Positions 1 through 64,000 of a DNA stretch of 64,000 nucleotides are shown one piece after another. Within the stretch, counting starts at the first letter, position 1, and every line of letters begins with the position of its first letter. The position numbers and the translations under genes are program-made. This DNA is from Mobula hypostoma (Eukaryota). The notes under the pieces were generated by a model. The model ran no database searches. It was not told the DNA's origin and saw only the letters and a program-made list of their open reading frames with translations. The DNA lies in assembly GCF_963921235.1 (NCBI RefSeq), contig NC_086099.1, positions 1,984,001-2,048,000 of the forward strand, given 5' to 3'.

Positions 1-1200
1 AGAAGTAACCATTCCTGCCCCTGAGCCATCCAAATCTCTGTAATGGCCAAAACATCATATCTCCAAGTGCTGATCCACGCTCTAAGCTCATCCACTTTGT
101 TCATGATGCTTCTTGCGTTAAAACAGACACATCTCAAACCATTGGTCTGAGCGTGTCCCTTCTCTATCACCTACCTATCCTCCCTCTCGCACTACAAGCC
201 TTCTCTATTTGTGAGCCAATTGCCCATTCCTCTGTCTCTTCAATTCGGTTCCCAACCCCCAGCAATTCTAGTTTAAACTCTCCCCAATAGCCTTAGCAAA
301 TTCCCTGCCACGATATGGGTCCCCCTGGGATTCAAGTGCAACACAACCTTTTTGTACAGGTCACTCCTGCCCCAAAAGAGGTCCCAATGATCCAGAAATC
401 TGAATCCCTGTCCCCTGCTCCAATCCCTCAGCCACACATTTATCCTCCACCTCATTCTGTTTCTATTCTCACTGTCACGTGGCACAGGCAGTAATCCCGA
501 GATTACTACCTTTGTGATCCTGCTTCTCAACTTCCTTCCTAACTCCCTATATTCTCCTTTCAGGACCTCCTCCCTTTTCCTACCACGACCTCAGGCTGTT
601 CACCTGCACACCTCAGGAAATTGTGGACACAATCAGAAACATCCCAGACCCTGGAACCTGGGAGGCAAACTACCATCTGTGCTTCTTTCCTGCATCCAAA
701 GAATCGCCTGTCTGACCCTCTAACTATAGAGTCCCCTATCACTACTGGCATCCTGTTCCTTTCCCTACCCTTCTGAGCCACAGGGCCAGACTCTGTGCCA
801 GAGGCACGGCCACTGTTGCTTCCCCAGGTAGGCTGTCCCCCCCCCCCAACAGTACTCAAACAGGAGTACTTATTGTTCAGGGGTACAGCCACAGAGGTAC
901 TCTCTATTACCTGACTCTTCCCCTTCCCTCTACTGACTGTTACTCACTTGTCTGTCTCCTGCGGCCCCAGTGTGACCACCTGCCTATAACTCTCCTCTAT
1001 CACCTTCTCGCTCTCCCTGACCAGACAAAGGTCATCAAGCTGCATCTCCAGTTCCCTAACCTGGTCCCCAAGGAGCTGCAGCTCAACACACCTGGTACAG
1101 ATGTGGCCGTCCGGGAGGCTGGGAGTCTCCTGGGCATCCCACATCCGACACCCAGTACTGAACACACATACTTCCAATTCCTATTTTTCACAAGTAACTT
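1..1200 (-). mobile_element. CR1 LINE 5' part (decayed ORF1: Cys-rich finger and SGNH esterase-like domain)
   Basis: CRMW..HICTRCVELQLL, VVIGDSIVRGSDRRF, FLDHWDLFWGRSDLY motifs. Confidence 0.85.
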
Positions 1201-1842
1201 AGCTCACCTTGACCCATTATCGCCCAAGCCCCGTTGAGCCAAAGCCCTCCCACTCTGACGCCAGCTCTATAAAACTGTCTTCTTTTTGAACTCTTCCCGC
1301 CCGTCTAACTCACCGACATTCACGCACCTGCGCAGTCATGCCTTGATCAAACTGAAGAAAAAATGCTCTCCATTTAAATTCTTCCTGCTGGTCTAACTCG
1401 CTGACGTCCACACGCCTGCGCACTTCATGATTACTAATGTCACTGTTGCTGATGGTAATGATTCAGGCCAGTTATCGGTACTCTCTTGGGCATCAGAACG
1501 ATCCTGTCTGCCCTGAGCCTGCATGGACAATGGACTGTTTCAGAAAGATATTAAAGATGTCTGTTAGGACCTCTGCTAGCTGGGCTGCACAGTTCCTCAG
1601 CATCTGACCAGGTATGTTAACCAGCCGGATAGCTTTGTCTGAGTTTACTCCCGCTGGGATCCTCCTCACCTCAGCTGCAGCCACAGAGGGTGCCTATTCC
1701 TCAAGAAGAGAGGGGACGTTTCCTTGACGCCACATAATTCAAGTCATCAAATCGTGCACAGAAAGTATTCAGCCTATCAGGAAAAGAAACAATGTAGCGG
1801 CTAACCCAGAGAGTGGATTTACCATCAATTATGGTTAACATG

Positions 1843-2020
1843 GGCTGGCCGGTGATGTAGTGGCATTAGCACTGGACTTCGAGGCGGATGGCCCCAAGTT
1901 CAAGTCCAGCCAGGTCCCCAGTATCTGCATGGACGAAAGGCCTGGCGATCTACTTCCATATCCACACTATCATAGGGTAGCCATGAGTCGAAGACGACTC
2001 GACAGCAATCAATAACAACA
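1843..2020 (+). mobile_element. tRNA-derived SINE remnant with RTE-like 3' tail
   Basis: A-box-like GTAGTGG, B-box-like GTTCAAGTCC, tail GCCATGAGTCGAAGACGACTCGACAGC followed by AAC-rich end. Confidence 0.55.
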
Positions 2021-2039
2021 TAGTTTAATCATAGCCATA

Positions 2040-2445
2040 GTCATAATCATACTTTATTGATCCCGGGGGAAATTGGTTTTCGTTACAGTTGCACCATAAA
2101 TAAGTAAATAGTAATAAAACTATAAATAGTTAAATAGTAATATGTAAATTATGCCAGAAAATAAGTCCAGGACCAGCCTATTGGCTCAGGGTGTCCGACC
2201 CTCCAAGGGAGGAGTTGTAAAGTTTGATGGCCACAGGCAGGAATGACTTCCTATGACGCTCTGTGCTGCATCTCGGTGGAATGAGTCTCTGGCTGAATGT
2301 ACTCCTGTGCCCACCCAGTACATTATGTAGTGGATGGGAGACATTGTCCAAGATGGCATGCAACTTAGACAACATCCTCTTTTCAGACACCACCGTGAGA
2401 GAGTCCAGTTCCATCTCCACAACATCACTGGCCTTACGAATGAGG
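2040..2445 (-). mobile_element. Rex1/L2-type LINE 3' fragment
   Basis: ILDNVSHPLH..RKSFLPVAIKLYN C-terminal motif. Confidence 0.65.
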
Positions 2446-3154
2446 TAAGTTGAGTGGAAAAGCAAATTGTGCAGAAGGTATGGAGAGTCTGCAGAGAGAT
2501 ATAGATAGTTTAAGTGAGTGGGCAAGAGTCTGGCAGATGGAGTACAATGTTGGTAAATGTGAGGTCATCCACTTTGGAAGGGAAAATGAAAGAGCAGATC
2601 ATTATTTACAAGCAGCACGCTGCTGTGCAGAGGGACTTGGGAGTGCTTGTGCATGAATCACAAAAGGTTGGTTTGCAGGTGCAGCAGGCTATCAAGAAGG
2701 CAAATGGAATGTTGGCCTTCATCACTAGAGGGTTTGAATTTAATAACAGGGAGGTTATGCTGCAATTGTACAGTGCACTGGTGAGGCCGCACCTGGAGTA
2801 CTGCGTGCAGTTCTGGTCTCCTTACTTGAGGAAGGATATATTGGCTTTAGAGGTACACCAGGTTGATTCCAGGGATGAGGGGATTAGACTATGAGGAGAG
2901 ATTGAGTTGCCTGGGACTGTACTCCCTAGAATTCGGAAGAATGAGAGGAGATCTTATAGAAACATAAAATTATGAAAGGGATAGACAAGGTAGAGGCAGG
3001 AAAATTGTGGTACTGGTAGGTGAGACTAGAACTGGAGGACATAGCCTCCAGATTCAGGGGAGTGAAGAAAGCGAATGCGATGTTGGTATTCATTTCTAGA
3101 GGAATAGAGTGTAGGAGCAGGGATGTGATGTTGAGGCTCTTTAAGGCACTGGTA

Positions 3155-4110
3155 AGACTTGTCCCCTTGTCCTCACCTACCACCCCACCAGCCTCCGGAT
3201 CCAGCACATTATCCTCCGCAACTTCTGCCACCTTCAACAGGACCCCACCACTAAGCACATCTTTCCCTCTCCGCTTTCCGCGGGGATGGGTCCCTCCACG
3301 ACTCCCTGGTCCACACATCCCTCCCCACAGATCTCCCACCCAGCACTTATCCCTGTCAGCATTGGTGCTACACCTGTCCCTACACCACCTCTCTTGTCAT
3401 CATTCAGGGCCCCAAACAGTCCTTCCAGGTGAGGCAACACTTCACTTGTGAGTCTGTTGGGGTCATCTATTGCATCCGGTGCTCCCGGTGCGGCCTCCTC
3501 CACATCGGTGAAACCCGACACAGATTGGGGGACCGCTTCGTCAAGCACCTCCACTCCGTCCGCCACAACAGACAGGATCTCCCAGTAGCCACCCACTTCA
3601 ACTCTGCTTCCCACTCCCATTCAGATATGTCCATACATGGCCTCCTCTACTGTCATGATGAGGCTAAACTCAGGTTGGAGGTGCAACACCTCATATACCG
3701 TCTAGGTAGTCTCCAGCCCCTTGGTATGAATATAGAATTCTCCAACTTCCGGTAATTCCCTGCCCCTCCCTTCCTCTATCCCTATGTCACTCTGCCCCCT
3801 CCCTCAGCTGCCCATCACCTCCCTCATGGTTCCGCCTCCTTCTACTACCCATTGTGTTTTCCCCTATTCCTTCTTCACCTTTCCTGCCTATCACCTCCCT
3901 GCTTCCCCTCCCCCACCCCTTTATCTTTCCCCTTACTGGTTTTTCACCTGGAACCTACCAGCCTTCTCCTTCCCACCCTCCCCCCACCTTCTTTATAGGG
4001 CCTCTGCCCCCTCTCTCTATAGTCCTGACGAAGGGTTCCGGCCCAAAATGTCGACCGATCTTTTCCACGGATGCTGCCCGACCTGCTGAGTTCCTCCAGC
4101 GTGTTGTGAG
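3155..4110 (+). mobile_element. Penelope-like element fragment (GIY-YIG endonuclease) nested in CR1
   Basis: CESVGVIYCIRCSRCGLLHIGETRHRLGDRF..H; pyrimidine-rich tail and CTGACGAAGGG terminal motif. Confidence 0.85.
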
Positions 4111-4213
4111 TCCAACATCCTTGTAAATCTCCTCTGCACCCCTTCTATGGTTTCATGTCCCTCCTGTAGTGAGGCAACCAGAACTGAGTGCAGTACTCCA
4201 AGTGGGGTCTGAC

Positions 4214-5295
4214 CTATGTTTCTTCTAAGCTATGCACGCACACACACGTTTTTCAACCAGCGCACAAAGGAAATTAATGTGCGCACAAAAGGTTAGTTAC
4301 CTAAAATAATGTAATTAATAATTACACTTATTGAAAATAATCTTTTAGCTAACTGTTTCGGTTAACTAGTTAGTCAATTTTTCAAATACCACAATGCACG
4401 TCACTAATTTACGTCACCTCACCTTTCCTGTTCCAGTTTGTACAGCTGCATTCTGCGCGAGGCAAAATGAACAACATAAGAAAGCAGTATCTGTGAGACA
4501 ATGTTTCGTGGAGTGAAAAAGTTAAAAGTTTTGCTAAGCCAACAACGTGAAGAAAACATCACCGTAGATACAAGTTCGCTGTTGACTTTTATAAACAGTC
4601 TTTGTGTTCATTTAGAAGAAAGGCTTCCTGAAGATGAGGTTCAAGAATGGTCAGCTTTTGATTTCTCCACAATTGCAAATTGTGACTTCACATTTGGCGA
4701 TGAACAAGTTAATGCCTTATGTCTAAAATATCATGATTTTCTAGCTGAGAAATACTGTAATACTTAGACAGTTTAATGATTTCAAATTTTCCGTGCAAGA
4801 AAAAATTAAATCCAAACTGATTTCAAACTTTGCTCAAATGGTGGCATTTGTACTTCAAAATGAACAGTTTTGCGACCTTGCACAGTTGATGGACATTTGG
4901 GGAACCTTTCTTGCGTCTAGTGCAGACTGTGAGCGAGGTTTTAGCCTAATGAATCAACTCAAAAACAAGCTGAGAAACCATTTAGGTGAATATCATTTGG
5001 ATATGTTAATGAGAATCAGAAGCTATCAATTGGATGGAAGTTCTATTAGTCCAGACAGAGTTTACAAAGGATGGGTAAATGCCAAAGACAGGAGAGAGAA
5101 AAAATAACTGAGTGACTTAAATATGTATGTTATTTTGTTTGTTATTCTGTGCAGTTTTATGTCAAATATTTTGTAAATCTACATAAACTGTCCCATGTGT
5201 GCATTCAGTGCGCACATACTTTTGTCACAGGAAAAAAATTTGCACAACATAAGATTTTTGCGCACACTGACTACTAAAAATTAGAGGGAACGTTG
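4214..5295 (+). mobile_element. Internally deleted hAT DNA transposon inserted in a CR1 RT
   Basis: 8-bp TSD GGTCTGAC (4206-4213, 5296-5303); imperfect 15-bp TIRs; hATC-like SSADCERGFSLMNQLKNKLRN at 4793-5107. Confidence 0.88.
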
Positions 5296-5875
5296 GGTCT
5301 GACCAGGGTCCTATATAGCTGCAACATTACCTCTCGGCTCTTAAAGTCAATCCCATGACTGATTACGGCCAATGCACCGTATGCCTTCTTAACCACAGAG
5401 TCAACCTGCGTAGTAGCTGAGAGTGTCTTATGGACTTGGACCCCAAGATCCCTCTGATGCTCCACACTACCAAGAGTCTTACCATTAATAATATATTCTG
5501 CCATCATATTTGACCATACAAAATGAACCACCTCACACTTATCTGGGTTGAACTCCATCTGCCACTTCTCAGCCCAGTTTTGCATCCTATCAATATCCCG
5601 CTGTAACCTCTGACAGCCCTCCACACTATCCACAACACCCCCAACCTTTGTGTCATCAGCAAATTTACTAACCCATCCCTCCACTTCCTCATCCAGGTCA
5701 TTTATAAAAATCACAAAGAGTAAGGGTCCCAGAACAGATCCCTGAGGCACACCACTGGTCACCAACCTCCATACAGAATATGACACGTCTACAACCACTC
5801 TCTCCCTCCTGTGGGCAAGCCAGTTCTGGATCACAAAGCAATTTCCCCTTGGATCCCATGCCTCCTTACTTTGAA
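5296..5875 (-). mobile_element. CR1 RT fragment (continues at 4110-4213) in SRP72 intron 1
   Basis: [18 protein letters not shown] motifs. Confidence 0.9.
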
Positions 5876-5976
5876 GGCTCTACTTTCATCAATGGTGGAC
5901 AGAGTATGATGTGCACTTCGGCCCGCCGGCTGGGACATGTCACCACGGCCTCTCACCACCCACACCCGCCGCTTAC

Positions 5977-6073
5977 TTCTGTTCAGGGACTTCAGAGCCC
6001 GGCTGTAGTCCGCAGTCTGCCCGCAACGATTCACTTCGGTCCACAGCGCCGTTAGCGAGCTGCCACTCGCCAT
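5977..6073 (-). CDS. SRP72: SRP72 (signal recognition particle 72 kDa) coding exon 1; downstream exons not found in window
   Basis: GCC-ATG-G Kozak start; translates MASGSSLTALWTEVNRCGQTADYSRALKSLNR, matching the recalled vertebrate SRP72 N-terminus (..ALWSEVNRYGQNGDFTRALKTVNK); ends at phase-1 donor A|GTAAGC; CpG-rich context. Confidence 0.9.
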
Positions 6074-6160
6074 GGCCAAAGCAACACCAGCAACACCGGC
6101 AACCCCGGTCCTCTGTCAGGCCCAACTGCCCCGCACCGCCTGCGGACAGCACCACCACCG

Positions 6161-9100
6161 GCCACCGCCGCCGCCCGCGCCACCTGCCGGCCGGAGAGTC
6201 GACAGCCGCCGCCGCTAGCGCCACCTGCCGCCCGGAGAGTCGACAGCCGTCGCCGCCAGCGCCACCGGCCGCCCGGACAGTCGCCAGCCGCCGCCGCCGC
6301 CGCCCGTGCCACCTGCCGGCCGGAGAGTCGACAGCCGCCGCCGCCGCCGCCCGCGCCACCTGCCGGCCGTAGACTCGACAGCCGCAGCCGCCGCCCGCGC
6401 CACCTGCCGGCCGGAGAGTCGACAGCCGCCGCCGCCGCCGCCCGCGCCACCTGCCGGCCGTAGAGTCGACAGCCGCAGCCGCCGCCAGCGCCACCGGCCG
6501 CCCGGACAGTCGCCAGCCGCCGCCGCCGCCGCCGCCCGCGCCACCTGCCGGCCGGAGAGTCGACAGCCGTCGCCGCCAGCGCCACCTGCCGGCCGGAGAG
6601 TCGACAGCCGCCGCCGCCGCCGCCCGCGCCACCTGCCGGCCGTAGACTCGACAGCCGCAGCCGCCGCCCGCGCCACCTGCCGGCCGGAGAGTCGACAGCC
6701 GCCGCCGCCGCCGCCCGCGCCACCTGCCGGCCGTAGAGTCGACAGCCGCAGCCGCCGCCCGCGCCACCTGCCGGCCGGAGAGTCGACAGCCGCCGCCGCC
6801 GCCCGCGCCACCTGCCGGCCGGAGAGTCGCCAGCCGTCGCCGCCAGCGCCACCTGCCGGCCGGAGAGTCAACAGCCGCAGCCGCCGCCCGCGCCACCTGC
6901 CGCCCGGACAGTCGACAGCCGCCGCCGCCGCCGCCGCCCGCGCCACCTGCCGGCCGGAGAGTCGCCAGCCGTCGCCGCCAGCGCCACCTGCCGGCCGGAG
7001 AGTCGACAGCCGCCGCCGCCGCCGCCCGCGCCACCTGCCGGCCGTAGAGTCGACAGCCGCAGCCGCCGCCCGCGCCACCTGCCGGCCGGAGAGTCGCCGG
7101 CCGCCGCCGCCGCCGCCCGTGCCACCTGCCGGCCGGAGAGTCGACAGCCGCCGCCGCCGCCCGCGCCACCTGCCGGCCGGAGAGTCGCCAGCCGTCGCCG
7201 CCAGCGCCACCTGCCGGCCGGAGAGACGCCGGCCGCCGCCGCCCGCGCCACCTGCCGGCCGGAGAGTCCACAGCCGCCGCCGCCAGCGCCACCTGCCGGC
7301 CGGAGAGACGACAGCCGCCGCCGCTAGCGCCACCTGCCGCCCGGAGAGTCGACAACAGCCGACACCCGCGCCACCTGCCGGCCGGAGGGTCGCCAGCGCC
7401 ACCTGCCGGCCGGAGAGTCGACTGCCGCCGCCGCAGCCGCCCGCGCCACCTGCCGGCCGGAGGGTCGCCAGCCGCCGCCGCCAGCGCCACCTGCCGGCCG
7501 GAGAGTCAACAGCCGCAGCCGCCGCCCGCGCCACCTGCCGGCCGGAGAGTCGACAGCCGCCGCCGCCGCCGCCCGCGCCACCTGCCGGCCGTAGAGTCGA
7601 CAGCCGCAGCCGCCGCCCGCGCCACCTGCCGCCCGGACAGTCGACAGCCGCCGCCACCGCCGCCGCCCGCGCCACCTGCCGGCCGGAGGGTCGCCAGCCG
7701 CCGCCGCCAGCGCCACCTGCCGGCCGGAGAGTCAACAGCCGCAGCCGCCGCCCGCGCCACCTGCCGGCCGGAGAGTCGACAGCCGCCGCCGCCGCCGCCC
7801 GCGCCACCTGCCGGCCGTAGAGTCGACAGCCGCAGCCGCCGCCCGCGCCACCTGCCGGCCGGAGAGTCGACAGCCGCCGCCGCCGCCGCCCGCGCCACCT
7901 GCCGGCCGTAGAGTCGACAGCCGCAGCCGCCGCCCGCGCCACCTGCCGCCCGGACAGTCGACAGCCGCCGCCGCCGCCGCCGCCCGCGCCACCTGCCGGC
8001 CGGAGAGTCGCCAGCCGTCGCCGCCAGCGCCACCTGCCGGCCGGAGAGTCGACAGCCGCCGCCGCCGCCGCCCGCGCCACCTGCCGGCCGTAGAGTCGAC
8101 AGCCGCAGCCGCCGCCCGCGCCACCTGCCGGCCGGAGAGTCGCCGGCCGCCGCCGCCGCCGCCCGTGCCACCTGCCGGCCGGAGAGTCGACAGCCGCCGC
8201 CGCCGCCCGCGCCACCTGCCGGCCGGAGAGTCGCCAGCCGACGCCGCCAGCGCCACCTGCCGGCCGGAGAGTCGACAGCCGCCGCCGCCGCCGCCCGCGC
8301 CACCTGCCGGCCGTAGAGTCGACAGCCGCAGCCGCCGCCCGCGCCACCTGCCGGCCGGAGAGTCGCCGGCCGCCGCCGCCGCCGCCCGTGCCACCTGCCG
8401 GCCGGAGAGTCGACAGCCGCCGCCGCCGCCCGCGCCACCTGCCGGCCGGAGAGTCGCCAGCCGTCGCCGCCAGCGCCACCTGCCGGCCGGAGAGACGCCG
8501 GCCGCCGCCGCCCGCGCCACCTGCCGGCCGGAGAGTCCACAGCCGCCGCCGCCAGCGCCACCTGCCGGCCGGAGAGACGACAGCCGCCGCCGCTAGCGCC
8601 ACCTGCCGCCCGGAGAGTCGACAACAGCCGACACCCGCGCCACCTGCCGGCCGGAGGGTCGCCAGCCGCCGCCGCCAGCGCCACCTGCCGGCCGGAGAGT
8701 CAACAGCCGCAGCCGCCGCCCGCGCCACCTGCCGGCCGGAGAGTCGACAGCCGCCGCCGCCGCCGCCCGCGCCACCTGCCGGCCGTAGAGTCGACAGCCG
8801 CAGCCGCCGCCCGCGCCACCTGCCGCCCGGACAGTCGACAGCCGCCGCCACCGCCGCCGCCCGCGCCACCTGCCGGCCGGAGGGTCGCCAGCCGCCGCCG
8901 CCAGCGCCACCTGCCGGCCGGAGAGTCAACAGCCGCAGCCGCCGCCCGCGCCACCTGCCGGCCGGAGAGTCGACAGCCGCCGCCGCCGCCGCCCGCGCCA
9001 CCTGCCGGCCGTAGAGTCGACAGCCGCAGCCGCCGCCCGCGCCACCTGCCGGCCGGAGAGTCGACAGCCGCCGCCGCCGCCGCCCGCGCCACCTGCCGGC

Positions 9101-12100
9101 CGTAGAGTCGACAGCCGCAGCCGCCTCCCGCGCCACCTGCCGCCCGGACAGTCGACAGCCGCCGCCGCCGCCGCCGCCCGCGCCACCTGCCGGCCGGAGA
9201 GTCGCCAGCCGTCGCCGCCAGCGCCACCTGCCGGCCGGAGAGTCGACAGCCGCCGCCGCCGCCGCCGCCCGCGCCACCTGCCGGCCGGAGGGTCGCCAGC
9301 CGCCGCCGCCAGCGCCACCTGCCGGCCGGAGAGTCAACAGCCGCAGCCGCCGCCCGCGCCACCTGCCGGCCGGAGAGTCGACAGCCGCCGCCGCCGCCGC
9401 CCGCGCCACCTGCCGGCCGTAGAGTCGACAGCCGCAGCCGCCGCCCGCGCCACCTGCCGGCCGGAGAGTCGACAGCCGCCGCCGCCGCCGCCCGCGCCAC
9501 CTGCCGGCCGTAGAGTCGACAGCCGCAGCCGCCGCCCGCGCCACCTGCCGCCCGGACAGTCGACAGCCGCCGCCGCCGCCGCCGCCCGCGCCACCTGCCG
9601 GCCGGAGAGTCGCCAGCCGTCGCCGCCAGCGCCACCTGCCGGCCGGAGAGTCGACAGCCGCCGCCGCCGCCGCCCGCGCCACCTGCCGGCCGTAGAGTCG
9701 ACAGCCGCAGCCGCCGCCCGCGCCACCTGCCGGCCGGAGAGTCGCCGGCCGCCGCCGCCGCCGCCCGTGCCACCTGCCGGCCGGAGAGTCGACAGCCGCC
9801 GCCGCCGCCCGCGCCACCTGCCGGCCGGAGAGTCGCCAGCCGTCGCCGCCAGCGCCACCTGCCGGCCGGAGAGACGCCGGCCGCCGCCGCCCGCGCCACC
9901 TGCCGGCCGGAGAGTCCACAGCCGCCGCCGCCAGCGCCACCTGCCGGCCGGAGAGACGACAGCCGCCGCCGCTAGCGCCACCTGCCGCCCGGAGAGTCGA
10001 CAACAGCCGACACCCGCGCCACCTGCCGGCCGGAGGGTCGCCAGCCGCCGCCGCCAGCGCCACCTGCCGGCCGGAGAGTCGACAGCCGCAGCCGCCGCCC
10101 GCGCCACCTGCCGGCCGGAGAGTCGACAGCCGCCGCCGCCGCCGCCCGCGCCACCTGCCGGCCGGAGAGTCGACAGCCGCAGCCGCCGCCCGCGCCACCT
10201 GCCGCCCGGACAGTCGACAGCCGCCGCCACCGCCGCCGCCCGCGCCACCTGCCGGCCGGAGAGTCGACAGCCGCAGCCGCCGCCCGCGCCACCTGCCGGC
10301 CGGAGAGTCGACAGCCGCCGCCGCCGCCGCCCGCGCCACCTGCCGGCCGTAGAGTCGACAGCCGCAGCCGCCGCCCGCGCCACCTGCCGGCCGGAGAGTC
10401 GCCGGCCGCCGCCGCCGCCGCCCGTGCCACCTGCCGGCCGGAGAGTCGACAGCCGCCGCCGCCGCCCGCGCCACCTGCCGGCCGGAGAGTCGCCAGCCGT
10501 CGCCGCCAGCGCCACCTGCCGGCCGGAGAGTCAACAGCCGCAGCCGCCGCCCGCGCCACCTGCCGGCCGGAGAGTCGACAGCCGCCGCCGCCGCCGCCCG
10601 CGCCACCTGCCGGCCGTAGAGTCGACAGCCGCAGCCGCCGCCCGCGCCACCTGCCGCCCGGACAGTCGACAGCCGCCGCCGCCGCCGCCGCCCGCGCCAC
10701 CTGCCGGCCGGAGAGTCGCCAGCCGTCGCCGCCAGCGCCACCTGCCGGCCGGAGAGTCGACAGCCGCCGCCGCCACCGCCCGCGCCACCTGCCGGCCGGA
10801 GAGACGCCGGCCGCCGCCGCCCGCGCCACCTGCCGGCCGGAGAGTCCACAGCCGCCGCCGCCAGCGCTACCTGCCGGCCGGAGAGACGACAGCCGCCGCC
10901 GCTAGCGCCACCTGCCGCCCGGAGAGTCGACAACAGCCGACACCCGCGCCACCTGCCGGCCGGAGAGTCGCCAGCCGTCGCCGCCAGCGCCACCTGCCGG
11001 CCGGAGAGTCGACAGCCGCCGCCGCCACCGCCCGCGCCACCTGCCGGCCGGAGAGACGCCGGCCGCCGCCGCCCGCGCCACCTGCCGGCCGGAGAGTCCA
11101 CAGCCGCCGCCGCCAGCGCCACCTGCCGGCCGGAGAGACGACAGCCGCCGCCGCTAGCGCCACCTGCCGCCCGGAGAGTCGACAACAGCCGACACCCGCG
11201 CCACCTGCCGGCCGGAGAGACGCCGGCCGCCGCCCCGTGCCACCTGCCGGCCGGAGAGTCGACAGCCGCCGCCGCCGCCGCCCGCGCCACCTGCCGGCCG
11301 GAGAGTCGACAGCCGCCGCCGCTAGCGCCACCTGCCGCCCGGAGAGTCGACAGCCGTCGCCGCCAGCGCCACCGGCCGCCCGGACAGTCGCCAGCCGCCG
11401 CCGCCGCCGCCCGTGCCACCTGCCGGCCGGAGAGTCGACAGCCGCCGCCGCCGCCGCCCGCGCCACCTGCCGGCCGTAGACTCGACAGCCGCAGCCGCCG
11501 CCCGCGCCACCTGCCGGCCGGAGAGTCGACAGCCGCCGCCGCCGCCGCCCGCGCCACCTGCCGGCCGTAGAGTCGACAGCCGCAGCCGCCGCCCGCGCCA
11601 CCTGCCGCCCGGACAGTCGACAGCCGCCGCCGCCGCCGCCGCCCGCGCCACCTGCCGGCCGGAGAGTCGCCAGCCGTCGCCGCCAGCGCCACCTGCCGGC
11701 CGGAGAGTCGACAGCCGCCGCCGCCGCCGCCCGCGCCACCTGCCGGCCGTAGACTCGACAGCCGCAGCCGCCGCCCGCGCCACCTGCCGGCCGGAGAGTC
11801 GACAGCCGCCGCCGCCGCCGCCCGCGCCACCTGCCGGCCGTAGAGTCGACAGCCGCAGCCGCCGCCCGCGCCACCTGCCGGCCGGAGAGTCGACAGCCGC
11901 CGCCGCCGCCCGCGCCACCTGCCGGCCGGAGAGTCGCCAGCCGTCGCCGCCAGCGCCACCTGCCGGCCGGAGAGTCAACAGCCGCAGCCGCCGCCCGCGC
12001 CACCTGCCGCCCGGACAGTCGACAGCCGCCGCCGCCGCCGCCGCCCGCGCCACCTGCCGGCCGGAGAGTCGCCAGCCGTCGCCGCCAGCGCCACCTGCCG

Positions 12101-15100
12101 GCCGGAGAGTCGACAGCCGCCGCCGCCGCCGCCCGCGCCACCTGCCGGCCGTAGAGTCGACAGCCGCAGCCGCCGCCCGCGCCACCTGCCGGCCGGAGAG
12201 TCGCCGGCCGCCGCCGCCGCCGCCCGTGCCACCTGCCGGCCGGAGAGTCGACAGCCGCCGCCGCCGCCCGCGCCACCTGCCGGCCGGAGAGTCGCCAGCC
12301 GTCGCCGCCAGCGCCACCTGCCGGCCGGAGAGACGCCGGCCGCCGCCGCCCGCGCCACCTGCCGGCCGGAGAGTCCACAGCCGCCGCCGCCAGCGCCACC
12401 TGCCGGCCGGAGAGACGACAGCCGCCGCCGCTAGCGCCACCTGCCGCCCGGAGAGTCGACAACAGCCGACACCCGCGCCACCTGCCGGCCGGAGGGTCGC
12501 CAGCGCCACCTGCCGGCCGGAGAGTCGACTGCCGCCGCCGCAGCCGCCCGCGCCACCTGCCGGCCGGAGGGTCGCCAGCCGCCGCCGCCAGCGCCACCTG
12601 CCGGCCGGAGAGTCAACAGCCGCAGCCGCCGCCCGCGCCACCTGCCGGCCGGAGAGTCGACAGCCGCCGCCGCCGCCGCCCGCGCCACCTGCCGGCCGTA
12701 GAGTCGACAGCCGCAGCCGCCGCCCGCGCCACCTGCCGCCCGGACAGTCGACAGCCGCCGCCACCGCCGCCGCCCGCGCCACCTGCCGGCCGGAGGGTCG
12801 CCAGCCGCCGCCGCCAGCGCCACCTGCCGGCCGGAGAGTCAACAGCCGCAGCCGCCGCCCGCGCCACCTGCCGGCCGGAGAGTCGACAGCCGCCGCCGCC
12901 GCCGCCCGCGCCACCTGCCGGCCGTAGAGTCGACAGCCGCAGCCGCCGCCCGCGCCACCTGCCGGCCGGAGAGTCGACAGCCGCCGCCGCCGCCGCCCGC
13001 GCCACCTGCCGGCCGTAGAGTCGACAGCCGCAGCCGCCGCCCGCGCCACCTGCCGCCCGGACAGTCGACAGCCGCCGCCGCCGCCGCCGCCCGCGCCACC
13101 TGCCGGCCGGAGAGTCGCCAGCCGTCGCCGCCAGCGCCACCTGCCGGCCGGAGAGTCAACAGCCGCAGCCGCCGCCGCCCGCGCCACCTGCCGGCCGTAG
13201 AGTCGACAGCCGCAGCCGCCGCCCGCGCCACCTGCCGGCCGGAGAGTCGACAGCCGCCGCCGCCGCCGCCCGCGCCACCTGCCGGCCGTAGAGTCGACAG
13301 CCGCAGCCGCCGCCCGCGCCACCTGCCGCCCGGACAGTCGACAGCCGCCGCCGCCGCCGCCGCCCGCGCCACCTGCCGGCCGGAGAGTCGCCAGCCGTCG
13401 CCGCCAGCGCCACCTGCCGGCCGGAGAGTCGACAGCCGCCGCCGCCGCCGCCCGCGCCACCTGCCGGCCGTAGAGTCGACAGCCGCAGCCGCCGCCCGCG
13501 CCACCTGCCGCCCGGACAGTCGACAGCCGCCGCCGCCGCCGCCGCCCGCGCCACCTGCCGGCCGGAGAGTCGCCAGCCGGCGCCGCCAGCGCCACCTGCC
13601 GGCCGGAGAGACGCCGGCCGCCGCCGCCCGCGCCACCTGCCGGCCGGAGAGTCCACAGCCGCCGCCGCCAGCGCCACCTGCCGGCCGGAGAGACGACAGC
13701 CGCCGCCGCTAGCGCCACCTGCCGCCCGGAGAGTCGACAACAGCCGACACCCGCGCCACCTGCCGGCCGGAGGGTCGCCAGCGCCACCTGCCGGCCGGAG
13801 AGTCGACTGCCGCCGCCGCAGCCGCCCGCGCCACCTGCCGGCCGGAGGGTCGCCAGCCGCCGCCGCCAGCGCCACCTGCCGGCCGGAGAGTCAACAGCCG
13901 CAGCCGCCGCCCGCGCCACCTGCCGGCCGGAGAGTCGACAGCCGCCGCCGCCGCCGCCCGCGCCACCTGCCGGCCGTAGAGTCGACAGCCGCAGCCGCCG
14001 CCCGCGCCACCTGCCGCCCGGACAGTCGACAGCCGCCGCCACCGCCGCCGCCCGCGCCACCTGCCGGCCGGAGAGTCGACAGCCGCAGCCGCCGCCCGCG
14101 CCACCTGCCGGCCGGAGAGTCGACAGCCGCCGCCGCCGCCGCCCGCGCCACCTGCCGGCCGTAGAGTCGACAGCCGCAGCCGCCGCCCGCGCCACCTGCC
14201 GGCCGGAGAGTCGCCGGCCGCCGCCGCCGCCGCCCGTGCCACCTGCCGGCCGGAGAGTCGACAGCCGCCGCCGCCGCCCGCGCCACCTGCCGGCCGGAGA
14301 GTCGCCAGCCGTCGCCGCCAGCGCCACCTGCCGGCCGGAGAGTCAACAGCCGCAGCCGCCGCCCGCGCCACCTGCCGGCCGGAGAGTCGACAGCCGCCGC
14401 CGCCGCCGCCCGCGCCACCTGCCGGCCGTAGAGTCGACAGCCGCAGCCGCCGCCCGCGCCACCTGCCGCCCGGACAGTCGACAGCCGCCGCCGCCGCCGC
14501 CGCCCGCGCCACCTGCCGGCCGGAGAGTCGCCAGCCGTCGCCGCCAGCGCCACCTGCCGGCCGGAGAGTCGACAGCCGCCGCCGCCACCGCCCGCGCCAC
14601 CTGCCGGCCGGAGAGACGCCGGCCGCCGCCGCCCGCGCCACCTGCCGGCCGGAGAGTCCACAGCCGCCGCCGCCAGCGCTACCTGCCGGCCGGAGAGACG
14701 ACAGCCGCCGCCGCTAGCGCCACCTGCCGCCCGGAGAGTCGACAACAGCCGACACCCGCGCCACCTGCCGGCCGGAGAGTCGCCAGCCGGCGCCGCCAGC
14801 GCCACCTGCCGGCCGGAGAGTCGACAGCCGCCGCCGCCACCGCCCGCGCCACCTGCCGGCCGGAGAGACGCCGGCCGCCGCCGCCCGCGCCACCTGCCGG
14901 CCGGAGAGTCCACAGCCGCCGCCGCCAGCGCCACCTGCCGGCCGGAGAGACGACAGCCGCCGCCGCTAGCGCCACCTGCCGCCCGGAGAGTCGACAACAG
15001 CCGACACCCGCGCCACCTGCCGGCCGGAGGGTCGCCAGCGCCACCTGCCGGCCGGAGAGTCGACTGCCGCCGCCGAGCCGCCCGCGCCACCTGCCGGCCG

Positions 15101-15684
15101 GAGAGTCGACAGCCGCCGCCGCCGCCGCCCGCGCCACCTGCCGGCCGGAGAGTCGACAGCCGTCGCCGCCAGCGCCACCTGCCGGCCGGAGAGTCGACAG
15201 CCGCCGCCGCCACCGCCCGCGCCACCTGCCGGCCGGAGAGACGCCGGCCGCCGCCCCGTGCCACCTGCCGGCCGGAGAGTCGACAGCCGCCGCCGCCGCC
15301 GCCCGCGCCACCTGCCGGCCGTAGAGTCGACAGCCGCAGCCGCCGCCCGCGCCACCTGCCGGCCGGAGAGACGCCGGCCGCCGCCCCGTGCCACCTGCCG
15401 GCCGGAGAGTCGACAGCCGCCGCCGCCGCCGCCCGCGCCACCTGCCGGCCGTAGAGTCGACAGCCGCAGCCGCCGCCCGCGCCACCTGCCGCCCGGACAG
15501 TCGCCAGCCGCCGCCGCCGCCCGCGCCACCTGCCGGCCGGAGAGTCCACAGCCGCCGCCGCCAGCGCCACCTGCCGGCCGGACAGTCGCCAGCCGCCGCC
15601 GCCGCCCGCGCCACCTGCCGTCGGAGGGTCGACAGCCGCCGCCGCCCGCGCCACCTGCCGGCCGGAGAGTCGCCAGCCGCAGCC
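6161..15684. repeat. ~9.5 kb GC/CpG-rich minisatellite, ~40-46 bp units (GCCACCTGCCGGCCGGAGAGTCGACAG + (CCG)n), roughly 220 copies, with higher-order duplications
   Basis: Tandem array seen directly; identical ORF blocks recur at offsets of 5107, 3812 and 1194 bp. Confidence 0.97.
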
Positions 15685-16729
15685 TTCAACATCCCGTCCT
15701 TTCTCCTGCACCCGATACGGTACTTTGTTTTATAAAGGCCAATGTGCCAAAACTTTTCTTTACTACCTGTGCTGCCACATTTAAGGAATTATGGACCTGA
15801 TCCTCTGTTGTACCACCCTGCTCAGTCTACCTGACTGAGTGCAACACCTCCCGCCTGTCTGTTCAATTCCATCCGCCATTCTCCAGCAGATCCCTCTGCC
15901 AGCCGGAGCCTTCTCGCTGTCCGCTGCACCCACAATCTTGCTGTCATCCTCAAATTTGCTGAGTCAGAATCAGGCTCATTATCACCGGCATGTGACGTGA
16001 AATTAAATTATCTGGTAGTAATGCTGTTTCATTTGGCTGTCTGTACAGTATTCACATACGGTTGAATGACAATGAAGCTTCTGCTTGTTTATCATCCAGA
16101 TCATTGATCCAGGTGACAACAGAGCCAACACCAATCCATACGGCGCTCCACTAGTCACCAGCCTCCAGACAGGCAGCCGCCGACTACCTTTCTCGAAGGC
16201 ACAAATTGGCCGGAGATGTGCAAGCCCATGTGAGAGGAGGAAGCTTTCTTATTGAAAAGCTTCCCAAAGCATTTCACATCCTTTTAAGTATTAATTCTGC
16301 AGAATGTAGTTGTCACTGACCAGACCAACATTTTTCATTAGTTGCCCCTGAGAAGATGGCAGTGTGCCCCCATCTTGACTCACTGTATTCTTTGTTATGA
16401 AAGTAAATGAGGTATCTATCTATCACTGAAACATACTCCCGCACAACCGAACAATGCGCTGGGTGCGGCCCACAAGCATGCAGTGCCAACACGTATGCTC
16501 ACAGTACAACGAATCCTACCGTGAGTTGCTACCATTCTTTAACTTTCTTTACAAATGTACACATTAAGGTAGGAATTTTAGTAGGTCATGTTAAGGTGGA
16601 ATAATGCCTGTACTGTAATACTCCCTTTAATTTTTAATGTCATCGCTAGACCTCTTCACAATTATGCAGCAGAGAACCAGTGCTCGTGCTCAACCTGTCC
16701 AAGCTGACTGTGTCAGAACACAGATCATC

Positions 16730-18228
16730 ATCACAGGCCCTTCAGCCCACAAAACGGTGCTGACCATGTAACCTACTCTGGAAACTACCTAGAATTTCCC
16801 TACCACACCGCCCTCTATTTTTCTAAGCTCCACGTACCTATCTAAGGGTCTCTTAAAAGATCCTATCGTATCCACCTCCACCATTGTCACTGGCAGCCCA
16901 TTCCACACACTCACCACTCTCTGAGTAAAAAACTTACCCCTGATATCCCCCCTGTACCTACTTCCAAGCACATTAAAACTGTGCCCTCTCGTGTTAGCCA
17001 TTTCAGCCCCGGGAAAAAGCCTCTGACAACCCACACAATCAATGCCTCTCATCATCTTATACACCTCTATCAGGTCACCTCTCATCCTCTGTCACTCCAA
17101 GGAGAAAAGGCCGAGTTCACTCAACCTATTCTCATAAGGCATGCTCCCCAATCGAGACAAAATCCTTGTAAATCTCCTCTGCACCCTTTCTGTGGTTTCC
17201 ACATCCCTCCTGTAGCGAGGCAACCAGAACTGAGCACAGTACTCCAAGTGGGGTCTGACCAAGATCTGATATAGCTCTAACATTACCTCACGGCTCTTAA
17301 ACCGAGTCCCACGGTTGATGAATGCCAACACATCGTAAGCCTTCTTAACAACACTGTCAACCTGCACAGTAGCTTTGAGTGTCCAGTGGACATGGACCCC
17401 AAGATCCCTCTGATCCTGTTTTGCCTACCTGAGACAGTCCTAGTGACCTGTGTTTGGTTCATTTATTTCTAAAGTATTCAAATATGATGGCAGAATTTAG
17501 TATTAATGGTAAGACTCTTGGCAGTGTGGAGGATCAGAGGGATCATGGGGTCCGAGTCCATAGGACAATGAAACTTGCTGTGCAGGTTGACTCTGTGGTT
17601 AAGAAGGCATATGGTGCATTGGCCTTCATCAATCATGGGATTGAGTTTAGGAGCCGAGAGGTAATGTTGCAGCTATATAAGACCCTGGTCAGACCCCACT
17701 TGGAGTACTGTACTCAGTTCTGGTCACCTCACTACAGGAAAGAATGTGGAAACCATAGAAAGGGTGCAGAGGAGATTTACAAGGATGTTGCCTGGATTGG
17801 GGAGCATACCTTATGAGAATAGGTTGAGTGGACTCGACCTTTTCTCCTTGAAGCAACGGAGGATGAGAGGTGACCTGATAGAGGTGTATAAGATGATGAG
17901 AGGCATTGATCATGTGGATAGTCAGAGGCTTTTTCCCAGGGATGAAATGGTTGCCACAAGAGGGCACAGGTTTAAGGTGCTGGGGAGTAGGTACAGAGAA
18001 GATGTCAGGGGTAAGTTTTTTACTCAGAGAGTGGTGACTGCGTGGAATGGGCTGCCGGCAATGGTGATGGAGGTGGGTCTTTTAAGAGACTTTTGGACAG
18101 GTACATGGAGCTTAGTAAAATAGAGGGCTATGGGTAAGCCTAGTAATTTCTAAGGTAGGGACATGTTCGGCCCAACTTTGTGGACCGAAGGGCCTGTATT
18201 GTGCTGTAGTTTTTCTATGTTTCTATGT
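16730..18228. mobile_element. Two CR1 3' fragments in opposite orientation (minus ~16730-17417, plus ~17476-18228)
   Basis: LVRPHLEYC, MRGDLIEVYK motifs; TTCTATG tail. Confidence 0.88.
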
Positions 18229-18589
18229 AAAGTCAAAGTCTAATTTATTACCTGAGTACATAAGTGTTACCACAAGCAACCCTGAGAATCCTTTTCTGCG
18301 GGCATACTTAGCAAATCCATAGAACAGTACATGTAAACGCCAGCAACTATAAACTGTAAATTAACTGTGCAAATGAAGCTATAAATAAATAACTATAAAT
18401 AACAAGGATGAATTAACAATATAACTGAGTCGTTAAATGAGTGTAGCTATCCCCCTTTGTTCAGGAGCCTGATGGTTGAGGTGTAGGAACTGTTCTTGAA
18501 CATGGTAGTGAGAGTCCTGAGACTCCTGTACCTCCAACTGATGACAGCAATGAGAAAGGAGCATGATCTGGGTGGTGAGGATCTGTGCA

Positions 18590-21500
18590 GGTGAGTGTAG
18601 AATGAGTGAGTGTACAGTGAGTGAGTGTACAGGTAGAGTGAGTGTACAGTGAGTGAGTGTACAGGTAGAGTGAGTGTACAGTGAGTGAGTGTACAGTGAG
18701 TGAGTGTACAGGTAGAGTGAGTGTACAGTGAGTGAGTGTACAGTGAGTGAGTGTACAGTGAGTGAGTGTACAGGTAGAGTGAGTGTACAGTGAGTGAGTG
18801 TACAGTGAGTGAGTGTACAGGTAGAGTGAGTGTACAGTGAGTGAGTGTACAGGTAGAGTGAGTGTACAGTGAGTGAGTGTACAGGTAGAGTGAGTGTACA
18901 GTGAGTGAGTGTACAGGTAGAGTGAGTGTACAGGTAGAGTGAGTGTACAGTGAGTGAGTGTACAGGTAGAGTGAGTGTACAGTGAGTGAGTGTACAGGTA
19001 GAGTGAGTGTACAGGTAGAGTGAGTGTACAATGAGTGAGTGTACAGTGAGTGAGTGTACAGTGAGTGAGTGTACAGGTGGAGTGAGTGTACAATGAGTGA
19101 GTGTACAGTGAGTGAGTGTACAATGAGTGAGTGTACAGGTAGAGTGAGTGTACAGTGAGTGAGTGTACAGGTAGAGTGAGTGTACAGGTAGAGTGAGTGT
19201 ACAGTGAGTGAGTGTACAGGTAGAGTGAGTGTACAGGTAGAGTGAGTGTACAGTGAGTGAGTGTACAGTGAGTGAGTGTACAGGTAGAGTGAGTGTACAA
19301 TGAGTGAGTGTACAGTGAGTGAGTGTACAGGTGGAGTGAGTGTACAGGTGGAGTGAGTGTACAGTGAGTGAGTGTACAGGTGGAGTGAGTGTACAGTTAG
19401 AGTGAGTGTACAGGTAGAGTGAGTGTACAGTGAGTGAGTGTACAGGTAGAGTGAGTGTACAGTGAGTGAGTGTACAGTGAGTGAGTGTACAGGTAGAGTG
19501 AGTGTACAGTGAGTGAGTGTACAGGTAGAGTGAGTGTACAGGTAGAGTGAGTGTACAATGAGTGAGTGTACAGTGAGTGAGTGTACAGTGAGTGAGTGTA
19601 CAGGTGGAGTGAGTGTACAATGAGTGAGTGTACAGTGAGTGAGTGTACAATGAGTGAGTGTACAGGTAGAGTGAGTGTACAGTGAGTGAGTGTACAGTGA
19701 GTGAGTGTACAGGTAGAGTGAGTGTACAGTGAGTGAGTGTACAGTGAGTGAGTGTACAGGTAGAGTGAGTGTACAGTGAGTGAGTGTACAGTGAGTGAGT
19801 GTACAGGTAGAGTGAGTGTACAATGAGTGAGTGTACAGTGAGTGAGTGTACAGGTGGAGTGAGTGTACAGGTAGAGTGAGTGTACAGTGAGTGAGTGTAC
19901 AGGTGGAGTGAGTGTACAGTTAGAGTGAGTGTACAGGTAGAGTGAGTGTACAGTGAGTGAGTGTACAGGTAGAGTGAGTGTACAATGAGTGAGTGTACAG
20001 TGAGTGAGTGTACAGGTAGAGTGAGTGTACAGTGAGTGAGTGTACAGGTAGAGTGAGTGTACAGGTGGAGTGAGTGTACAGGTAGAGTGAGTGTACAGTG
20101 AGTGAGTGTACAGGTAGAGTGAGTGTACAGTGAGTGAGTGTACAGTGAGTGAGTGTACAAGTAGAGTGAGTGTACAGTGAGTGAGTGTACAGGTAGAGTG
20201 AGTGTACAGTGAGTGAGTGTACAGGTAGAGTGAGTGTACAGGTAGAGTGAGTGTACAGTGAGTGAGTGTACAGGTAGAGTGAGTGTACAGTGAGTGAGTG
20301 TACAGGTAGAGTGAGTGTACAGGTAGAGTGAGTGTACAATGAGTGAGTGTACAGTGAGTGAGTGTACAGGTGGAGTGAGTGTACAATGAGTGAGTGTACA
20401 GTGAGTGAGTGTACAATGAGTGAGTGTACAGGTAGAGTGAGTGTACAGTGAGTGAGTGTACAGGTAGAGTGAGTGTACAGGTAGAGTGAGTGTACAGTGA
20501 GTGAGTGTACAGGTAGAGTGAGTGTACAGGTAGAGTGAGTGTACAGTGAGTGAGTGTACAGTGAGTGAGTGTACAGGTAGAGTGAGTGTACAGGTAGAGT
20601 GAGTGTACAATGAGTGAGTGTACAGTGAGTGAGTGTACAGGTGGAGTGAGTGTACAATGAGTGAGTGTACAGTGAGTGAGTGTACAGGTGGAGTGAGTGT
20701 ACAGGTAGAGTGAGTGTACAGTGAGTGAGTGTACAGGTAGAGTGAGTGTACAGGTAGAGTGAGTGTACAGTGAGTGAGTGTACAGGTAGAGTGAGTGTAC
20801 AGGTAGAGTGAGTGTACAGGTAGAGTGAGTGTACAGTGAGTGAGTGTACAGGTAGAGTGAGTGTACAGGTAGAGTGAGTGTACAATGAGTGAGTGTACAG
20901 TGAGTGAGTGTACAGGTGGAGTGAGTGTACAGGTAGAGTGAGTGTACAGTGAGTGAGTGTACAGGTAGAGTGAGTGTACAATGAGTGAGTGTACAGTGAG
21001 TGAGTGTACAGGTAGAGTGAGTGTACAGTGAGTGAGTGTACAGGTAGAGTGAGTGTACAGGTGGAGTGAGTGTACAGGTAGAGTGAGTGTACAGTGAGTG
21101 AGTGTACAGGTAGAGTGAGTGTACAGTGAGTGAGTGTACAGTGAGTGAGTGTACAAGTAGAGTGAGTGTACAATGAGTGAGTGTACAGTGAGTGAGTGTA
21201 CAGGTAGAGTGAGTGTACAGGTAGAGTGAGTGTACAGTGAGTGAGTGTACAGGTAGAGTGAGTGTACAGTGAGTGAGTGTACAGGTAGTGAGTGTACAGG
21301 TAGAGTGAGTGTACAGGTAGAGTGAGTGTACAGGTAGAGTGAGTGTACAGTGAGTGAGTGTACAGGTAGAGTGAGTGTACAGTGAGTGAGTGTACAGGTA
21401 GAGTGAGTGTACAGGTAGAGTGAGTGTACAGTGAGTGAGTGTACAGGTAGAGTGAGTGTACAGGTGGAGTGAGTGTACAATGAGTGAGTGTACAGTGAGT

Positions 21501-22308
21501 GAGTGTACAATGAGTGAGTGTACAGGTAGAGTGAGTGTACAGTGAGTGAGTGTACAGGTAGAGTGAGTGTACAGGTAGAGTGAGTGTACAGTGAGTGAGT
21601 GTACAGGTAGAGTGAGTGTACAGGTAGAGTGAGTGTACAGTGAGTGAGTGTACAGTGAGTGAGTGTACAGGTAGAGTGAGTGTACAGGTAGAGTGAGTGT
21701 ACAATGAGTGAGTGTACAGTGAGTGAGTGTACAGGTGGAGTGAGTGTACAGGTAGAGTGAGTGTACAGTGAGTGAGTGTACAGGTGGAGTGAGTGTACAG
21801 TTAGAGTGAGTGTACAGGTAGAGTGAGTGTACAGTGAGTGAGTGTACAGGTAGAGTGAGTGTACAATGAGTGAGTGTACAGTGAGTGAGTGTACAGGTAG
21901 AGTGAGTGTACAGTGAGTGAGTGTACAGGTAGAGTGAGTGTACAGGTGGAGTGAGTGTACAGGTAGAGTGAGTGTACAGTGAGTGAGTGTACAGTGAGTG
22001 AGTGTACAAGTAGAGTGAGTGTACAATGAGTGAGTGTACAGTGAGTGAGTGTACAGGTAGAGTGAGTGTACAGGTAGAGTGAGTGTACAGTGAGTGAGTG
22101 TACAGGTGGAGTGAGTGTACAGTGAGTGAGTGTACAGGTAGAGTGAGTGTACAGGTAGAGTGAGTGTACAGTGAGTGAGTGTACAGGTGGAGTGAGTGTA
22201 CAGTGAGTGAGTGTACAATGAGTGAGTGTACAGTGAGTGAGTGTACAGGTGGAGTGAGTGTACAGGTGGAGTGAGTGTACAGTGAGTGAGTGTACAGGTA
22301 GAGTGAGT
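18590..22308. repeat. Minisatellite of interspersed 15-bp (GTACAGTGAGTGAGT) and 17-bp (GTACAGGTAGAGTGAGT) units
   Basis: Seen directly; about 230 units. Confidence 0.97.
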
Positions 22309-22879
22309 GGGTATGAAAATGGGTACGGTAAAGAAATGGTTAACAAGTAGGAATGTATGCTGTTAGGCAGATTGACCCTTCATACTAAGTAAGGCCCCTG
22401 GTATACCCGATGACATGCATGAAAACAAAGCTGATTTGCGTTAAAGCAATCAATTACCTTGTCTCTGGAGATGTTTTCTATATTGTTTGATTGTAAGTTA
22501 ATAGGATGCATTGACCCTGGGGAGGCAGAGGCCGACTGTTGTGGGACGTGCAGTGTAAAGGACATATGTTGGCCTGATACGTGACCAGGGCTTGGAAGTG
22601 GCCCAAGATGAGGTCGTGTAGGTGTCGGATTGGATGTCTAGCCCCTTCCAGCTGGACTGGGAGGGGGTGATAGGGCTATGAAGGTGGGCAAGTTCTTTCC
22701 TGGGCAGACCACTCGCCTGGGTCCCAGCTTTGGGCCGAGCAGCTGAACTGGCCAGTCCACGGTCGATCGCCTGCCTCAGGGACCATGCAGACGTTGCTAA
22801 GTATACTTGGCGGTGTAGACTACCAGGGGCTGTTTAAGTTAGCCCTACCTATTAGTGGTGCAGGTAGTGTACAATATAA

Positions 22880-23480
22880 AGCATTTCTCGCAACTCTCTA
22901 TCAGATCTATAGAAGTTTGCCAAAGATTTTTGATGACATCCCAAACCCCTGCAGACTCCTGAGAAAATAGAGGTGCTGTTGTGCTTTCTTCAGAATAATA
23001 TTTATATGACGGGTTCAAGACAGATTCCCTGAGATAGTGACACCAGGAATTTAAAGTTACTGACCCTCTCCACCTCTGATCCTCCGATGATTACCGGCTC
23101 ATGGACCTCTGGTTTCCCTCCCTTGAAGTCTACAACCAGTTCCTTGGTCTTATGGACATTAAGTGAGAGGTGGTTGCTATTACACCACCCAGCCAAGTTT
23201 TTATTCTCCCTCCTGTACGCTGATTCATCACACCCTTGATACAGCCCACAACAGTGGTGTCATCAGCAAACTTGTATATGGTGTTGGAGCTGTACTGAGC
23301 CACACAGTCATGGGTGTAAAGTGAATAGAGTAGGGGGTTAAGCACACAGTCCTGCAGTGCTCCGGTGCTGATGGAGACTGTGGAGATGTTTTTGCCAATC
23401 CGAACTGACTCAGGTCCACAAGTAAGGAAATTCAGGATCCAATTGCACAAGTGACTATTGAACCCAGGTCTTGGAGTTTA
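22880..23480 (-). mobile_element. Rex1/L2-type RT fragment
   Basis: [32 protein letters not shown]. Confidence 0.8.
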
Positions 23481-23689
23481 CAATGTCCTGTCAAAGGGTC
23501 TCAGTCCGAAACGTCGACTGTACCTCTTCCTAGAGATGCTGCCTGGCCTGCTGCGTTCACCAGCAACTTTGTGTGTGTTGCTTGGAGGTTACAGATTAGT
23601 TTTCAGGGGATAGCCCTTTTAAATTCTCACTGTCTACAATACCGATGTAAATGTCAGGAAGGTTATAATTTCATCTGTCTTTACTACTT

Positions 23690-26330
23690 CCTCAAAGATC
23701 ATTGCCAGAGGCTCAGCAATCTCCTTCCTCGCCTCCCACAGTAGCCTGGAGTACATCTCATCCGGTCCCGGTGACTTATCCAACTTGATGCTTTCCAAAA
23801 GCTCCAGCACATCCTCTTTCTTAATATCTACATGCTCAAGCTTTTCAGTCAACTGTAAGTCATCCCTACAATCGCCAAGATCCTTTTCCATAGTGAATAC
23901 TGAAGCAAAGTATTCATTAAGTACCTCTGCTATCTCCTCCGGTTCCATACACACGTTTCCACTGTCACACTTGATAGGTCCTATTCTCTCATGTCTTATC
24001 CTCTTGCTCTTCACATACTTGTCGAATGCCTTGGGGTTTTCCTTAATCCTCTCCAACAAGGCCTTCTCATGGCCCCTTCTGGCTCTCCTGATTTCATTCT
24101 TCAGCTCCTTCCTGCTAGCCTTATAATCTTCTAGATCTCTATCATTACCTAACTCTCTGAACCTTTCTTTTTCACCAGATTTTCAACAGCCTTTGTACAC
24201 CATGGTTTCTGTACCCTACCATAACTTCCCCGTCTCATTGGAACATACCTATTCAGAATGCTACACAAATATCCCCTGAACATTCACCACATTTCTGCTG
24301 TACATTTCCCTGAGAACATCTGCTCCCAATTTAAGCTTCCAATTTCCTGCCTGATAGCCTCATATTTCCCCTTACTCCAATTAAATGCTTTCCTAACTTC
24401 TCTGTTCCTATCTCTCTCCAACCCTATGGTAAAGGAGATAGAATTGTGATCACTATCTCCAAAATGCTCTCCCACTGAGAGATCTGACACATGACCAGGT
24501 TCATTTCCCAATACCAGATCAAGTACAGTCTCTCCTCTTGTAGGCTTATCTACATATTGTGTCAGAAAACCTTCCTGAACACACCTAACAAACTCCACCC
24601 CATCGAAACCCCTTGTTCCAGAGAGATGCCAATCGATATTTGGGAAATTAAAATCTCCCACAACAACAACCCTGTTATTATTACACCTTTCCAGAATCTG
24701 TCTCCCTATCTGCTCCTCGATGTCTCTGTTACTATTGGGTGGTCTATAAAAAACACCCAGTAGAGTTATTGACCTCTTCCTGTTCCCAACCTCCACCCAC
24801 AGAGACTCTGTAGACAACCCCTCCATAACTTAAACACGAGGAATTCTGCAGATGCTGGAATTTCAAGCAACACACATCAAAGTTGCTGGTGAACGCAGCA
24901 GGCCAGGCAGCATCTGTAGGAAGAGGTACAGTCGACATTTCGGGCCGAGACCCTTCATCAGGAAGAGCTAGTAAGAGATTTGAAAGTGGGAGGGGGAGGG
25001 GGAGATCCAAAATGATAGGAGAAGACAGGAGGGGGAGGGATGGAGCCAAGAGCTGGACATGTGTTTGGCAAAAGGGATATGAGAGGATCATGGGACAGGA
25101 GGCCCAGGGAGAAAGAAAAGGGAGAGGGGGGGAGAAAACCCCAGAGGATGGGCAAGGGGTATAGTGAGAGGGACAGAGGGAGAAAAAGGAGAGAGAGAAA
25201 GAATGTGTGTATATAAATAAATAACGGATTGGGTACGAGGGAGAGGTGGGGCATTAGCGGAAGTTAGAGAAGTCGATGTTCATGCCATCAGGTTGGAGGC
25301 TACCCAGACGGAATATAAGGTGTTGTTCCTCCAACCTGAGTGTGGCTTCATCTTTACAGTAGAGGAGGCCGTGGATAGACATGTCAGAATGGGAATGGGA
25401 TGTGGAATTAAAATGTGTGGCCACTGGGAGATCCTGCTTTCTCTGGCGGACAGAGCGTAGGTGTTCACAAAGCGGTCTCCCAGTCTGCGTCAGGTCTCTC
25501 CATAATTTCCACCTTTTCTGCAGTCGTGACACTATCTCTGATCAACAGTGCCATGCCCCCACCTCTATTGCCTCCCTCCTTGTCCTTTCTGAAACATCTA
25601 AAGCCCGGCACTTGAAGTAACCATTCCTGACCCTGAGCCATCCAAGTCTCTGTAATGGCCACAACATCATATCTCCAAGTACTGATCCACGCTCTAAGCT
25701 CATCCACTTTGTTTATAATACTACTCGCATTAAAAAAGACACATCTCAAACCTTCGGTCTGAGCGCAACCCTTCTCTATCACCTGCCTATCCTCCCTCTC
25801 ACACTGTCTCCAAGCTTTCTCTATTTGTGAGCCAACCATCTCTTCCTCAGTCTCTTTAGTTCAGTTCCCACCCCCCCCAGCAATGCTAGTTCAAGCTCTC
25901 CCCAATAGCCTTAGCAAACCTCCCCGCCAGGATATTGGTCCCCCTGGGATTCAAGTGCAACTCATCCTTTTTGTACAGGTCACACCTACCCCAAAAGAGG
26001 TCCCAATGATCCAGAAATCTGAATCCCTGCCCCCTGCTCCAATCCCTCAGCCGCGCATTTATCCTCCACCTCATTCTATTCCTATACTCACTATCACGTG
26101 GCATAGGCAGTAATCCTGAGATGACGACCTTTGTGGTCCTGCTTCTCAATTTCCTTCCTAACTCCCTGTAGTTTGCTTTCAGGACGTCTTCCCTTTTCCT
26201 ACCTATGTCTTTGGTACCAATATGTACCACGACCTCTGGCTGTTCTCCCTCCCACTGCAGGATATCGTGGACACGATCTGAAACTTCCTGGACCCTGGCA
26301 CCTGGGAGGCAAACTACCATCCGTGTTTCT
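23690..26330 (-). mobile_element. CR1 LINE (ORF1 esterase, APE endonuclease, ORF2 linker) interrupted by a Penelope insertion at ~24833-25485
   Basis: YRPPNS, VGDFNFPNIDW, DSDHN endonuclease motifs; Penelope EEQHLIFRLGSLQPDGMNIDF. Confidence 0.87.
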
Positions 26331-26625
26331 GCAAAGGTGAAAAGAACCTGATGGGATTTGTATAAGGACTCCTCAACAGTCGGAAGGATATGGTCTACAG
26401 ATTACAATGCGAGCTAGAAAATGCATACCAAAGGGCTAAATTACAATAGTCATGGGGATTTCATTATGCAGGCAGATTCAGAAAATCGGGTTTGTGCAAG
26501 ATTCCAGGAGGGGGAATTTGCAGAATGCCTGTGAGTTGGCTTTTTAGAGAAAATTGTGGTTGAGCTCACTAGGGGACCAGCTCTTCTGGATTGGGTGCTG
26601 TGTAATGAACCAGAATTGATTAGAG

Positions 26626-26875
26626 CTGTGGTCCCCAACCACCGGGCCGCGGACCAGTACCGGGCCGCAAAGCGTGTGCTACTGGGCCACGAGGAAACGA
26701 TATGATTTGGCAATACGAAACATTATGAGTCAGCTGCACCTTTCCTCATTCCCTGTCACGCACTGTTGAACTTGAACACCCGCCGCCACCCCCCCCCGCG
26801 ACCCCGTCAGCCGGTCCGCAAGAATATCGTCAATATTAAACCAGTCCACAGTGCGCGAAAGGTTGGGGACCCCTG
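26626..26875. mobile_element. 250-bp non-autonomous hAT (Charlie/MER1-like) MITE
   Basis: TIRs CTGTGGTCCCCAACC / GGTTGGGGACCCCTG; 8-bp TSD GATTAGAG. Confidence 0.88.
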
Positions 26876-27139
26876 GATTAGAGAGCTTAAGGAAAAAGAA
26901 CCCTTAGATGCAAGTGATCATATTATCAACTTTGTCCTGAAATTTGAGGAGAAGCTAGAGAGGTGTATCTGTATTACAGTGGAGTAAAGGGAATTACAGA
27001 GGCACGGGAGAGGAGTTGGCCGGAACTGATTGGTAAAGAACACTGGCAGGGATGACGGCAGAGCAGCAATGGCTGAGATTTCTGGGAGCAATTTGGAAGG
27101 CAAAGGATATATACATCCCAAATAGGAAGAAGCATCTAA

Positions 27140-28967
27140 AAGAAAGAACCCCAAGGCTTTCTACAAATATCTGAAGAGCAAGAGGATGAACCGTGTGAGA
27201 ATATGACCAATCAGGTGTGATTGTGGAAATGTGGGCATGGAGTCGGAGGTGGTAGCAGAGGTACTTAATGAATGTTTTGCTTCAGTGTTCACCAGGGAAA
27301 AAGACCTTGGCAATTGTGGGGATAACTTACAGCAGACTGAAACACTTGAGCATATACACGTTAAGAAAGAGGATGTGCAGAAGCTTTTGAAAACCACTGT
27401 TAGATAAGTCACCAGGACCAGATGAGATGTACCCCAGGCTACTGTGAGAAGTGAAGGAGGAGATTGCTGAGCCTCTGCTGATGATCTTTGCATCATCAGT
27501 AGGGACGGGAGAGGTTCCGGAGGATTGGAGGGTTGCAAATATTATTCCCTTGTTCAAGAAGGCGAGTAGAGATAACCCAGGGAATTATAGACCAGTGAGT
27601 CTGACTTCAGTGGTGGGCAAGTTGTTGGAGAAGAACCTGAGAGGCAGGATTTATGAGCGTTTGGAGAGACACAATCTGATTAGGGATAGTCAGCATGGCG
27701 TTGTCAAAGGCAGGTCGTGCCTTGCCAGCCTGATCAAATTCTTTCAGGATGTAAAACACATTGATGAAGATAGAGCAGTGGATGTAGTGCATATGGATTT
27801 CAGTAAGGCATTTGATAAGGTTTCTCATGCAAAGCTCCTTCGGAAAGTAAGGAGGCATGGGATTCAAGGAGACCTTGCTTTATGGATCCAGAACCGGCTT
27901 GTCCGCAGAAAGGAAAGGGTGGTTATAGATAGTTTGTATTCTGCATGGAGGTCGGTGACCAGTGGTGTGCCTCAGGGATCTGTTCTGGGACACCTCCCCT
28001 TTGTGATTTTTATAAATGACCTGGATAAAGAAGTAGAAGGGTTGGTTAGTAAGTTTGCTGATGACACAAAGATTGGGGGTGTTGTGGATAGTCTGAAGGG
28101 TTGTCAGAGGTTACAGCAGGACATTGATAGGATGCAGAACTGGGCTGAGAAGTGGCAGATAGACTTCAACCTAGATAAGTGTGAAGTGGTTCATTTTGGT
28201 AGGTCCAATTTGAAGACAGAATATAATATTAAGGGTAAGACTATTGGCCGTGTGGAGAATCAGAGAGATCTTGGGTTCCATGTCTATAGGACACTCAAAG
28301 CTGCTGTGCAGGTTGACAGTGTTGTTCAGAAGGTGTATGGTGTGTTGGCTTTCATCAGCCATGGGATTGAGTTCAAGAGCCGTGAGGTAATGTTACAGCT
28401 ATACAAGACCTTGGTCAGACCCCACTTGGAGTACTGTGCTCAGTTCTGGTCACCTCACTACAGGAAGGATGTGGATACTATGGAGAGAGTGCAGAGGAGA
28501 TTTACAAGGATGTTGCCTGGATTGGGGAGCGTGCTTTATGAGAATAGGTTGAATGAACTTGGCCTTTTCTCCTTGGAGTGATGGAGGATGAGAGGTGACC
28601 TGATAGAGGTGTATAAGATGATGGGAGGCATTGACCGTGTGGGTAGCCAGAGGCTTTTTCCCAGGGCTGAAATGGCTAACGGGAGGGGGCACAGTTTTAA
28701 GGTGCTTGGGAATAGGTACAGAGGGGATGTCAGGGATAGGTTTTTCACACAGAGAGTGGTGAGTGCGTGGTATGGGCTGCCGGTGGCAGTGGTGGAAGTG
28801 GCAAAAGTAGGATCTATTAAGAGACTCTCAGATAGGTACACGGAGCTTAGAAAAACAGAGGGCTATGCAGTAGGGAAATTCTAGGCTGTTTCTGGAGTAG
28901 GTTACACAACATTGTGGGCCAAAGGGTTTGTAACGTGCTGTAGATTTCTATTTTCTATGTTCTATGT
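27140..28967 (+). mobile_element. 5'-truncated CR1 ORF2 (RT) with 3' tail
   Basis: 376-aa ORF with [28 protein letters not shown]; TTCTATG tail. Confidence 0.92.
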
Positions 28968-29669
28968 TAAGACACAACCATGGCTACAAGAGAAGTCAAA
29001 GCCAACATAAAGGCCAAAGAAGGCATATAATAGAGCAAAAAACAGTGGGAAGTTAGATGATTGGGAAGCTCTTAAAAACAAGGGGAAACAAGTCATTAAA
29101 AAGGTAAAGAGAATACAAAAGTAAGCCAGCCAGTAATATTAAAGAGGATACCAAAAGTTTCTCCAGATACATAAAGTATAAAAGAGGTGAAAGTGGATAT
29201 TGGACTGCTAAAGATGATATTAGAGAGGTAGTAATGGGGACAACAAAATGGTGAACAAGTATTTTGCATCAGACTTCACTGTGGAAAACACTAGCAGTAT
29301 AGTGGAAGTTCCAGGTGCCGGGTCATGAAATGCGTGAAGTTACCATTACTGGGGAGAAGGTTCTTGGTGAAGCTGAAAAGTTTAAAGGTAGATAGGTCAC
29401 CTGGACCAGATAGTGAACACCACGGGGTTCTGATAGAGGTGGCTGTCTCTAGATAGAGGAGCCCCTGTGCAGGATACCCTAAAGGTTAACCTCCAGGTTG
29501 AGTCGGTGGTGAAGATGGCGAATACAATGTTGGCATTCATTTCCAGAGGTATAGAATATAAGAACAGGGATGTGATGTTGAGGCTCTATAAGGCACTCGT
29601 GAGACCACACTTGGAGTATTGTGTGCAGTTTTGAGCTCCTTATTTTAGAAATGATATACTGACATTGGA

Positions 29670-30426
29670 GATGGAGCGACCACTCTCCACTGAACATCGA
29701 TGACTCCTCCGTAGAGATCGTTAGGAGCACCAAATTTCTTGGTGTTCACCTGGCGGAGAATCTCACCTGGTCCCTCCACACCAGTTCCACAGCAAAGAAA
29801 GCCCAGCAGCGTCTCCACTTTCTGTGAAGGCTGAGAAAAGTCCATCTCCCACCCCCATCCTCACCACATTCTACAGAGGTTGTATTGAGAGCATCCTGAG
29901 CAGCTGCATCACTGCCTGGTTCGGAAATTGCATCATCTTGGATCGCAAGACCCTGCAGCGGATAGTGAGGTCAGCTGAGAAAATCATCGGAGTCTCTCTT
30001 CCCACCATTACAGACATTTACATCACATGCTGCATCCGTAAAGCAAACAGCATTATGAAGGACCCCACGCACCCCTCATATAAACTCTTCTCCCTCCTGC
30101 CATCTGGCAAAAGGTACCGAAGCATTCGGGCTCTCACGACCAGACTATGTAACAGTTTCTTCCCCCAAGCCATCAGACTTCTCAATACTCAAGAGTCTAG
30201 ACTGACACCAAACTACTGCCCTCTACTGTGCCTATTGTCTTGTTTATTATTTATTGTAATGCCTGCACTGTTTTGTGCACTTTATGCAGTCCTGGGTAGG
30301 TCTGTAGTCTAGTGTAGTTTTGTGTTGTTTTATGTAGCACCATGGTCCTGAAAAACGTCTCGTTTTTACTGTGTATTGTACCAGCAGTTATGGTCGAAAT
30401 GACTATAAAAAGTGACTTGACTTGAC
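29670..30426 (+). mobile_element. Rex1/L2-type LINE 3' part with (GACTT)n tail nested in CR1
   Basis: FYRGCIESILSSCITAWFG..HPSYKLFSLLPSGKRYRS. Confidence 0.8.
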
Positions 30427-30566
30427 TTGATTCAGAGAAGATTCACAAGAATGAATGCAGGAATGAAAGGGTTACTGTATGAGGAATGTCTGGCAGCTCT
30501 TGGGCTGAATTCCCTGGAGTTCAGGAGAATGAGGGGGGATCTCCTAGAAACATTCAGAATGTTATT

Positions 30567-31485
30567 GAGGACCAGTGAGCCTTACGTCTGTGGTGGGAAA
30601 GCTGTTGGAAAAGATTCTAAGAGATAGGATCTATAGGCATTTAGAGAATCATGGTCTGATCAGGGACAGTCAGCATGGCTTTGTGAAGGGCAGATCGTGT
30701 CTAACAAGCCTGATAGAGTACTTTGAGGAGGTGACCAGGCATATAGATGAGGGTAGTGCAGTGGGTGTGATCTATATGGGTTTTAGTAAGGCATTTGACA
30801 AGGTTCCACACAGTAGGCTTATTCAGAAAGTTAGAAGGCATGGGATCCAGGGAAGTTTGGCCAGGTGGATTCAGAATTGGCTTGCCTGCAGAAGGCAGAG
30901 GGTCGTGGTGGAGGGAGTACATTCAGATTGGAGGATTGTGACAAGTGGTGTCCCACAAGGATCTGTTCTGGGACCTCCACTTTTCGTCATTTTTATTAAT
31001 AACCTTGATGTAGGGGTAGAAGGGTGGGTTGGCAAGTTTGCAGACAACACAAATGTTGGTGGTGTTGTAGATAGTGTAGAAGATTGTCAAAGATTGCAGA
31101 GAGAAGGAGGATGAAAGGAGACATGATAGAGGTGTACAAGATAATAAGAGGAATAGATAGAGTGGATAGCCAGTGCCTCTTCCCCAGGGCACCACTGCTC
31201 AATACAAGAGGACATGGCTTTAAGGTAAGAGGTGGGTAGTGGGAAGTTCAGGGGGGATATTAGAGGAAGGTTTTTTACTCAGAGAGTGGTTGGTGCCTGG
31301 AATACACTGCCTGAGTCAGTGGTGGAGGCAGATACACTCATGAAGTTTAAGAGACTACTAGACAGGTATATGGAGGAATTTAAGTTGGGGGGTTATATGG
31401 GAGGCAGTGTTTGAGGGTTGGAGCAACTTTGTGGGCTGAAGGGCCTGTAATGTGCTGTACTATTCTATGTTCTATGTTCTATGTT
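30567..31485 (+). mobile_element. CR1 RT fragment with internal deletion
   Basis: [22 protein letters not shown]; TTCTATG tail. Confidence 0.85.
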
Positions 31486-32840
31486 AAAAGGCCTGAACAG
31501 ATTAGATATGGGAAAGTTATTTCCCATGGTAGGGGATTCTAGGACAAGGGGGCATGGACTTCAGGATCTCTGTCCATTTAGAACAGAGATACGGATAAAT
31601 TACTTTAATGAAAGGTTGATAAATCTGTGGAATTGTTGCCACGAGTGGCTGTGGAGACCAAGTCATTGGGTGCATTTAAGGCAGAGATAGATAGGTTCTT
31701 GATTGGCTAGGGCATCAAAGGCTATGGGGAGAAGGCAGGGGAGTGGGGCTGACTGGAAGAATTGGATCAGCCCATGATTGAATAGCGGAGCAGACTCAAT
31801 GGGCTGAATGGCCTACTTCTGCTCCTATATCTTGTGGTCTTATGGATCTTATGGCTGAAGAGATTGTAGAGGTGTTAGTAATGATCTTTCAAGAATCACC
31901 ATATTCTGGAATACTGGAAAATTGCAGATGTCACTCCACTCTTCTAGAAGGGAGGGAGGCAGAAGGAAGGAAACTATAGGCCAGTTAGTCTGACCTCAGT
32001 GGTTGAGAAGAGGGAGTTGATTATCAAGGATGAGGCATGGTTTCCTCAAGGGAAAATCTTGCCTGATAAATCTGATGGAATTCTTTGAAGAAATATCAAG
32101 CAGAACAGATGATGTCGAATCGGTTGATGTTGTGTACTGATTTTCAAAAGGGTTTGACAAGGTGCCACATGATGTGGATGATGGAATTGATGGCTTTTTT
32201 GCAAAGTTTGCAGTCGATATGAGGATAGGTGGGGTAGCAGGTAGTTTTGAGGAAGTAAAGAAGCCACAGAAGGGTTTAGACAGGTTAGGAGAATGGGAAA
32301 ATAAACGGCAGATGGAATACAGTGTCAGGAAATGTCTGGTCGTGCACTTTTGGAGAAGTAATGAAGGGTTGACTATTTTCTCAATGGTGAGAACATACTA
32401 AAAACTGAGGTGCAAGGGGGCTTGGGAGTCCGTGTGCAGGATACCCTAAAGGTTACATTGAGTCTGTGCTGAGGAAGGCAAATGGGATGTTAGCAGTCGT
32501 TTCTTAGGACTAGGATATAAAAGCAAGGGTGTGATGAAGTTTTTAAGGATATTGCGGATGCAGGGGTTAATGACCTTCAAGGACTTTGTTAGCATAAGTT
32601 GCATCCTTGTTTTTGCTTTGCGCAGCTGTGAGGTTGTGAAATAGCTAAACTACTTCTTTGTTTCAATCAATGACAGAACTGTCTGATTCTGTAGAGTAAC
32701 AGATATGTGTGTCTGACAAACACTCCAAGGCTGACTGGCCCTCTGTGTCTTGAGGTTTGACAATCTTATACTAAGAATTGGAAAACAACTCCACATATGG
32801 ATAATGATGGCCTCTTTGAACTGTATAAACGTTGCTGTAT

Positions 32841-33200
32841 GTAACCTGCTGACAGAGGTCCCTTACGAGCCTCCAGAGAGAGAGGGACACTGTCCCTCTG
32901 GTAACCTGCTGGCAGAGGTCCCTCACGAGCCTCCAGAGAGAGAGGGACACTGTCCCTCTGGTAACCTGCTGGCAGAGGTCCCTCACGAGCCTCCAGAGAG
33001 AGAGGGACACTGTCCCTCTGGTAACCTGCTGGCAGAGGTCCCTCACGAGCCTCCAGAGAGAGAGGGACACTGTCCCTCTGGTAACCTGCTGGCAGAGGTC
33101 CCTCACGAGCCTCCAGAGAGAGAGGGACACTGTCCCTCTGGTAACCTGCTGACAGAGGTCCCTCACGAGCCTCCAGAGAGAGAGGGACACTGTCCCTCTG
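32841..33200. repeat. 60-bp tandem repeat, 6 copies
   Basis: GTAACCTGCTGGCAGAGGTCCCTCACGAGCCTCCAGAGAGAGAGGGACACTGTCCCTCTG x6. Confidence 0.97.
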
Positions 33201-33922
33201 GTAGGCAGCTCCAGAGCCTCTCACCAGCTGAGTTCCAACAAGTGAACTGGTGAAAAGCATAAAGTAAAGAAGTTTGTGGCATGATTATTGGTCCAGCAAA
33301 TTTAGGTTTAGAGATGTACTATTGAGACTTTGTAAGGCAGTGGTGAGGCTTCCGTTGAAGTGTTGTGAGCCGTTCTCAGCCCGTTATCTCAGACCGGACT
33401 CAATTTGCTCACTTCTATTGTCTATACAATCTGTTTTCTTTTCTCTGTGGGCACTGAGGCATTGGTGTTATTTTTTAAATTGGGTTCTTTCAAATTCCTT
33501 GCTTTACAATTGCCTGTAAACAAAAACACCTTAAAGTTTTATCATTTATACATTCTTTGATAATAAATGCACTTTGAAGCTTTGGATGTCCTGAAACTGG
33601 AGAGGTTTCAAATGGGGTTCACGAAAATGAATAGAGGATTGAATGCTGTCATATGCAGAGCGAACGCTCTGGGCCTGTACTCACTGGAATTCAGAAGAAT
33701 GAGGGGTGTCCTTATTGAAACAGTGAATGGTGAAAGGTCTTGACAGAGTGGATGTGGAGAGGATGTTTCCTATGGCGGGAAAGTCCAAAACCAGAAAACA
33801 CAATCTCAGAATAGAGGGGTGTCCTGTTAGATTGGAGATGAGGAGGAATTTCTTTTGCCAGAGAGTGGTAAATCTGTGAAATTCTTTGCCACAGGCAGTT
33901 GTGGAGGCCAAGTCTTTATGTA

Positions 33923-36832
33923 CTGTGGTGCTAGAAAGTTGGTGAACCCTGTAGAATTTTCTCTATGTAAAGATTTGTGAAGATTTGATCACATTTTATG
34001 TTATATTTATGTAGAAATAGAATTTGAACCTAAAGCGTGATCAAATCTTCACCAGATTCCTAGAACTAGATTAAGATTACCCAATTAGTAAATAACACAA
34101 AACTTGTTCATTTATTTTTTGAGTGCAATGAACCAATATTACATCTATTTGTCAGAAAAATTATGTGAACCTTCACTTTCAGTAACTGGTGTGACCCCGT
34201 TGTACAGCAGTAACTTCAACCAAACATTTCCAGTAACTGTTGATCGGTGCTGCACATCAGCTTGGAGGAATTTTAGGCCATTCCTCCTTACAAAACCGCT
34301 TCAACCCTGGGATGTTGGTCAGCTTCCTTGCATGAACTGCTTGCTTCAGGTCCTTTTCTATAGGATTAAGGTCAGGACTTTAACATGAATTTTCTTCTTT
34401 TTGAACCACACTTGTTGATTTACTCTTGTCTTTCAGATCATTGTCTTCCTGTGTTATCCAACTTCTATTAAGCTTCATTAAGTGACAGACTGCTACTCTG
34501 ACATTGTCCTGTAAAATGTCGATGCAGTTTTGAATTCATTGTTTCTTCAATGATGGCAAGCTGTTCTGGCCCTGAGGCAGCAAAACGGCCTCAAACCATC
34601 AGGCCATAAGACCGGAATCTGACCCATCGAGTCTGCTCCACCATTCAATCATGGCTGAACCTTTTTTTATCTATCTCCTCCTCAACTCCAGTTCCCAGCC
34701 TTCTCCCTGTAACCTTTGATGCCATGTCCAATCAAGAACCTATCAATCTCTGCCTTAAATACACCCAACGACCCGGTCTCCACAGCTGCACGTGGCAATA
34801 AACTCCACAAATTCACCATTCTTTGGCTAAAGAAATTTCTCCAGATCTCTGTTTTGAAAGGGCGCCCCTCTATCCTGAGGCTGTGCCCTCTTGTCATAGA
34901 CTCACAACCATGGGAAACATCTGTCTAGGCCTTTCAACATTCAAAAGGTTTCAATGAGATCCCCCCTCATCCTTCTGAATTCCAGCGAGTACAGACCCAG
35001 AGCCATCAAACGTTCTTCGTATGATAACCCTTTCATTCCTGGAATCATCCTTGTGAACCTCCTCCGGATCCTCTCCAATGCCAGCACATCTTTTCTAAAA
35101 TGAGGGGCCCAAAACTGTAGACAATTCTCAAGGTGAGGCCTCACCAGTGCCTTATAAAGCCTCAGCATCTCATCTCTGCTCTTGAAATGAATGCTAACAT
35201 TGCATTTGCCTTCCTCACCACCGACTCAACCTGCAAGTTAACTTTCAGGGTGTTCTACACAAGTCCCTCTGCATCTCAGATTCCTGGATTTTCTCTCCAT
35301 TTAGAAAATAATCCACACTTTTATTTCTGCTACCAAAGTGTATGACCAGGCATTTTCCAACATTGTATTTCATTTGCCACTTTCTTGTCCATTCTCCCAA
35401 TCTGCCTAAGTCCTTCTGCATCCTACCTGTTTCCACAACACTACCTTGCCCCTCCATCAATCTTCGTATCATCTGAAAACTTGGCAACAAGGCCATCTAT
35501 TCCATCATCTAAATCATTTATATACAGCATAAAAAGAGGCAGTCCCAACACCAACCTCTGTGGAACACCAGTAGTCACTGGCAGCCAACCAGAAAAGGAT
35601 CCTTTTATTCCCAGTCGCTGCCTCCTATCAATCAGCCAATGCTCAAACCATGTTAGTAACTTTCCTGTAATACCATGGACTCTTAATTTGGTAAGCAGCC
35701 TCGTGTGTGACACTTTGTCAAAGGCCTTCTGCAAGTCCAAATATACAACATCCACTACACCCCCTTTATCTATCCTACTTGTAATCTCCTCAAAGAATTC
35801 CAACAGTTTCGTTAGGTAGGATTTTCCCTGAAGGAAAATATGCTGACTTTGTACTATCTTGTCCTGTGACACCAAGTACTCCATCAGCTCATCCTTCACA
35901 ATTGACTCCAACATCTTCCCAACCACTGAGGTCAGGCTAACATGATGCTCCTTGCACCATGTTTCACAGTTGGGATGAGGTTTTGGTGTTGGTGTGCAGT
36001 GCCCTTTTGCCTCCAAACATAATAGTGTGCATTTCTGCCAAGAAGTTCAACTTTTGTCTCATCTAACCACAGAACATTGTCTCAGAAACATTGTGGAACT
36101 TGGGATGTGCAGCATTTTTTTTGAGAGCTGTGGTTCCTCTGAACACCATTCTTGTGATTTTCTTATAGTGGACACCTGAACAGAGACTTTAGCAATTTCT
36201 AGATATTTCTGTAGATCTATTAATGTTACCCTTGGGCTCTTTTTCCTTCAGCATTGTACATTGTGCTCTTGCAGGATATCCACTCCTAGGGAGAGTAGCA
36301 ACAATACTGAATTTCCTCCACTTATAGACAGTTTCTCTTAGTGTGGACTGATGAACACTCAGGTCTTCAGAAATGTTTTTTGTAGCCTTTTCCAGCTTCA
36401 TGCATCTCTACAGTTCTTCTAAGGCCCTCTGAAAGTTGTTTGATCGAGGCATGGTGCACGTAAACAGAGCTTTCTTGAGAAGAACAGGCTCTGTCAGTAA
36501 CCTGACTTTGTGTGTCTTTTTTATAGAACAGGGCACCTCTACAACCCACACCTCCAATCTCATCTCATTAATTGGAACACCGGACTCCAAATAGCTTTTG
36601 TAGAAGGCATTACCCCAGAGGTTCACATACTCTTTTGAACCCAGACTATGAATGTTTACATGGTGTACTCAGGAATGATGAGAAGTAGTACAATTGTTGG
36701 TGTGTTATTAGTTTAGGCAGATTGTGTTTGTCTATTGTTGTGATTTAGATGAAAATCAGACCACATTTTATGAGTAATTAATGCAGAAAGCTAGGTAATT
36801 GCAAAGTGGTCATAAGCTTTTTCTTGGAACTG
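33923..36832 (-). mobile_element. Decayed Tc1/mariner transposon with nested CR1 (~34600-35940)
   Basis: TA-flanked CTGTG../..AACTG ends; frameshifted transposase N-terminus (MPRS..MHEAGKGYK..VHQSTLRETVYKWRKF..LPRSG). Confidence 0.75.
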
Positions 36833-37164
36833 TAACTCCACTTTTTATGAAATTCGTTACTCTAATTGATGACTTGTTTTGTGTGTTGCATGTTGCACCC
36901 TGACCGACGTACCACCACAAGAATCTCCTCCAGGAACTCTCCCAGCCCCTGCTACAGTATGATTTTCTTCCCCAATCTTGCCACGCAGACCTCTCACTCT
37001 TGCAGGAACCGGTTCCCTCATTTAGATCCAAACCACCAGATCTTGTCCTCAGGACATCCCTGACTTCACCCCGTACCGTCCCTGAAGGTGAGTCTATAAA
37101 CCAGACCATTGTCACCGACAACTGGGGCAGGGAGTGGGATATTACTGTAGTGGAAACGATAAGG

Positions 37165-38790
37165 TTGGGGGGGTGAGGAACAGAAGAGGGGAAGGTGGGG
37201 AGGTGGTGGGCGAGGGGAAGGTGGAGAGGGGGTGGTGAGGAGGGGACGGTGGAGTGGGGTGGTGGGGAGGTGAGGTGATGGGAAAGTGGGGAGTAGTCGG
37301 TGGGGGGGGGGGTGGAGAGCGGTGGGAGGGTGGGGAGGTGATGGGAAGCAGTCGGTGCTCCGAATGCTCGGGGTGTCAGTCGGACCGTGTCGGGGTGGGG
37401 AGAGCTGATGGGGTGGATGGGGAGTAGTCAGTGGTGGGGTGGGGAGGTGGGAGAGGTGAGGGGGTGGGGAGTAGGCGGGAGGGTGGGGAATAGACGGTGC
37501 TCTGAACGGACGGGGGTGGGGAGAGGAGGAGGGAGGGGTGGGAGGGTGGGGAGGTGATGGGGAGTAGTCGGTGGTGGGGTGGGAGGGTGGGGGGAGGTGA
37601 GGAGGGTGGAGAGGTGGGGGGAGGGGGAAGGTGAGTAGGGTGCGGGAAGGTGAGGAGGGTGGGGAGGTGGGGGAGGGGGAAGGTGAGGAGGGTGAGGAAG
37701 GAGGTGAGGGGGTGGGGAAGGAGGTGAGGGGTGGGGGAGGGAATGAGGGGGGTGGGGGAGGGGTGAAGGAGTGGGGAAGGGGGTGAGGGGGTGGGGAGAG
37801 GTGATGGGGTGGATGGGGAGCAGTCGGTGGTGCAATGGGGAAGGTGGGGGGTGGGAGGGTGGGGAGGGGGAAGGTGAGGGGAGGTGAGGGGGTGGGAGGG
37901 TGGGGAGATGGGGGGAGGGGGAAGGTGGGGAGGTGAGGGGGTGGGGAAGGGTGTGAGGGGGGGTGGGGAGGGGTGAGGGGGAGGGGGGAGGGGTGGGGGA
38001 GGGGTGAGGGAGGGGGTGAGGGGGTGGGGGAGGTGGTGAGGGGTTGGGGGGAGGTGGTGTGGGGGTGGGGGGAGGGGTGTGGGGGTGGGGAAGGAGAGGG
38101 GGTGGGGAAGGGGGTGAGGGGGTGGGGGAGGGGTGAGGGGGTGGGGAAGGAGGTGAGGGGGTGGGGAAGGGGTGAGGGGGTGGGGAAGGGGTGAGGGGGT
38201 GGGGGAGGGTGTGAGGGGTTGGGGAGGGGTGAGGGGGTGGGGAGGGGGTGGGGGAGGGGTGAGGGGGTGGGGGAGGGGTGAGGGGGGTGGGGGAGGGTGT
38301 GAGGGGTTGGGGGGGTGGGGGAGGGGTGAGGGGGTGGGGGAGGGTGTGTGGGGGTGGGGGAGGGGTGAGGGGGTGGGGGAGGGTGTGAGGGGTTGGGGGG
38401 AGGGGTGTGGGGGTGGGGGAGGAGGTGGGTGAGGGGGGGGTGGGGGAGGGGTGAGGGGGGTGGGGGAGGAGGTGGGTGAGGGGGGTGGGGGAGGGGTGGG
38501 TGAGGGGGTGGGGGAGGGTGTGAGGGGTTGGGGGTGAGGGGTGTGGGGTTGGGGGAGGGGTGGGGGGGGGGGAGGGGGTGGGGGAGGGGGAGGGGGGTGG
38601 GGGAGGGGTGTGGGGGTGGGGGAGGGGTGTGGGGGTGGGGGAGGGGTGGGGGAGGAGGTGGGTGAGGGGGGTGGGGGAGGTGGGTGAGGGGGTGGGGGAG
38701 GGGGTGAGGGGGGTGGGGGAGGAGGTGGGTGAGGGGGGTGGGGGAGGGGGTGAGGGGGTGGGGGAGGGGGTGAGGGGGGGTGGGGGGATC
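37165..38790 (+). repeat. G-rich low-complexity tract upstream of SMIM19 (second tract ~39090-39510 in intron 1)
   Basis: Dense G3-G8 runs with GGTGAGGGGG-type degenerate units; extreme G/C strand skew. Confidence 0.9.
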
Positions 38791-38969
38791 AGACGGCGCT
38801 CCGAAGGCTCGGGCAGTCAGTCGGACCGTGTCGGGCGCGGGCAGATTTCCATCGCCAGCGACGCGCCCGCACTTGGGCGCAGTTGGATGACGTAGGAGTA
38901 GCCGGTGCCGATCCGGATCGGTTGCTGAGGCCGGTGGAGAGCGGATTCGGATTCTGCTCCGGCCCCGGG

Positions 38970-39064
38970 ATGGATTACACGGTTCATGAGGCCTGGAACG
39001 ACGCCACCAACGTTTATCTGATGGCCGGGCTGCTGAGTGTCGGGTTGCTGCTTTACGCGAGGAG
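38970..39064 (+). CDS. SMIM19: SMIM19 first coding exon (includes transmembrane segment)
   Basis: [31 protein letters not shown](R) matches recalled SMIM19 [23 protein letters not shown]; ends AG|GCGAGT (GC donor, phase 2). Confidence 0.92.
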
Positions 39065-40536
39065 GCGAGTCAGGCCCGGGCCCGGTCTGGGTGGGGGGGA
39101 CGGGCGGGATCCGGGTTCCCGTCCGGGGTGGGGGTGATGGTGGGTTGGCGGGTGGGATGATGGTGAGGGGGTGGGGGGTGAGGTGGGGGTGGGGGTGGTG
39201 GGGAGAGGGGTGGGGTGAGGTGGGGGTGGTGGGGGGTGAGGTGGGGGTGGTGGGGAGAGGGGTGGGGTGAGGTGGGGGTGGTGGGGGGTGAGGTGGGGGT
39301 GGGGAGTGAGATGGGGGTGGTGGGGAGGGGGTTGGTCGTAAGGGGGCGGGGGCGGGATCCGGGTTCCTGTTGGGGGGGGTGAGGGTGGGGAGTGGGGGGG
39401 TGGGGGTTGGTCGGGGGGGGTGATGGGGAGTGGGGTGGGTGTGGGGGTGGTGGGGGGTGTGAGGGTGGGGGTGGGGGTTGGTCAGTGGGGGGGTCTGTGG
39501 ATGGGGGGCTGTCGATCGATGGGCGTCGGTGGTGGGAGAGGCGCCGCGAAATGGGGCTGAGCAGAAGCGAGGTTTCAGCAGCGGTCAGCTGGGGGGATCC
39601 GAGCGCTTCGGGACCGGTTGTAACAGTCCAGGATACTGTGTCCTGTCCTGTCTGTAGTGACCACTCAGCCTGTCCAGTGTCCCTCCAGTACCTGTGTGTG
39701 CAGCAAACCCCGATCATCACCCGAACCATAATGGTTTCTGATGGTCTGAGCAGTGCCTTGTAAAGCCTCATCATTGTTCTTATATTCTTGTCCCCTCGAA
39801 TAAATGCCAACATTGCATTCTCCTTCCTTACCATTGGGTCAATCTGCAAATTAACCTTTCAGTAATCCAGCAAAAGTCCCTTTGCACGTCAGATTGTTTT
39901 TAGAAATTCTCCCCGTTCAGAAAATATTTTGCGTCTTTATCTCTTCTACCAAACTGCATGGCCACTCGCTCTCCTGCACTCTTGTCATCTGCTGCTTCTT
40001 TGCCTTTTCTGCCAATCTGTCCAAGCCCGTACGCAGCCTACACACACAAAATGCTGCAGGAACTCAGCAGGCCCAGCAGCATCTATGGAAAAAAACATTG
40101 AGAAAAAAGGCTGAGGAGTAGATTTGAAAGGTGGGGGGAGGGAGAGAGAAACACAAGGTGATGGGTGAAAGCCGGAGGGGGAGGGATGAAGTAAAGAACT
40201 GGGAGATTGATTAGTGAAAGGGATAGAAGCCATGAAAGAAAGAAGAGGGAGGGGGAGTCCCGGAGGGAGGTGGGCAGGCAGGGAGTATTCCAAAGTGGAG
40301 TATTCCGTTTGGGTAGCCACTCAGGTTGGAGGAACAACAGCTTGTCTTCTGTGTGGGTAACCTCCAACCTGATGGCATGAACATCAATTTCTCAAACTTC
40401 CAGTAATGCCCCCCACCCCTTCCCCTTCATTTCCCGTCCCCTTTTCCCTCTCTCACCTTGTCTCCTTGCAGCCAACCAGAAAAGGCTCCCTTTATTCCCA
40501 CTCTCTGCCTCCTGCCAATCAGCCACTGCTCTAGCC

Positions 40537-42665
40537 ATAGAAATCATAGAAACTACAGCAAAGAAACAGGCCTTTTGGCCCTTCTTGGCTGTGCCGAACC
40601 ATTTTCTGCCTAGTCCCACTGACCTGCACACGGAACATATCCCTCCATACACCTCCAATCCATGTATCTGTCCAATTTATTCTTAAATGTTAAAAAAGAA
40701 CCTGCATTTACCACCTCGTCTGGCAGCTCATTCCATACTCCCACCACTCTCTGTGTGAAGAAGCCCCCCCCCTAATGTTCCCTTTAAACTTTGCTCCCCT
40801 CACCCTAAACCCATGTCCTCTGGTTTTTTTCTCCCCTTGTCTCAGTGGAAAAAGCCTGCTTGCATTCACTCTATCTATACCCATCATAATTTTATATACC
40901 TCTATCAAATCTCCCCTCATTCTTCTACACTCCAGGGAATAAAGTCCTAACCTATTCAACCTTTCTCTGTAACTGAGTTTCTCAAGTCCCGGCAACATCC
41001 TTGTAAACCTTCTCTGCACTCTTTCAACCTTATTAATACCCTTCCTGTAATTTGGTGACCAAAACTGAACACAATACTCCAGATTCGGCCTCACCAATGC
41101 CTTATACAACCTCATCATAACATTCCAGTTCTTATACTCAATACTTTGATTAATAAAGGCCAATGTACCAAAAGCTCTCTTTACGACCCTATCTACCTGT
41201 GACGCCACTTTTAGGGAATTTTGTATCTGTATTCCCAGATCCCTCTGTTCCACTGCACTCCTCAGTGCCTTACCATTAACCCTGTATGTTCTACGATGGT
41301 TTGTCCTTCCAACGTGCAATACCTCACACTTGTCAGTATTAAACTCGATCTGCCATTTTTCCAGCTGGTCCAAGTCCCTCTGCAGGCTCTGAAAACCTTC
41401 CTCACTGTCTACTACACCTTCAATCTTTGTATCATCAGCAAACTTGCTGATCCAATTTACCACATTATCATCCAGATCATTGATATAGATGACAAATAAC
41501 AATGGACCCAGCACTGATCCCTGTGGCACACCACTAGTCACAGGCCTCCACTCAGAGAAGCAATTCTCTACCACCACTCTCTGGCTTCTTCCATCGAGCC
41601 AATGTCTAATCCAATTTACCACCTCTCCATGTATACCTAGCGACTGAATTTTCCTAACTAACCTCCCATGCGGGACCTTGTCAAAGGCCTTACTGAAGTC
41701 CATGTAGACAATATCCACTGCCTTCCCTTCATCCACTTTCCTGGTAACCTCCTCGAAAAACTCCAATAGATTGGTCAAACATGACCTACCATGCACAAAG
41801 CCATGTTGACTCTCCCTAATAAGCCCCTGTCTATCCAAATGCTTGTAGATTCTGTCTCTTAGTACTCCCTCCAATAACTTACCTACTACTGACGTTAAAC
41901 TCACCGGCCTATAATTTCCCGGATTACTTTTCGATCCTTTTTTAAACAACAGAACAACATGAGCCACTCTCCAATCCTCCGGCACTTCACCCGTAGACAG
42001 CGACATTTTAAATATTTCTGCCAGGGCCCCTGCAATTTCAACACTAGTCTCCTTCAAGGTCCAAGGGAACACCCTGCCAGGTCCCGGGGATTTATCCACT
42101 TTAATTTTCCTCAAGACAGCAAGCACCTCCTCCTTTTCGATCTGTACAGTTTCCATGATCTCACTACTTGTTTCCCTTAATTCCATAGACTTCATGCTAG
42201 TTTCCTTAGTAAATATAGACGCAAAAAACCTATTTAAGATCTCCCCCATTTCCTTTGGTTCCGCACATAGCCGACCACTCTGATCTTCAAGAGGACCAAT
42301 TTTATCCCTTACAATCCTTTTGCTCTTAATATACTTGTAAAAGCTCTTTGGATTATCCTTCACTTTGACTGCCAAGGCAACCTCATGTCTTCTTTTAGCC
42401 CTCCTGATTTCTTTCTTAAGTATTTTCTTGCACTTCTTATACTCCTCAAGCACCTGATTTACCCCGTTTCCTATACATTTCATACAACTCCCTCTTCTTC
42501 TTTATCAGAGTTGCAATATCCCTTGAGAACCAAGGTTCCTTATTCCTATTCACTTTGCCTTTAATCCTGACAGGAACGTACAAATTCTGCACTCTCAAAA
42601 TTTCTCCTTTGAAGGCTTCCCACCTACCGATCACATCTTTGCCAGAGAACAACCTGTCCCAATAC
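40537..42665 (-). mobile_element. Relatively young 5'-truncated CR1 ORF2 (591-aa open RT region) in SMIM19 intron 1
   Basis: RT motifs uninterrupted over 40708-42483; TTCTATG-type tail. Confidence 0.93.
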
Positions 42666-43906
42666 ACGCTTTTTAGAATCTTTCATGCAACACCATGGAC
42701 TCATAGTTTGTAAAGCAGCCTCGTGTGGCAGCTTGTCAAAGGCTGTCTGAAAATCCAAGTTCACAACACTAGCCGATTCTCCTTTGCCTACCCTGCTTGT
42801 TATTTCTTCAAAGAACTCCAACAATTTGTCAGGCAAGATATTCCCTTGAAGAAACCATGCTAACTGCGACCTGTTTTATCATGTGTCTCCAGTGCAAAGG
42901 AGATGTGTATGGCAAGTTTTTATTTTATTTTATTTTATTTATGGCAAATATGTAGGTTTACCTTTATAATTTTATCCTAGTTGCACATAGGGATACGGGG
43001 AAAAGGCAGGAGATTGGGGCTGAGAGGAAAATTGGATTGTCCATGACGAAATGGCGAAGCAGATGCAGTCAGCTGAATGTCCTAATTCTTGTCCTATATT
43101 TTATGATCTTGTGTACAATACCTCCAATTATCCCCTCACTCCCTTCCTCCGTCTCATCACCCTCGTACCTTTGTTCTACCCTCACACTCTGTCTGTAAGT
43201 GTGAGGTGGTTCAAGTTGGTAGGTCAAATAGGATAGCAGAATATAGTATTAATGGTAAGACTCTTGGCAGTGTGGAGGGATCAGAGGGATCTTGGGGTCT
43301 GAGTCCTTAGGACACTGAAAGCAGCTGCGTAGGTTGACTCTGTGGTTAAGGAGGCATACGGTGCCTTCTTAACCACAGGTGTATAAGATGATGAGAGGCA
43401 TTGATCGTGTGGACAGTCAGAGGCTTTTTCCCAGGGCTGAAATGGCTGCCACAAGAGGACACAGGTTTAAGGTGCTGGGAAGTAGGTACAGAGGAGATGT
43501 CAGGGGTAAGTGTTTTACGCAGAGAGTGGTGAGTGCGTGGAATGGGCTGGTGGTGGTGGTGGATACGAGAGGGTCTTTTAAGAGATTCCTGGATGGCTAC
43601 AATGGAGCTTAGAAAAATAGAGGGCTATGTGTAAAGCCCAGGCAGTTCTAAGGTAGGGACATGCTCAGCACAGCTTTGTGGGCTGAAGGGCCTGTATTGT
43701 GCTGTAGGGTTTCCATGTTTCTATGTCTCGTTCTCTCTCTTAACCACATATATGTGATGAACACTGTGGGGAATTTACACCATATCAGCAAACATGAGAA
43801 GTTGTCTAAGTATTTGAAAGATTTTGTAATGGATTTCTAAAAGGATGAGTGGTTAAGTGACCTTATTAAATTTATTACCTTGCTGATTTGAGAGCATTTC
43901 TTTCAG

Positions 43907-44031
43907 AAATAAAAGACAGATCATGAGAATATTCACTGTCCCTCCTGCTGGTAATTCCAGTCCAGAGCCCAACTTCTATGACAACCTACAGAAGGTTCGC
44001 TTGCGTCAGCAACTGGACATGTACTCGATCG
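43907..44031 (+). CDS. SMIM19: SMIM19 second coding exon
   Basis: tttctttcag acceptor; [41 protein letters not shown] matches recalled [35 protein letters not shown]; donor G|GTAAGC; phases fit both neighbours. Confidence 0.93.
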
Positions 44032-44800
44032 GTAAGCACGTTAGGCAACCGGTTACATACCCGATTGATCAGCAACTGGACATGTACTCGATCGGTAAGC
44101 ACGTTAGGCAACCGGTTACATACCCGATTGATCAGCAACTGGACATGTACTCGACCGGTAAGCACGTTAGGCAACCGGTTACATACCCGATTGATCAGCA
44201 ACTGGACATGTACTCGACCGGTAAGCACGTTAGGCAACCGGTTACATACCCGATTGATCAGCAACTGGACATGTACTCGACCGGTAAGCACGTTAGGCAA
44301 CCGGTTACATACCCGATTGATCAGCAACTGGACATGTACTCGACCGGTAAGCACGTTAGGCAACCGGTTACATACCCGATTGATCAGCAACTGGACATGT
44401 ACTCGACCGGTAAGCACGTTAGGCAACCGGTTACATACCCGATTGATCAGCAACTGGACATGTACTCGACCGGTAAGCACGTTAGGCAACCGGTTACATA
44501 CCCGATTGATCAGCAACTGGACATGTACTTGACCGGTAAGCACGTTAGGCAACCGGTTACATACCCGATTGATCAGCAACTGGACATGTACTCGACCGGT
44601 AAGCACGTTAGGCAACCGGTTACATACCCGATTGATCAGCAACTGGACATGTACTCGACCGGTAAGCACGTTAGGCAACCGGTTACATACCCGATTGATC
44701 AGCAACTGGACATGTACTCGATCGGTAAGCACGTTAGGCAACCGGTTACATACCCGATTGATCAGCAACTGGACATGTACCAGATTGGTAAGCATGTTAG
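44007..44800 (+). repeat. 63-bp tandem repeat (12 full + 1 partial copy) spanning the SMIM19 exon-2/intron-2 junction
   Basis: Unit CAGCAACTGGACATGTACTCGAyCG|GTAAGCACGTTAGGCAACCGGTTACATACCCGATTGAT starting 44007, 44070 ... 44763. Confidence 0.97.
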
Positions 44801-45170
44801 CCATGTTAGTGAAACCATTTTAGTTTTGAATTGGATAATCTCAAGTGTCTGTGTGGATGTAATAAATTAAGGAAGTAACAACAGAATAAATTATTTTTCA
44901 CTCAGAGGCCATTCTTTGGTGTAACATCACTGATGTAACTAGCATTTGTGACCTGTGTCTACCTGTGTTTGGTTGCTTCCAAAACATTTTGACCTCTTGA
45001 CTGTTCCTGAATTTAATCACTTGATCAGTGACAACTGTGCCCTCCTGCTGCTAATACCAGTCCAGAGCCCAGACTTTGGTGACAACCCCGCATTAGGGTT
45101 CACATATTTTTCAATTTTTTGCAGTTGTGGCTTTTGTATTTTTAAATGTATGTATAGTCGCTGTTGTGTT

Positions 45171-45471
45171 GGCGCGTGGCCAAGTGGTTAAGGCATTCGT
45201 CTAGTGATCTGAAGGTCGCTATTCGAGCCTTGGCTAAGGCAGCGTGTTGTGTCCTTGAGCAAAGCACTTAATCACACATTGCTCTGCGACGACACTGGTG
45301 CCAAGCTGTATGGGTCCTAATGCCCTTCCCTTGGACAACATCAGTGTCGTGGAGAGGGGAGACTTGCAGCATGGGCAACTGCCAGTCTTCCATACAACCT
45401 TGCCCAGGCCTGCGCCCGGCAAACCTTCCAAGGTGCAAATCCATGGTCTCACGAGACTAATGGATGCCTAT
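45171..45471 (+). mobile_element. Full-length tRNA-derived SINE with CORE-like centre
   Basis: A-box TGGCCAAGTGG, B-box-like TTCGAGCC, GTGTCCTTGAGCAAAGCACTTAA; 17-bp TSD TATAGTCGCT(G/A)TTGTGT (45153-45169, 45472-45488). Confidence 0.85.
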
Positions 45472-46259
45472 TATAGTCGCTATTGTGTAATAGTGTGTAG
45501 TGTATGCTGTGTTGGCCTTCATTAGTCAGGGGATTGAGTTCAAGAGCCGTGAGGTAATGTTGCCGCTCTATAAAGCTGGTTAGACCCCACTTGAAGTATT
45601 GTGTTCAGTTCTGATCGCCTCACTATAGGAGGGATGTGGAAGTTTTAGAGAGGCTGCAAGGGAGATAGAAACATAGAAACATAGAAGATAGGTGCAGGAG
45701 TAGGCCATTCGGCCCTTCGAGCCTGCACCGCCATTTATTATGATCATGGCTGATCATCCAACTCAGAACCCCGCCCCAGCCTTCCCTCCATACCTCCTGA
45801 TCCCTGTAGCCACAAGGGCCATATCTAATTCCCTCTTAAATATAGCCAATGAACTGGCCTCAACTGTTTCCTGTGGCAGAGAATTCCACAGATTCACCAG
45901 TCTCTGTGTGAAGAAGTTTTTCCTAATCTCAGTCCTAAAAGGCTTCCCCTCTATCCTCAAACTGTGACCCCTCGTTCTGGATTTACCAGGATGCTGCCTG
46001 GAATGGAGAGCATGTCTTACAAGGATAAGTTGAGTGAGCCTGGCTTTTCTCTTGGAGGCGAGGAGGACGAGAGAGAGCTGACTTAGTGGAGGTGTGTAAG
46101 ATGAGAGGTATATGAGAAACGTCGTGTGGGACAGTCAGGGTCAGGGTCGGATTCCTGGGGTGGCAATCGCCAACACTAGAAAACACCAACCTTTGCGTCA
46201 TTTGCAAATGTACTAACCCACCCTTCCACTTTCTCAACAAAATCATTTATAAAAAATCA

Positions 46260-46930
46260 CAGGTCAGTCAAGTCTGTTGTCATTTAATTTTGTACATGTA
46301 TATAACGTATATAACCATATAATGTATATAGAAATGAGACAACGTTTCTCTGAACCAGGGTGTAAAGCAGAGTAGTACACAGAACACACGATAACGTATG
46401 AAGGTACGGATAAAATCTACAGATGAATCACACTTAAATAACAAACTAAAGTGTGTTAATATTAAATATTGTAAGGTACAGAACAGATTAACCGGTGACA
46501 CTTCGAATACAATGTGGTCAGTCGGGAGTTTAGAAGCGTAATGTCCCGAGGGAAGAAACTGTTTCTCATCCTGACCGTTCTTGTTTATCTCCTGGCTGGT
46601 GGTAGAAGGTCAGAGGATGATGGACGGGTGGGATTCTTAATACTAAGGGCCCTATGCATGCAGCACTCCTGATAAATGTTCCCGATGGATGGTAGGGAGA
46701 CTCCTGTGATCCTCTCGGCCGTTCTCACAGTCCTTTGTAGGGACTTCTGGTCGGATGTTCCACTGCTCCCATTCCAGATGGAGCTGCAGTTCATCAGGGC
46801 GCTCTCCACGGTGCCCCTGTAAAACGCAGTTACGATGGGGTGTGGAGGCCGTGTCTCAACCTTCTCAGGGAGGGGAGGCGATGCTGTGCCGTCTTGTTCA
46901 GGGAGGTTATGTTATGGGACCGGGTGAGGT
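46260..46930 (-). mobile_element. Rex1/L2-type LINE 3' fragment
   Basis: KSLQRTVRTAERITGVSLPSI motif; GACT-type tail. Confidence 0.7.
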
Positions 46931-47426
46931 AATCTGTGATGTAGAGGTCCCAGAACACAACTGGTTACAGACCTCCAGGCAGAATACCCTCCATCTACAA
47001 CCACCCTCTCCCTTCTGCGGGCAATCTCATTCTGAATCCACGGAGCCGAATTTCTCTGGAACCCCTGCCTCCTGACCTTCTGAATGAACCTGCCAATGGC
47101 AACCTTATCAAACACCTTACTAAAATCGTTATCCACTACATCCACTGTTCTATCTTCATCAGTCACACCCTCAAAGATTATAACTATGATCAGCTGCTAA
47201 TTCTTTATTTGTAGTTGTCTATAATCTCAGCAAGTTTCTTTGTATTGGATCTTTGCTCTAGTCAACTAAGATTCTTCCCAAATCCAGACTTGTGATTTAA
47301 CGTACCAATCTGCGAGCTGAAATAAGACTTTTAATAAAATATTTTTATATTTTACTAATAATTTCAAAAGTAAGGTAGTTCTGCTTTCATTTTAGGTATA
47401 TTAACATGTTGATTTGATCATTTCAG

Positions 47427-47485
47427 CACGCAAGTACGAGCAAGAGCAGGGACAGTTGGACAGTGTGCAGCTTACAATGGAATGA
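47427..47485 (+). CDS. SMIM19: SMIM19 last coding exon
   Basis: catttcag acceptor; (A)RKYEQEQGQLDSVQLTME* matches recalled [20 protein letters not shown]; spliced CDS 95+125+59=279 nt (92 aa plus stop). Confidence 0.92.
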
Positions 47486-47631
47486 CACTTGCAGTACCAT
47501 CGCTGGTAGAAGTAGAAGAATGTGTGGGACAGTTGCACGAGCTAGAAAACCCAGTAAAGTGCTCCTTCAAAGCCTGCAATTGGTGGGGAAATGCTGGGAA
47601 TTGAACCTTTAATACACACATCTACAGGACT

Positions 47632-47637
47632 AATAAA
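47632..47637 (+). terminator. Candidate SMIM19 polyadenylation signal (another AATAAA at 48793)
   Basis: AATAAA ~150 nt after the stop codon. Confidence 0.4.
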
Positions 47638-49169
47638 CGAGAGACATAGAGGTTACTGCCCACCTCACTAAAAATATTTTTCCATCCTTCACGTCTAACA
47701 GCAATCATGTCAATTGTGAAAATTTTCTCCTGACAAATATGGAAAAGGGATTCAAGATCCCCAGTACGCTGGTGTTAATAGTTTTATGTAGAGTACCATG
47801 ACCAACCCAAAGGTCTCGAAGTTTGTATTACTGGGTTACTGAGAATGTCTGTTTGTTTTTGAGGATTGAATTTGTTATGAATGACTGGATTGTTTTCAAT
47901 TAGGAGTTAAATCAAGCAGCTCCAATATAAGATTCCTACATACAGAGCTTGGTTTAACATAAACAAAAATGTCTTGGTCAAAGTGCAACTTTGTTATAGA
48001 ACATTCGGCCCACTGTGTTGTGCTGACCTTAGAATCTACTCTAAAATTCCTTGGTAACTCTTCCCTCCCACATAATCCTCCATTTCTGCCTATCTGGAGT
48101 CTGTTAAATTTCCCCTGTGCATCTGCTTCTCCCGCCAACCCTGCTCTAGCTACTCTGTGCATTTAAAAAGCACCTACCTCTGTCATCTATTCTATCTTGT
48201 CAGACATGTTACTGATACTTGGTATAACATTCTAATTCATCGTAAAAGTTAGAATTATATGACTTGTAAAAGAAGAAATAATCTTCACTGAATTGTTTTT
48301 AAATGAAAATATTCTGATCAATGGTCAGATAATTTTCTGTTTTTCCTTTTCGACAACTATTGATGTGTCCATGGGCATTTGTGGATTAGAGTGTCATTTT
48401 GCCTTTCAGCAGGGTTACCAGCTAATGAGCCAGGATGAGAAGTGCAATCTCAGCTCTATCTCTGCAGCCACTGGAATCGCAGACAAATGTAAATTAATTC
48501 AGGACTTGACGGACTTTGAATTAAGATATTTCTGATCTGTTTGCTATTCAGTGTGCACATCCTAGGGCAGGCATCTTCAGGAATTCGTGCATCAGTAATT
48601 TTTCAGCTACCTGAGGAGGTTGTTTTGATGGTATGTTTCTGAATGGTAACTTGGGTTTGGTTGTGATTTATCCTAGGTTTGACCCCAAAAACAAATGGAC
48701 AGCAACTCTGCTCCGCAAATTACATTTCAGTCAGTGTTAATTTGACTGGGTGAAAATTTATGCTTTGTTTGAAAATATCTGAAAATGTTATCAATAAAAT
48801 ATTTTAATTGACTCTCAATTAGAGTGTTAATATTTTTGTTTATATCATTGTTTTCTGATTTATGTAGGAGGAAGTGCCAATTATTTTTGTATAGACAGTA
48901 GTTTTATCTGGACTTCACACATCAAAGATTAGATTCAACGGAGTTTACCTCAGCCAGATGCCTGGTGGTCAAAGAATTCTAATAGTCACAATTTTAAGTC
49001 AACAATTTAGCTGAGAGAACTAAATGTCATATTTCCAAGTTTAACAGTGATATACAAAAACTGTGGAAGCTGAGTACTGGACAGTGTGTAAAGAGACTTG
49101 GAAATACAGAGATGCTGAGTGAGTGGTGAGAAAATAGCGGGAAGCAAAATTATTGGAAATGATTGAGAA

Positions 49170-52100
49170 GTTAGAAACATAGAAAACCTACAGCACAATA
49201 CAGGCCCTTCAGCTCACAAAGCTGTGTCGAACATGTCCCTACCTTAGAAATTACTAGGCTTACCTATAGCCCTCTATTTTTCTAAGCTCCATGTATCTAT
49301 CCAAAAGTCTCTTAAACGACCCTATCGTATCCGCCTCCACCACCGATGCCGGCAGCCCATTCCACGTACTCACCACTCTCCACAGGATATGTGGTTCCCA
49401 AAGAGGATAAGTATTCTACAGGAAAGATGACACAAATGTGGCTAACCAGAGAAGTCAGAGCCAGCATAAACACCAAAGAGAAGCTGATGTTGGACACCAT
49501 TTCACCAATTCAACCTTCCCTTGTTGCCCAATTAAAGCAACGAGGGAGATTGAAACGCCAACTGCCTGCTTTTTCATTGCTGGTGAAATGCTCTGCTACA
49601 GAGAGGGATAATGCTGCCCAGGTTGCTGGAGAGATAGTGATGGGGACAAGGAAATGGTGATCGAACTGAATAAGTATTTTCAAAACTAGTAAATCTACAG
49701 CACATCGCAGACCCTTTGGTCCACAGTGTTGTGCTGACCATGTAACCAAATCTAGAAGCTGCCTAGAATTTCCCTACTGCAATGCCCTCTATTTTTCTAA
49801 GTTACATGTATCTATCTAAGTCTCTTAAAAGACCCTATCGTTTCCACCTCCACTACCATCCCTGGCAGCCCATTCCACGCACTCAACACTCTGTGGAAAA
49901 ATTTGCCCCTGATATCCCCTCTGTACCTACTTCCAAGCACCTTAAAACTGTGCCCTCTCATGTTAGTCATTTTAGCCCTGGGAAAAAGCCTCTGACTATC
50001 CACATGATCAATGCCTCTCATCATCTTATACACCTCTATCAAGTCACGTCTCATCCTCCGTCGCTCCAAGGAGAAAAGGCCGAGTTCACTCAACCTATTC
50101 TCATAAGGCATGCTCCCCAATCCAGGCAACATCCTCGTAAATCTCCTCTGCACCCTTTCTATGGTTTCCACATCCTTCCCGTAGTGAGGTGACCAGAACT
50201 GAACACAGTACTCCAAGTGGGGTCTAACTAAGGTCTTTATATAGCTCTTATATAAAGTCTCACGTCTCTTGAACTCAGTCCCAAAGTTGATGAAGCCCAA
50301 TGCACTGTATGCCTTCTTAACAACACCGTCAACCTGCAGAGCAGTTTTGAGTGTCTAATGGACATGGACACCAAGATCTCGCTGATCCTCCACACTGCCA
50401 AGTCTTACCATTAATATTATATTCTGTCTTCAAATTTGACCGACCGAAATGAACCACTTCACACTTTTCTGGGTTGGACTCCATCTGCCACTTCACAGGC
50501 CAGTTCTGCTTCCTATTGATGTCGCACTGCAACCTCTAATTTTGCAACAGTCCTCACTGTGGGAGACACTCTCAGTATGGTGGAAGTTCCAGGTGTCACA
50601 GGTCATGAAGTGTGTGAAGTTACCATAACTTGAGAGAAGGTTCTTGGCAAACTGCAAGTTCCAAAGGTAGCTAAGTCACCTGGTGTTGATGGTGAACACC
50701 TCGGGGTCCTGAAAGAGCTGGCTGAACAGATTGTGGAGGCATTAGTAATGATCTTTCATCAAGACTGGAAAATTGCAAAGTCAGTCTGCGCTTCAGGAAG
50801 GGAGAGAGGCCGAAGAAAGGAAACTATTGGCCAGTTAGTCTGACCTATGTGCTTGGGAAGATGTTGGAGTTCATTATCAACGATGAGGTTATCACAGTAC
50901 TTGGAGACACGTGATAAAATGGGTCGCAGGCAGTGTGGATTCCTCAAGGGAAAATCTTGCCTGACAGATATGTTGGAATTCTTTGAAGAAAAAACAAACA
51001 GGATAGACAAAGGAGAATTGGTTGATGTTTTGTGTACTTGGATTTTCAGAAGGCCTTTGATAAGGTGCCACACATGAGGCTGCTTAACAAGCTTTGAGCC
51101 TATAGTATTACAGGAAAGATTCTAACATGGACTGATGTGGCTGATTGGTAGGAGGCAAAGAGTGGGAATAAAGGGAGCCTTTTCTGGCCGGCTGCCAGTG
51201 ACTAGTGTTCCACAGGTGTCTGTGTTGGGTTTCATTCTTTTTGTGTTACATGTCAATGATTTAGATAATGGAATTGATGGCTTTGTTGCAAAGTTTGCAG
51301 ACAATATGAAGCTAGGTGGAGGGACAGGTAGGTTTGAGGAAGTAGAGAGGCTACAGAAGAAATTAGTTTAGGAGAATGGGCAAAGAAGTGGCAGATGGAA
51401 TACAGTGTCAGGAAGTGTATGGTCATGCACTTTGGTAGAAAAATGAAAGGGTTGACGATTTTCTAAATAGAAGACAAAAAATGGAAATGGCAAGAGACTT
51501 GGGAGTCCTTGTGCAGGATTCTCTAAAGATTAATTTGCAAGTTGAGTCTTGGAGTGTTGTGAGCAGGTTTGGGCCCCTTATCTTAGAAAGGATGTGACGA
51601 AACTGGAGAGGAGTCAAATGAAGTTCATGAATATGGTTCCAGGATTGAATGGTTTGTCATATGAAGGGTGTTTGATGGCTCTGGGCCTGTATACACTGGA
51701 ATTCAGAAGAATGAGGGATGACCTCATGGAAACCTATTAAATGGTGAAAGGAATCGATAGAGTAGATGTGGAGAGGATGTTTCCTATGATGGGAGAATCT
51801 AAGACTAGAGGACACAGCCTCAGAATAGAGGGGTGAAATTTTTGAATGGAGATAAGGAAGAATTTCTTTAGCGATGAGTGGTGAATCTGTGGAATTCATT
51901 GTCACAGGCAGTTGTGGAGGCCAAGTCTTTATGTATATTTAAGGCAGAGGTTGATAGATTCTTGATTGGTCAGGGCACGAAGGAATACGGGAAGAAGGCA
52001 GGAGATTGGGGCTGAGAGGAAACTGGATCAGCCATGATGAAATGCTTGGCAGTCTTGATGAGCCAATGGCCTTATTCTGCTCCTGTATCTTAGGGTCTTG
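49170..52100. mobile_element. Cluster of nested, decayed CR1 fragments on both strands
   Basis: LVRPHLEYCVQFWSP, GFLKGKSCLT, KFADN fragments. Confidence 0.8.
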
Positions 52101-52289
52101 TACAGAGAATTCTGAGCAGAGAAACATCCGGTGCTTCAGGACTGATAAAGTCACTTTGCAGCCGATAAATGTTTAGGCAGTCGTCATGGAACTACAGCAC
52201 AGAAACAGGTCTAGTCTCAGATGTACCTGTCAGGAACATATGCAGCTACAACAATGATTAGGAAGCTAAATAATACATAGGCCTTTCCT

Positions 52290-53320
52290 TCCAAATGCTG
52301 GTGAACGCAGCAGGCCAGGCAGCATCTCTAGGAAGAAGTGCAGTCGACGTTTCAGGCCGAGACCCTTCGTCAGGACTAACTGAAGGAAGAGTGAGTAAGG
52401 GATTTGAAAGCTGGAGGGGGAGGGGGAGATCCAAAATGATAGGAGAAGACAGGAGGGGGAGGGATGGAGCCGAGAGCTGGACAAGTGATAGGCAAAAGGG
52501 ATATGAGAGGATCATGGGACAGGAGGTCCGGGACGAAAGACAAGGGGGGGGGACCCAGAGGATGGGCAAGAGGTATATTCAGAGGGACAGAGGGAAAAAA
52601 GAGAGAGAAAAAAAGGGGGAAAGAAGAAAAAATATATATACTGGATGGGGTACGAGGGGGAGGAGGGGCATTAATGGAAGTTAGAGAAGTCAATGTTCAT
52701 GCCATCAGGTTGGAGGCTACCCAGACGGAATATAAGGTTTCTCTAACTTCCGTTAATGGATGGCATGAACATTTAGGTTCATTAACGGAAGTTAGAGAAA
52801 CTTCCTCCAACACTCAGGTTGGAGGAACAACACCTTCTATTCCGTCTGGGTAGCCTCCAACCTGATGGCATGAACATTGACTTCTCAAACTTCCATTGAT
52901 GCCCCTCCTCCCCCTAGTACCCCATCTGTTATTTATTTATTTATTCTCCCCCCCCCCCCCCCTTTTTACCTCTCTTTTTCTCCCTCTGTCTCTGAATATA
53001 CCCCTTCTGGGTCCCCCCCCCCTTGTCTTTCTACCTGGGCCTCCTGTCCCATGATCCTCTCGTATCCCTTTTGCCTATCACCTGTCCAGCTCTTGGCTCC
53101 ATCCCTCCCCCTCCTGTCTTCTCCTATCATTTTGCATCTCCCCCTCCCCCTCCAACTTTCAAATCTCTTACTAGCTCTTCCTTCAGTTAGTCCTGACGAA
53201 GGGTCTCGGCCTGAAATGTTGACTGTACCCCTTCCTAGAGATGCTGCCTGGCCTGCTGCGTTCACCAGCAACTTTGATGTGTGTTGCTTGAATTTCCAGC
53301 ATCTGCAGAATTCCTCGTGT
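52290..53320. mobile_element. Inverted pair of Penelope-like terminal segments
   Basis: 52295-52740 (minus) mirrors ~52810-53320 (plus); both carry CTGACGAAGGGTCTCGGCCTGAAA. Confidence 0.8.
52342..52377 (-). ncRNA. Minimal type-I hammerhead ribozyme motif in Penelope terminus
   Basis: AGTC-CTGACGA-AGG-GTCTCGG-CCT-GAAAC-GTC-GACT: stem I, CUGAnGA, stem II, GAAA, GUC. Confidence 0.7.
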
Positions 53321-55681
53321 GAGGGCAGGGATGGTTTCCAGAAGTCAGAAAAATCGATGCTCCTGCCATCAGAGACTTATGAAGGTGGTCTACAAATTAC
53401 AGTGGGAGATAAAAAATAAAATGCATGTCAAAAGGGCAATGTTATGATAGTCACAGGGGATTTAAATATGCAGGTAGATTGGGAAAATTATGTTGGTGCT
53501 GGATCCGAAGAAAGAGAATTTGCGGAATGGCCATGGCTCTATTGCCTGTGGTGGGTTAAGACCGTAAAAGACATGTTGAGGTGAGTTTAATGGGTGTCAT
53601 TCGTTCATTAGCATAGCTAACGTTATTTAAACTAGCTGGCTGGCTGCTAAGGAGCTACTCTATTGCAGACAGTCCACCTCTCCCGGAATTCCGCAAGTCT
53701 CCCGCAAATTGATGGTGCTACAGTTTTTGCAGGGTGGGATGTCTGTGTTCGTGTGGATCCTGCTGTGATGTGTCACCCTGTTACAAATCATTCCCATGAA
53801 ATATCAGACACTATCCAGATGCAATTGAACGGTTTAGCTTTATAATTCTTGATTTAACTAAAGGATTAGAAAAGAAAAACAAAAAGGAAAGGGCCCATTT
53901 TAATGAAACAGTCTTAATGTGCACAAGTTGGAGCTCACAGTTTCCCTTCTGCTGGTCCACCATCAATTTCCCCCGGCTTCGTTGTCTCCCAGCCCCACTC
54001 CAATTCCACTCCTTTCTGGTGTCCACGACCTCTCCATCTTCTGCTGAGCAAAAGATCCAGACCACCTCGGTCTCAGGCACACAACAAGAAAAAAACAGTC
54101 ACTTCCTTCACTGGACGACATGACACTCATTCCAAAGCCCCCGCTATCTCACTGCAGCTACAGAAAGAGCATGACATTAGCAGTGAAACCTTTCGCAGGG
54201 CGTTACATACGAAAGAAGGTGCTGACATTGGCGAGGATTCAGAGGAGGTTCATGGGAATGAAAGGTTATCCTATGAGGAGTGTTTGATGGCTCTGGGTCT
54301 GCACTTGCTGGAATTTCGAAGAATGGAGGTGGGGTGGCGTCTCATTGAAACCTATTGAGAGTTGAAAAGCCTGCGAAGAGAGGATGTGGAGAGGATGTTT
54401 CTTGTGTTGGAGGAGTCTAGGACCAGAGGCAACAGCTTTCGAATCGAAGGGCATCCATTTAGAATGGAGATGAAGAGGAATTTCTTTAACCAGAGGGTGG
54501 TGAATCTGTGGAATTGATTGCCGCAGATGGCCGTGGGGACCAGGTCATTGGGTATATTTAAGGTGGAAGCTGATAGGTTCTTGATTAGTCAGGGCATCAA
54601 AGGTTACAGGGAGAAGGCAGGAGAGTGGAGTTGGGGGGAAAATGGTTCGTCCAAGATGGAACGGTGGAGCAGACTCGATGGGCTGAATAGGCTAATTCTG
54701 CTCCTATGGTCTTATGTGAGGTGTTGATCTTCCAGCCTGCGTACTGGCCTCAAAGTGGAATGGTTGTTTGCGCTGTTTGGTTTTTTTTGCATGTTGGGTG
54801 CCTGACGGCCTTTTTCATGGGCTCTATTGGGTTTCTTTGTCTAATGGCTGCCTGTAACGAGACAAATCTCAGGTTGCATACACCATAAATACTTTAATAA
54901 CAAAAGTATTTTGGACTTTGGAGTGGAATTGAAATGGGTGACGAGCAGGAGGTCCCGCCTATGACAATGGACAGAGTGAAGGTGCTCAGCCTGCATCCAG
55001 TCTCACTGACGTGGAGGAGGCTCCATTACGAGTACCGGTTCCAAGTAATGTTCCTGACAGACTCTCAGGTGAAGTGCTGCCTCACCTGGAAGGACTATTG
55101 AAAGCCCTGAAGTGAGAATGGAGGAGGTGGATAAGTTCCAGGAGGGAAATCAGTGGAGAGTGACAAGTGAACGGTCTCCCACCCCCATGGCATAAACATT
55201 GATTCCTCTAACTTCCAAGAACTGCTCCCTGTGTTCTACTTGACCCCTTTGCTCTCCTCATTCTGGTAGTCTGTCACTTCTTTAAGCCTCTTATTCCTAT
55301 CCCCTCCCAGCTTCCTCACTGTGCCCTGTCATTTCCCCTCCACCTACCTACCTTCCTCTTCGTCCGGCCTCACCTATCGCCTCCTCTTTACGTCACTTTC
55401 CTCTCCGATCAGATTCCTTCTTCCACAGCCCTCCGTATCCCGCACTTCCAGCTTTTCCCATCATCCTCACCGGTCACCTGCCAACTTGTACTCCACCCCC
55501 TCGTCCAGTTCCGATGCAGACCCAAATTGTCACCTCTTTCTTCCCCTCCATAGACGCTGCCTGGCCTGCTGAGTTGCTCCAGTATTTATTTTGCCAAATT
55601 TACAGCATTTGCAGAGCTCTGTGTCTGCTTGAGAAAACTGATCATTACTATGTAGATGGGACCAATGAAGGCCAGTGACGT

Positions 55682-58600
55682 GGAAAGTCAGTGAAAGCAG
55701 GCGATTTTATTAAAGCCGGTGGTGTGGCTGGCCCGGTAGATTTTATTAAAACCAGTGGTGTGGCTGGGCCGGTAGATTTTATTAAAACCAGTGGTGTGGC
55801 TGGCCCGGTAGATTTTATTAAAGCCGGTGTGGCTGGGCCGGTAGATTTTATTAAAACCAGTGGTGTGGCTGGCCCGGTAGATTTTATTAAAGCCGGTGTG
55901 GCTGGCCCGGTAGATTTTATTAAAACCAGTGGTGTGGCTGGGCCGGTAGATTTTATTAAAACCAGTGGTGTGGCTGGGCCGGTAGATTTTATTAAAACCA
56001 GTGGTGTGGCTGGCCCGGTAGATTTTATTAAAACCAGTGGTGTGGCTGGGCCGGTAGATTTTATTAAAACCAGTGGTGTGGCTGGCCCGGTAGATTTTAT
56101 TAAAACCAGTGGTGTGGAAAGTCAGTGAAAGCAGGCGATTTTATTAAAACCAGTGGTGTGGCTGGCCCGGTAGATTTTATTAAAGCCGGTGTGGCTGGCC
56201 CGGTAGATTTTATTAAAACCGGTGGTGTGGCTGGCCCGGTAGATTTTATTAAAACCAGTGGTGTGGCTGGGCCGGTAGATTTTATTAAAACCAGTGGTGT
56301 GGCTGGCCCGGTAGATTTTATTAAAACCAGTGGTGTGGCTGGCCCGGTAGATTTTATTAAAACCAGTGGTGTGGAAAGTCAGTGAAAGCAGGCGATTTTA
56401 TTAAAACCAGTGGTGTGGCTGGCCCGGTAGATTTTATTAAAACCAGTGGTGTGGCTGGGCCGGTAGATTTTATTAAAACCAGTGGTGTGGCTGGCCCGGT
56501 AGATTTTATTAAAACCAGTGGTGTGGCTGGGCCGGTAGATTTTATTAAAACCAGTGGTGTGGCTGGCCCGGTAGATTTTATTAAAACCAGTGGTGTGGCT
56601 GGCCCGGTAGATTTTATTAAAACCAGTGGTGTGGCTGGGCCGGTAGATTTTATTAAAACCAGTGGTGTGGCTGGCCCGGTAGATTTTATTAAAACCAGTG
56701 GTGTGGCTGGCCCGGTAGATTTTATTAAAACCAGTGGTGTGGAAAGTCAGTGAAAGCAGGCGATTTTATTAAAACCAGTGGTGTGGCTGGCCCGGTAGAT
56801 TTTATTAAAGCCGGTGTGGCTGGCCCGGTAGATTTTATTAAAACCAGTGGTGTGGCTGGGCCGGTAGATTTTATTAAAACCAGTGGTGTGGCTGGCCCGG
56901 TAGATTTTATTAAAGCCGGTGTGGCTGGCCCGGTAGATTTTATTAAAACCAGTGGTGTGGCTGGGCCGGTAGATTTTATTAAAACCAGTGGTGTGGCTGG
57001 CCCGGTAGATTTTATTAAAACCAGTGGTGTGGCTGGGCCGGTAGATTTTATTAAAACCAGTGGTGTGGCTGGGCCGGTAGATTTTATTAAAACCAGTGGT
57101 GTGGCTGGCCCGGTAGATTTTATTAAAACCAGTGGTGTGGCTGGGCCGGTAGATTTTATTAAAACCAGTGGTGTGGCTGGCCCGGTAGATTTTATTAAAG
57201 CCGGTGTGGCTGGCCCGGTAGATTTTATTAAAACCAGTGGTGTGGCTGGGCCGGTAGATTTTATTAAAACCAGTGGTGTGGCTGGCCCGGTAGATTTTAT
57301 TAAAACCAGTGGTGTGGCTGGCCCGGTAGATTTTATTAAAACCAGTGGTGTGGCTGGCCCGGTAGATTTTATTAAAGCCGGTGTGGCTGGCCCGGTAGAT
57401 TTTATTAAAACCAGTGGTGTGGCTGGGCCGGTAGATTTTATTAAAACCAGTGGTGTGGCTGGCCCGGTAGATTTTATTAAAACCAGTGGTGTGGCTGGCC
57501 CGGTAGATTTTATTAAAACCAGTGGTGTGGCTGGGCCGGTAGATTTTATTAAAACCAGTGGTGTGGCTGGCCCGGTAGATTTTATTAAAACCAGTGGTGT
57601 GGAAAGTCAGTGAAAGCAGGCGATTTTATTAAAACCAGTGGTGTGGCTGGCCCGGTAGATTTTATTAAAGCCGGTGTGGCTGGCCCGGTAGATTTTATTA
57701 AAACCGGTGGTGTGGCTGGGCCGGTAGATTTTATTAAAACCAGTGGTGTGGCTGGCCCGGTAGATTTTATTAAAACCAGTGGTGTGGCTGGGCCGGTAGA
57801 TTTTATTAAAACCAGTGGTGTGGCTGGCCCGGTAGATTTTATTAAAACCAGTGGTGTGGCTGGCCCGGTAGATTTTATTAAAACCAGTGGTGTGGCTGGC
57901 CCGGTAGATTTTATTAAAACCAGTGGTGTGGCTGGCCCGGTAGATTTTATTAAAACCAGTGGTGTGGCTGGGCCGGTAGATTTTATTAAAACCAGTGGTG
58001 TGGCTGGCCCGGTAGATTTTATTAAAACCAGTGGTGTGGCTGGCCCGGTAGATTTTATTAAAACCAGTGGTGTGGCTGGCCCGGTAGATTTTATTAAAAC
58101 CAGTGGTGTGGCTGGCCCGGTAGATTTTATTAAAACCAGTGGTGTGGCTGGCCCGGTAGATTTTATTAAAACCAGTGGTGTGGCTGGGCCGGTAGATTTT
58201 ATTAAAACCAGTGGTGTGGCTGGCCCGGTAGATTTTATTAAAACCAGTGGTGTGGCTGGGCCGGTAGATTTTATTAAAACCAGTGGTGTGGCTGGCCCGG
58301 TAGATTTTATTAAAACCAGTGGTGTGGCTGGGCCGGTAGATTTTATTAAAACCAGTGGTGTGGCTGGCCCGGTAGATTTTATTAAAACCAGTGGTGTGGA
58401 AAGTCAGTGAAAGCAGGCGATTTTATTAAAACCAGTGGTGTGGCTGGCCCGGTAGATTTTATTAAAGCCGGTGTGGCTGGCCCGGTAGATTTTATTAAAA
58501 CCAGTGGTGTGGCTGGGCCGGTAGATTTTATTAAAACCAGTGGTGTGGCTGGCCCGGTAGATTTTATTAAAGCCGGTGTGGCTGGCCCGGTAGATTTTAT

Positions 58601-59245
58601 TAAAACCAGTGGTGTGGCTGGGCCGGTAGATTTTATTAAAACCAGTGGTGTGGCTGGCCCGGTAGATTTTATTAAAACCAGTGGTGTGGCTGGGCCGGTA
58701 GATTTTATTAAAACCAGTGGTGTGGCTGGGCCGGTAGATTTTATTAAAACCAGTGGTGTGGCTGGCCCGGTAGATTTTATTAAAACCAGTGGTGTGGCTG
58801 GGCCGGTAGATTTTATTAAAACCAGTGGTGTGGCTGGGCCGGTAGATTTTATTAAAACCAGTGGTGTGGCTGGCCCGGTAGATTTTATTAAAGCCGGTGT
58901 GGCTGGCCCGGTAGATTTTATTAAAACCAGTGGTGTGGCTGGCCCGGTAGATTTTATTAAAACCAGTGGTGTGGCTGGGCCGGTAGATTTTATTAAAACC
59001 AGTGGTGTGGCTGGGCCGGTAGATTTTATTAAAACCAGTGGTGTGGCTGGCCCGGTAGATTTTATTAAAGCCGGTGTGGCTGGCCCGGTAGATTTTATTA
59101 ACACCAGTGGTGTGGCTGGGCCGGTAGATTTTATTAAAACCAGTGGTGTGGCTGGCCCGGTAGATTTTATTAAAACCAGTGGTGTGGCTGGCCCGGTAGA
59201 TTTTATTAAAACCAGTGGTGTGGCTGGGCCGGTAGATTTTATTAA
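55682..59245. repeat. 36-bp (33-bp variant) minisatellite, ~95-100 units, punctuated by a recurring GGAAAGTCAGTGAAAGCAGGC variant
   Basis: GGCCCGGTAGATTTTATTAAAACCAGTGGTGTGGCT tandem units. Confidence 0.97.
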
Positions 59246-59347
59246 TATAATTTCTATCAGAAGAGATATAATGTGGTTGAGATGGTTCTCCCTGGAAAGA
59301 GGATGAGGTTTGTAAATTATGAGGGGCACAGAATAATGTAGATGATA

Positions 59348-60235
59348 ACACACAAAATGCTGGCAGATTCAGACCAGGTAGCCTCCACGGAAAAGAGTAC
59401 AGTCAACGTTTCGGGCCGCGGCCCCTCATCGGATCTACAGTAAAAAAGAGAAGTTTGTGCAAGATGGTGGGAGGAGGGGAGGAAGAAGTACGAGGTGATG
59501 GGTGAAACTGGGAGGGGGGAAGAGGCGATGTAAACAGCTGGGAAGCTGATAGGTGTAAGCGAGGGGGAACCTGACAGGAGAGGGTAGAGGACCATGAGAG
59601 AAAAGGAAGCTGCAGGAGCACCCATCCTACCAGATGGGTGTGTAAGGAGACGAGGTGGGAGAGGGAACGGGGATGGGGAATGGTGAAGGGGGGGCAATTG
59701 CCAGAAGGTCGAGAGATCAATGTTCACGCCATCAGGTTGGAGGCTGCCCAGACGGAATACAAGGTGTTGCTCCTCCAACCTGAGTGTGGTCTCACCGCGA
59801 CAGTGGAGAGTGATCCCTGCGGAAAGTGGGATCGCTCCGCATGCAATTCCCTTGTCCATCCATCCCTCCTGGCACTAATCCTTGCAAGTGGAGCAAGTCA
59901 CCTGCTCCCTCACTACCATTCAGGGCCTCCAGCTGAGGTGGCACCGAGAGTCTGTTGGGGTCCTGAACTGTATTCGGTGCTCTGGGTGTGGCCTCCTGTA
60001 TGTTGGTGAGTCTGTTGGCGTCCGATACTATATTCGCAGACTGGAAGACTGTTTCCTCCTCCCCTCCCCCCGCATTCTTGCTCCAACTTCTATTTTTTCC
60101 CGGTCCTGACGAAGGGTCTCGGCACGAAACATCCACGGTTTTACTCTTTTCCATAGATGCTGCCCGCCCTCCTGATTTCCTCCAGCATTTTGTGTGTGTT
60201 GTTTGGATTTCCAGCAACTGCAGATTTTCTCGTCA
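59348..60235. mobile_element. Older inverted Penelope-like pair (GIY-YIG remnant)
   Basis: ESVGVLNCIRCSGCGLLYVGE (+) and EEQHLVFRLGSLQPDG (-). Confidence 0.7.
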
Positions 60236-60364
60236 AGGTAGATGGTCACAGGTTTTTCCCTCGGAGTGGGAGTCTAAAACTTGAAAACTCATGTTTAAGG
60301 CGAGAGATCTGAAAGGGGCCTGAGTGAAGCAAACTGCTGGAGGAAGTGGGTACAATTACAACAT

Positions 60365-61585
60365 TGGAAATGGACAAGGTAGAACCAGTGGATGTAGTGT
60401 ACCTGGACTTTCAGAAAGCCTTTGATAAAGTCCCACATAGGAGATTAGTGGGCAAAATTAGGGCACATGGTATTGGGGGCAGAGTACTGACATGGATTGA
60501 AAATTGGCTGGCTGACAGAAACCAAAGAGTAGCGATTAACGGGTCCCTTTCGGAATGGCAAGCGGTGACCAGTGGGGTACTGCAGGGTTCAGTGCTGGGA
60601 CCGCAGCTGTTTACAATATATATTAATGATTTAGATGAGGGAATTAAAAGTAACATTAGCAAATTTGCCAATGACACAAAGCTGGGTGGCAGTGTGAAAT
60701 GTGAGGAGGATGTTATGAGAATGCAGGGTGACTTGGACAGGCTGGGTGAGTGGGTGGATGCATGGCAGACGCAGTTTAATGTGGATAAATGTGAGGTTAT
60801 CCACGTTGGTGGCAAGAACAGGAAGGCAGATCATTATCTAAATGGAGTCAAGTTAGGAAAAGGGGAAGCTCAACGAGATCTAGGTGTTCTTGTACATCAG
60901 TCACTGAAAGCAAGCATGCAGGTACAGCAGGCAGTGAAGAAAGCTAATGGCATGCTGGCCTTTACAACAAGGGGAATTGAGTATAGGAGCAAAGAGGTCC
61001 TTCTGCAGTTGTACAGGGCCCTGGTGAGACCACACCTGGAGTATTGTGTGCAGTTTTGGTCTCCAAATTTGAGGAAGGACATTCTTGCTATTGAGGGAGT
61101 GCAGCGTAGCTTAACAGAGTTAATTCCCGGGATGGCGGGACTGTCATGTGTTGAAAGATTGGAGCGACTGGGCTTGTATACACTGGAATTTAGAAGGATG
61201 AGAGGGGATCTTATTGAAACATACTAGGTTATTAACGGATTGGAGACGCTGGAGGCAGGAAGCATGTTCCCGCTGATGGGTGAGTCCAGAACCAGAGGCC
61301 ACAGTTTAAGAGTAAGGGGTAGGCCATTTAGAACGGAGTTGAGGAAAAACAACTTCACCCAGAGAGTGGTGGATATATGGAAAGCTCTGCCCCAGAAGGC
61401 TGTGGAGGCCAAGTCTCTGGATGCTTTCAAGAAAGAGATGGATAGAGCTCTTAAAGATAGCGGAATCAAAGGTTATGGGGATGAGGCAGGAACTGGATAC
61501 TGATTGTGGATGATCAGCATGATCACAGTGAATGGCGATGCTGTCTTGAAGAGCCGAATGGTCTACTCCTGCACCTATTGTCTAT
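60365..61585 (+). mobile_element. CR1 ORF2 3' part, followed by a Rex1/L2 fragment (~61587-62043)
   Basis: 293-aa ORF with [28 protein letters not shown]. Confidence 0.9.
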
Positions 61586-62064
61586 TTCTACAGGGGCACA
61601 ATTGAGAGCATCCTGACCGGCTGCATCACTGCCTGATATGGGAACTGTACTTCCCTCAATCGCAGGGCTCTGCAGAGAGTGGTGTGGACAGCCCAGCGCA
61701 TCTGTAGATGTGAACTTCCCACTATTCAGGAGATTTACAAAGACCGGTGTGTAAAAAAGGGCCCCAAGGATCATTGGGGACCCAAATCACCCCGACCACA
61801 AACTGTTCCAGCTACTACCATCCGGGAAACGGTACCGCAACATAAAAGCCAGGACCAACGGGCTCCGGGACAGATTCTTCCACCAGGCCATCAGACTGAT
61901 TCATTCACGCTGACACAATTGTATTTCTATGTTATACTGACTGTCTTATTGAAAATACTATAAATTGTACATTTGGGCAGCGAAAGGATTTTCACTCCTC
62001 ATGGAGATGAAGGATGTAAGAAATAAAGTCAAATCAATTCAAATGGATACGGACAGAAAGGTTT

Positions 62065-62196
62065 ACAGTTCCGGAAGACGGGGGGCCGGAGGTATTGACG
62101 GACCGGCTCAGGTCGGAATCTTGATCTGAACGGACAGGTCGTGCTGAAGCGGAAAGGTTACCTCACTTCCGGTTTGTCAGGGTCGTGTAGGTCGCC
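62065..62196 (+). promoter_or_regulatory. CpG-rich promoter-like segment with ETS/GABP-type motifs
   Basis: TTCCGGAAG (~62070), GCGGAA (~62149), CACTTCCGG (~62164); many CpGs. Confidence 0.55.
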
Positions 62197-62238
62197 ATGA
62201 GTCGGGCTTGGGTGGCGCTCGGAACCCGGGGGTGGCGG
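62197..62238 (+). CDS. Probable first coding exon of an unidentified gene (MSRAWVALGTRGWR)
   Basis: GCC-ATG start, strong phase-0 donor CGG|GTGAGT, CpG-rich unique sequence with ETS motifs upstream. Confidence 0.5.
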
Positions 62239-62244
62239 GTGAGT

Positions 62245-64000
62245 GTCCGGGGGTGGGGGTCGGGTGTGTCACTGTGGTCGGGGTGGGGGTCGGGTGTGTC
62301 ACTGTGGTCGGGGTGGGGGTCGGGTGTGTCACTGTGGTTGGGGTGGGGGTCGGGTGTGTCGCTGTGGTTGGGGTGGGGGTCGGGTGTGTCGCTGTGGTTG
62401 GGGTGGGGGTCGGGTGTGTCACTGTGGTCGGGGTGGGGGTCCGGGGGTGGGGGTCGGGTGTGTCACTGTGGTCGGGGTGGGGGTCGGGTGTGTCACTGTG
62501 GTCGGGGTGGGGGTCGGGTGTGTCACTGTGGTTGGGGTGGGGGTCGGGTGTGTCGCTGTGGTTGGGGTGGGGGTCGGGTGTGTCACTGTGGTCGGGGTGG
62601 GGGTCCGGGGGTGGGGGTCGGGTGTGTCGCTGTGGTTGGGGTGGGGGTCGGGTGTGTCACTGTGGTCGGGGTGGGGGTCCGGGGGTGGGGGTCGGGTGTG
62701 TCACTGTGGTCGGGGTGGGGGTCCGGGGGTGGGGGTCGGGTGTGTCGCTGTGGTTGGGGTGGGGGTCGGGTGTGTCACTGTGGTCGGGGTGGGGGTCCGG
62801 GGGTGGGGGTCGGGTGTGTCACTGTGGTCGGGGTGGGGGTCCGGGGGTGGGGGTCGGGTGTGTCACTGTGGTCGGGGTGGGGGTCCGGGGGTGGGGGTCG
62901 GGTGTGTCACTGTGGTCGGGGTGGGGGTCCGGGGGTGGGGGTCGGGTGTGTCACTGTGGTCGGGGTGGGGGTCCGGGGGTGGGGGTCGGGTGTGTCACTG
63001 TGGTCGGGGTGGGGGTCGGGTGTGTCGCTGTGGTCGGGGTGGGGGTCCGGGGGTGGGGGTCGGGTGTGTCACTGTGGTCGGGGTGGGGGTCCGGGGGTGG
63101 GGGTCGGGTGTGTCACTGTGGTCGGGGTGGGGGTCGGGTGTGTCGCTGTGGTCGGGGTGGGGGTCGGGTGTGTCGCTGTGGTCGGGGTGGGGGTCCGGGG
63201 GTGGGGGTCGGGTGTGTCACTGTGGTCGGGGTGGGGGTCGGGTGTGTCACTGTGGTCGGGGTGGGGGTCGGGTGTGTCGCTGTGGTTGGGGTGGGGGTCG
63301 GGTGTGTCGCTGTGGTTGGGGTGGGGGTCGGGTGTGTCACTGTGGTCGGGGTGGGGGTCCGGGGGTGGGGGTCGGGTGTGTCGCTGTGGTTGGGGTGGGG
63401 GTCGGGTGTGTCACTGTGGTCGGGGTGGGGGTCCGGGGGTGGGGGTCGGGTGTGTCACTGTGGTCGGGGTGGGGGTCCGGGGGTGGGGGTCGGGTGTGTC
63501 ACTGTGGTCGGGGTGGGGGTCCGGGGGTGGGGGTCGGGTGTGTCACTGTGGTCGGGGTGGGGGTCCGGGGGTGGGGGTCGGGTGTGTCACTGTGGTCGGG
63601 GTGGGGGTCCGGGGGTGGGGGTCGGGTGTGTCACTGTGGTCGGGGTGGGGGTCGGGTGTGTCGCTGTGGTCGGGGTGGGGGTCCGGGGGTGGGGGTCGGG
63701 TGTGTCACTGTGGTCGGGGTGGGGGTCCGGGGGTGGGGGTCGGGTGTGTCACTGTGGTCGGGGTGGGGGTCGGGTGTGTCGCTGTGGTCGGGGTGGGGGT
63801 CGGGTGTGTCACTGTGGTCGGGGTGGGGGTCGGGTGTGTCACTGTGGTCGGGGTGGGGGTCCGGGGGTGGGGGTCGGGTGTGTCGCTGTGGTCGGGGTGG
63901 GGGTCGGGTGTGTCACTGTGGTCGGGGTGGGGGTCCGGGGGTGGGGGTCGGGTGTGTCGCTGTGGTCGGGGTGGGGGTCGGGTGTGTCACTGTGGTCGGG
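62245..64000. repeat. G-rich 30-bp (+13-bp variant) minisatellite running off the window end
   Basis: GGGTGTGTC(A/G)CTGTGGT(C/T)GGGGTGGGGGTC units. Confidence 0.95.

Follow-up and report, generated by a model that had tools for sequence, protein, structure and literature searches.

Immediately upstream of the housekeeping gene SRP72 of the lesser devil ray, Mobula hypostoma, lies a long array of short, GC-rich tandem units that resemble CTCF binding sites. The locus raises the question of whether this resemblance marks a real promoter element, and how the number of copies is to be explained. A sequence-only reading of the window, the 64,000-nucleotide stretch of contig NC_086099.1 analysed here, had described some 9.5 kb of co-oriented CTCF-like motifs ahead of the start codon, and we recovered this array as 217 units. 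The neighbouring gene is secure. The 33-residue peptide of exon 1 (6073–5975) matches human SRP72 residues 7–36 with an E-value of 3.8e-7 (phmmer, PDB chains), and SRP72 exon 1 is genuine. The matches listed in SRP72 protein searches came from ray-finned fishes and birds, plus Callorhinchus, the elephant shark. A word-index search with the exon-1 open reading frame found no relatives, and an exact look-up found it on no other contig.

The reading had placed the start of the feature at 6074, which is the first base upstream of the ATG; the repeat array itself runs from 6161. The proposed distance of about 90 bp to the ATG is right for the array edge (87 bp), while the nearest 19-mer ends 102 bp away. 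The intervening stretch has a GC fraction of 0.69, a CpG observed/expected ratio of 0.67 and no ATG, and aligns to an array unit in part only, with a decayed core, CTGTCCGCAGGCGGTGCGG, that scores 1.7 bits. An origin of the ray unit from the exon-1 coding sequence GGCGCTGTGG (Ala-Leu-Trp) was rejected, with 174 of 500 shuffles as good; the same origin in Callorhinchus is marginal and weak (6 of 500 shuffles as good).

Table 1 Features of the SRP72 promoter region in the Mobula hypostoma window and of the matching Callorhinchus array.
Feature	Position	Strand	Details
SRP72 exon 1, coding part	5975..6073	minus	33 codons; ATG 6073-6071; GT donor just past 5975
Presumed 5' UTR and core promoter	6074..6160	minus	87 bp; decayed unit at distal end
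SRP72 minisatellite	6161..15684	minus	217 units of 41/44/47/50 bp; Tandem Repeats Finder and segmentation
CTCF-type 19-mer closest to SRP72	6175..6193	minus	3' end 102 bp from ATG
Higher-order repeat example	6581..8030 (end approximate)	minus	33 units; same types again from 11688
Distal flank	15685..16200		CpG observed/expected about 0.3-0.5; without unit similarity
Lone CTCF-matrix match	17951..17969	plus	19.3 bits; within dispersed repeat; divergent to array
Callorhinchus SRP72 minisatellite	L007 9668-9963	sense sites	29-bp unit, about 10 units

Tandem Repeats Finder called a single array at 6161–15684 with a period of 41–44 and 217 copies. Segmentation gave the same total and sorted the units into 36 sequence types, mostly of 41 bp (74 units), 44 bp (61), 47 bp (54) and 50 bp (18). 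The head-to-tail units lie within the 10–100 bp range of minisatellites, and together they span 9,524 bp at 82% G+C. A 26-base unit core has 213 matches, against 0 expected, all of them within the array and on one strand. Read in the sense direction, the unit consists of the CTCF-type 19-mer, then a GC box, then a (GGC)n run. The GC box GGGCGG is found in 156 units and absent from 61, and it lies outside the invariant block described below. The E-box CACCTG, which had been assigned to every unit, is carried by 212 of the 217 and missing from the remaining five. Thirty-three consecutive units recur identically at an offset of 5,107 bp (the blocks starting at 6581 and 11688). A protein-coding repeat was ruled out, since every unit length leaves a remainder of 2 on division by three and the 9.5 kb contain no ATG on either strand; stop codons are expected to be scarce at 82% G+C, which accounts for the long open reading frames in the array. 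Canonical G-quadruplexes were absent from both array strands, which hold two-tetrad patterns only.

The array has a CpG observed/expected ratio of 1.15 (1,789 CpGs) compared to 0.33 in the flanks, and has the length, composition and CpG ratio of a CpG island (>200 bp, G+C >50%, observed/expected >0.6). Together with the adjoining 87 bp, it is the sole CpG island at the 5' end of SRP72; no non-repeat island was seen in the distal flank (15685..16200).

We scored the units with a hand-entered version of the JASPAR matrix MA0139.1, which has self-consistent column totals of 913 to 908 and whose consensus as entered is TGGCCACCAGGGGGCGCTA. A score of at least 12 bits was reached in 214 of the 217 units and of at least 17 bits in 183, with uniform-background p-values of 6e-7 to 1.4e-5. 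All 214 sites lie on the minus strand, the sense strand of SRP72; at the 12-bit threshold the plus strand of the array has no match. The single orientation holds throughout, and all but three of the units carry a site at this threshold. The 19-mer reads CGGCCGGCAGGTGGCGCGG in 126 units and CGGCCGGCAGGTGGCGCTG in 45, the remainder being close variants, in agreement with the core given by the sequence-only reading. As that reading also stated, the best variant, at 20.08 bits, differs from the consensus it quoted solely by G for A at position 6. The units also passed the shuffle check proposed by the sequence-only reading: 17.66 bits or more was reached in 3 of 20,000 trials with dinucleotide shuffling and again with mononucleotide shuffling, and 20.08 bits never. 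Ten control minisatellites of 39–85% G+C, taken from the ray window and the Callorhinchus locus, gave at most 8.2 bits, compared to 20.1 bits for the ray SRP72 array and 16.2 bits for the shark one. For reference, a study of skate chromatin applied this matrix at a threshold of 8 (PMC10115646).

The substitution at position 6 creates a CpG at core cytosine 2, so that both C2 and C12 of the core lie within CpGs. G at this position is a natural purine alternative, found likewise in the H19 sites, and renders binding methylation-sensitive (PMC10484683, PMC6222495). Silencing of the array would therefore abolish CTCF binding, because both sensitive cytosines sit in CpGs. Long GC-rich arrays are frequently silenced. 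CpG-to-TpG or CpA changes make up only 9 of the 54 differences between unit types, even though 20 of 47 bases lie in CpGs, and the CpGs are intact along the entire 9.5 kb, not just near SRP72. The ratio of 1.15 and the lack of excess CpG decay hint indirectly at an unmethylated core, but a recent expansion would leave the same pattern.

Variation among the units is concentrated outside the CTCF-type core. The core columns GCCACCTGCCG hold 5 minor alleles across the 217 units, compared to 209 in the adjoining 11 columns, and 7 of the 19 columns of the 19-mer are variable compared to 11 of 11 adjoining (Fisher p = 6e-4). No part of the unit varies less than its 11-base core. Within the 19-mer, column variability did not correlate with the per-position information of the matrix (rho = -0.12), and the high-information position 4 is altered in 32 units, lowering their score to 12.5 bits.

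Two cartilaginous fishes were compared, Mobula hypostoma and Callorhinchus, and the site is present in both. The Callorhinchus minisatellite stops about 40 bp short of the SRP72 ATG and carries seven sense-strand CTCF-type matches of 16.2 bits between -324 and -70 from the ATG, together with 12 GC boxes; shuffled units reached 16.2 bits in 1–2 of 20,000 trials. Three differences between the ray and shark cores are at matrix positions 1, 8 and 12, and at each of these the matrix favours both of the bases concerned. A single-copy version in the promoter of a relative, which the sequence-only reading had envisaged, was not found, and the Callorhinchus version is tandem. In seven bony-vertebrate SRP72 promoters (bowfin, beluga sturgeon, emu and four other contigs) nothing scored above 8.7 bits, and so the site is not a general feature of SRP72. 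The best local alignment of ray and shark units, which places the cores in register, was equalled by 69 of 300 shuffled units, and common descent is thus not demonstrated by the sequence. The two arrays have the 13-mer CAGGTGGCGCTGG in common, which we estimate to be within chance for such a composition. The shark array contains neither CAGGTG nor CACCTG, which rules out the E-box as a conserved element and makes it probably incidental to the CTCF-type core.

We propose, with a probability of roughly 55%, that the array arose by hyper-expansion of a promoter minisatellite, each unit of which combines a forward CTCF-type site with a GC box. Each unit would act as a promoter module, in which an Sp1-type GC box and then a short (GGC)n run come after the CTCF-type core CCGGCAGGTGGCGC. 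The ten-unit array that the shark has at the corresponding position argues that the CTCF-type site is probably a genuine promoter element, since expanded; its binding by CTCF is predicted from the motif. In such a scheme the array would have grown through slippage and unequal exchange of multi-unit blocks, the latter mode being supported by the 33-unit repeat. It would be kept hypomethylated in the germ line, and its unmethylated units would be bound by CTCF. The eleven fingers of CTCF cover about 33–35 bp (PMC10484683), making one CTCF per 41–50 bp unit sterically possible. Those units closest to SRP72, beginning about 100 bp from the ATG and continuing upstream, may act in the manner of mammalian forward promoter-proximal CTCF activators, which are defined as lying up to about 200 bp ahead of the TSS, whereas our distances are measured to the ATG. 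Many occupied units could form a strong one-sided barrier to cohesin arriving from the SRP72 side, which we would see as a by-product of the expansion, not the reason for the site. Oriented MA0139.1 motifs are found at skate domain (TAD) boundaries (PMC10115646), and the ray array as a whole may plausibly act as a loop anchor or insulator.

Alternatively, the expansion itself may have been selected, making the array an autosomal counterpart of DXZ4, in which about 200 sites form a directional loop anchor or insulator that organises the SRP72 domain. The 214 co-oriented sites, one per 44 bp, would suit this role, as would the intact CpGs, which extend over the full 9.5 kb beyond the gene-near part. 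A strong divergent site also lies 2.3 kb past the distal end of the array, and a divergent arrangement of CTCF sites has been noted at skate insulation minima (PMC10115646). However, copy number is not conserved, with about 7 sites in the elephant shark, and the identical multi-unit blocks speak for recent, probably neutral growth. Tandem repeats occupy 34% of the window, so that expansion appears to be a local habit, and we saw no convergent partner in the 6 kb of SRP72 that the window contains. We therefore regard selection for an anchor as unlikely. Similarly doubtful is a more ambitious form of the promoter-element reading, in which a tandem, transcription-oriented CTCF module at SRP72 is old and kept in cartilaginous fishes (chimaera and ray lineages). 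In the ray it would be an unmethylated, occupied promoter and an autosomal super-anchor that stops cohesin from one side, and, with a site every 44 bp across 9.5 kb, the densest CTCF-site array described so far.

The array could also be a neutral, GC-rich, variable-number repeat with an incidental CTCF likeness, a reading that suits a window rich in minisatellites. Such an array would bind nothing, or a factor other than CTCF, and might be methylated or heterochromatic save for the gene-near part. The invariant GGCAGGTGG also resembles the classic G-rich minisatellite cores, and the array was chosen for its CTCF likeness, which biases the ray p-value taken by itself. The lack of demonstrable homology between ray and shark units, with 69 of 300 shuffles scoring as well, is in keeping with this explanation too. 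Yet an independent array in the shark carries a like site in equal orientation, the ten control arrays have none, and the core is much less variable than its neighbouring columns. CpG decay is not in excess, and no second CpG island is present at this end of SRP72. These observations make a purely incidental resemblance improbable.

The core might instead serve a factor other than CTCF, such as a CAGGTG E-box binder of the E-protein, ZEB or Snail type, Sp1/KLF at the GC box, or act as a recombination-promoting motif. The E-box count of 212 units, the 156 GC boxes and the occurrence of GC boxes in both the ray and shark arrays would be expected here. Against this, the shark units lack the E-box, the 11-base invariant block exceeds its 6 bases, and the GC box falls outside that block and is missing from 61 units. 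A role for Sp1 is already part of the promoter-module reading. We consider a different factor at the core very improbable. Over-expansion of a short promoter repeat by the assembler could have produced the identical 33-unit blocks, but is hardly credible given the 36 unit types in a complex, non-periodic order, the unique junctions to both flanks and a window without runs of N.

If CTCF binds the units, the promoter-minisatellite reading would make this locus a natural experiment in which one promoter-proximal site has been multiplied 217-fold at an essential gene. It could then be tested whether a CpG island made solely of repeats can remain unmethylated and active, how many neighbouring sites can be occupied at a spacing of 41–50 bp, and whether the strength of a loop-extrusion barrier scales with site number. 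Judging by the parallel array of the elephant shark, promoter CTCF sites seem able to persist, or to re-arise, within unstable repeats over hundreds of millions of years. If CTCF does not bind, the array is a very large GC-rich promoter minisatellite and a warning that G-rich repeat cores mimic the CTCF matrix.

We compared the array to known GC-rich repeats and CTCF-site arrays. The INS VNTR, the CSTB dodecamer and the FMR1 CGG repeat (5' UTR) are slippage-prone promoter or leader repeats with length-dependent effects on expression; none of them is known to carry a CTCF core in every repeat. When the CGG or dodecamer repeats expand to a large size, the genes concerned are silenced, an outcome that the essential SRP72 could not tolerate. 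DXZ4 units measure about 3 kb and each holds one site, and DXZ4 is not the promoter of a gene, whereas the array of the ray is, as far as discernible, autosomal and has a site density about 70 times greater. In DXZ4/Dxz4 and Firre, tandem co-oriented CTCF sites direct long-range contacts by their orientation (bioRxiv 10.1101/165340; PMC3491370), and the DXZ4 macrosatellite is CTCF-bound on the inactive X only (PMC3491370).

Forward promoter-proximal CTCF sites activate housekeeping genes independently of cohesin (PMC12695661), and the co-orientation of CTCF motifs with transcription arose in jawed vertebrates (bioRxiv 10.64898/2026.10.19.760054). Srp72 did not appear in the accessible part of the supplementary files of PMC12695661, and a literature search for SRP72 and CTCF returned nothing relevant. 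In both the ray and Callorhinchus, the motif strand is the sense strand of SRP72 and the sites lie just upstream of the ATG. By this analogy, a promoter-proximal activator would be the simpler known role, and it agrees with where the gene-proximal copies lie and how they are oriented. The difference is one of number, as housekeeping-gene promoters have single or few CTCF sites and the ray SRP72 site is multiplied 217-fold.

Among known systems, the mouse DXPas34 minisatellite, located at the major promoter of Tsix, comes closest. DXPas34 is roughly 1–2 kb long, far shorter than the 9.5 kb and 217 units of the ray. It is rodent-specific and belongs to a non-coding antisense gene of X-inactivation, and its binding by CTCF is demonstrated, whereas the ray sites are predicted from sequence. 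According to PMC3149622, citing Chao et al. 2002, DXPas34 is CpG-rich and made of 30–34 bp monomers, each with a CTCF site, beside the promoter. The ray array, too, is CpG-rich and built of short units with a CTCF-type site in each, beside a promoter.

The exon-1 peptide of SRP72 matches human SRP72 chains (residues 7-36, E = 3.8e-7) as well as SRP72 N-termini across the vertebrates. Starting 87 bp upstream of the ATG is a single tandem array (6161-15684; period 41-44 bp, 217 copies by Tandem Repeats Finder; 82% G+C), and we confirmed the observation, made in a sequence-only reading, that its units match the CTCF matrix on the sense strand. We segmented the units by anchoring on the core GCCACCTGCCG, allowing at most one mismatch, which gave 36 sequence types among the 217 units. 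Unit lengths change in steps of whole GCC triplets (41 bp, n = 74; 44 bp, n = 61; 47 bp, n = 54; 50 bp, n = 18), and all 213 matches to a 26-base unit core fall within the array on a single strand, with 0 expected. Unit types succeed one another in a complex order without simple periodicity, and blocks of several units occur more than once in identical form (a stretch of 33 units starts at both 6581 and 11688), a pattern that indicates growth via block duplication and counts against an artefact of assembly. No N runs are present in the window. Each unit also carries the palindromes GTCGAC and CCGGCCGG (two HpaII sites). The 9.5 kb array contains no ATG on either strand, and the 87 bp separating it from the gene, which include one decayed unit, contain none on the sense strand; thus a transcript begun farther upstream would still meet the SRP72 start codon first. 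Intron 1 (window 1-5900) consists mostly of transposon remains, with a reverse transcriptase match (RVT_1, E = 1e-14) and weak, sub-threshold matches to GIY-YIG (Penelope-type) and hAT dimerization domains.

Scored with a manually entered MA0139.1 count matrix (smooth column totals, 913 to 908; consensus TGGCCACCAGGGGGCGCTA), 214 units reach at least 12 bits on the sense (minus) strand, of which 194 reach 15 or more and 183 reach 17 or more, and no site of at least 10 bits lies on the plus strand of the array. Two 19-mer forms predominate: CGGCCGGCAGGTGGCGCGG, at 17.7 bits in 126 units, and CGGCCGGCAGGTGGCGCTG, at 20.1 bits in 45. Matrix comparison bore out the claim that G for A at matrix position 6 (core position 3) is the sole core departure. 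In the shuffled controls proposed with that claim, 17.66 bits was reached by 3 of 20,000 dinucleotide-shuffled and 3 of 20,000 mononucleotide-shuffled units and 20.08 bits by none of either set, although the ray figures alone give no discovery p-value, since the 217 copies are one multiplied event picked for CTCF likeness. Across ten other minisatellites of the ray window and elephant shark locus, G-rich ones (73-85% G+C) among them, no score exceeds 8.2 bits. Core cytosines 2 and 12 of CTCF sites are followed by a purine (CpG or CpA), as at H19, and CTCF binds much less well when cytosine 2 is methylated (PMC10484683, PMC6222495). Both cytosines lie within CpGs in the ray, so the predicted sites would be of the methylation-sensitive kind.

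Variation between units spares the core. Its columns (matrix positions 5-15) hold five minor alleles, in two columns, across 217 units, whereas the eleven columns that follow (GAGAGTCGACA) are all variable, with 209 minor alleles; 7 of 19 columns vary in the 19-mer versus 11 of 11 alongside (Fisher p = 6e-4). Segmentation bias is excluded, as the anchor is found in all units with one mismatch or none and units of double length are absent. However, column variability in the 19-mer does not correlate with per-position information (rho = -0.12) and 32 units carry G at the high-information position 4, where the score falls to 12.5 bits, which count against a simple constraint picture.

The array, with 1,789 CpGs, has a CpG observed/expected of 1.15; the ratio is 0.67-0.71 for exon 1 and the 87 bp and falls to 0.33-0.35 in the array flanks on either side. 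The distal flank is CpG-poor, without relation to the unit, and the array is thus the sole SRP72 island at this locus. In the commonest unit 20 of 47 bases lie in CpGs, yet CpG-to-TpG/CpA changes make up only 9 of the 54 inferred differences between unit types. These differences bear no mark of methylation-driven decay, which could be explained by a hypomethylated germ line or by a very recent expansion.

Tandem arrays, including that of SRP72, occupy ~34% of the window, and none of the six others exceeds 7 bits. The array beginning at 18591 (17/49-bp) has zero CpG, and the last extends past the window end. Three further CTCF-matrix matches sit at the equivalent place in copies of a dispersed repeat, with flanks that align at 85% mean column identity; from its sequence, this looks like a transposon family spreading CTCF-type sites across the ray genome. 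The strongest is opposite in strand to the array sites, giving a divergent arrangement.

Features in the ray window other than the SRP72 array
Feature	Position	Strand	Remark
SRP72 exon 1, coding part	ATG 6073-6071	minus	33 codons, then GT donor; peptide match
CTCF-matrix match, 13.1 bits	16979-16997	minus	copy of the family with the 17951 site
CTCF-matrix match, 19.3 bits	17951-17969	plus	in dispersed repeat family
CTCF-matrix match, 14.9 bits	43446-43464	plus	copy of the family with the 17951 site
Tandem array	18591-22309		
Tandem array	32841-33203		
Tandem array	37186-39507		
Tandem array	44006-44800		
Tandem array	55703-59245		
Tandem array	62250-64000		

The one other cartilaginous fish compared was the elephant shark, Callorhinchus milii, reached from the exon-1 peptide (representative, then homologue search). 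Its SRP72 ATG, at position 10001 of locus L007, is preceded by a GC-rich minisatellite (9668-9963; 29-bp period, ~10 copies) ending ~40 bp before it. This array has 12 GC boxes, no E-box and seven sense-strand matches of 16.2 bits (TGGGCTGTAGGGGGCGCTG) between -324 and -70, with no further match of at least 10 bits in L007 1-13000; shuffled units reach 16.2 bits in 1-2 of 20,000 trials. The ray and shark cores differ at matrix positions 1, 4, 6, 8 and 12, and at 1, 8 and 12 both bases are favored. Both arrays are tandem, occupy the same position and combine a CTCF-type core in sense orientation with a GC box. Unit similarity is no better than that of shuffles (69 of 300 shuffled units score as well), and common descent is therefore unsupported by the unit comparison. 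Seven bony-vertebrate promoters (bowfin, beluga sturgeon, emu and four further contigs), with islands just a few hundred bases long, hold nothing above 8.7 bits, sense or antisense, from -1 kb to +0.2 kb. The search for a single-copy site in relatives' SRP72 promoters thus returned sense CTCF-type sites in Callorhinchus, there in tandem, and none in the bony vertebrates.

Elephant shark exon 1 also lies between other minisatellites, an array of 22-bp CA-rich units upstream (L007 8694-9660) and G-rich arrays within intron 1 (10153-10687); in both lineages the 5' end of SRP72 is repeat-prone. About 8 kb upstream of SRP72 and on its strand, L007 1-1904 contains a gene fragment whose TPR domain is of the SRP72 type and which might represent a partial tandem duplication or else a duplication made in assembly. 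SRP72 is followed by a co-oriented gene of the Arf family (ARL9-like) in the bowfin, sturgeon, elephant shark and emu loci (L004, L005, L007, L008), and sturgeon record P0012 has the two fused as one predicted protein.

In mouse cells, CTCF bound in forward orientation immediately upstream of the transcription start activates housekeeping genes without dependence on cohesin (PMC12695661), and, according to a comparative preprint, it was in jawed vertebrates that co-orientation of CTCF with transcription arose (bioRxiv 10.64898/2026.10.19.760054). Domain boundaries of the little skate carry MA0139.1 motifs whose orientation is biased as loop extrusion predicts (PMC10115646), so the mammalian matrix and mechanism apply to batoids. 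The 3' end of the gene-nearest 19-mer is 102 bp from the ATG, about where an activator site is expected if the 5' leader is short. Reading this distance with these findings, we propose that the gene-nearest copies are most likely a putative promoter-proximal CTCF/Sp1 module of SRP72, and that the other 9 kb would be a repeat expansion with island properties retained. The earlier interpretation, a promoter CTCF site amplified into a possible ~200-site anchor or insulator, gains partial support from the strong sense sites, core constraint and shark counterpart; no single-copy version was found among the promoters compared. The eleven fingers of CTCF span about 33-35 bp, with the N-terminal fingers at the motif 3' end (PMC10484683), making one CTCF per 41-50 bp unit sterically conceivable; if occupied, the array would stall cohesin arriving from the SRP72 side.

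By its predicted sites, the ray array belongs with tandem CTCF-site arrays. Orientation directs contacts in DXZ4, Dxz4 and Firre (PMC3491370; bioRxiv 10.1101/165340), whose units are larger than those of the ray. The closest precedent is mouse DXPas34, described in PMC3149622 as a CpG-rich minisatellite beside the Tsix promoter with a CTCF site per monomer, whereas the ray sites are predicted from sequence. The ray array stands out for its size and density, for forming the CpG island of a housekeeping gene that is essential, and for having a counterpart in a chimaera.

What the first reader, a model, noticed from the sequence alone, without database searches (positions are those of the whole stretch)
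43907..44800. In-frame splice-donor ladder: a 63-bp repeat copies the SMIM19 exon-2 end and donor 13 times
Seen: the unit holds the last 25 exonic nt, the donor G|GTAAGC and the following intronic sequence. It is exactly 21 codons and stop-free (ORF 43923-44870), so 13 near-identical phase-1 donors lie at 44032+63n up to 44788. Inference: any of them would splice in frame to exon 3, adding 0-12 copies of [20 protein letters not shown](T/I) (up to +252 aa on a 92-aa membrane protein) and repeating the conserved QQLDMYS motif. Because the donors are equal in sequence, the ancestral one has no obvious priority, so copy number could set protein length.
Basis: partly seen in the sequence, partly recalled or inferred. 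Interest (0 to 1): 0.9.

Follow-up and report, generated by a model that had tools for sequence, protein, structure and literature searches.

The report
Splice-donor-repeating minisatellite in ray SMIM19
A real 63-bp repeat in the lesser devil ray's SMIM19 gene copies the end of exon 2 and its splice donor 13 times, but it belongs to a known class of boundary-spanning minisatellites in which, where tested, the first donor is the one used (sometimes with the next one or two), so it most likely does not change the protein.

Summary
Window 44006-44800 is a 63-bp x 12.6 tandem array, 98% matching. It reiterates the last 26 nt of SMIM19 exon 2 and its donor G|GTAAGC. Thirteen phase-1 donors lie at 44032+63n, and each gives an intact ORF of 92+21n aa.

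The window is Mobula hypostoma (GCA_963921235.1). Its RefSeq model is 92 aa and uses donor 1.

New context: the 63-mer is a young, lineage-specific amplification built on an older ~35-bp junction minisatellite. That older repeat has about 3 copies in M. birostris and about 12 in the stingrays Hypanus and Hemitrygon. In those species equally strong downstream donors are out of frame or behind stops, yet exon 3 stays perfectly conserved. So donor 1 must be used there despite the decoys.

The arrangement is a described class (human F7 IVS7, IFI6, CBS, LMNB2, PDGFA). In the F7 minigenes only the most upstream donor was used. IFI6 and CBS also use the next two.

Minor use of donors 2-3 remains possible and would be in frame here. 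No transcript data for this species were reachable.

Verdict: new member of a known kind, modest interest.

The parts
38970..39064 (+). SMIM19 exon 1 coding part ([31 protein letters not shown] + 2 nt). It is followed by a GC donor, GAG|GCGAGT.
   Evidence: tblastn with ray orthologues. The splice reconstruction reproduces P0249 exactly. GC donor compared across species.
43907..44031 (+). SMIM19 exon 2. It is 125 nt, enters in phase 2 and leaves in phase 1, and encodes (R)[41 protein letters not shown](G/).
   Evidence: Pfam UPF0697 E=2.2e-19; tblastn; exact reconstruction of the 92-aa RefSeq product.
44032..44037 (+). Authentic, most upstream donor: TCG|GTAAGC.
   Evidence: Used by the annotated 92-aa product. 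The orthologous donor is used in a skate transcript contig, L004.
44006..44761 (+). Twelve full 63-bp units. Each unit is the last 26 nt of exon 2, plus donor GTAAGC, plus 31 further intronic nt. The units are 98-100% identical to each other, with only 2 variable columns. CpG o/e is 1.24.
44762..44800 (+). 13th, hybrid unit. Its 5' part resembles unit 1. Its 3' part (CAGATTGGTAAGCATGTTAGCC) is orthologous to the third 35-bp copy of M. birostris. It carries the last donor, TTG|GTAAGC, at 44788.
44095..44793 (+). Twelve downstream pseudo-donors, with GT at 44095, 44158, 44221, 44284, 44347, 44410, 44473, 44536, 44599, 44662, 44725 and 44788. All are phase 1 and lie in an open frame.
44868..44870 (+). 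First in-frame stop (TAA) of the read-through frame from exon 2.
45034..45087 (+). Old relic copy of the middle of exon 2 inside intron 2. It is 87% identical to exon 2, carries indels, and is shared with M. birostris and Hypanus.
47427..47485 (+). SMIM19 exon 3 coding part. The acceptor is ...tttcag|CA CGC AAG. G+CA gives Ala, followed by RKYEQEQGQLDSVQLTME and TGA at 47483-47485.

Best explanation
This is a junction-spanning minisatellite of the F7-IVS7 type in intron 2 of Mobula hypostoma SMIM19.

Origin. An older ~35-bp repeat was seeded from the last ~22 nt of exon 2 plus the first ~13 nt of the intron. It already existed in the common ancestor of mobulid and dasyatid rays. In the M. hypostoma lineage, a 63-bp higher-order unit was recently amplified to 12 copies by slippage or unequal exchange. 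That unit consists of copy 1 with its live donor, plus the first 27 nt of copy 2. The interior of the array was then homogenised.

Splicing. The most upstream donor (44032) most likely remains the working donor, by positional priority (exon definition or 5'-to-3' scanning from the exon-2 acceptor). This gives the normal 92-aa protein. The 12 downstream donors would then be functional-looking but essentially silent pseudo-sites, with at most a small leak to donor 2 or 3.

What is unusual here is that the unit happens to be 21 stop-free codons. Any leak would therefore give stable in-frame +21n-aa isoforms rather than frameshifted ones.

Shown: the anatomy, the evolutionary origin, the in-frame potential, and the annotation choice. 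Inferred: which donor is actually used.
For: Array and donors. Gene identity and exact exon structure.

The window is byte-identical to M. hypostoma OY992594.1, and the RefSeq product XP_062898628.1 is 92 aa.

Older 35-bp array:
- Hypanus, 11.8 copies at 79% match.
- Hemitrygon, about 12 copies.
- M. birostris, 3 copies.
- Absent in skate and white shark.
The 63-bp source segment is single-copy in M. birostris at 98% identity.

Youth of the array:
- Units are 98-100% identical, whereas the two Mobula species are 93-95% identical (about 3-4% mismatches plus gaps) across the unique parts of the locus.
- CpG o/e is 1.24 in the array against 0.40 in the flanks, and only one CpG has decayed.

Positional priority:
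- In F7 minigenes, only the most upstream functional donor was used. Pseudo-sites with a consensus value up to 91 did not compete (PMC1557585).
- According to the introduction of the same paper, LMNB2 (100 bp) and PDGF (81 bp) use only the authentic donor.
- By an approximate PWM, the window's inner donors are only marginally stronger than donor 1 (9.0 versus 7.4 bits).

Evidence from rays:
- Dasyatids keep four equal-scoring decoys at +71, +106, +141 and +380, all out of frame or behind a stop.
- Their exon 3 CDS is nevertheless 59/59 identical to M. birostris while the flanks are about 88% identical. M. hypostoma differs only at 2 synonymous sites.
- A skate transcript contig shows the canonical junction.

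No database protein holds the repeat peptide.
Against: - No RNA evidence for M. hypostoma could be reached. A RefSeq XP model may be homology-guided and is not proof of donor usage.
- The F7 rule was shown in mammalian cells, with a weaker donor (GTGGGT) and a 37-bp unit. Here the donor is stronger, with G|GTAAG giving 6 contiguous U1 base pairs.
- In-vitro work with two strong donors finds nearly exclusive use of the intron-proximal (downstream) site (PMC3413131).
- Donors 3-11 score slightly better than donor 1.
- Predicted RNA accessibility does not favour donor 1, and donor 13 is the most open.
- IFI6 and CBS show that the second and third repeat donors can be used constitutively.
Confidence: 0.62

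Rival explanations
1. Limited ladder, as in IFI6 and CBS. Donor 1 dominates, but donors 2 and perhaps 3 are used constitutively at a minor yet real level. This would give in-frame 113- and 134-aa SMIM19 isoforms with one or two extra 21-aa modules in the cytosolic tail.
For: [quoted passage not shown] Donor 2 has the same 9-mer as donor 1, and donor 3 scores slightly higher. The products would be in frame and would have no premature stop.
Against: RefSeq lists a single 92-aa product, with no isoform suffix in its name. No protein with the repeat exists in the public collections. The two precedents with extra donor use have shorter units (31 bp for CBS, per the reference title seen; 12 nt for IFI6, from my memory of Turri 1995). 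Units of 37, 81 and 100 bp showed first-donor-only use.
Confidence: 0.22
2. Intron-proximal rule. All the strong donors are occupied by U1 and the one nearest the 3' splice site wins (donor 13 or 12). The main product would then be a 344- or 323-aa protein whose length tracks copy number.
For: [quoted passage not shown] Donor 13 is predicted to be the most accessible.
Against: The same rule applied to dasyatid rays would always select the +380 decoy and destroy the reading frame, yet their exon 3 is under clear purifying selection. The F7 in-vivo minigene data show the opposite for sub-consensus donors. An 881-nt internal exon would be unusually long for vertebrate exon definition (general knowledge). 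The annotation gives 92 aa.
Confidence: 0.05
3. One reading: donor choice is roughly even across the 13 donors. This would give a 63-nt ladder of 13 isoforms, with VNTR genotype setting the protein length distribution.
For: Local sequence context of at least +/-25 nt and predicted accessibility are nearly identical for donors 1-12. All products are in frame.
Against: Neither the experimental rule from in-vivo minigenes (most upstream donor) nor the one from in-vitro work (intron-proximal donor) predicts an even spread. No described junction minisatellite uses more than the first three donors.
Confidence: 0.03
4. The copy number, or the array itself, is an assembly artefact, either a mis-expanded or a collapsed repeat.
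For: Tandem arrays are error-prone in assemblies. Only one assembly of this species was available, and L006 is the same record as the window.
Against: The array is only 795 bp, well within a single long read (general knowledge). It has an ordered internal variant structure, with ATC at units 1, 2 and 12, ACC at units 3-11, and one CpG>TpG in unit 9. It also has a hybrid terminal unit that matches M. birostris copy 3. Related arrays occur at the same junction in three other independently assembled ray genomes.
Confidence: 0.05

Closest known systems
Human F7 intron 7 minisatellite: 37-bp unit, 5-9 copies, first monomer spanning the exon 7/IVS7 boundary (Borensztajn et al. 2006, PMC1557585)
   Same: A tandem array whose first unit spans the exon-intron boundary, so the authentic donor is followed by several pseudo-donors of identical sequence. 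The pseudo-sites have a functional-looking sequence.
   Different: The unit here is 63 bp rather than 37 bp, and there are 13 donors rather than 5-9. The donor here is stronger (GTAAGC versus GTGGGT). Here every pseudo-site is in frame and stop-free. In F7 most are not. Usage has been tested experimentally in F7 and is untested here.
Human IFI6 (6-16) intron 2 minisatellite providing multiple splice donors (Turri et al. 1995, cited in PMC1557585 and PMC4526556)
   Same: A junction-spanning repeat that reiterates the donor. Downstream repeat donors give in-frame, slightly longer protein isoforms. This is the closest precedent for the 'ladder' idea.
   Different: The IFI6 unit is very short (12 nt, from my memory of that paper, which could not be opened). 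Only the first three of about 26 donors are used. Here the unit is 63 nt and usage is unknown.
Human CBS IVS13 31-bp VNTR, LMNB2 100-bp minisatellite and PDGF intron 4 81-bp minisatellite (listed in PMC1557585)
   Same: The same architecture. The LMNB2 and PDGF units bracket the 63-bp size, and in both only the authentic donor is used.
   Different: These are different genes in a mammalian host, and all details come second-hand from the review text.
The ~35-bp junction minisatellite of SMIM19 in other myliobatiform rays (Hypanus sabinus, Hemitrygon akajei, Mobula birostris)
   Same: It is orthologous: same junction, same seed sequence (AACTGGACATGTAC..GGTAAGCA), and it is the direct ancestor of the 63-mer.
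   Different: The period of 35 is not a multiple of 3. The copies are diverged (79% match). Many donors have decayed. The surviving decoys are out of frame or behind stops.

Membership tests
Junction-spanning minisatellite with reiterated 5' splice site (F7 IVS7 / IFI6 / CBS / LMNB2 / PDGF type) | Head-to-tail array of a 10-100-bp monomer | tested here: met
   Period 63, 12.6 copies, 98% matches.
Junction-spanning minisatellite with reiterated 5' splice site (F7 IVS7 / IFI6 / CBS / LMNB2 / PDGF type) | The first monomer spans an exon-intron boundary of a real gene | tested here: met
   Unit 1 is 44006-44068 and exon 2 ends at 44031. The exon was verified by Pfam and by exact reconstruction of the RefSeq product.
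Junction-spanning minisatellite with reiterated 5' splice site (F7 IVS7 / IFI6 / CBS / LMNB2 / PDGF type) | The donor consensus is reiterated, identical or near-identical, in the following monomers | tested here: met
   G|GTAAGCA occurs 13 times at 63-nt spacing. The donors differ only at -3/-2.
Junction-spanning minisatellite with reiterated 5' splice site (F7 IVS7 / IFI6 / CBS / LMNB2 / PDGF type) | In vivo, only the most upstream donor (or the first 2-3) is used | not testable with these tools
   No transcript data for M. hypostoma were reachable. Indirect evidence only: the 92-aa RefSeq model and exon 3 constraint in rays with out-of-frame decoys.
Junction-spanning minisatellite with reiterated 5' splice site (F7 IVS7 / IFI6 / CBS / LMNB2 / PDGF type) | Copy number is polymorphic among individuals (VNTR) | not testable with these tools
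   Only one assembly of the species was available. Between species, copy number and period do differ.
SMIM19 / UPF0697 (PF15117) | Significant match to the family profile and orthologous exon structure | tested here: met
   E=2.2e-19, above the gathering score. The three-exon splice reconstruction equals M. hypostoma SMIM19 P0249.
Coding VNTR (repeat translated as part of the protein, e.g. the MUC1 or PER3 type) | The repeat lies inside the expressed coding sequence | tested here: not met
   The annotated product contains no repeat unit. No protein in about 5.8 billion sequences or 1.84 billion representatives carries the repeat peptide. Real expression remains untested.
Subtle tandem donors (GYNGYN-type alternative 5' splice sites) | Alternative donors a few nucleotides apart within one U1 footprint | tested here: not met
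   The spacing is 63 nt.

The most novel reading that the evidence does not exclude
In M. hypostoma the downstream donors might be used substantially, either spread along the array or dominated by the intron-proximal donor. In that case the VNTR would be undergoing exonisation now. SMIM19 would carry a variable number of 21-aa modules that each repeat the conserved QQLDMYS motif, and minisatellite genotype would set the length of the protein's cytosolic tail. That would be a natural example of a repeat domain arising through donor reiteration.
Probability: 0.08. Interest if true: 0.7.

Novelty: new member of a known kind. Interest (0 to 1): 0.3.

Why it matters
Minisatellites that copy a splice donor are natural competition experiments for 5' splice-site choice. 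This one has features the classic human cases lack.
- It has 13 donors with the same core, G|GTAAGCA.
- Every alternative is in frame and has no premature stop, so even rare use of a downstream donor would survive as mRNA and protein instead of being degraded.
- Sister species carry the ancestral state: 3 copies in M. birostris and about 12 out-of-frame 35-bp copies in stingrays.

A simple exon2-exon3 RT-PCR in M. hypostoma would therefore test, in a non-mammalian vertebrate, two competing rules: that the most upstream donor wins, or that the intron-proximal donor wins. If donor 1 is used exclusively, as expected, the locus is an ordinary intronic VNTR with no consequence for the protein.

Tried and rejected
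1. Search for any protein carrying the repeat peptide.
- A word-indexed search of the 315-aa read-through ORF (candidates of 173-551 aa) found only SMIM19 proteins matching the first ~40 aa.
- An exhaustive HMMER search against 1.84 billion representatives gave only about 20%-identity low-complexity hits over the repeat part.
- Result: nothing found. A protein hidden inside a 50% cluster cannot be excluded.

2. Transcript evidence. Exact-sequence look-ups for the Mobula and Hypanus proteins returned only the genome records, with no Logan transcript contigs. Only the skate has a transcript contig, L004, which shows the canonical junction.

3. RNA structure as a reason for donor priority. The partition-function accessibility of the 9-nt donor is 0.22-0.25 for donors 1-12 and 0.38 for donor 13. 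Structure therefore does not explain a preference for donor 1, and I rejected it as a discriminator.

4. Donor strength as a discriminator. An approximate PWM, with frequencies typed from general knowledge and not MaxEntScan, gives 7.4, 9.0 and 7.6 bits. The differences are too small to decide anything.

5. "In-frame and stop-free means selected". Rejected, because the chance expectation is about 12% and the array is too young to carry a selection signal (2 variable columns).

6. Look-ups that failed. The sawfish locus was not on record. The Turri 1995 paper was not held.

7. Earlier notes of the scan near this place concern the SRP72 upstream repeat and do not bear on this finding.

Full report

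Yes. Tandem Repeats Finder reports one array at 44006-44800 with period 63, 12.6 copies, 98% matches, no indels and score 1527.

Printed in register, there are 12 full units (44006-44761) and a 13th unit that matches for about 39 nt and then runs into unique intron. The motif GGTAAGCA occurs exactly 13 times, with its GT at 44032+63n up to 44788. The 14-nt core AACTGGACATGTAC occurs 13 times on the + strand and nowhere else in the window on either strand. So this is a local array, not a dispersed satellite.

Only two columns vary among the 12 full units:
- C/T at column 24, giving ATC in units 1, 2 and 12 and ACC in units 3-11.
- One CpG>TpG change in unit 9.

**2. What gene, and is the exon/donor reading right?**

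Translation of 43908-44030 hits Pfam UPF0697 (PF15117, the SMIM19 family) at E=2.2e-19. tblastn with ray orthologues places three coding exons. The exon 3 acceptor is ...tttcag|CA CGC AAG at 47427.

Joining 38970-39064, 43907-44031 and 47427-47485 reproduces exactly the 92-aa protein P0249, which is XP_062898628.1, SMIM19 of Mobula hypostoma. The fetched M. hypostoma locus L006 (GCA_963921235.1, OY992594.1) is byte-identical to window 35970-50485. So the window is that genome, and its public annotation uses donor 1.

Exon 2 leaves in phase 1. G|CA gives the Ala that all orthologues have (...MYSI|ARKYEQ...). Using donor n instead of donor 1 gives single-stop ORFs of 92+21(n-1) aa, up to 344 aa. 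The read-through frame only closes at TAA 44868-44870.

- 26 rather than 25 exonic nt lie in the unit.
- The donors differ at -3/-2: TCG| three times, CCG| nine times, TTG| once.

**3. Where the array came from (new)**

The orthologous junction in other rays already carries a repeat, but a different one.

- Hypanus sabinus has 11.8 copies of a 35-bp unit, AACTGGACATGTACCCGATTGGTAAGCACATTAGT, at 79% match (L002:25175-25582).
- Hemitrygon akajei has about 12 copies (L007:15005-15434).
- Mobula birostris has 3 copies (L001:16845-16951).
- The skate and the white shark have none.

The 35-mer is itself the last ~22 nt of exon 2 plus the first ~13 nt of the intron. A junction-spanning minisatellite is therefore old in Myliobatiformes.

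The 63-bp unit of the window equals copy 1 (with the live donor) plus the first 27 nt of copy 2. Copy 2's donor position reads TGATAAG in M. birostris. This 63-bp segment is single-copy in M. birostris at 98% identity. The window's last unit is a copy-1/copy-3 hybrid.

The two Mobula species are 93-95% identical (about 3-4% mismatches plus gaps) over the unique parts of the locus. The units, in contrast, are 98-100% identical to each other. The array's CpG o/e is 1.24 against 0.40 in the flanking intron.

The 63-bp amplification is thus a young, lineage-specific, higher-order expansion, with the homogenised centre and older edges typical of minisatellites. This ordered internal structure, and the related arrays in three other independently assembled genomes, argue against an assembly artefact. 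Raw reads could not be checked.

**4. Which donor is used?**

No transcript data for M. hypostoma were reachable. The evidence is indirect.

(a) The architecture is a described class. Borensztajn et al. 2006 (PMC1557585) list minisatellites whose first monomer spans an exon-intron boundary:
- F7 IVS7: 37 bp, 5-9 copies.
- IFI6/6-16: 25 pseudo-sites.
- CBS IVS13: 15-20 copies.
- LMNB2: 100 bp, 10-15 copies.
- PDGF intron 4: 81 bp, 16-18 copies.

In F7 minigenes in three cell types, the pseudo-sites are functional but silent, and only the most upstream functional donor is used. Raising a pseudo-site's consensus value from 74 up to 91 did not change this. Only perfect CAG|GTGAGT sites competed. 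As the first usable donor moved downstream, exon skipping increased.

According to the introduction of the same paper, LMNB2 and PDGF use only the authentic donor, and IFI6 and CBS also use the next two (see also PMC4526556).

(b) The window's donors are good but not perfect. G|GTAAG gives 6 contiguous U1 pairs, with mismatches at -3/-2 and +6. By an approximate PWM, the inner ones are only slightly better than donor 1 (9.0 versus 7.4 bits).

(c) A test internal to rays. Hypanus carries four downstream TTG|GTAAGC decoys at +71, +106, +141 and +380. All are out of frame or behind an in-frame stop. M. birostris carries one at +71, which is frameshifting. Yet the exon 3 coding sequence is 59/59 identical between the dasyatids and M. 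birostris, while the 180-nt region around it is about 88% identical. M. hypostoma differs only at two synonymous sites. At 12% divergence, about 7 changes would be expected (0.88^59 is about 5e-4, my arithmetic). Exon 3 is therefore read in the donor-1 frame in rays that have equal decoys. So the upstream donor works, and the intron-proximal decoy does not take over.

(d) A skate RNA-derived contig (L004, SRR11241630) shows the canonical junction.

(e) No protein in the public collections contains the repeat peptide.

Some evidence points the other way.
- In-vitro work with two strong donors finds almost exclusive use of the intron-proximal site (Hodson et al. 2012, PMC3413131).
- Predicted RNA accessibility is equal for donors 1-12 and highest for donor 13.
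- A RefSeq XP model may be homology-guided.

Notably, the two experimental rules predict opposite extremes (92 aa or about 344 aa).

**5. Most likely mechanism**

Donor 1 keeps priority by position, being the first donor met downstream of the exon-2 acceptor and giving a 125-nt exon. It yields the normal 92-aa SMIM19. Donors 2-13 are silent pseudo-sites, and the array is a neutral, probably polymorphic, intronic VNTR (confidence about 0.6).

The main rival is a small IFI6/CBS-like leak to donors 2-3 (about 0.2). In this species alone, that leak would give stable in-frame +21 and +42-aa isoforms. Intron-proximal dominance, an even ladder, and an assembly artefact are each unlikely (0.05 or less).

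That the unit is 3n and stop-free has a chance expectation of about 12%. With two variable columns, the array carries no selection signal.

**6. Comparison and novelty**

This is a new member of a known kind, the junction-spanning, donor-reiterating minisatellite. Its distinguishing points are:
- the number of donors (13);
- a fully open frame;
- a traceable origin as a higher-order amplification of an older 35-bp junction repeat shared across myliobatiform rays.

It is not a coding VNTR by current annotation, and it is not a GYNGYN-type tandem donor.

Interest is modest. It would be a clean natural substrate for testing 5' splice-site choice in a cartilaginous fish. The default expectation, however, is that nothing happens to the protein.

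Noticed in passing
window 39065-39066 (also L001 ~10096, L003 ~3156): SMIM19 intron 1 begins with a GC donor (GAG|GCGAGT) in both Mobula species and in the skate. In Hypanus, Hemitrygon and the white shark it begins with GT. This looks like a GC-AG intron with lineage-specific GT/GC switching.
   Followed up: partly
window 45034-45087; L001:17185-17238; L002:25829-25876: A ~54-nt relic copy of the middle of exon 2 (87% identical, 2 indels, reading PPAANTSPEPRLW) lies inside intron 2 and is shared by Mobula and Hypanus. It is an old partial exon duplication downstream of the minisatellite.
   Followed up: partly
window 43412-43723 and 49172-50000: Inverted copies of a TE-like element (arms of 104 nt at 86% and 90 nt at 89% complementarity) flank exon 2 through exon 3 of SMIM19. 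This geometry can favour back-splicing or circRNA formation. It was not examined.
   Followed up: no
window 44006-44761: The array is CpG-dense, with 59 CpG in 756 bp and o/e 1.24, against 0.40 in the flanking intron. It is either very young or protected from methylation, and it amounts to a small CpG-island-like block inside the gene.
   Followed up: partly
window ~45117 versus L001:17268-18489: M. birostris has about 1.2 kb of extra sequence in intron 2 relative to M. hypostoma. This is an insertion in one species or a deletion in the other, and the extra sequence was not characterised.
   Followed up: no
window 37670-39380, minus strand: Many weak tblastn hits to proline/serine-rich strings (PPPPSPSP...) lie on the minus strand just upstream of and over SMIM19 exon 1. 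They indicate a GC-rich low-complexity repeat block at the promoter or CpG-island region.
   Followed up: no
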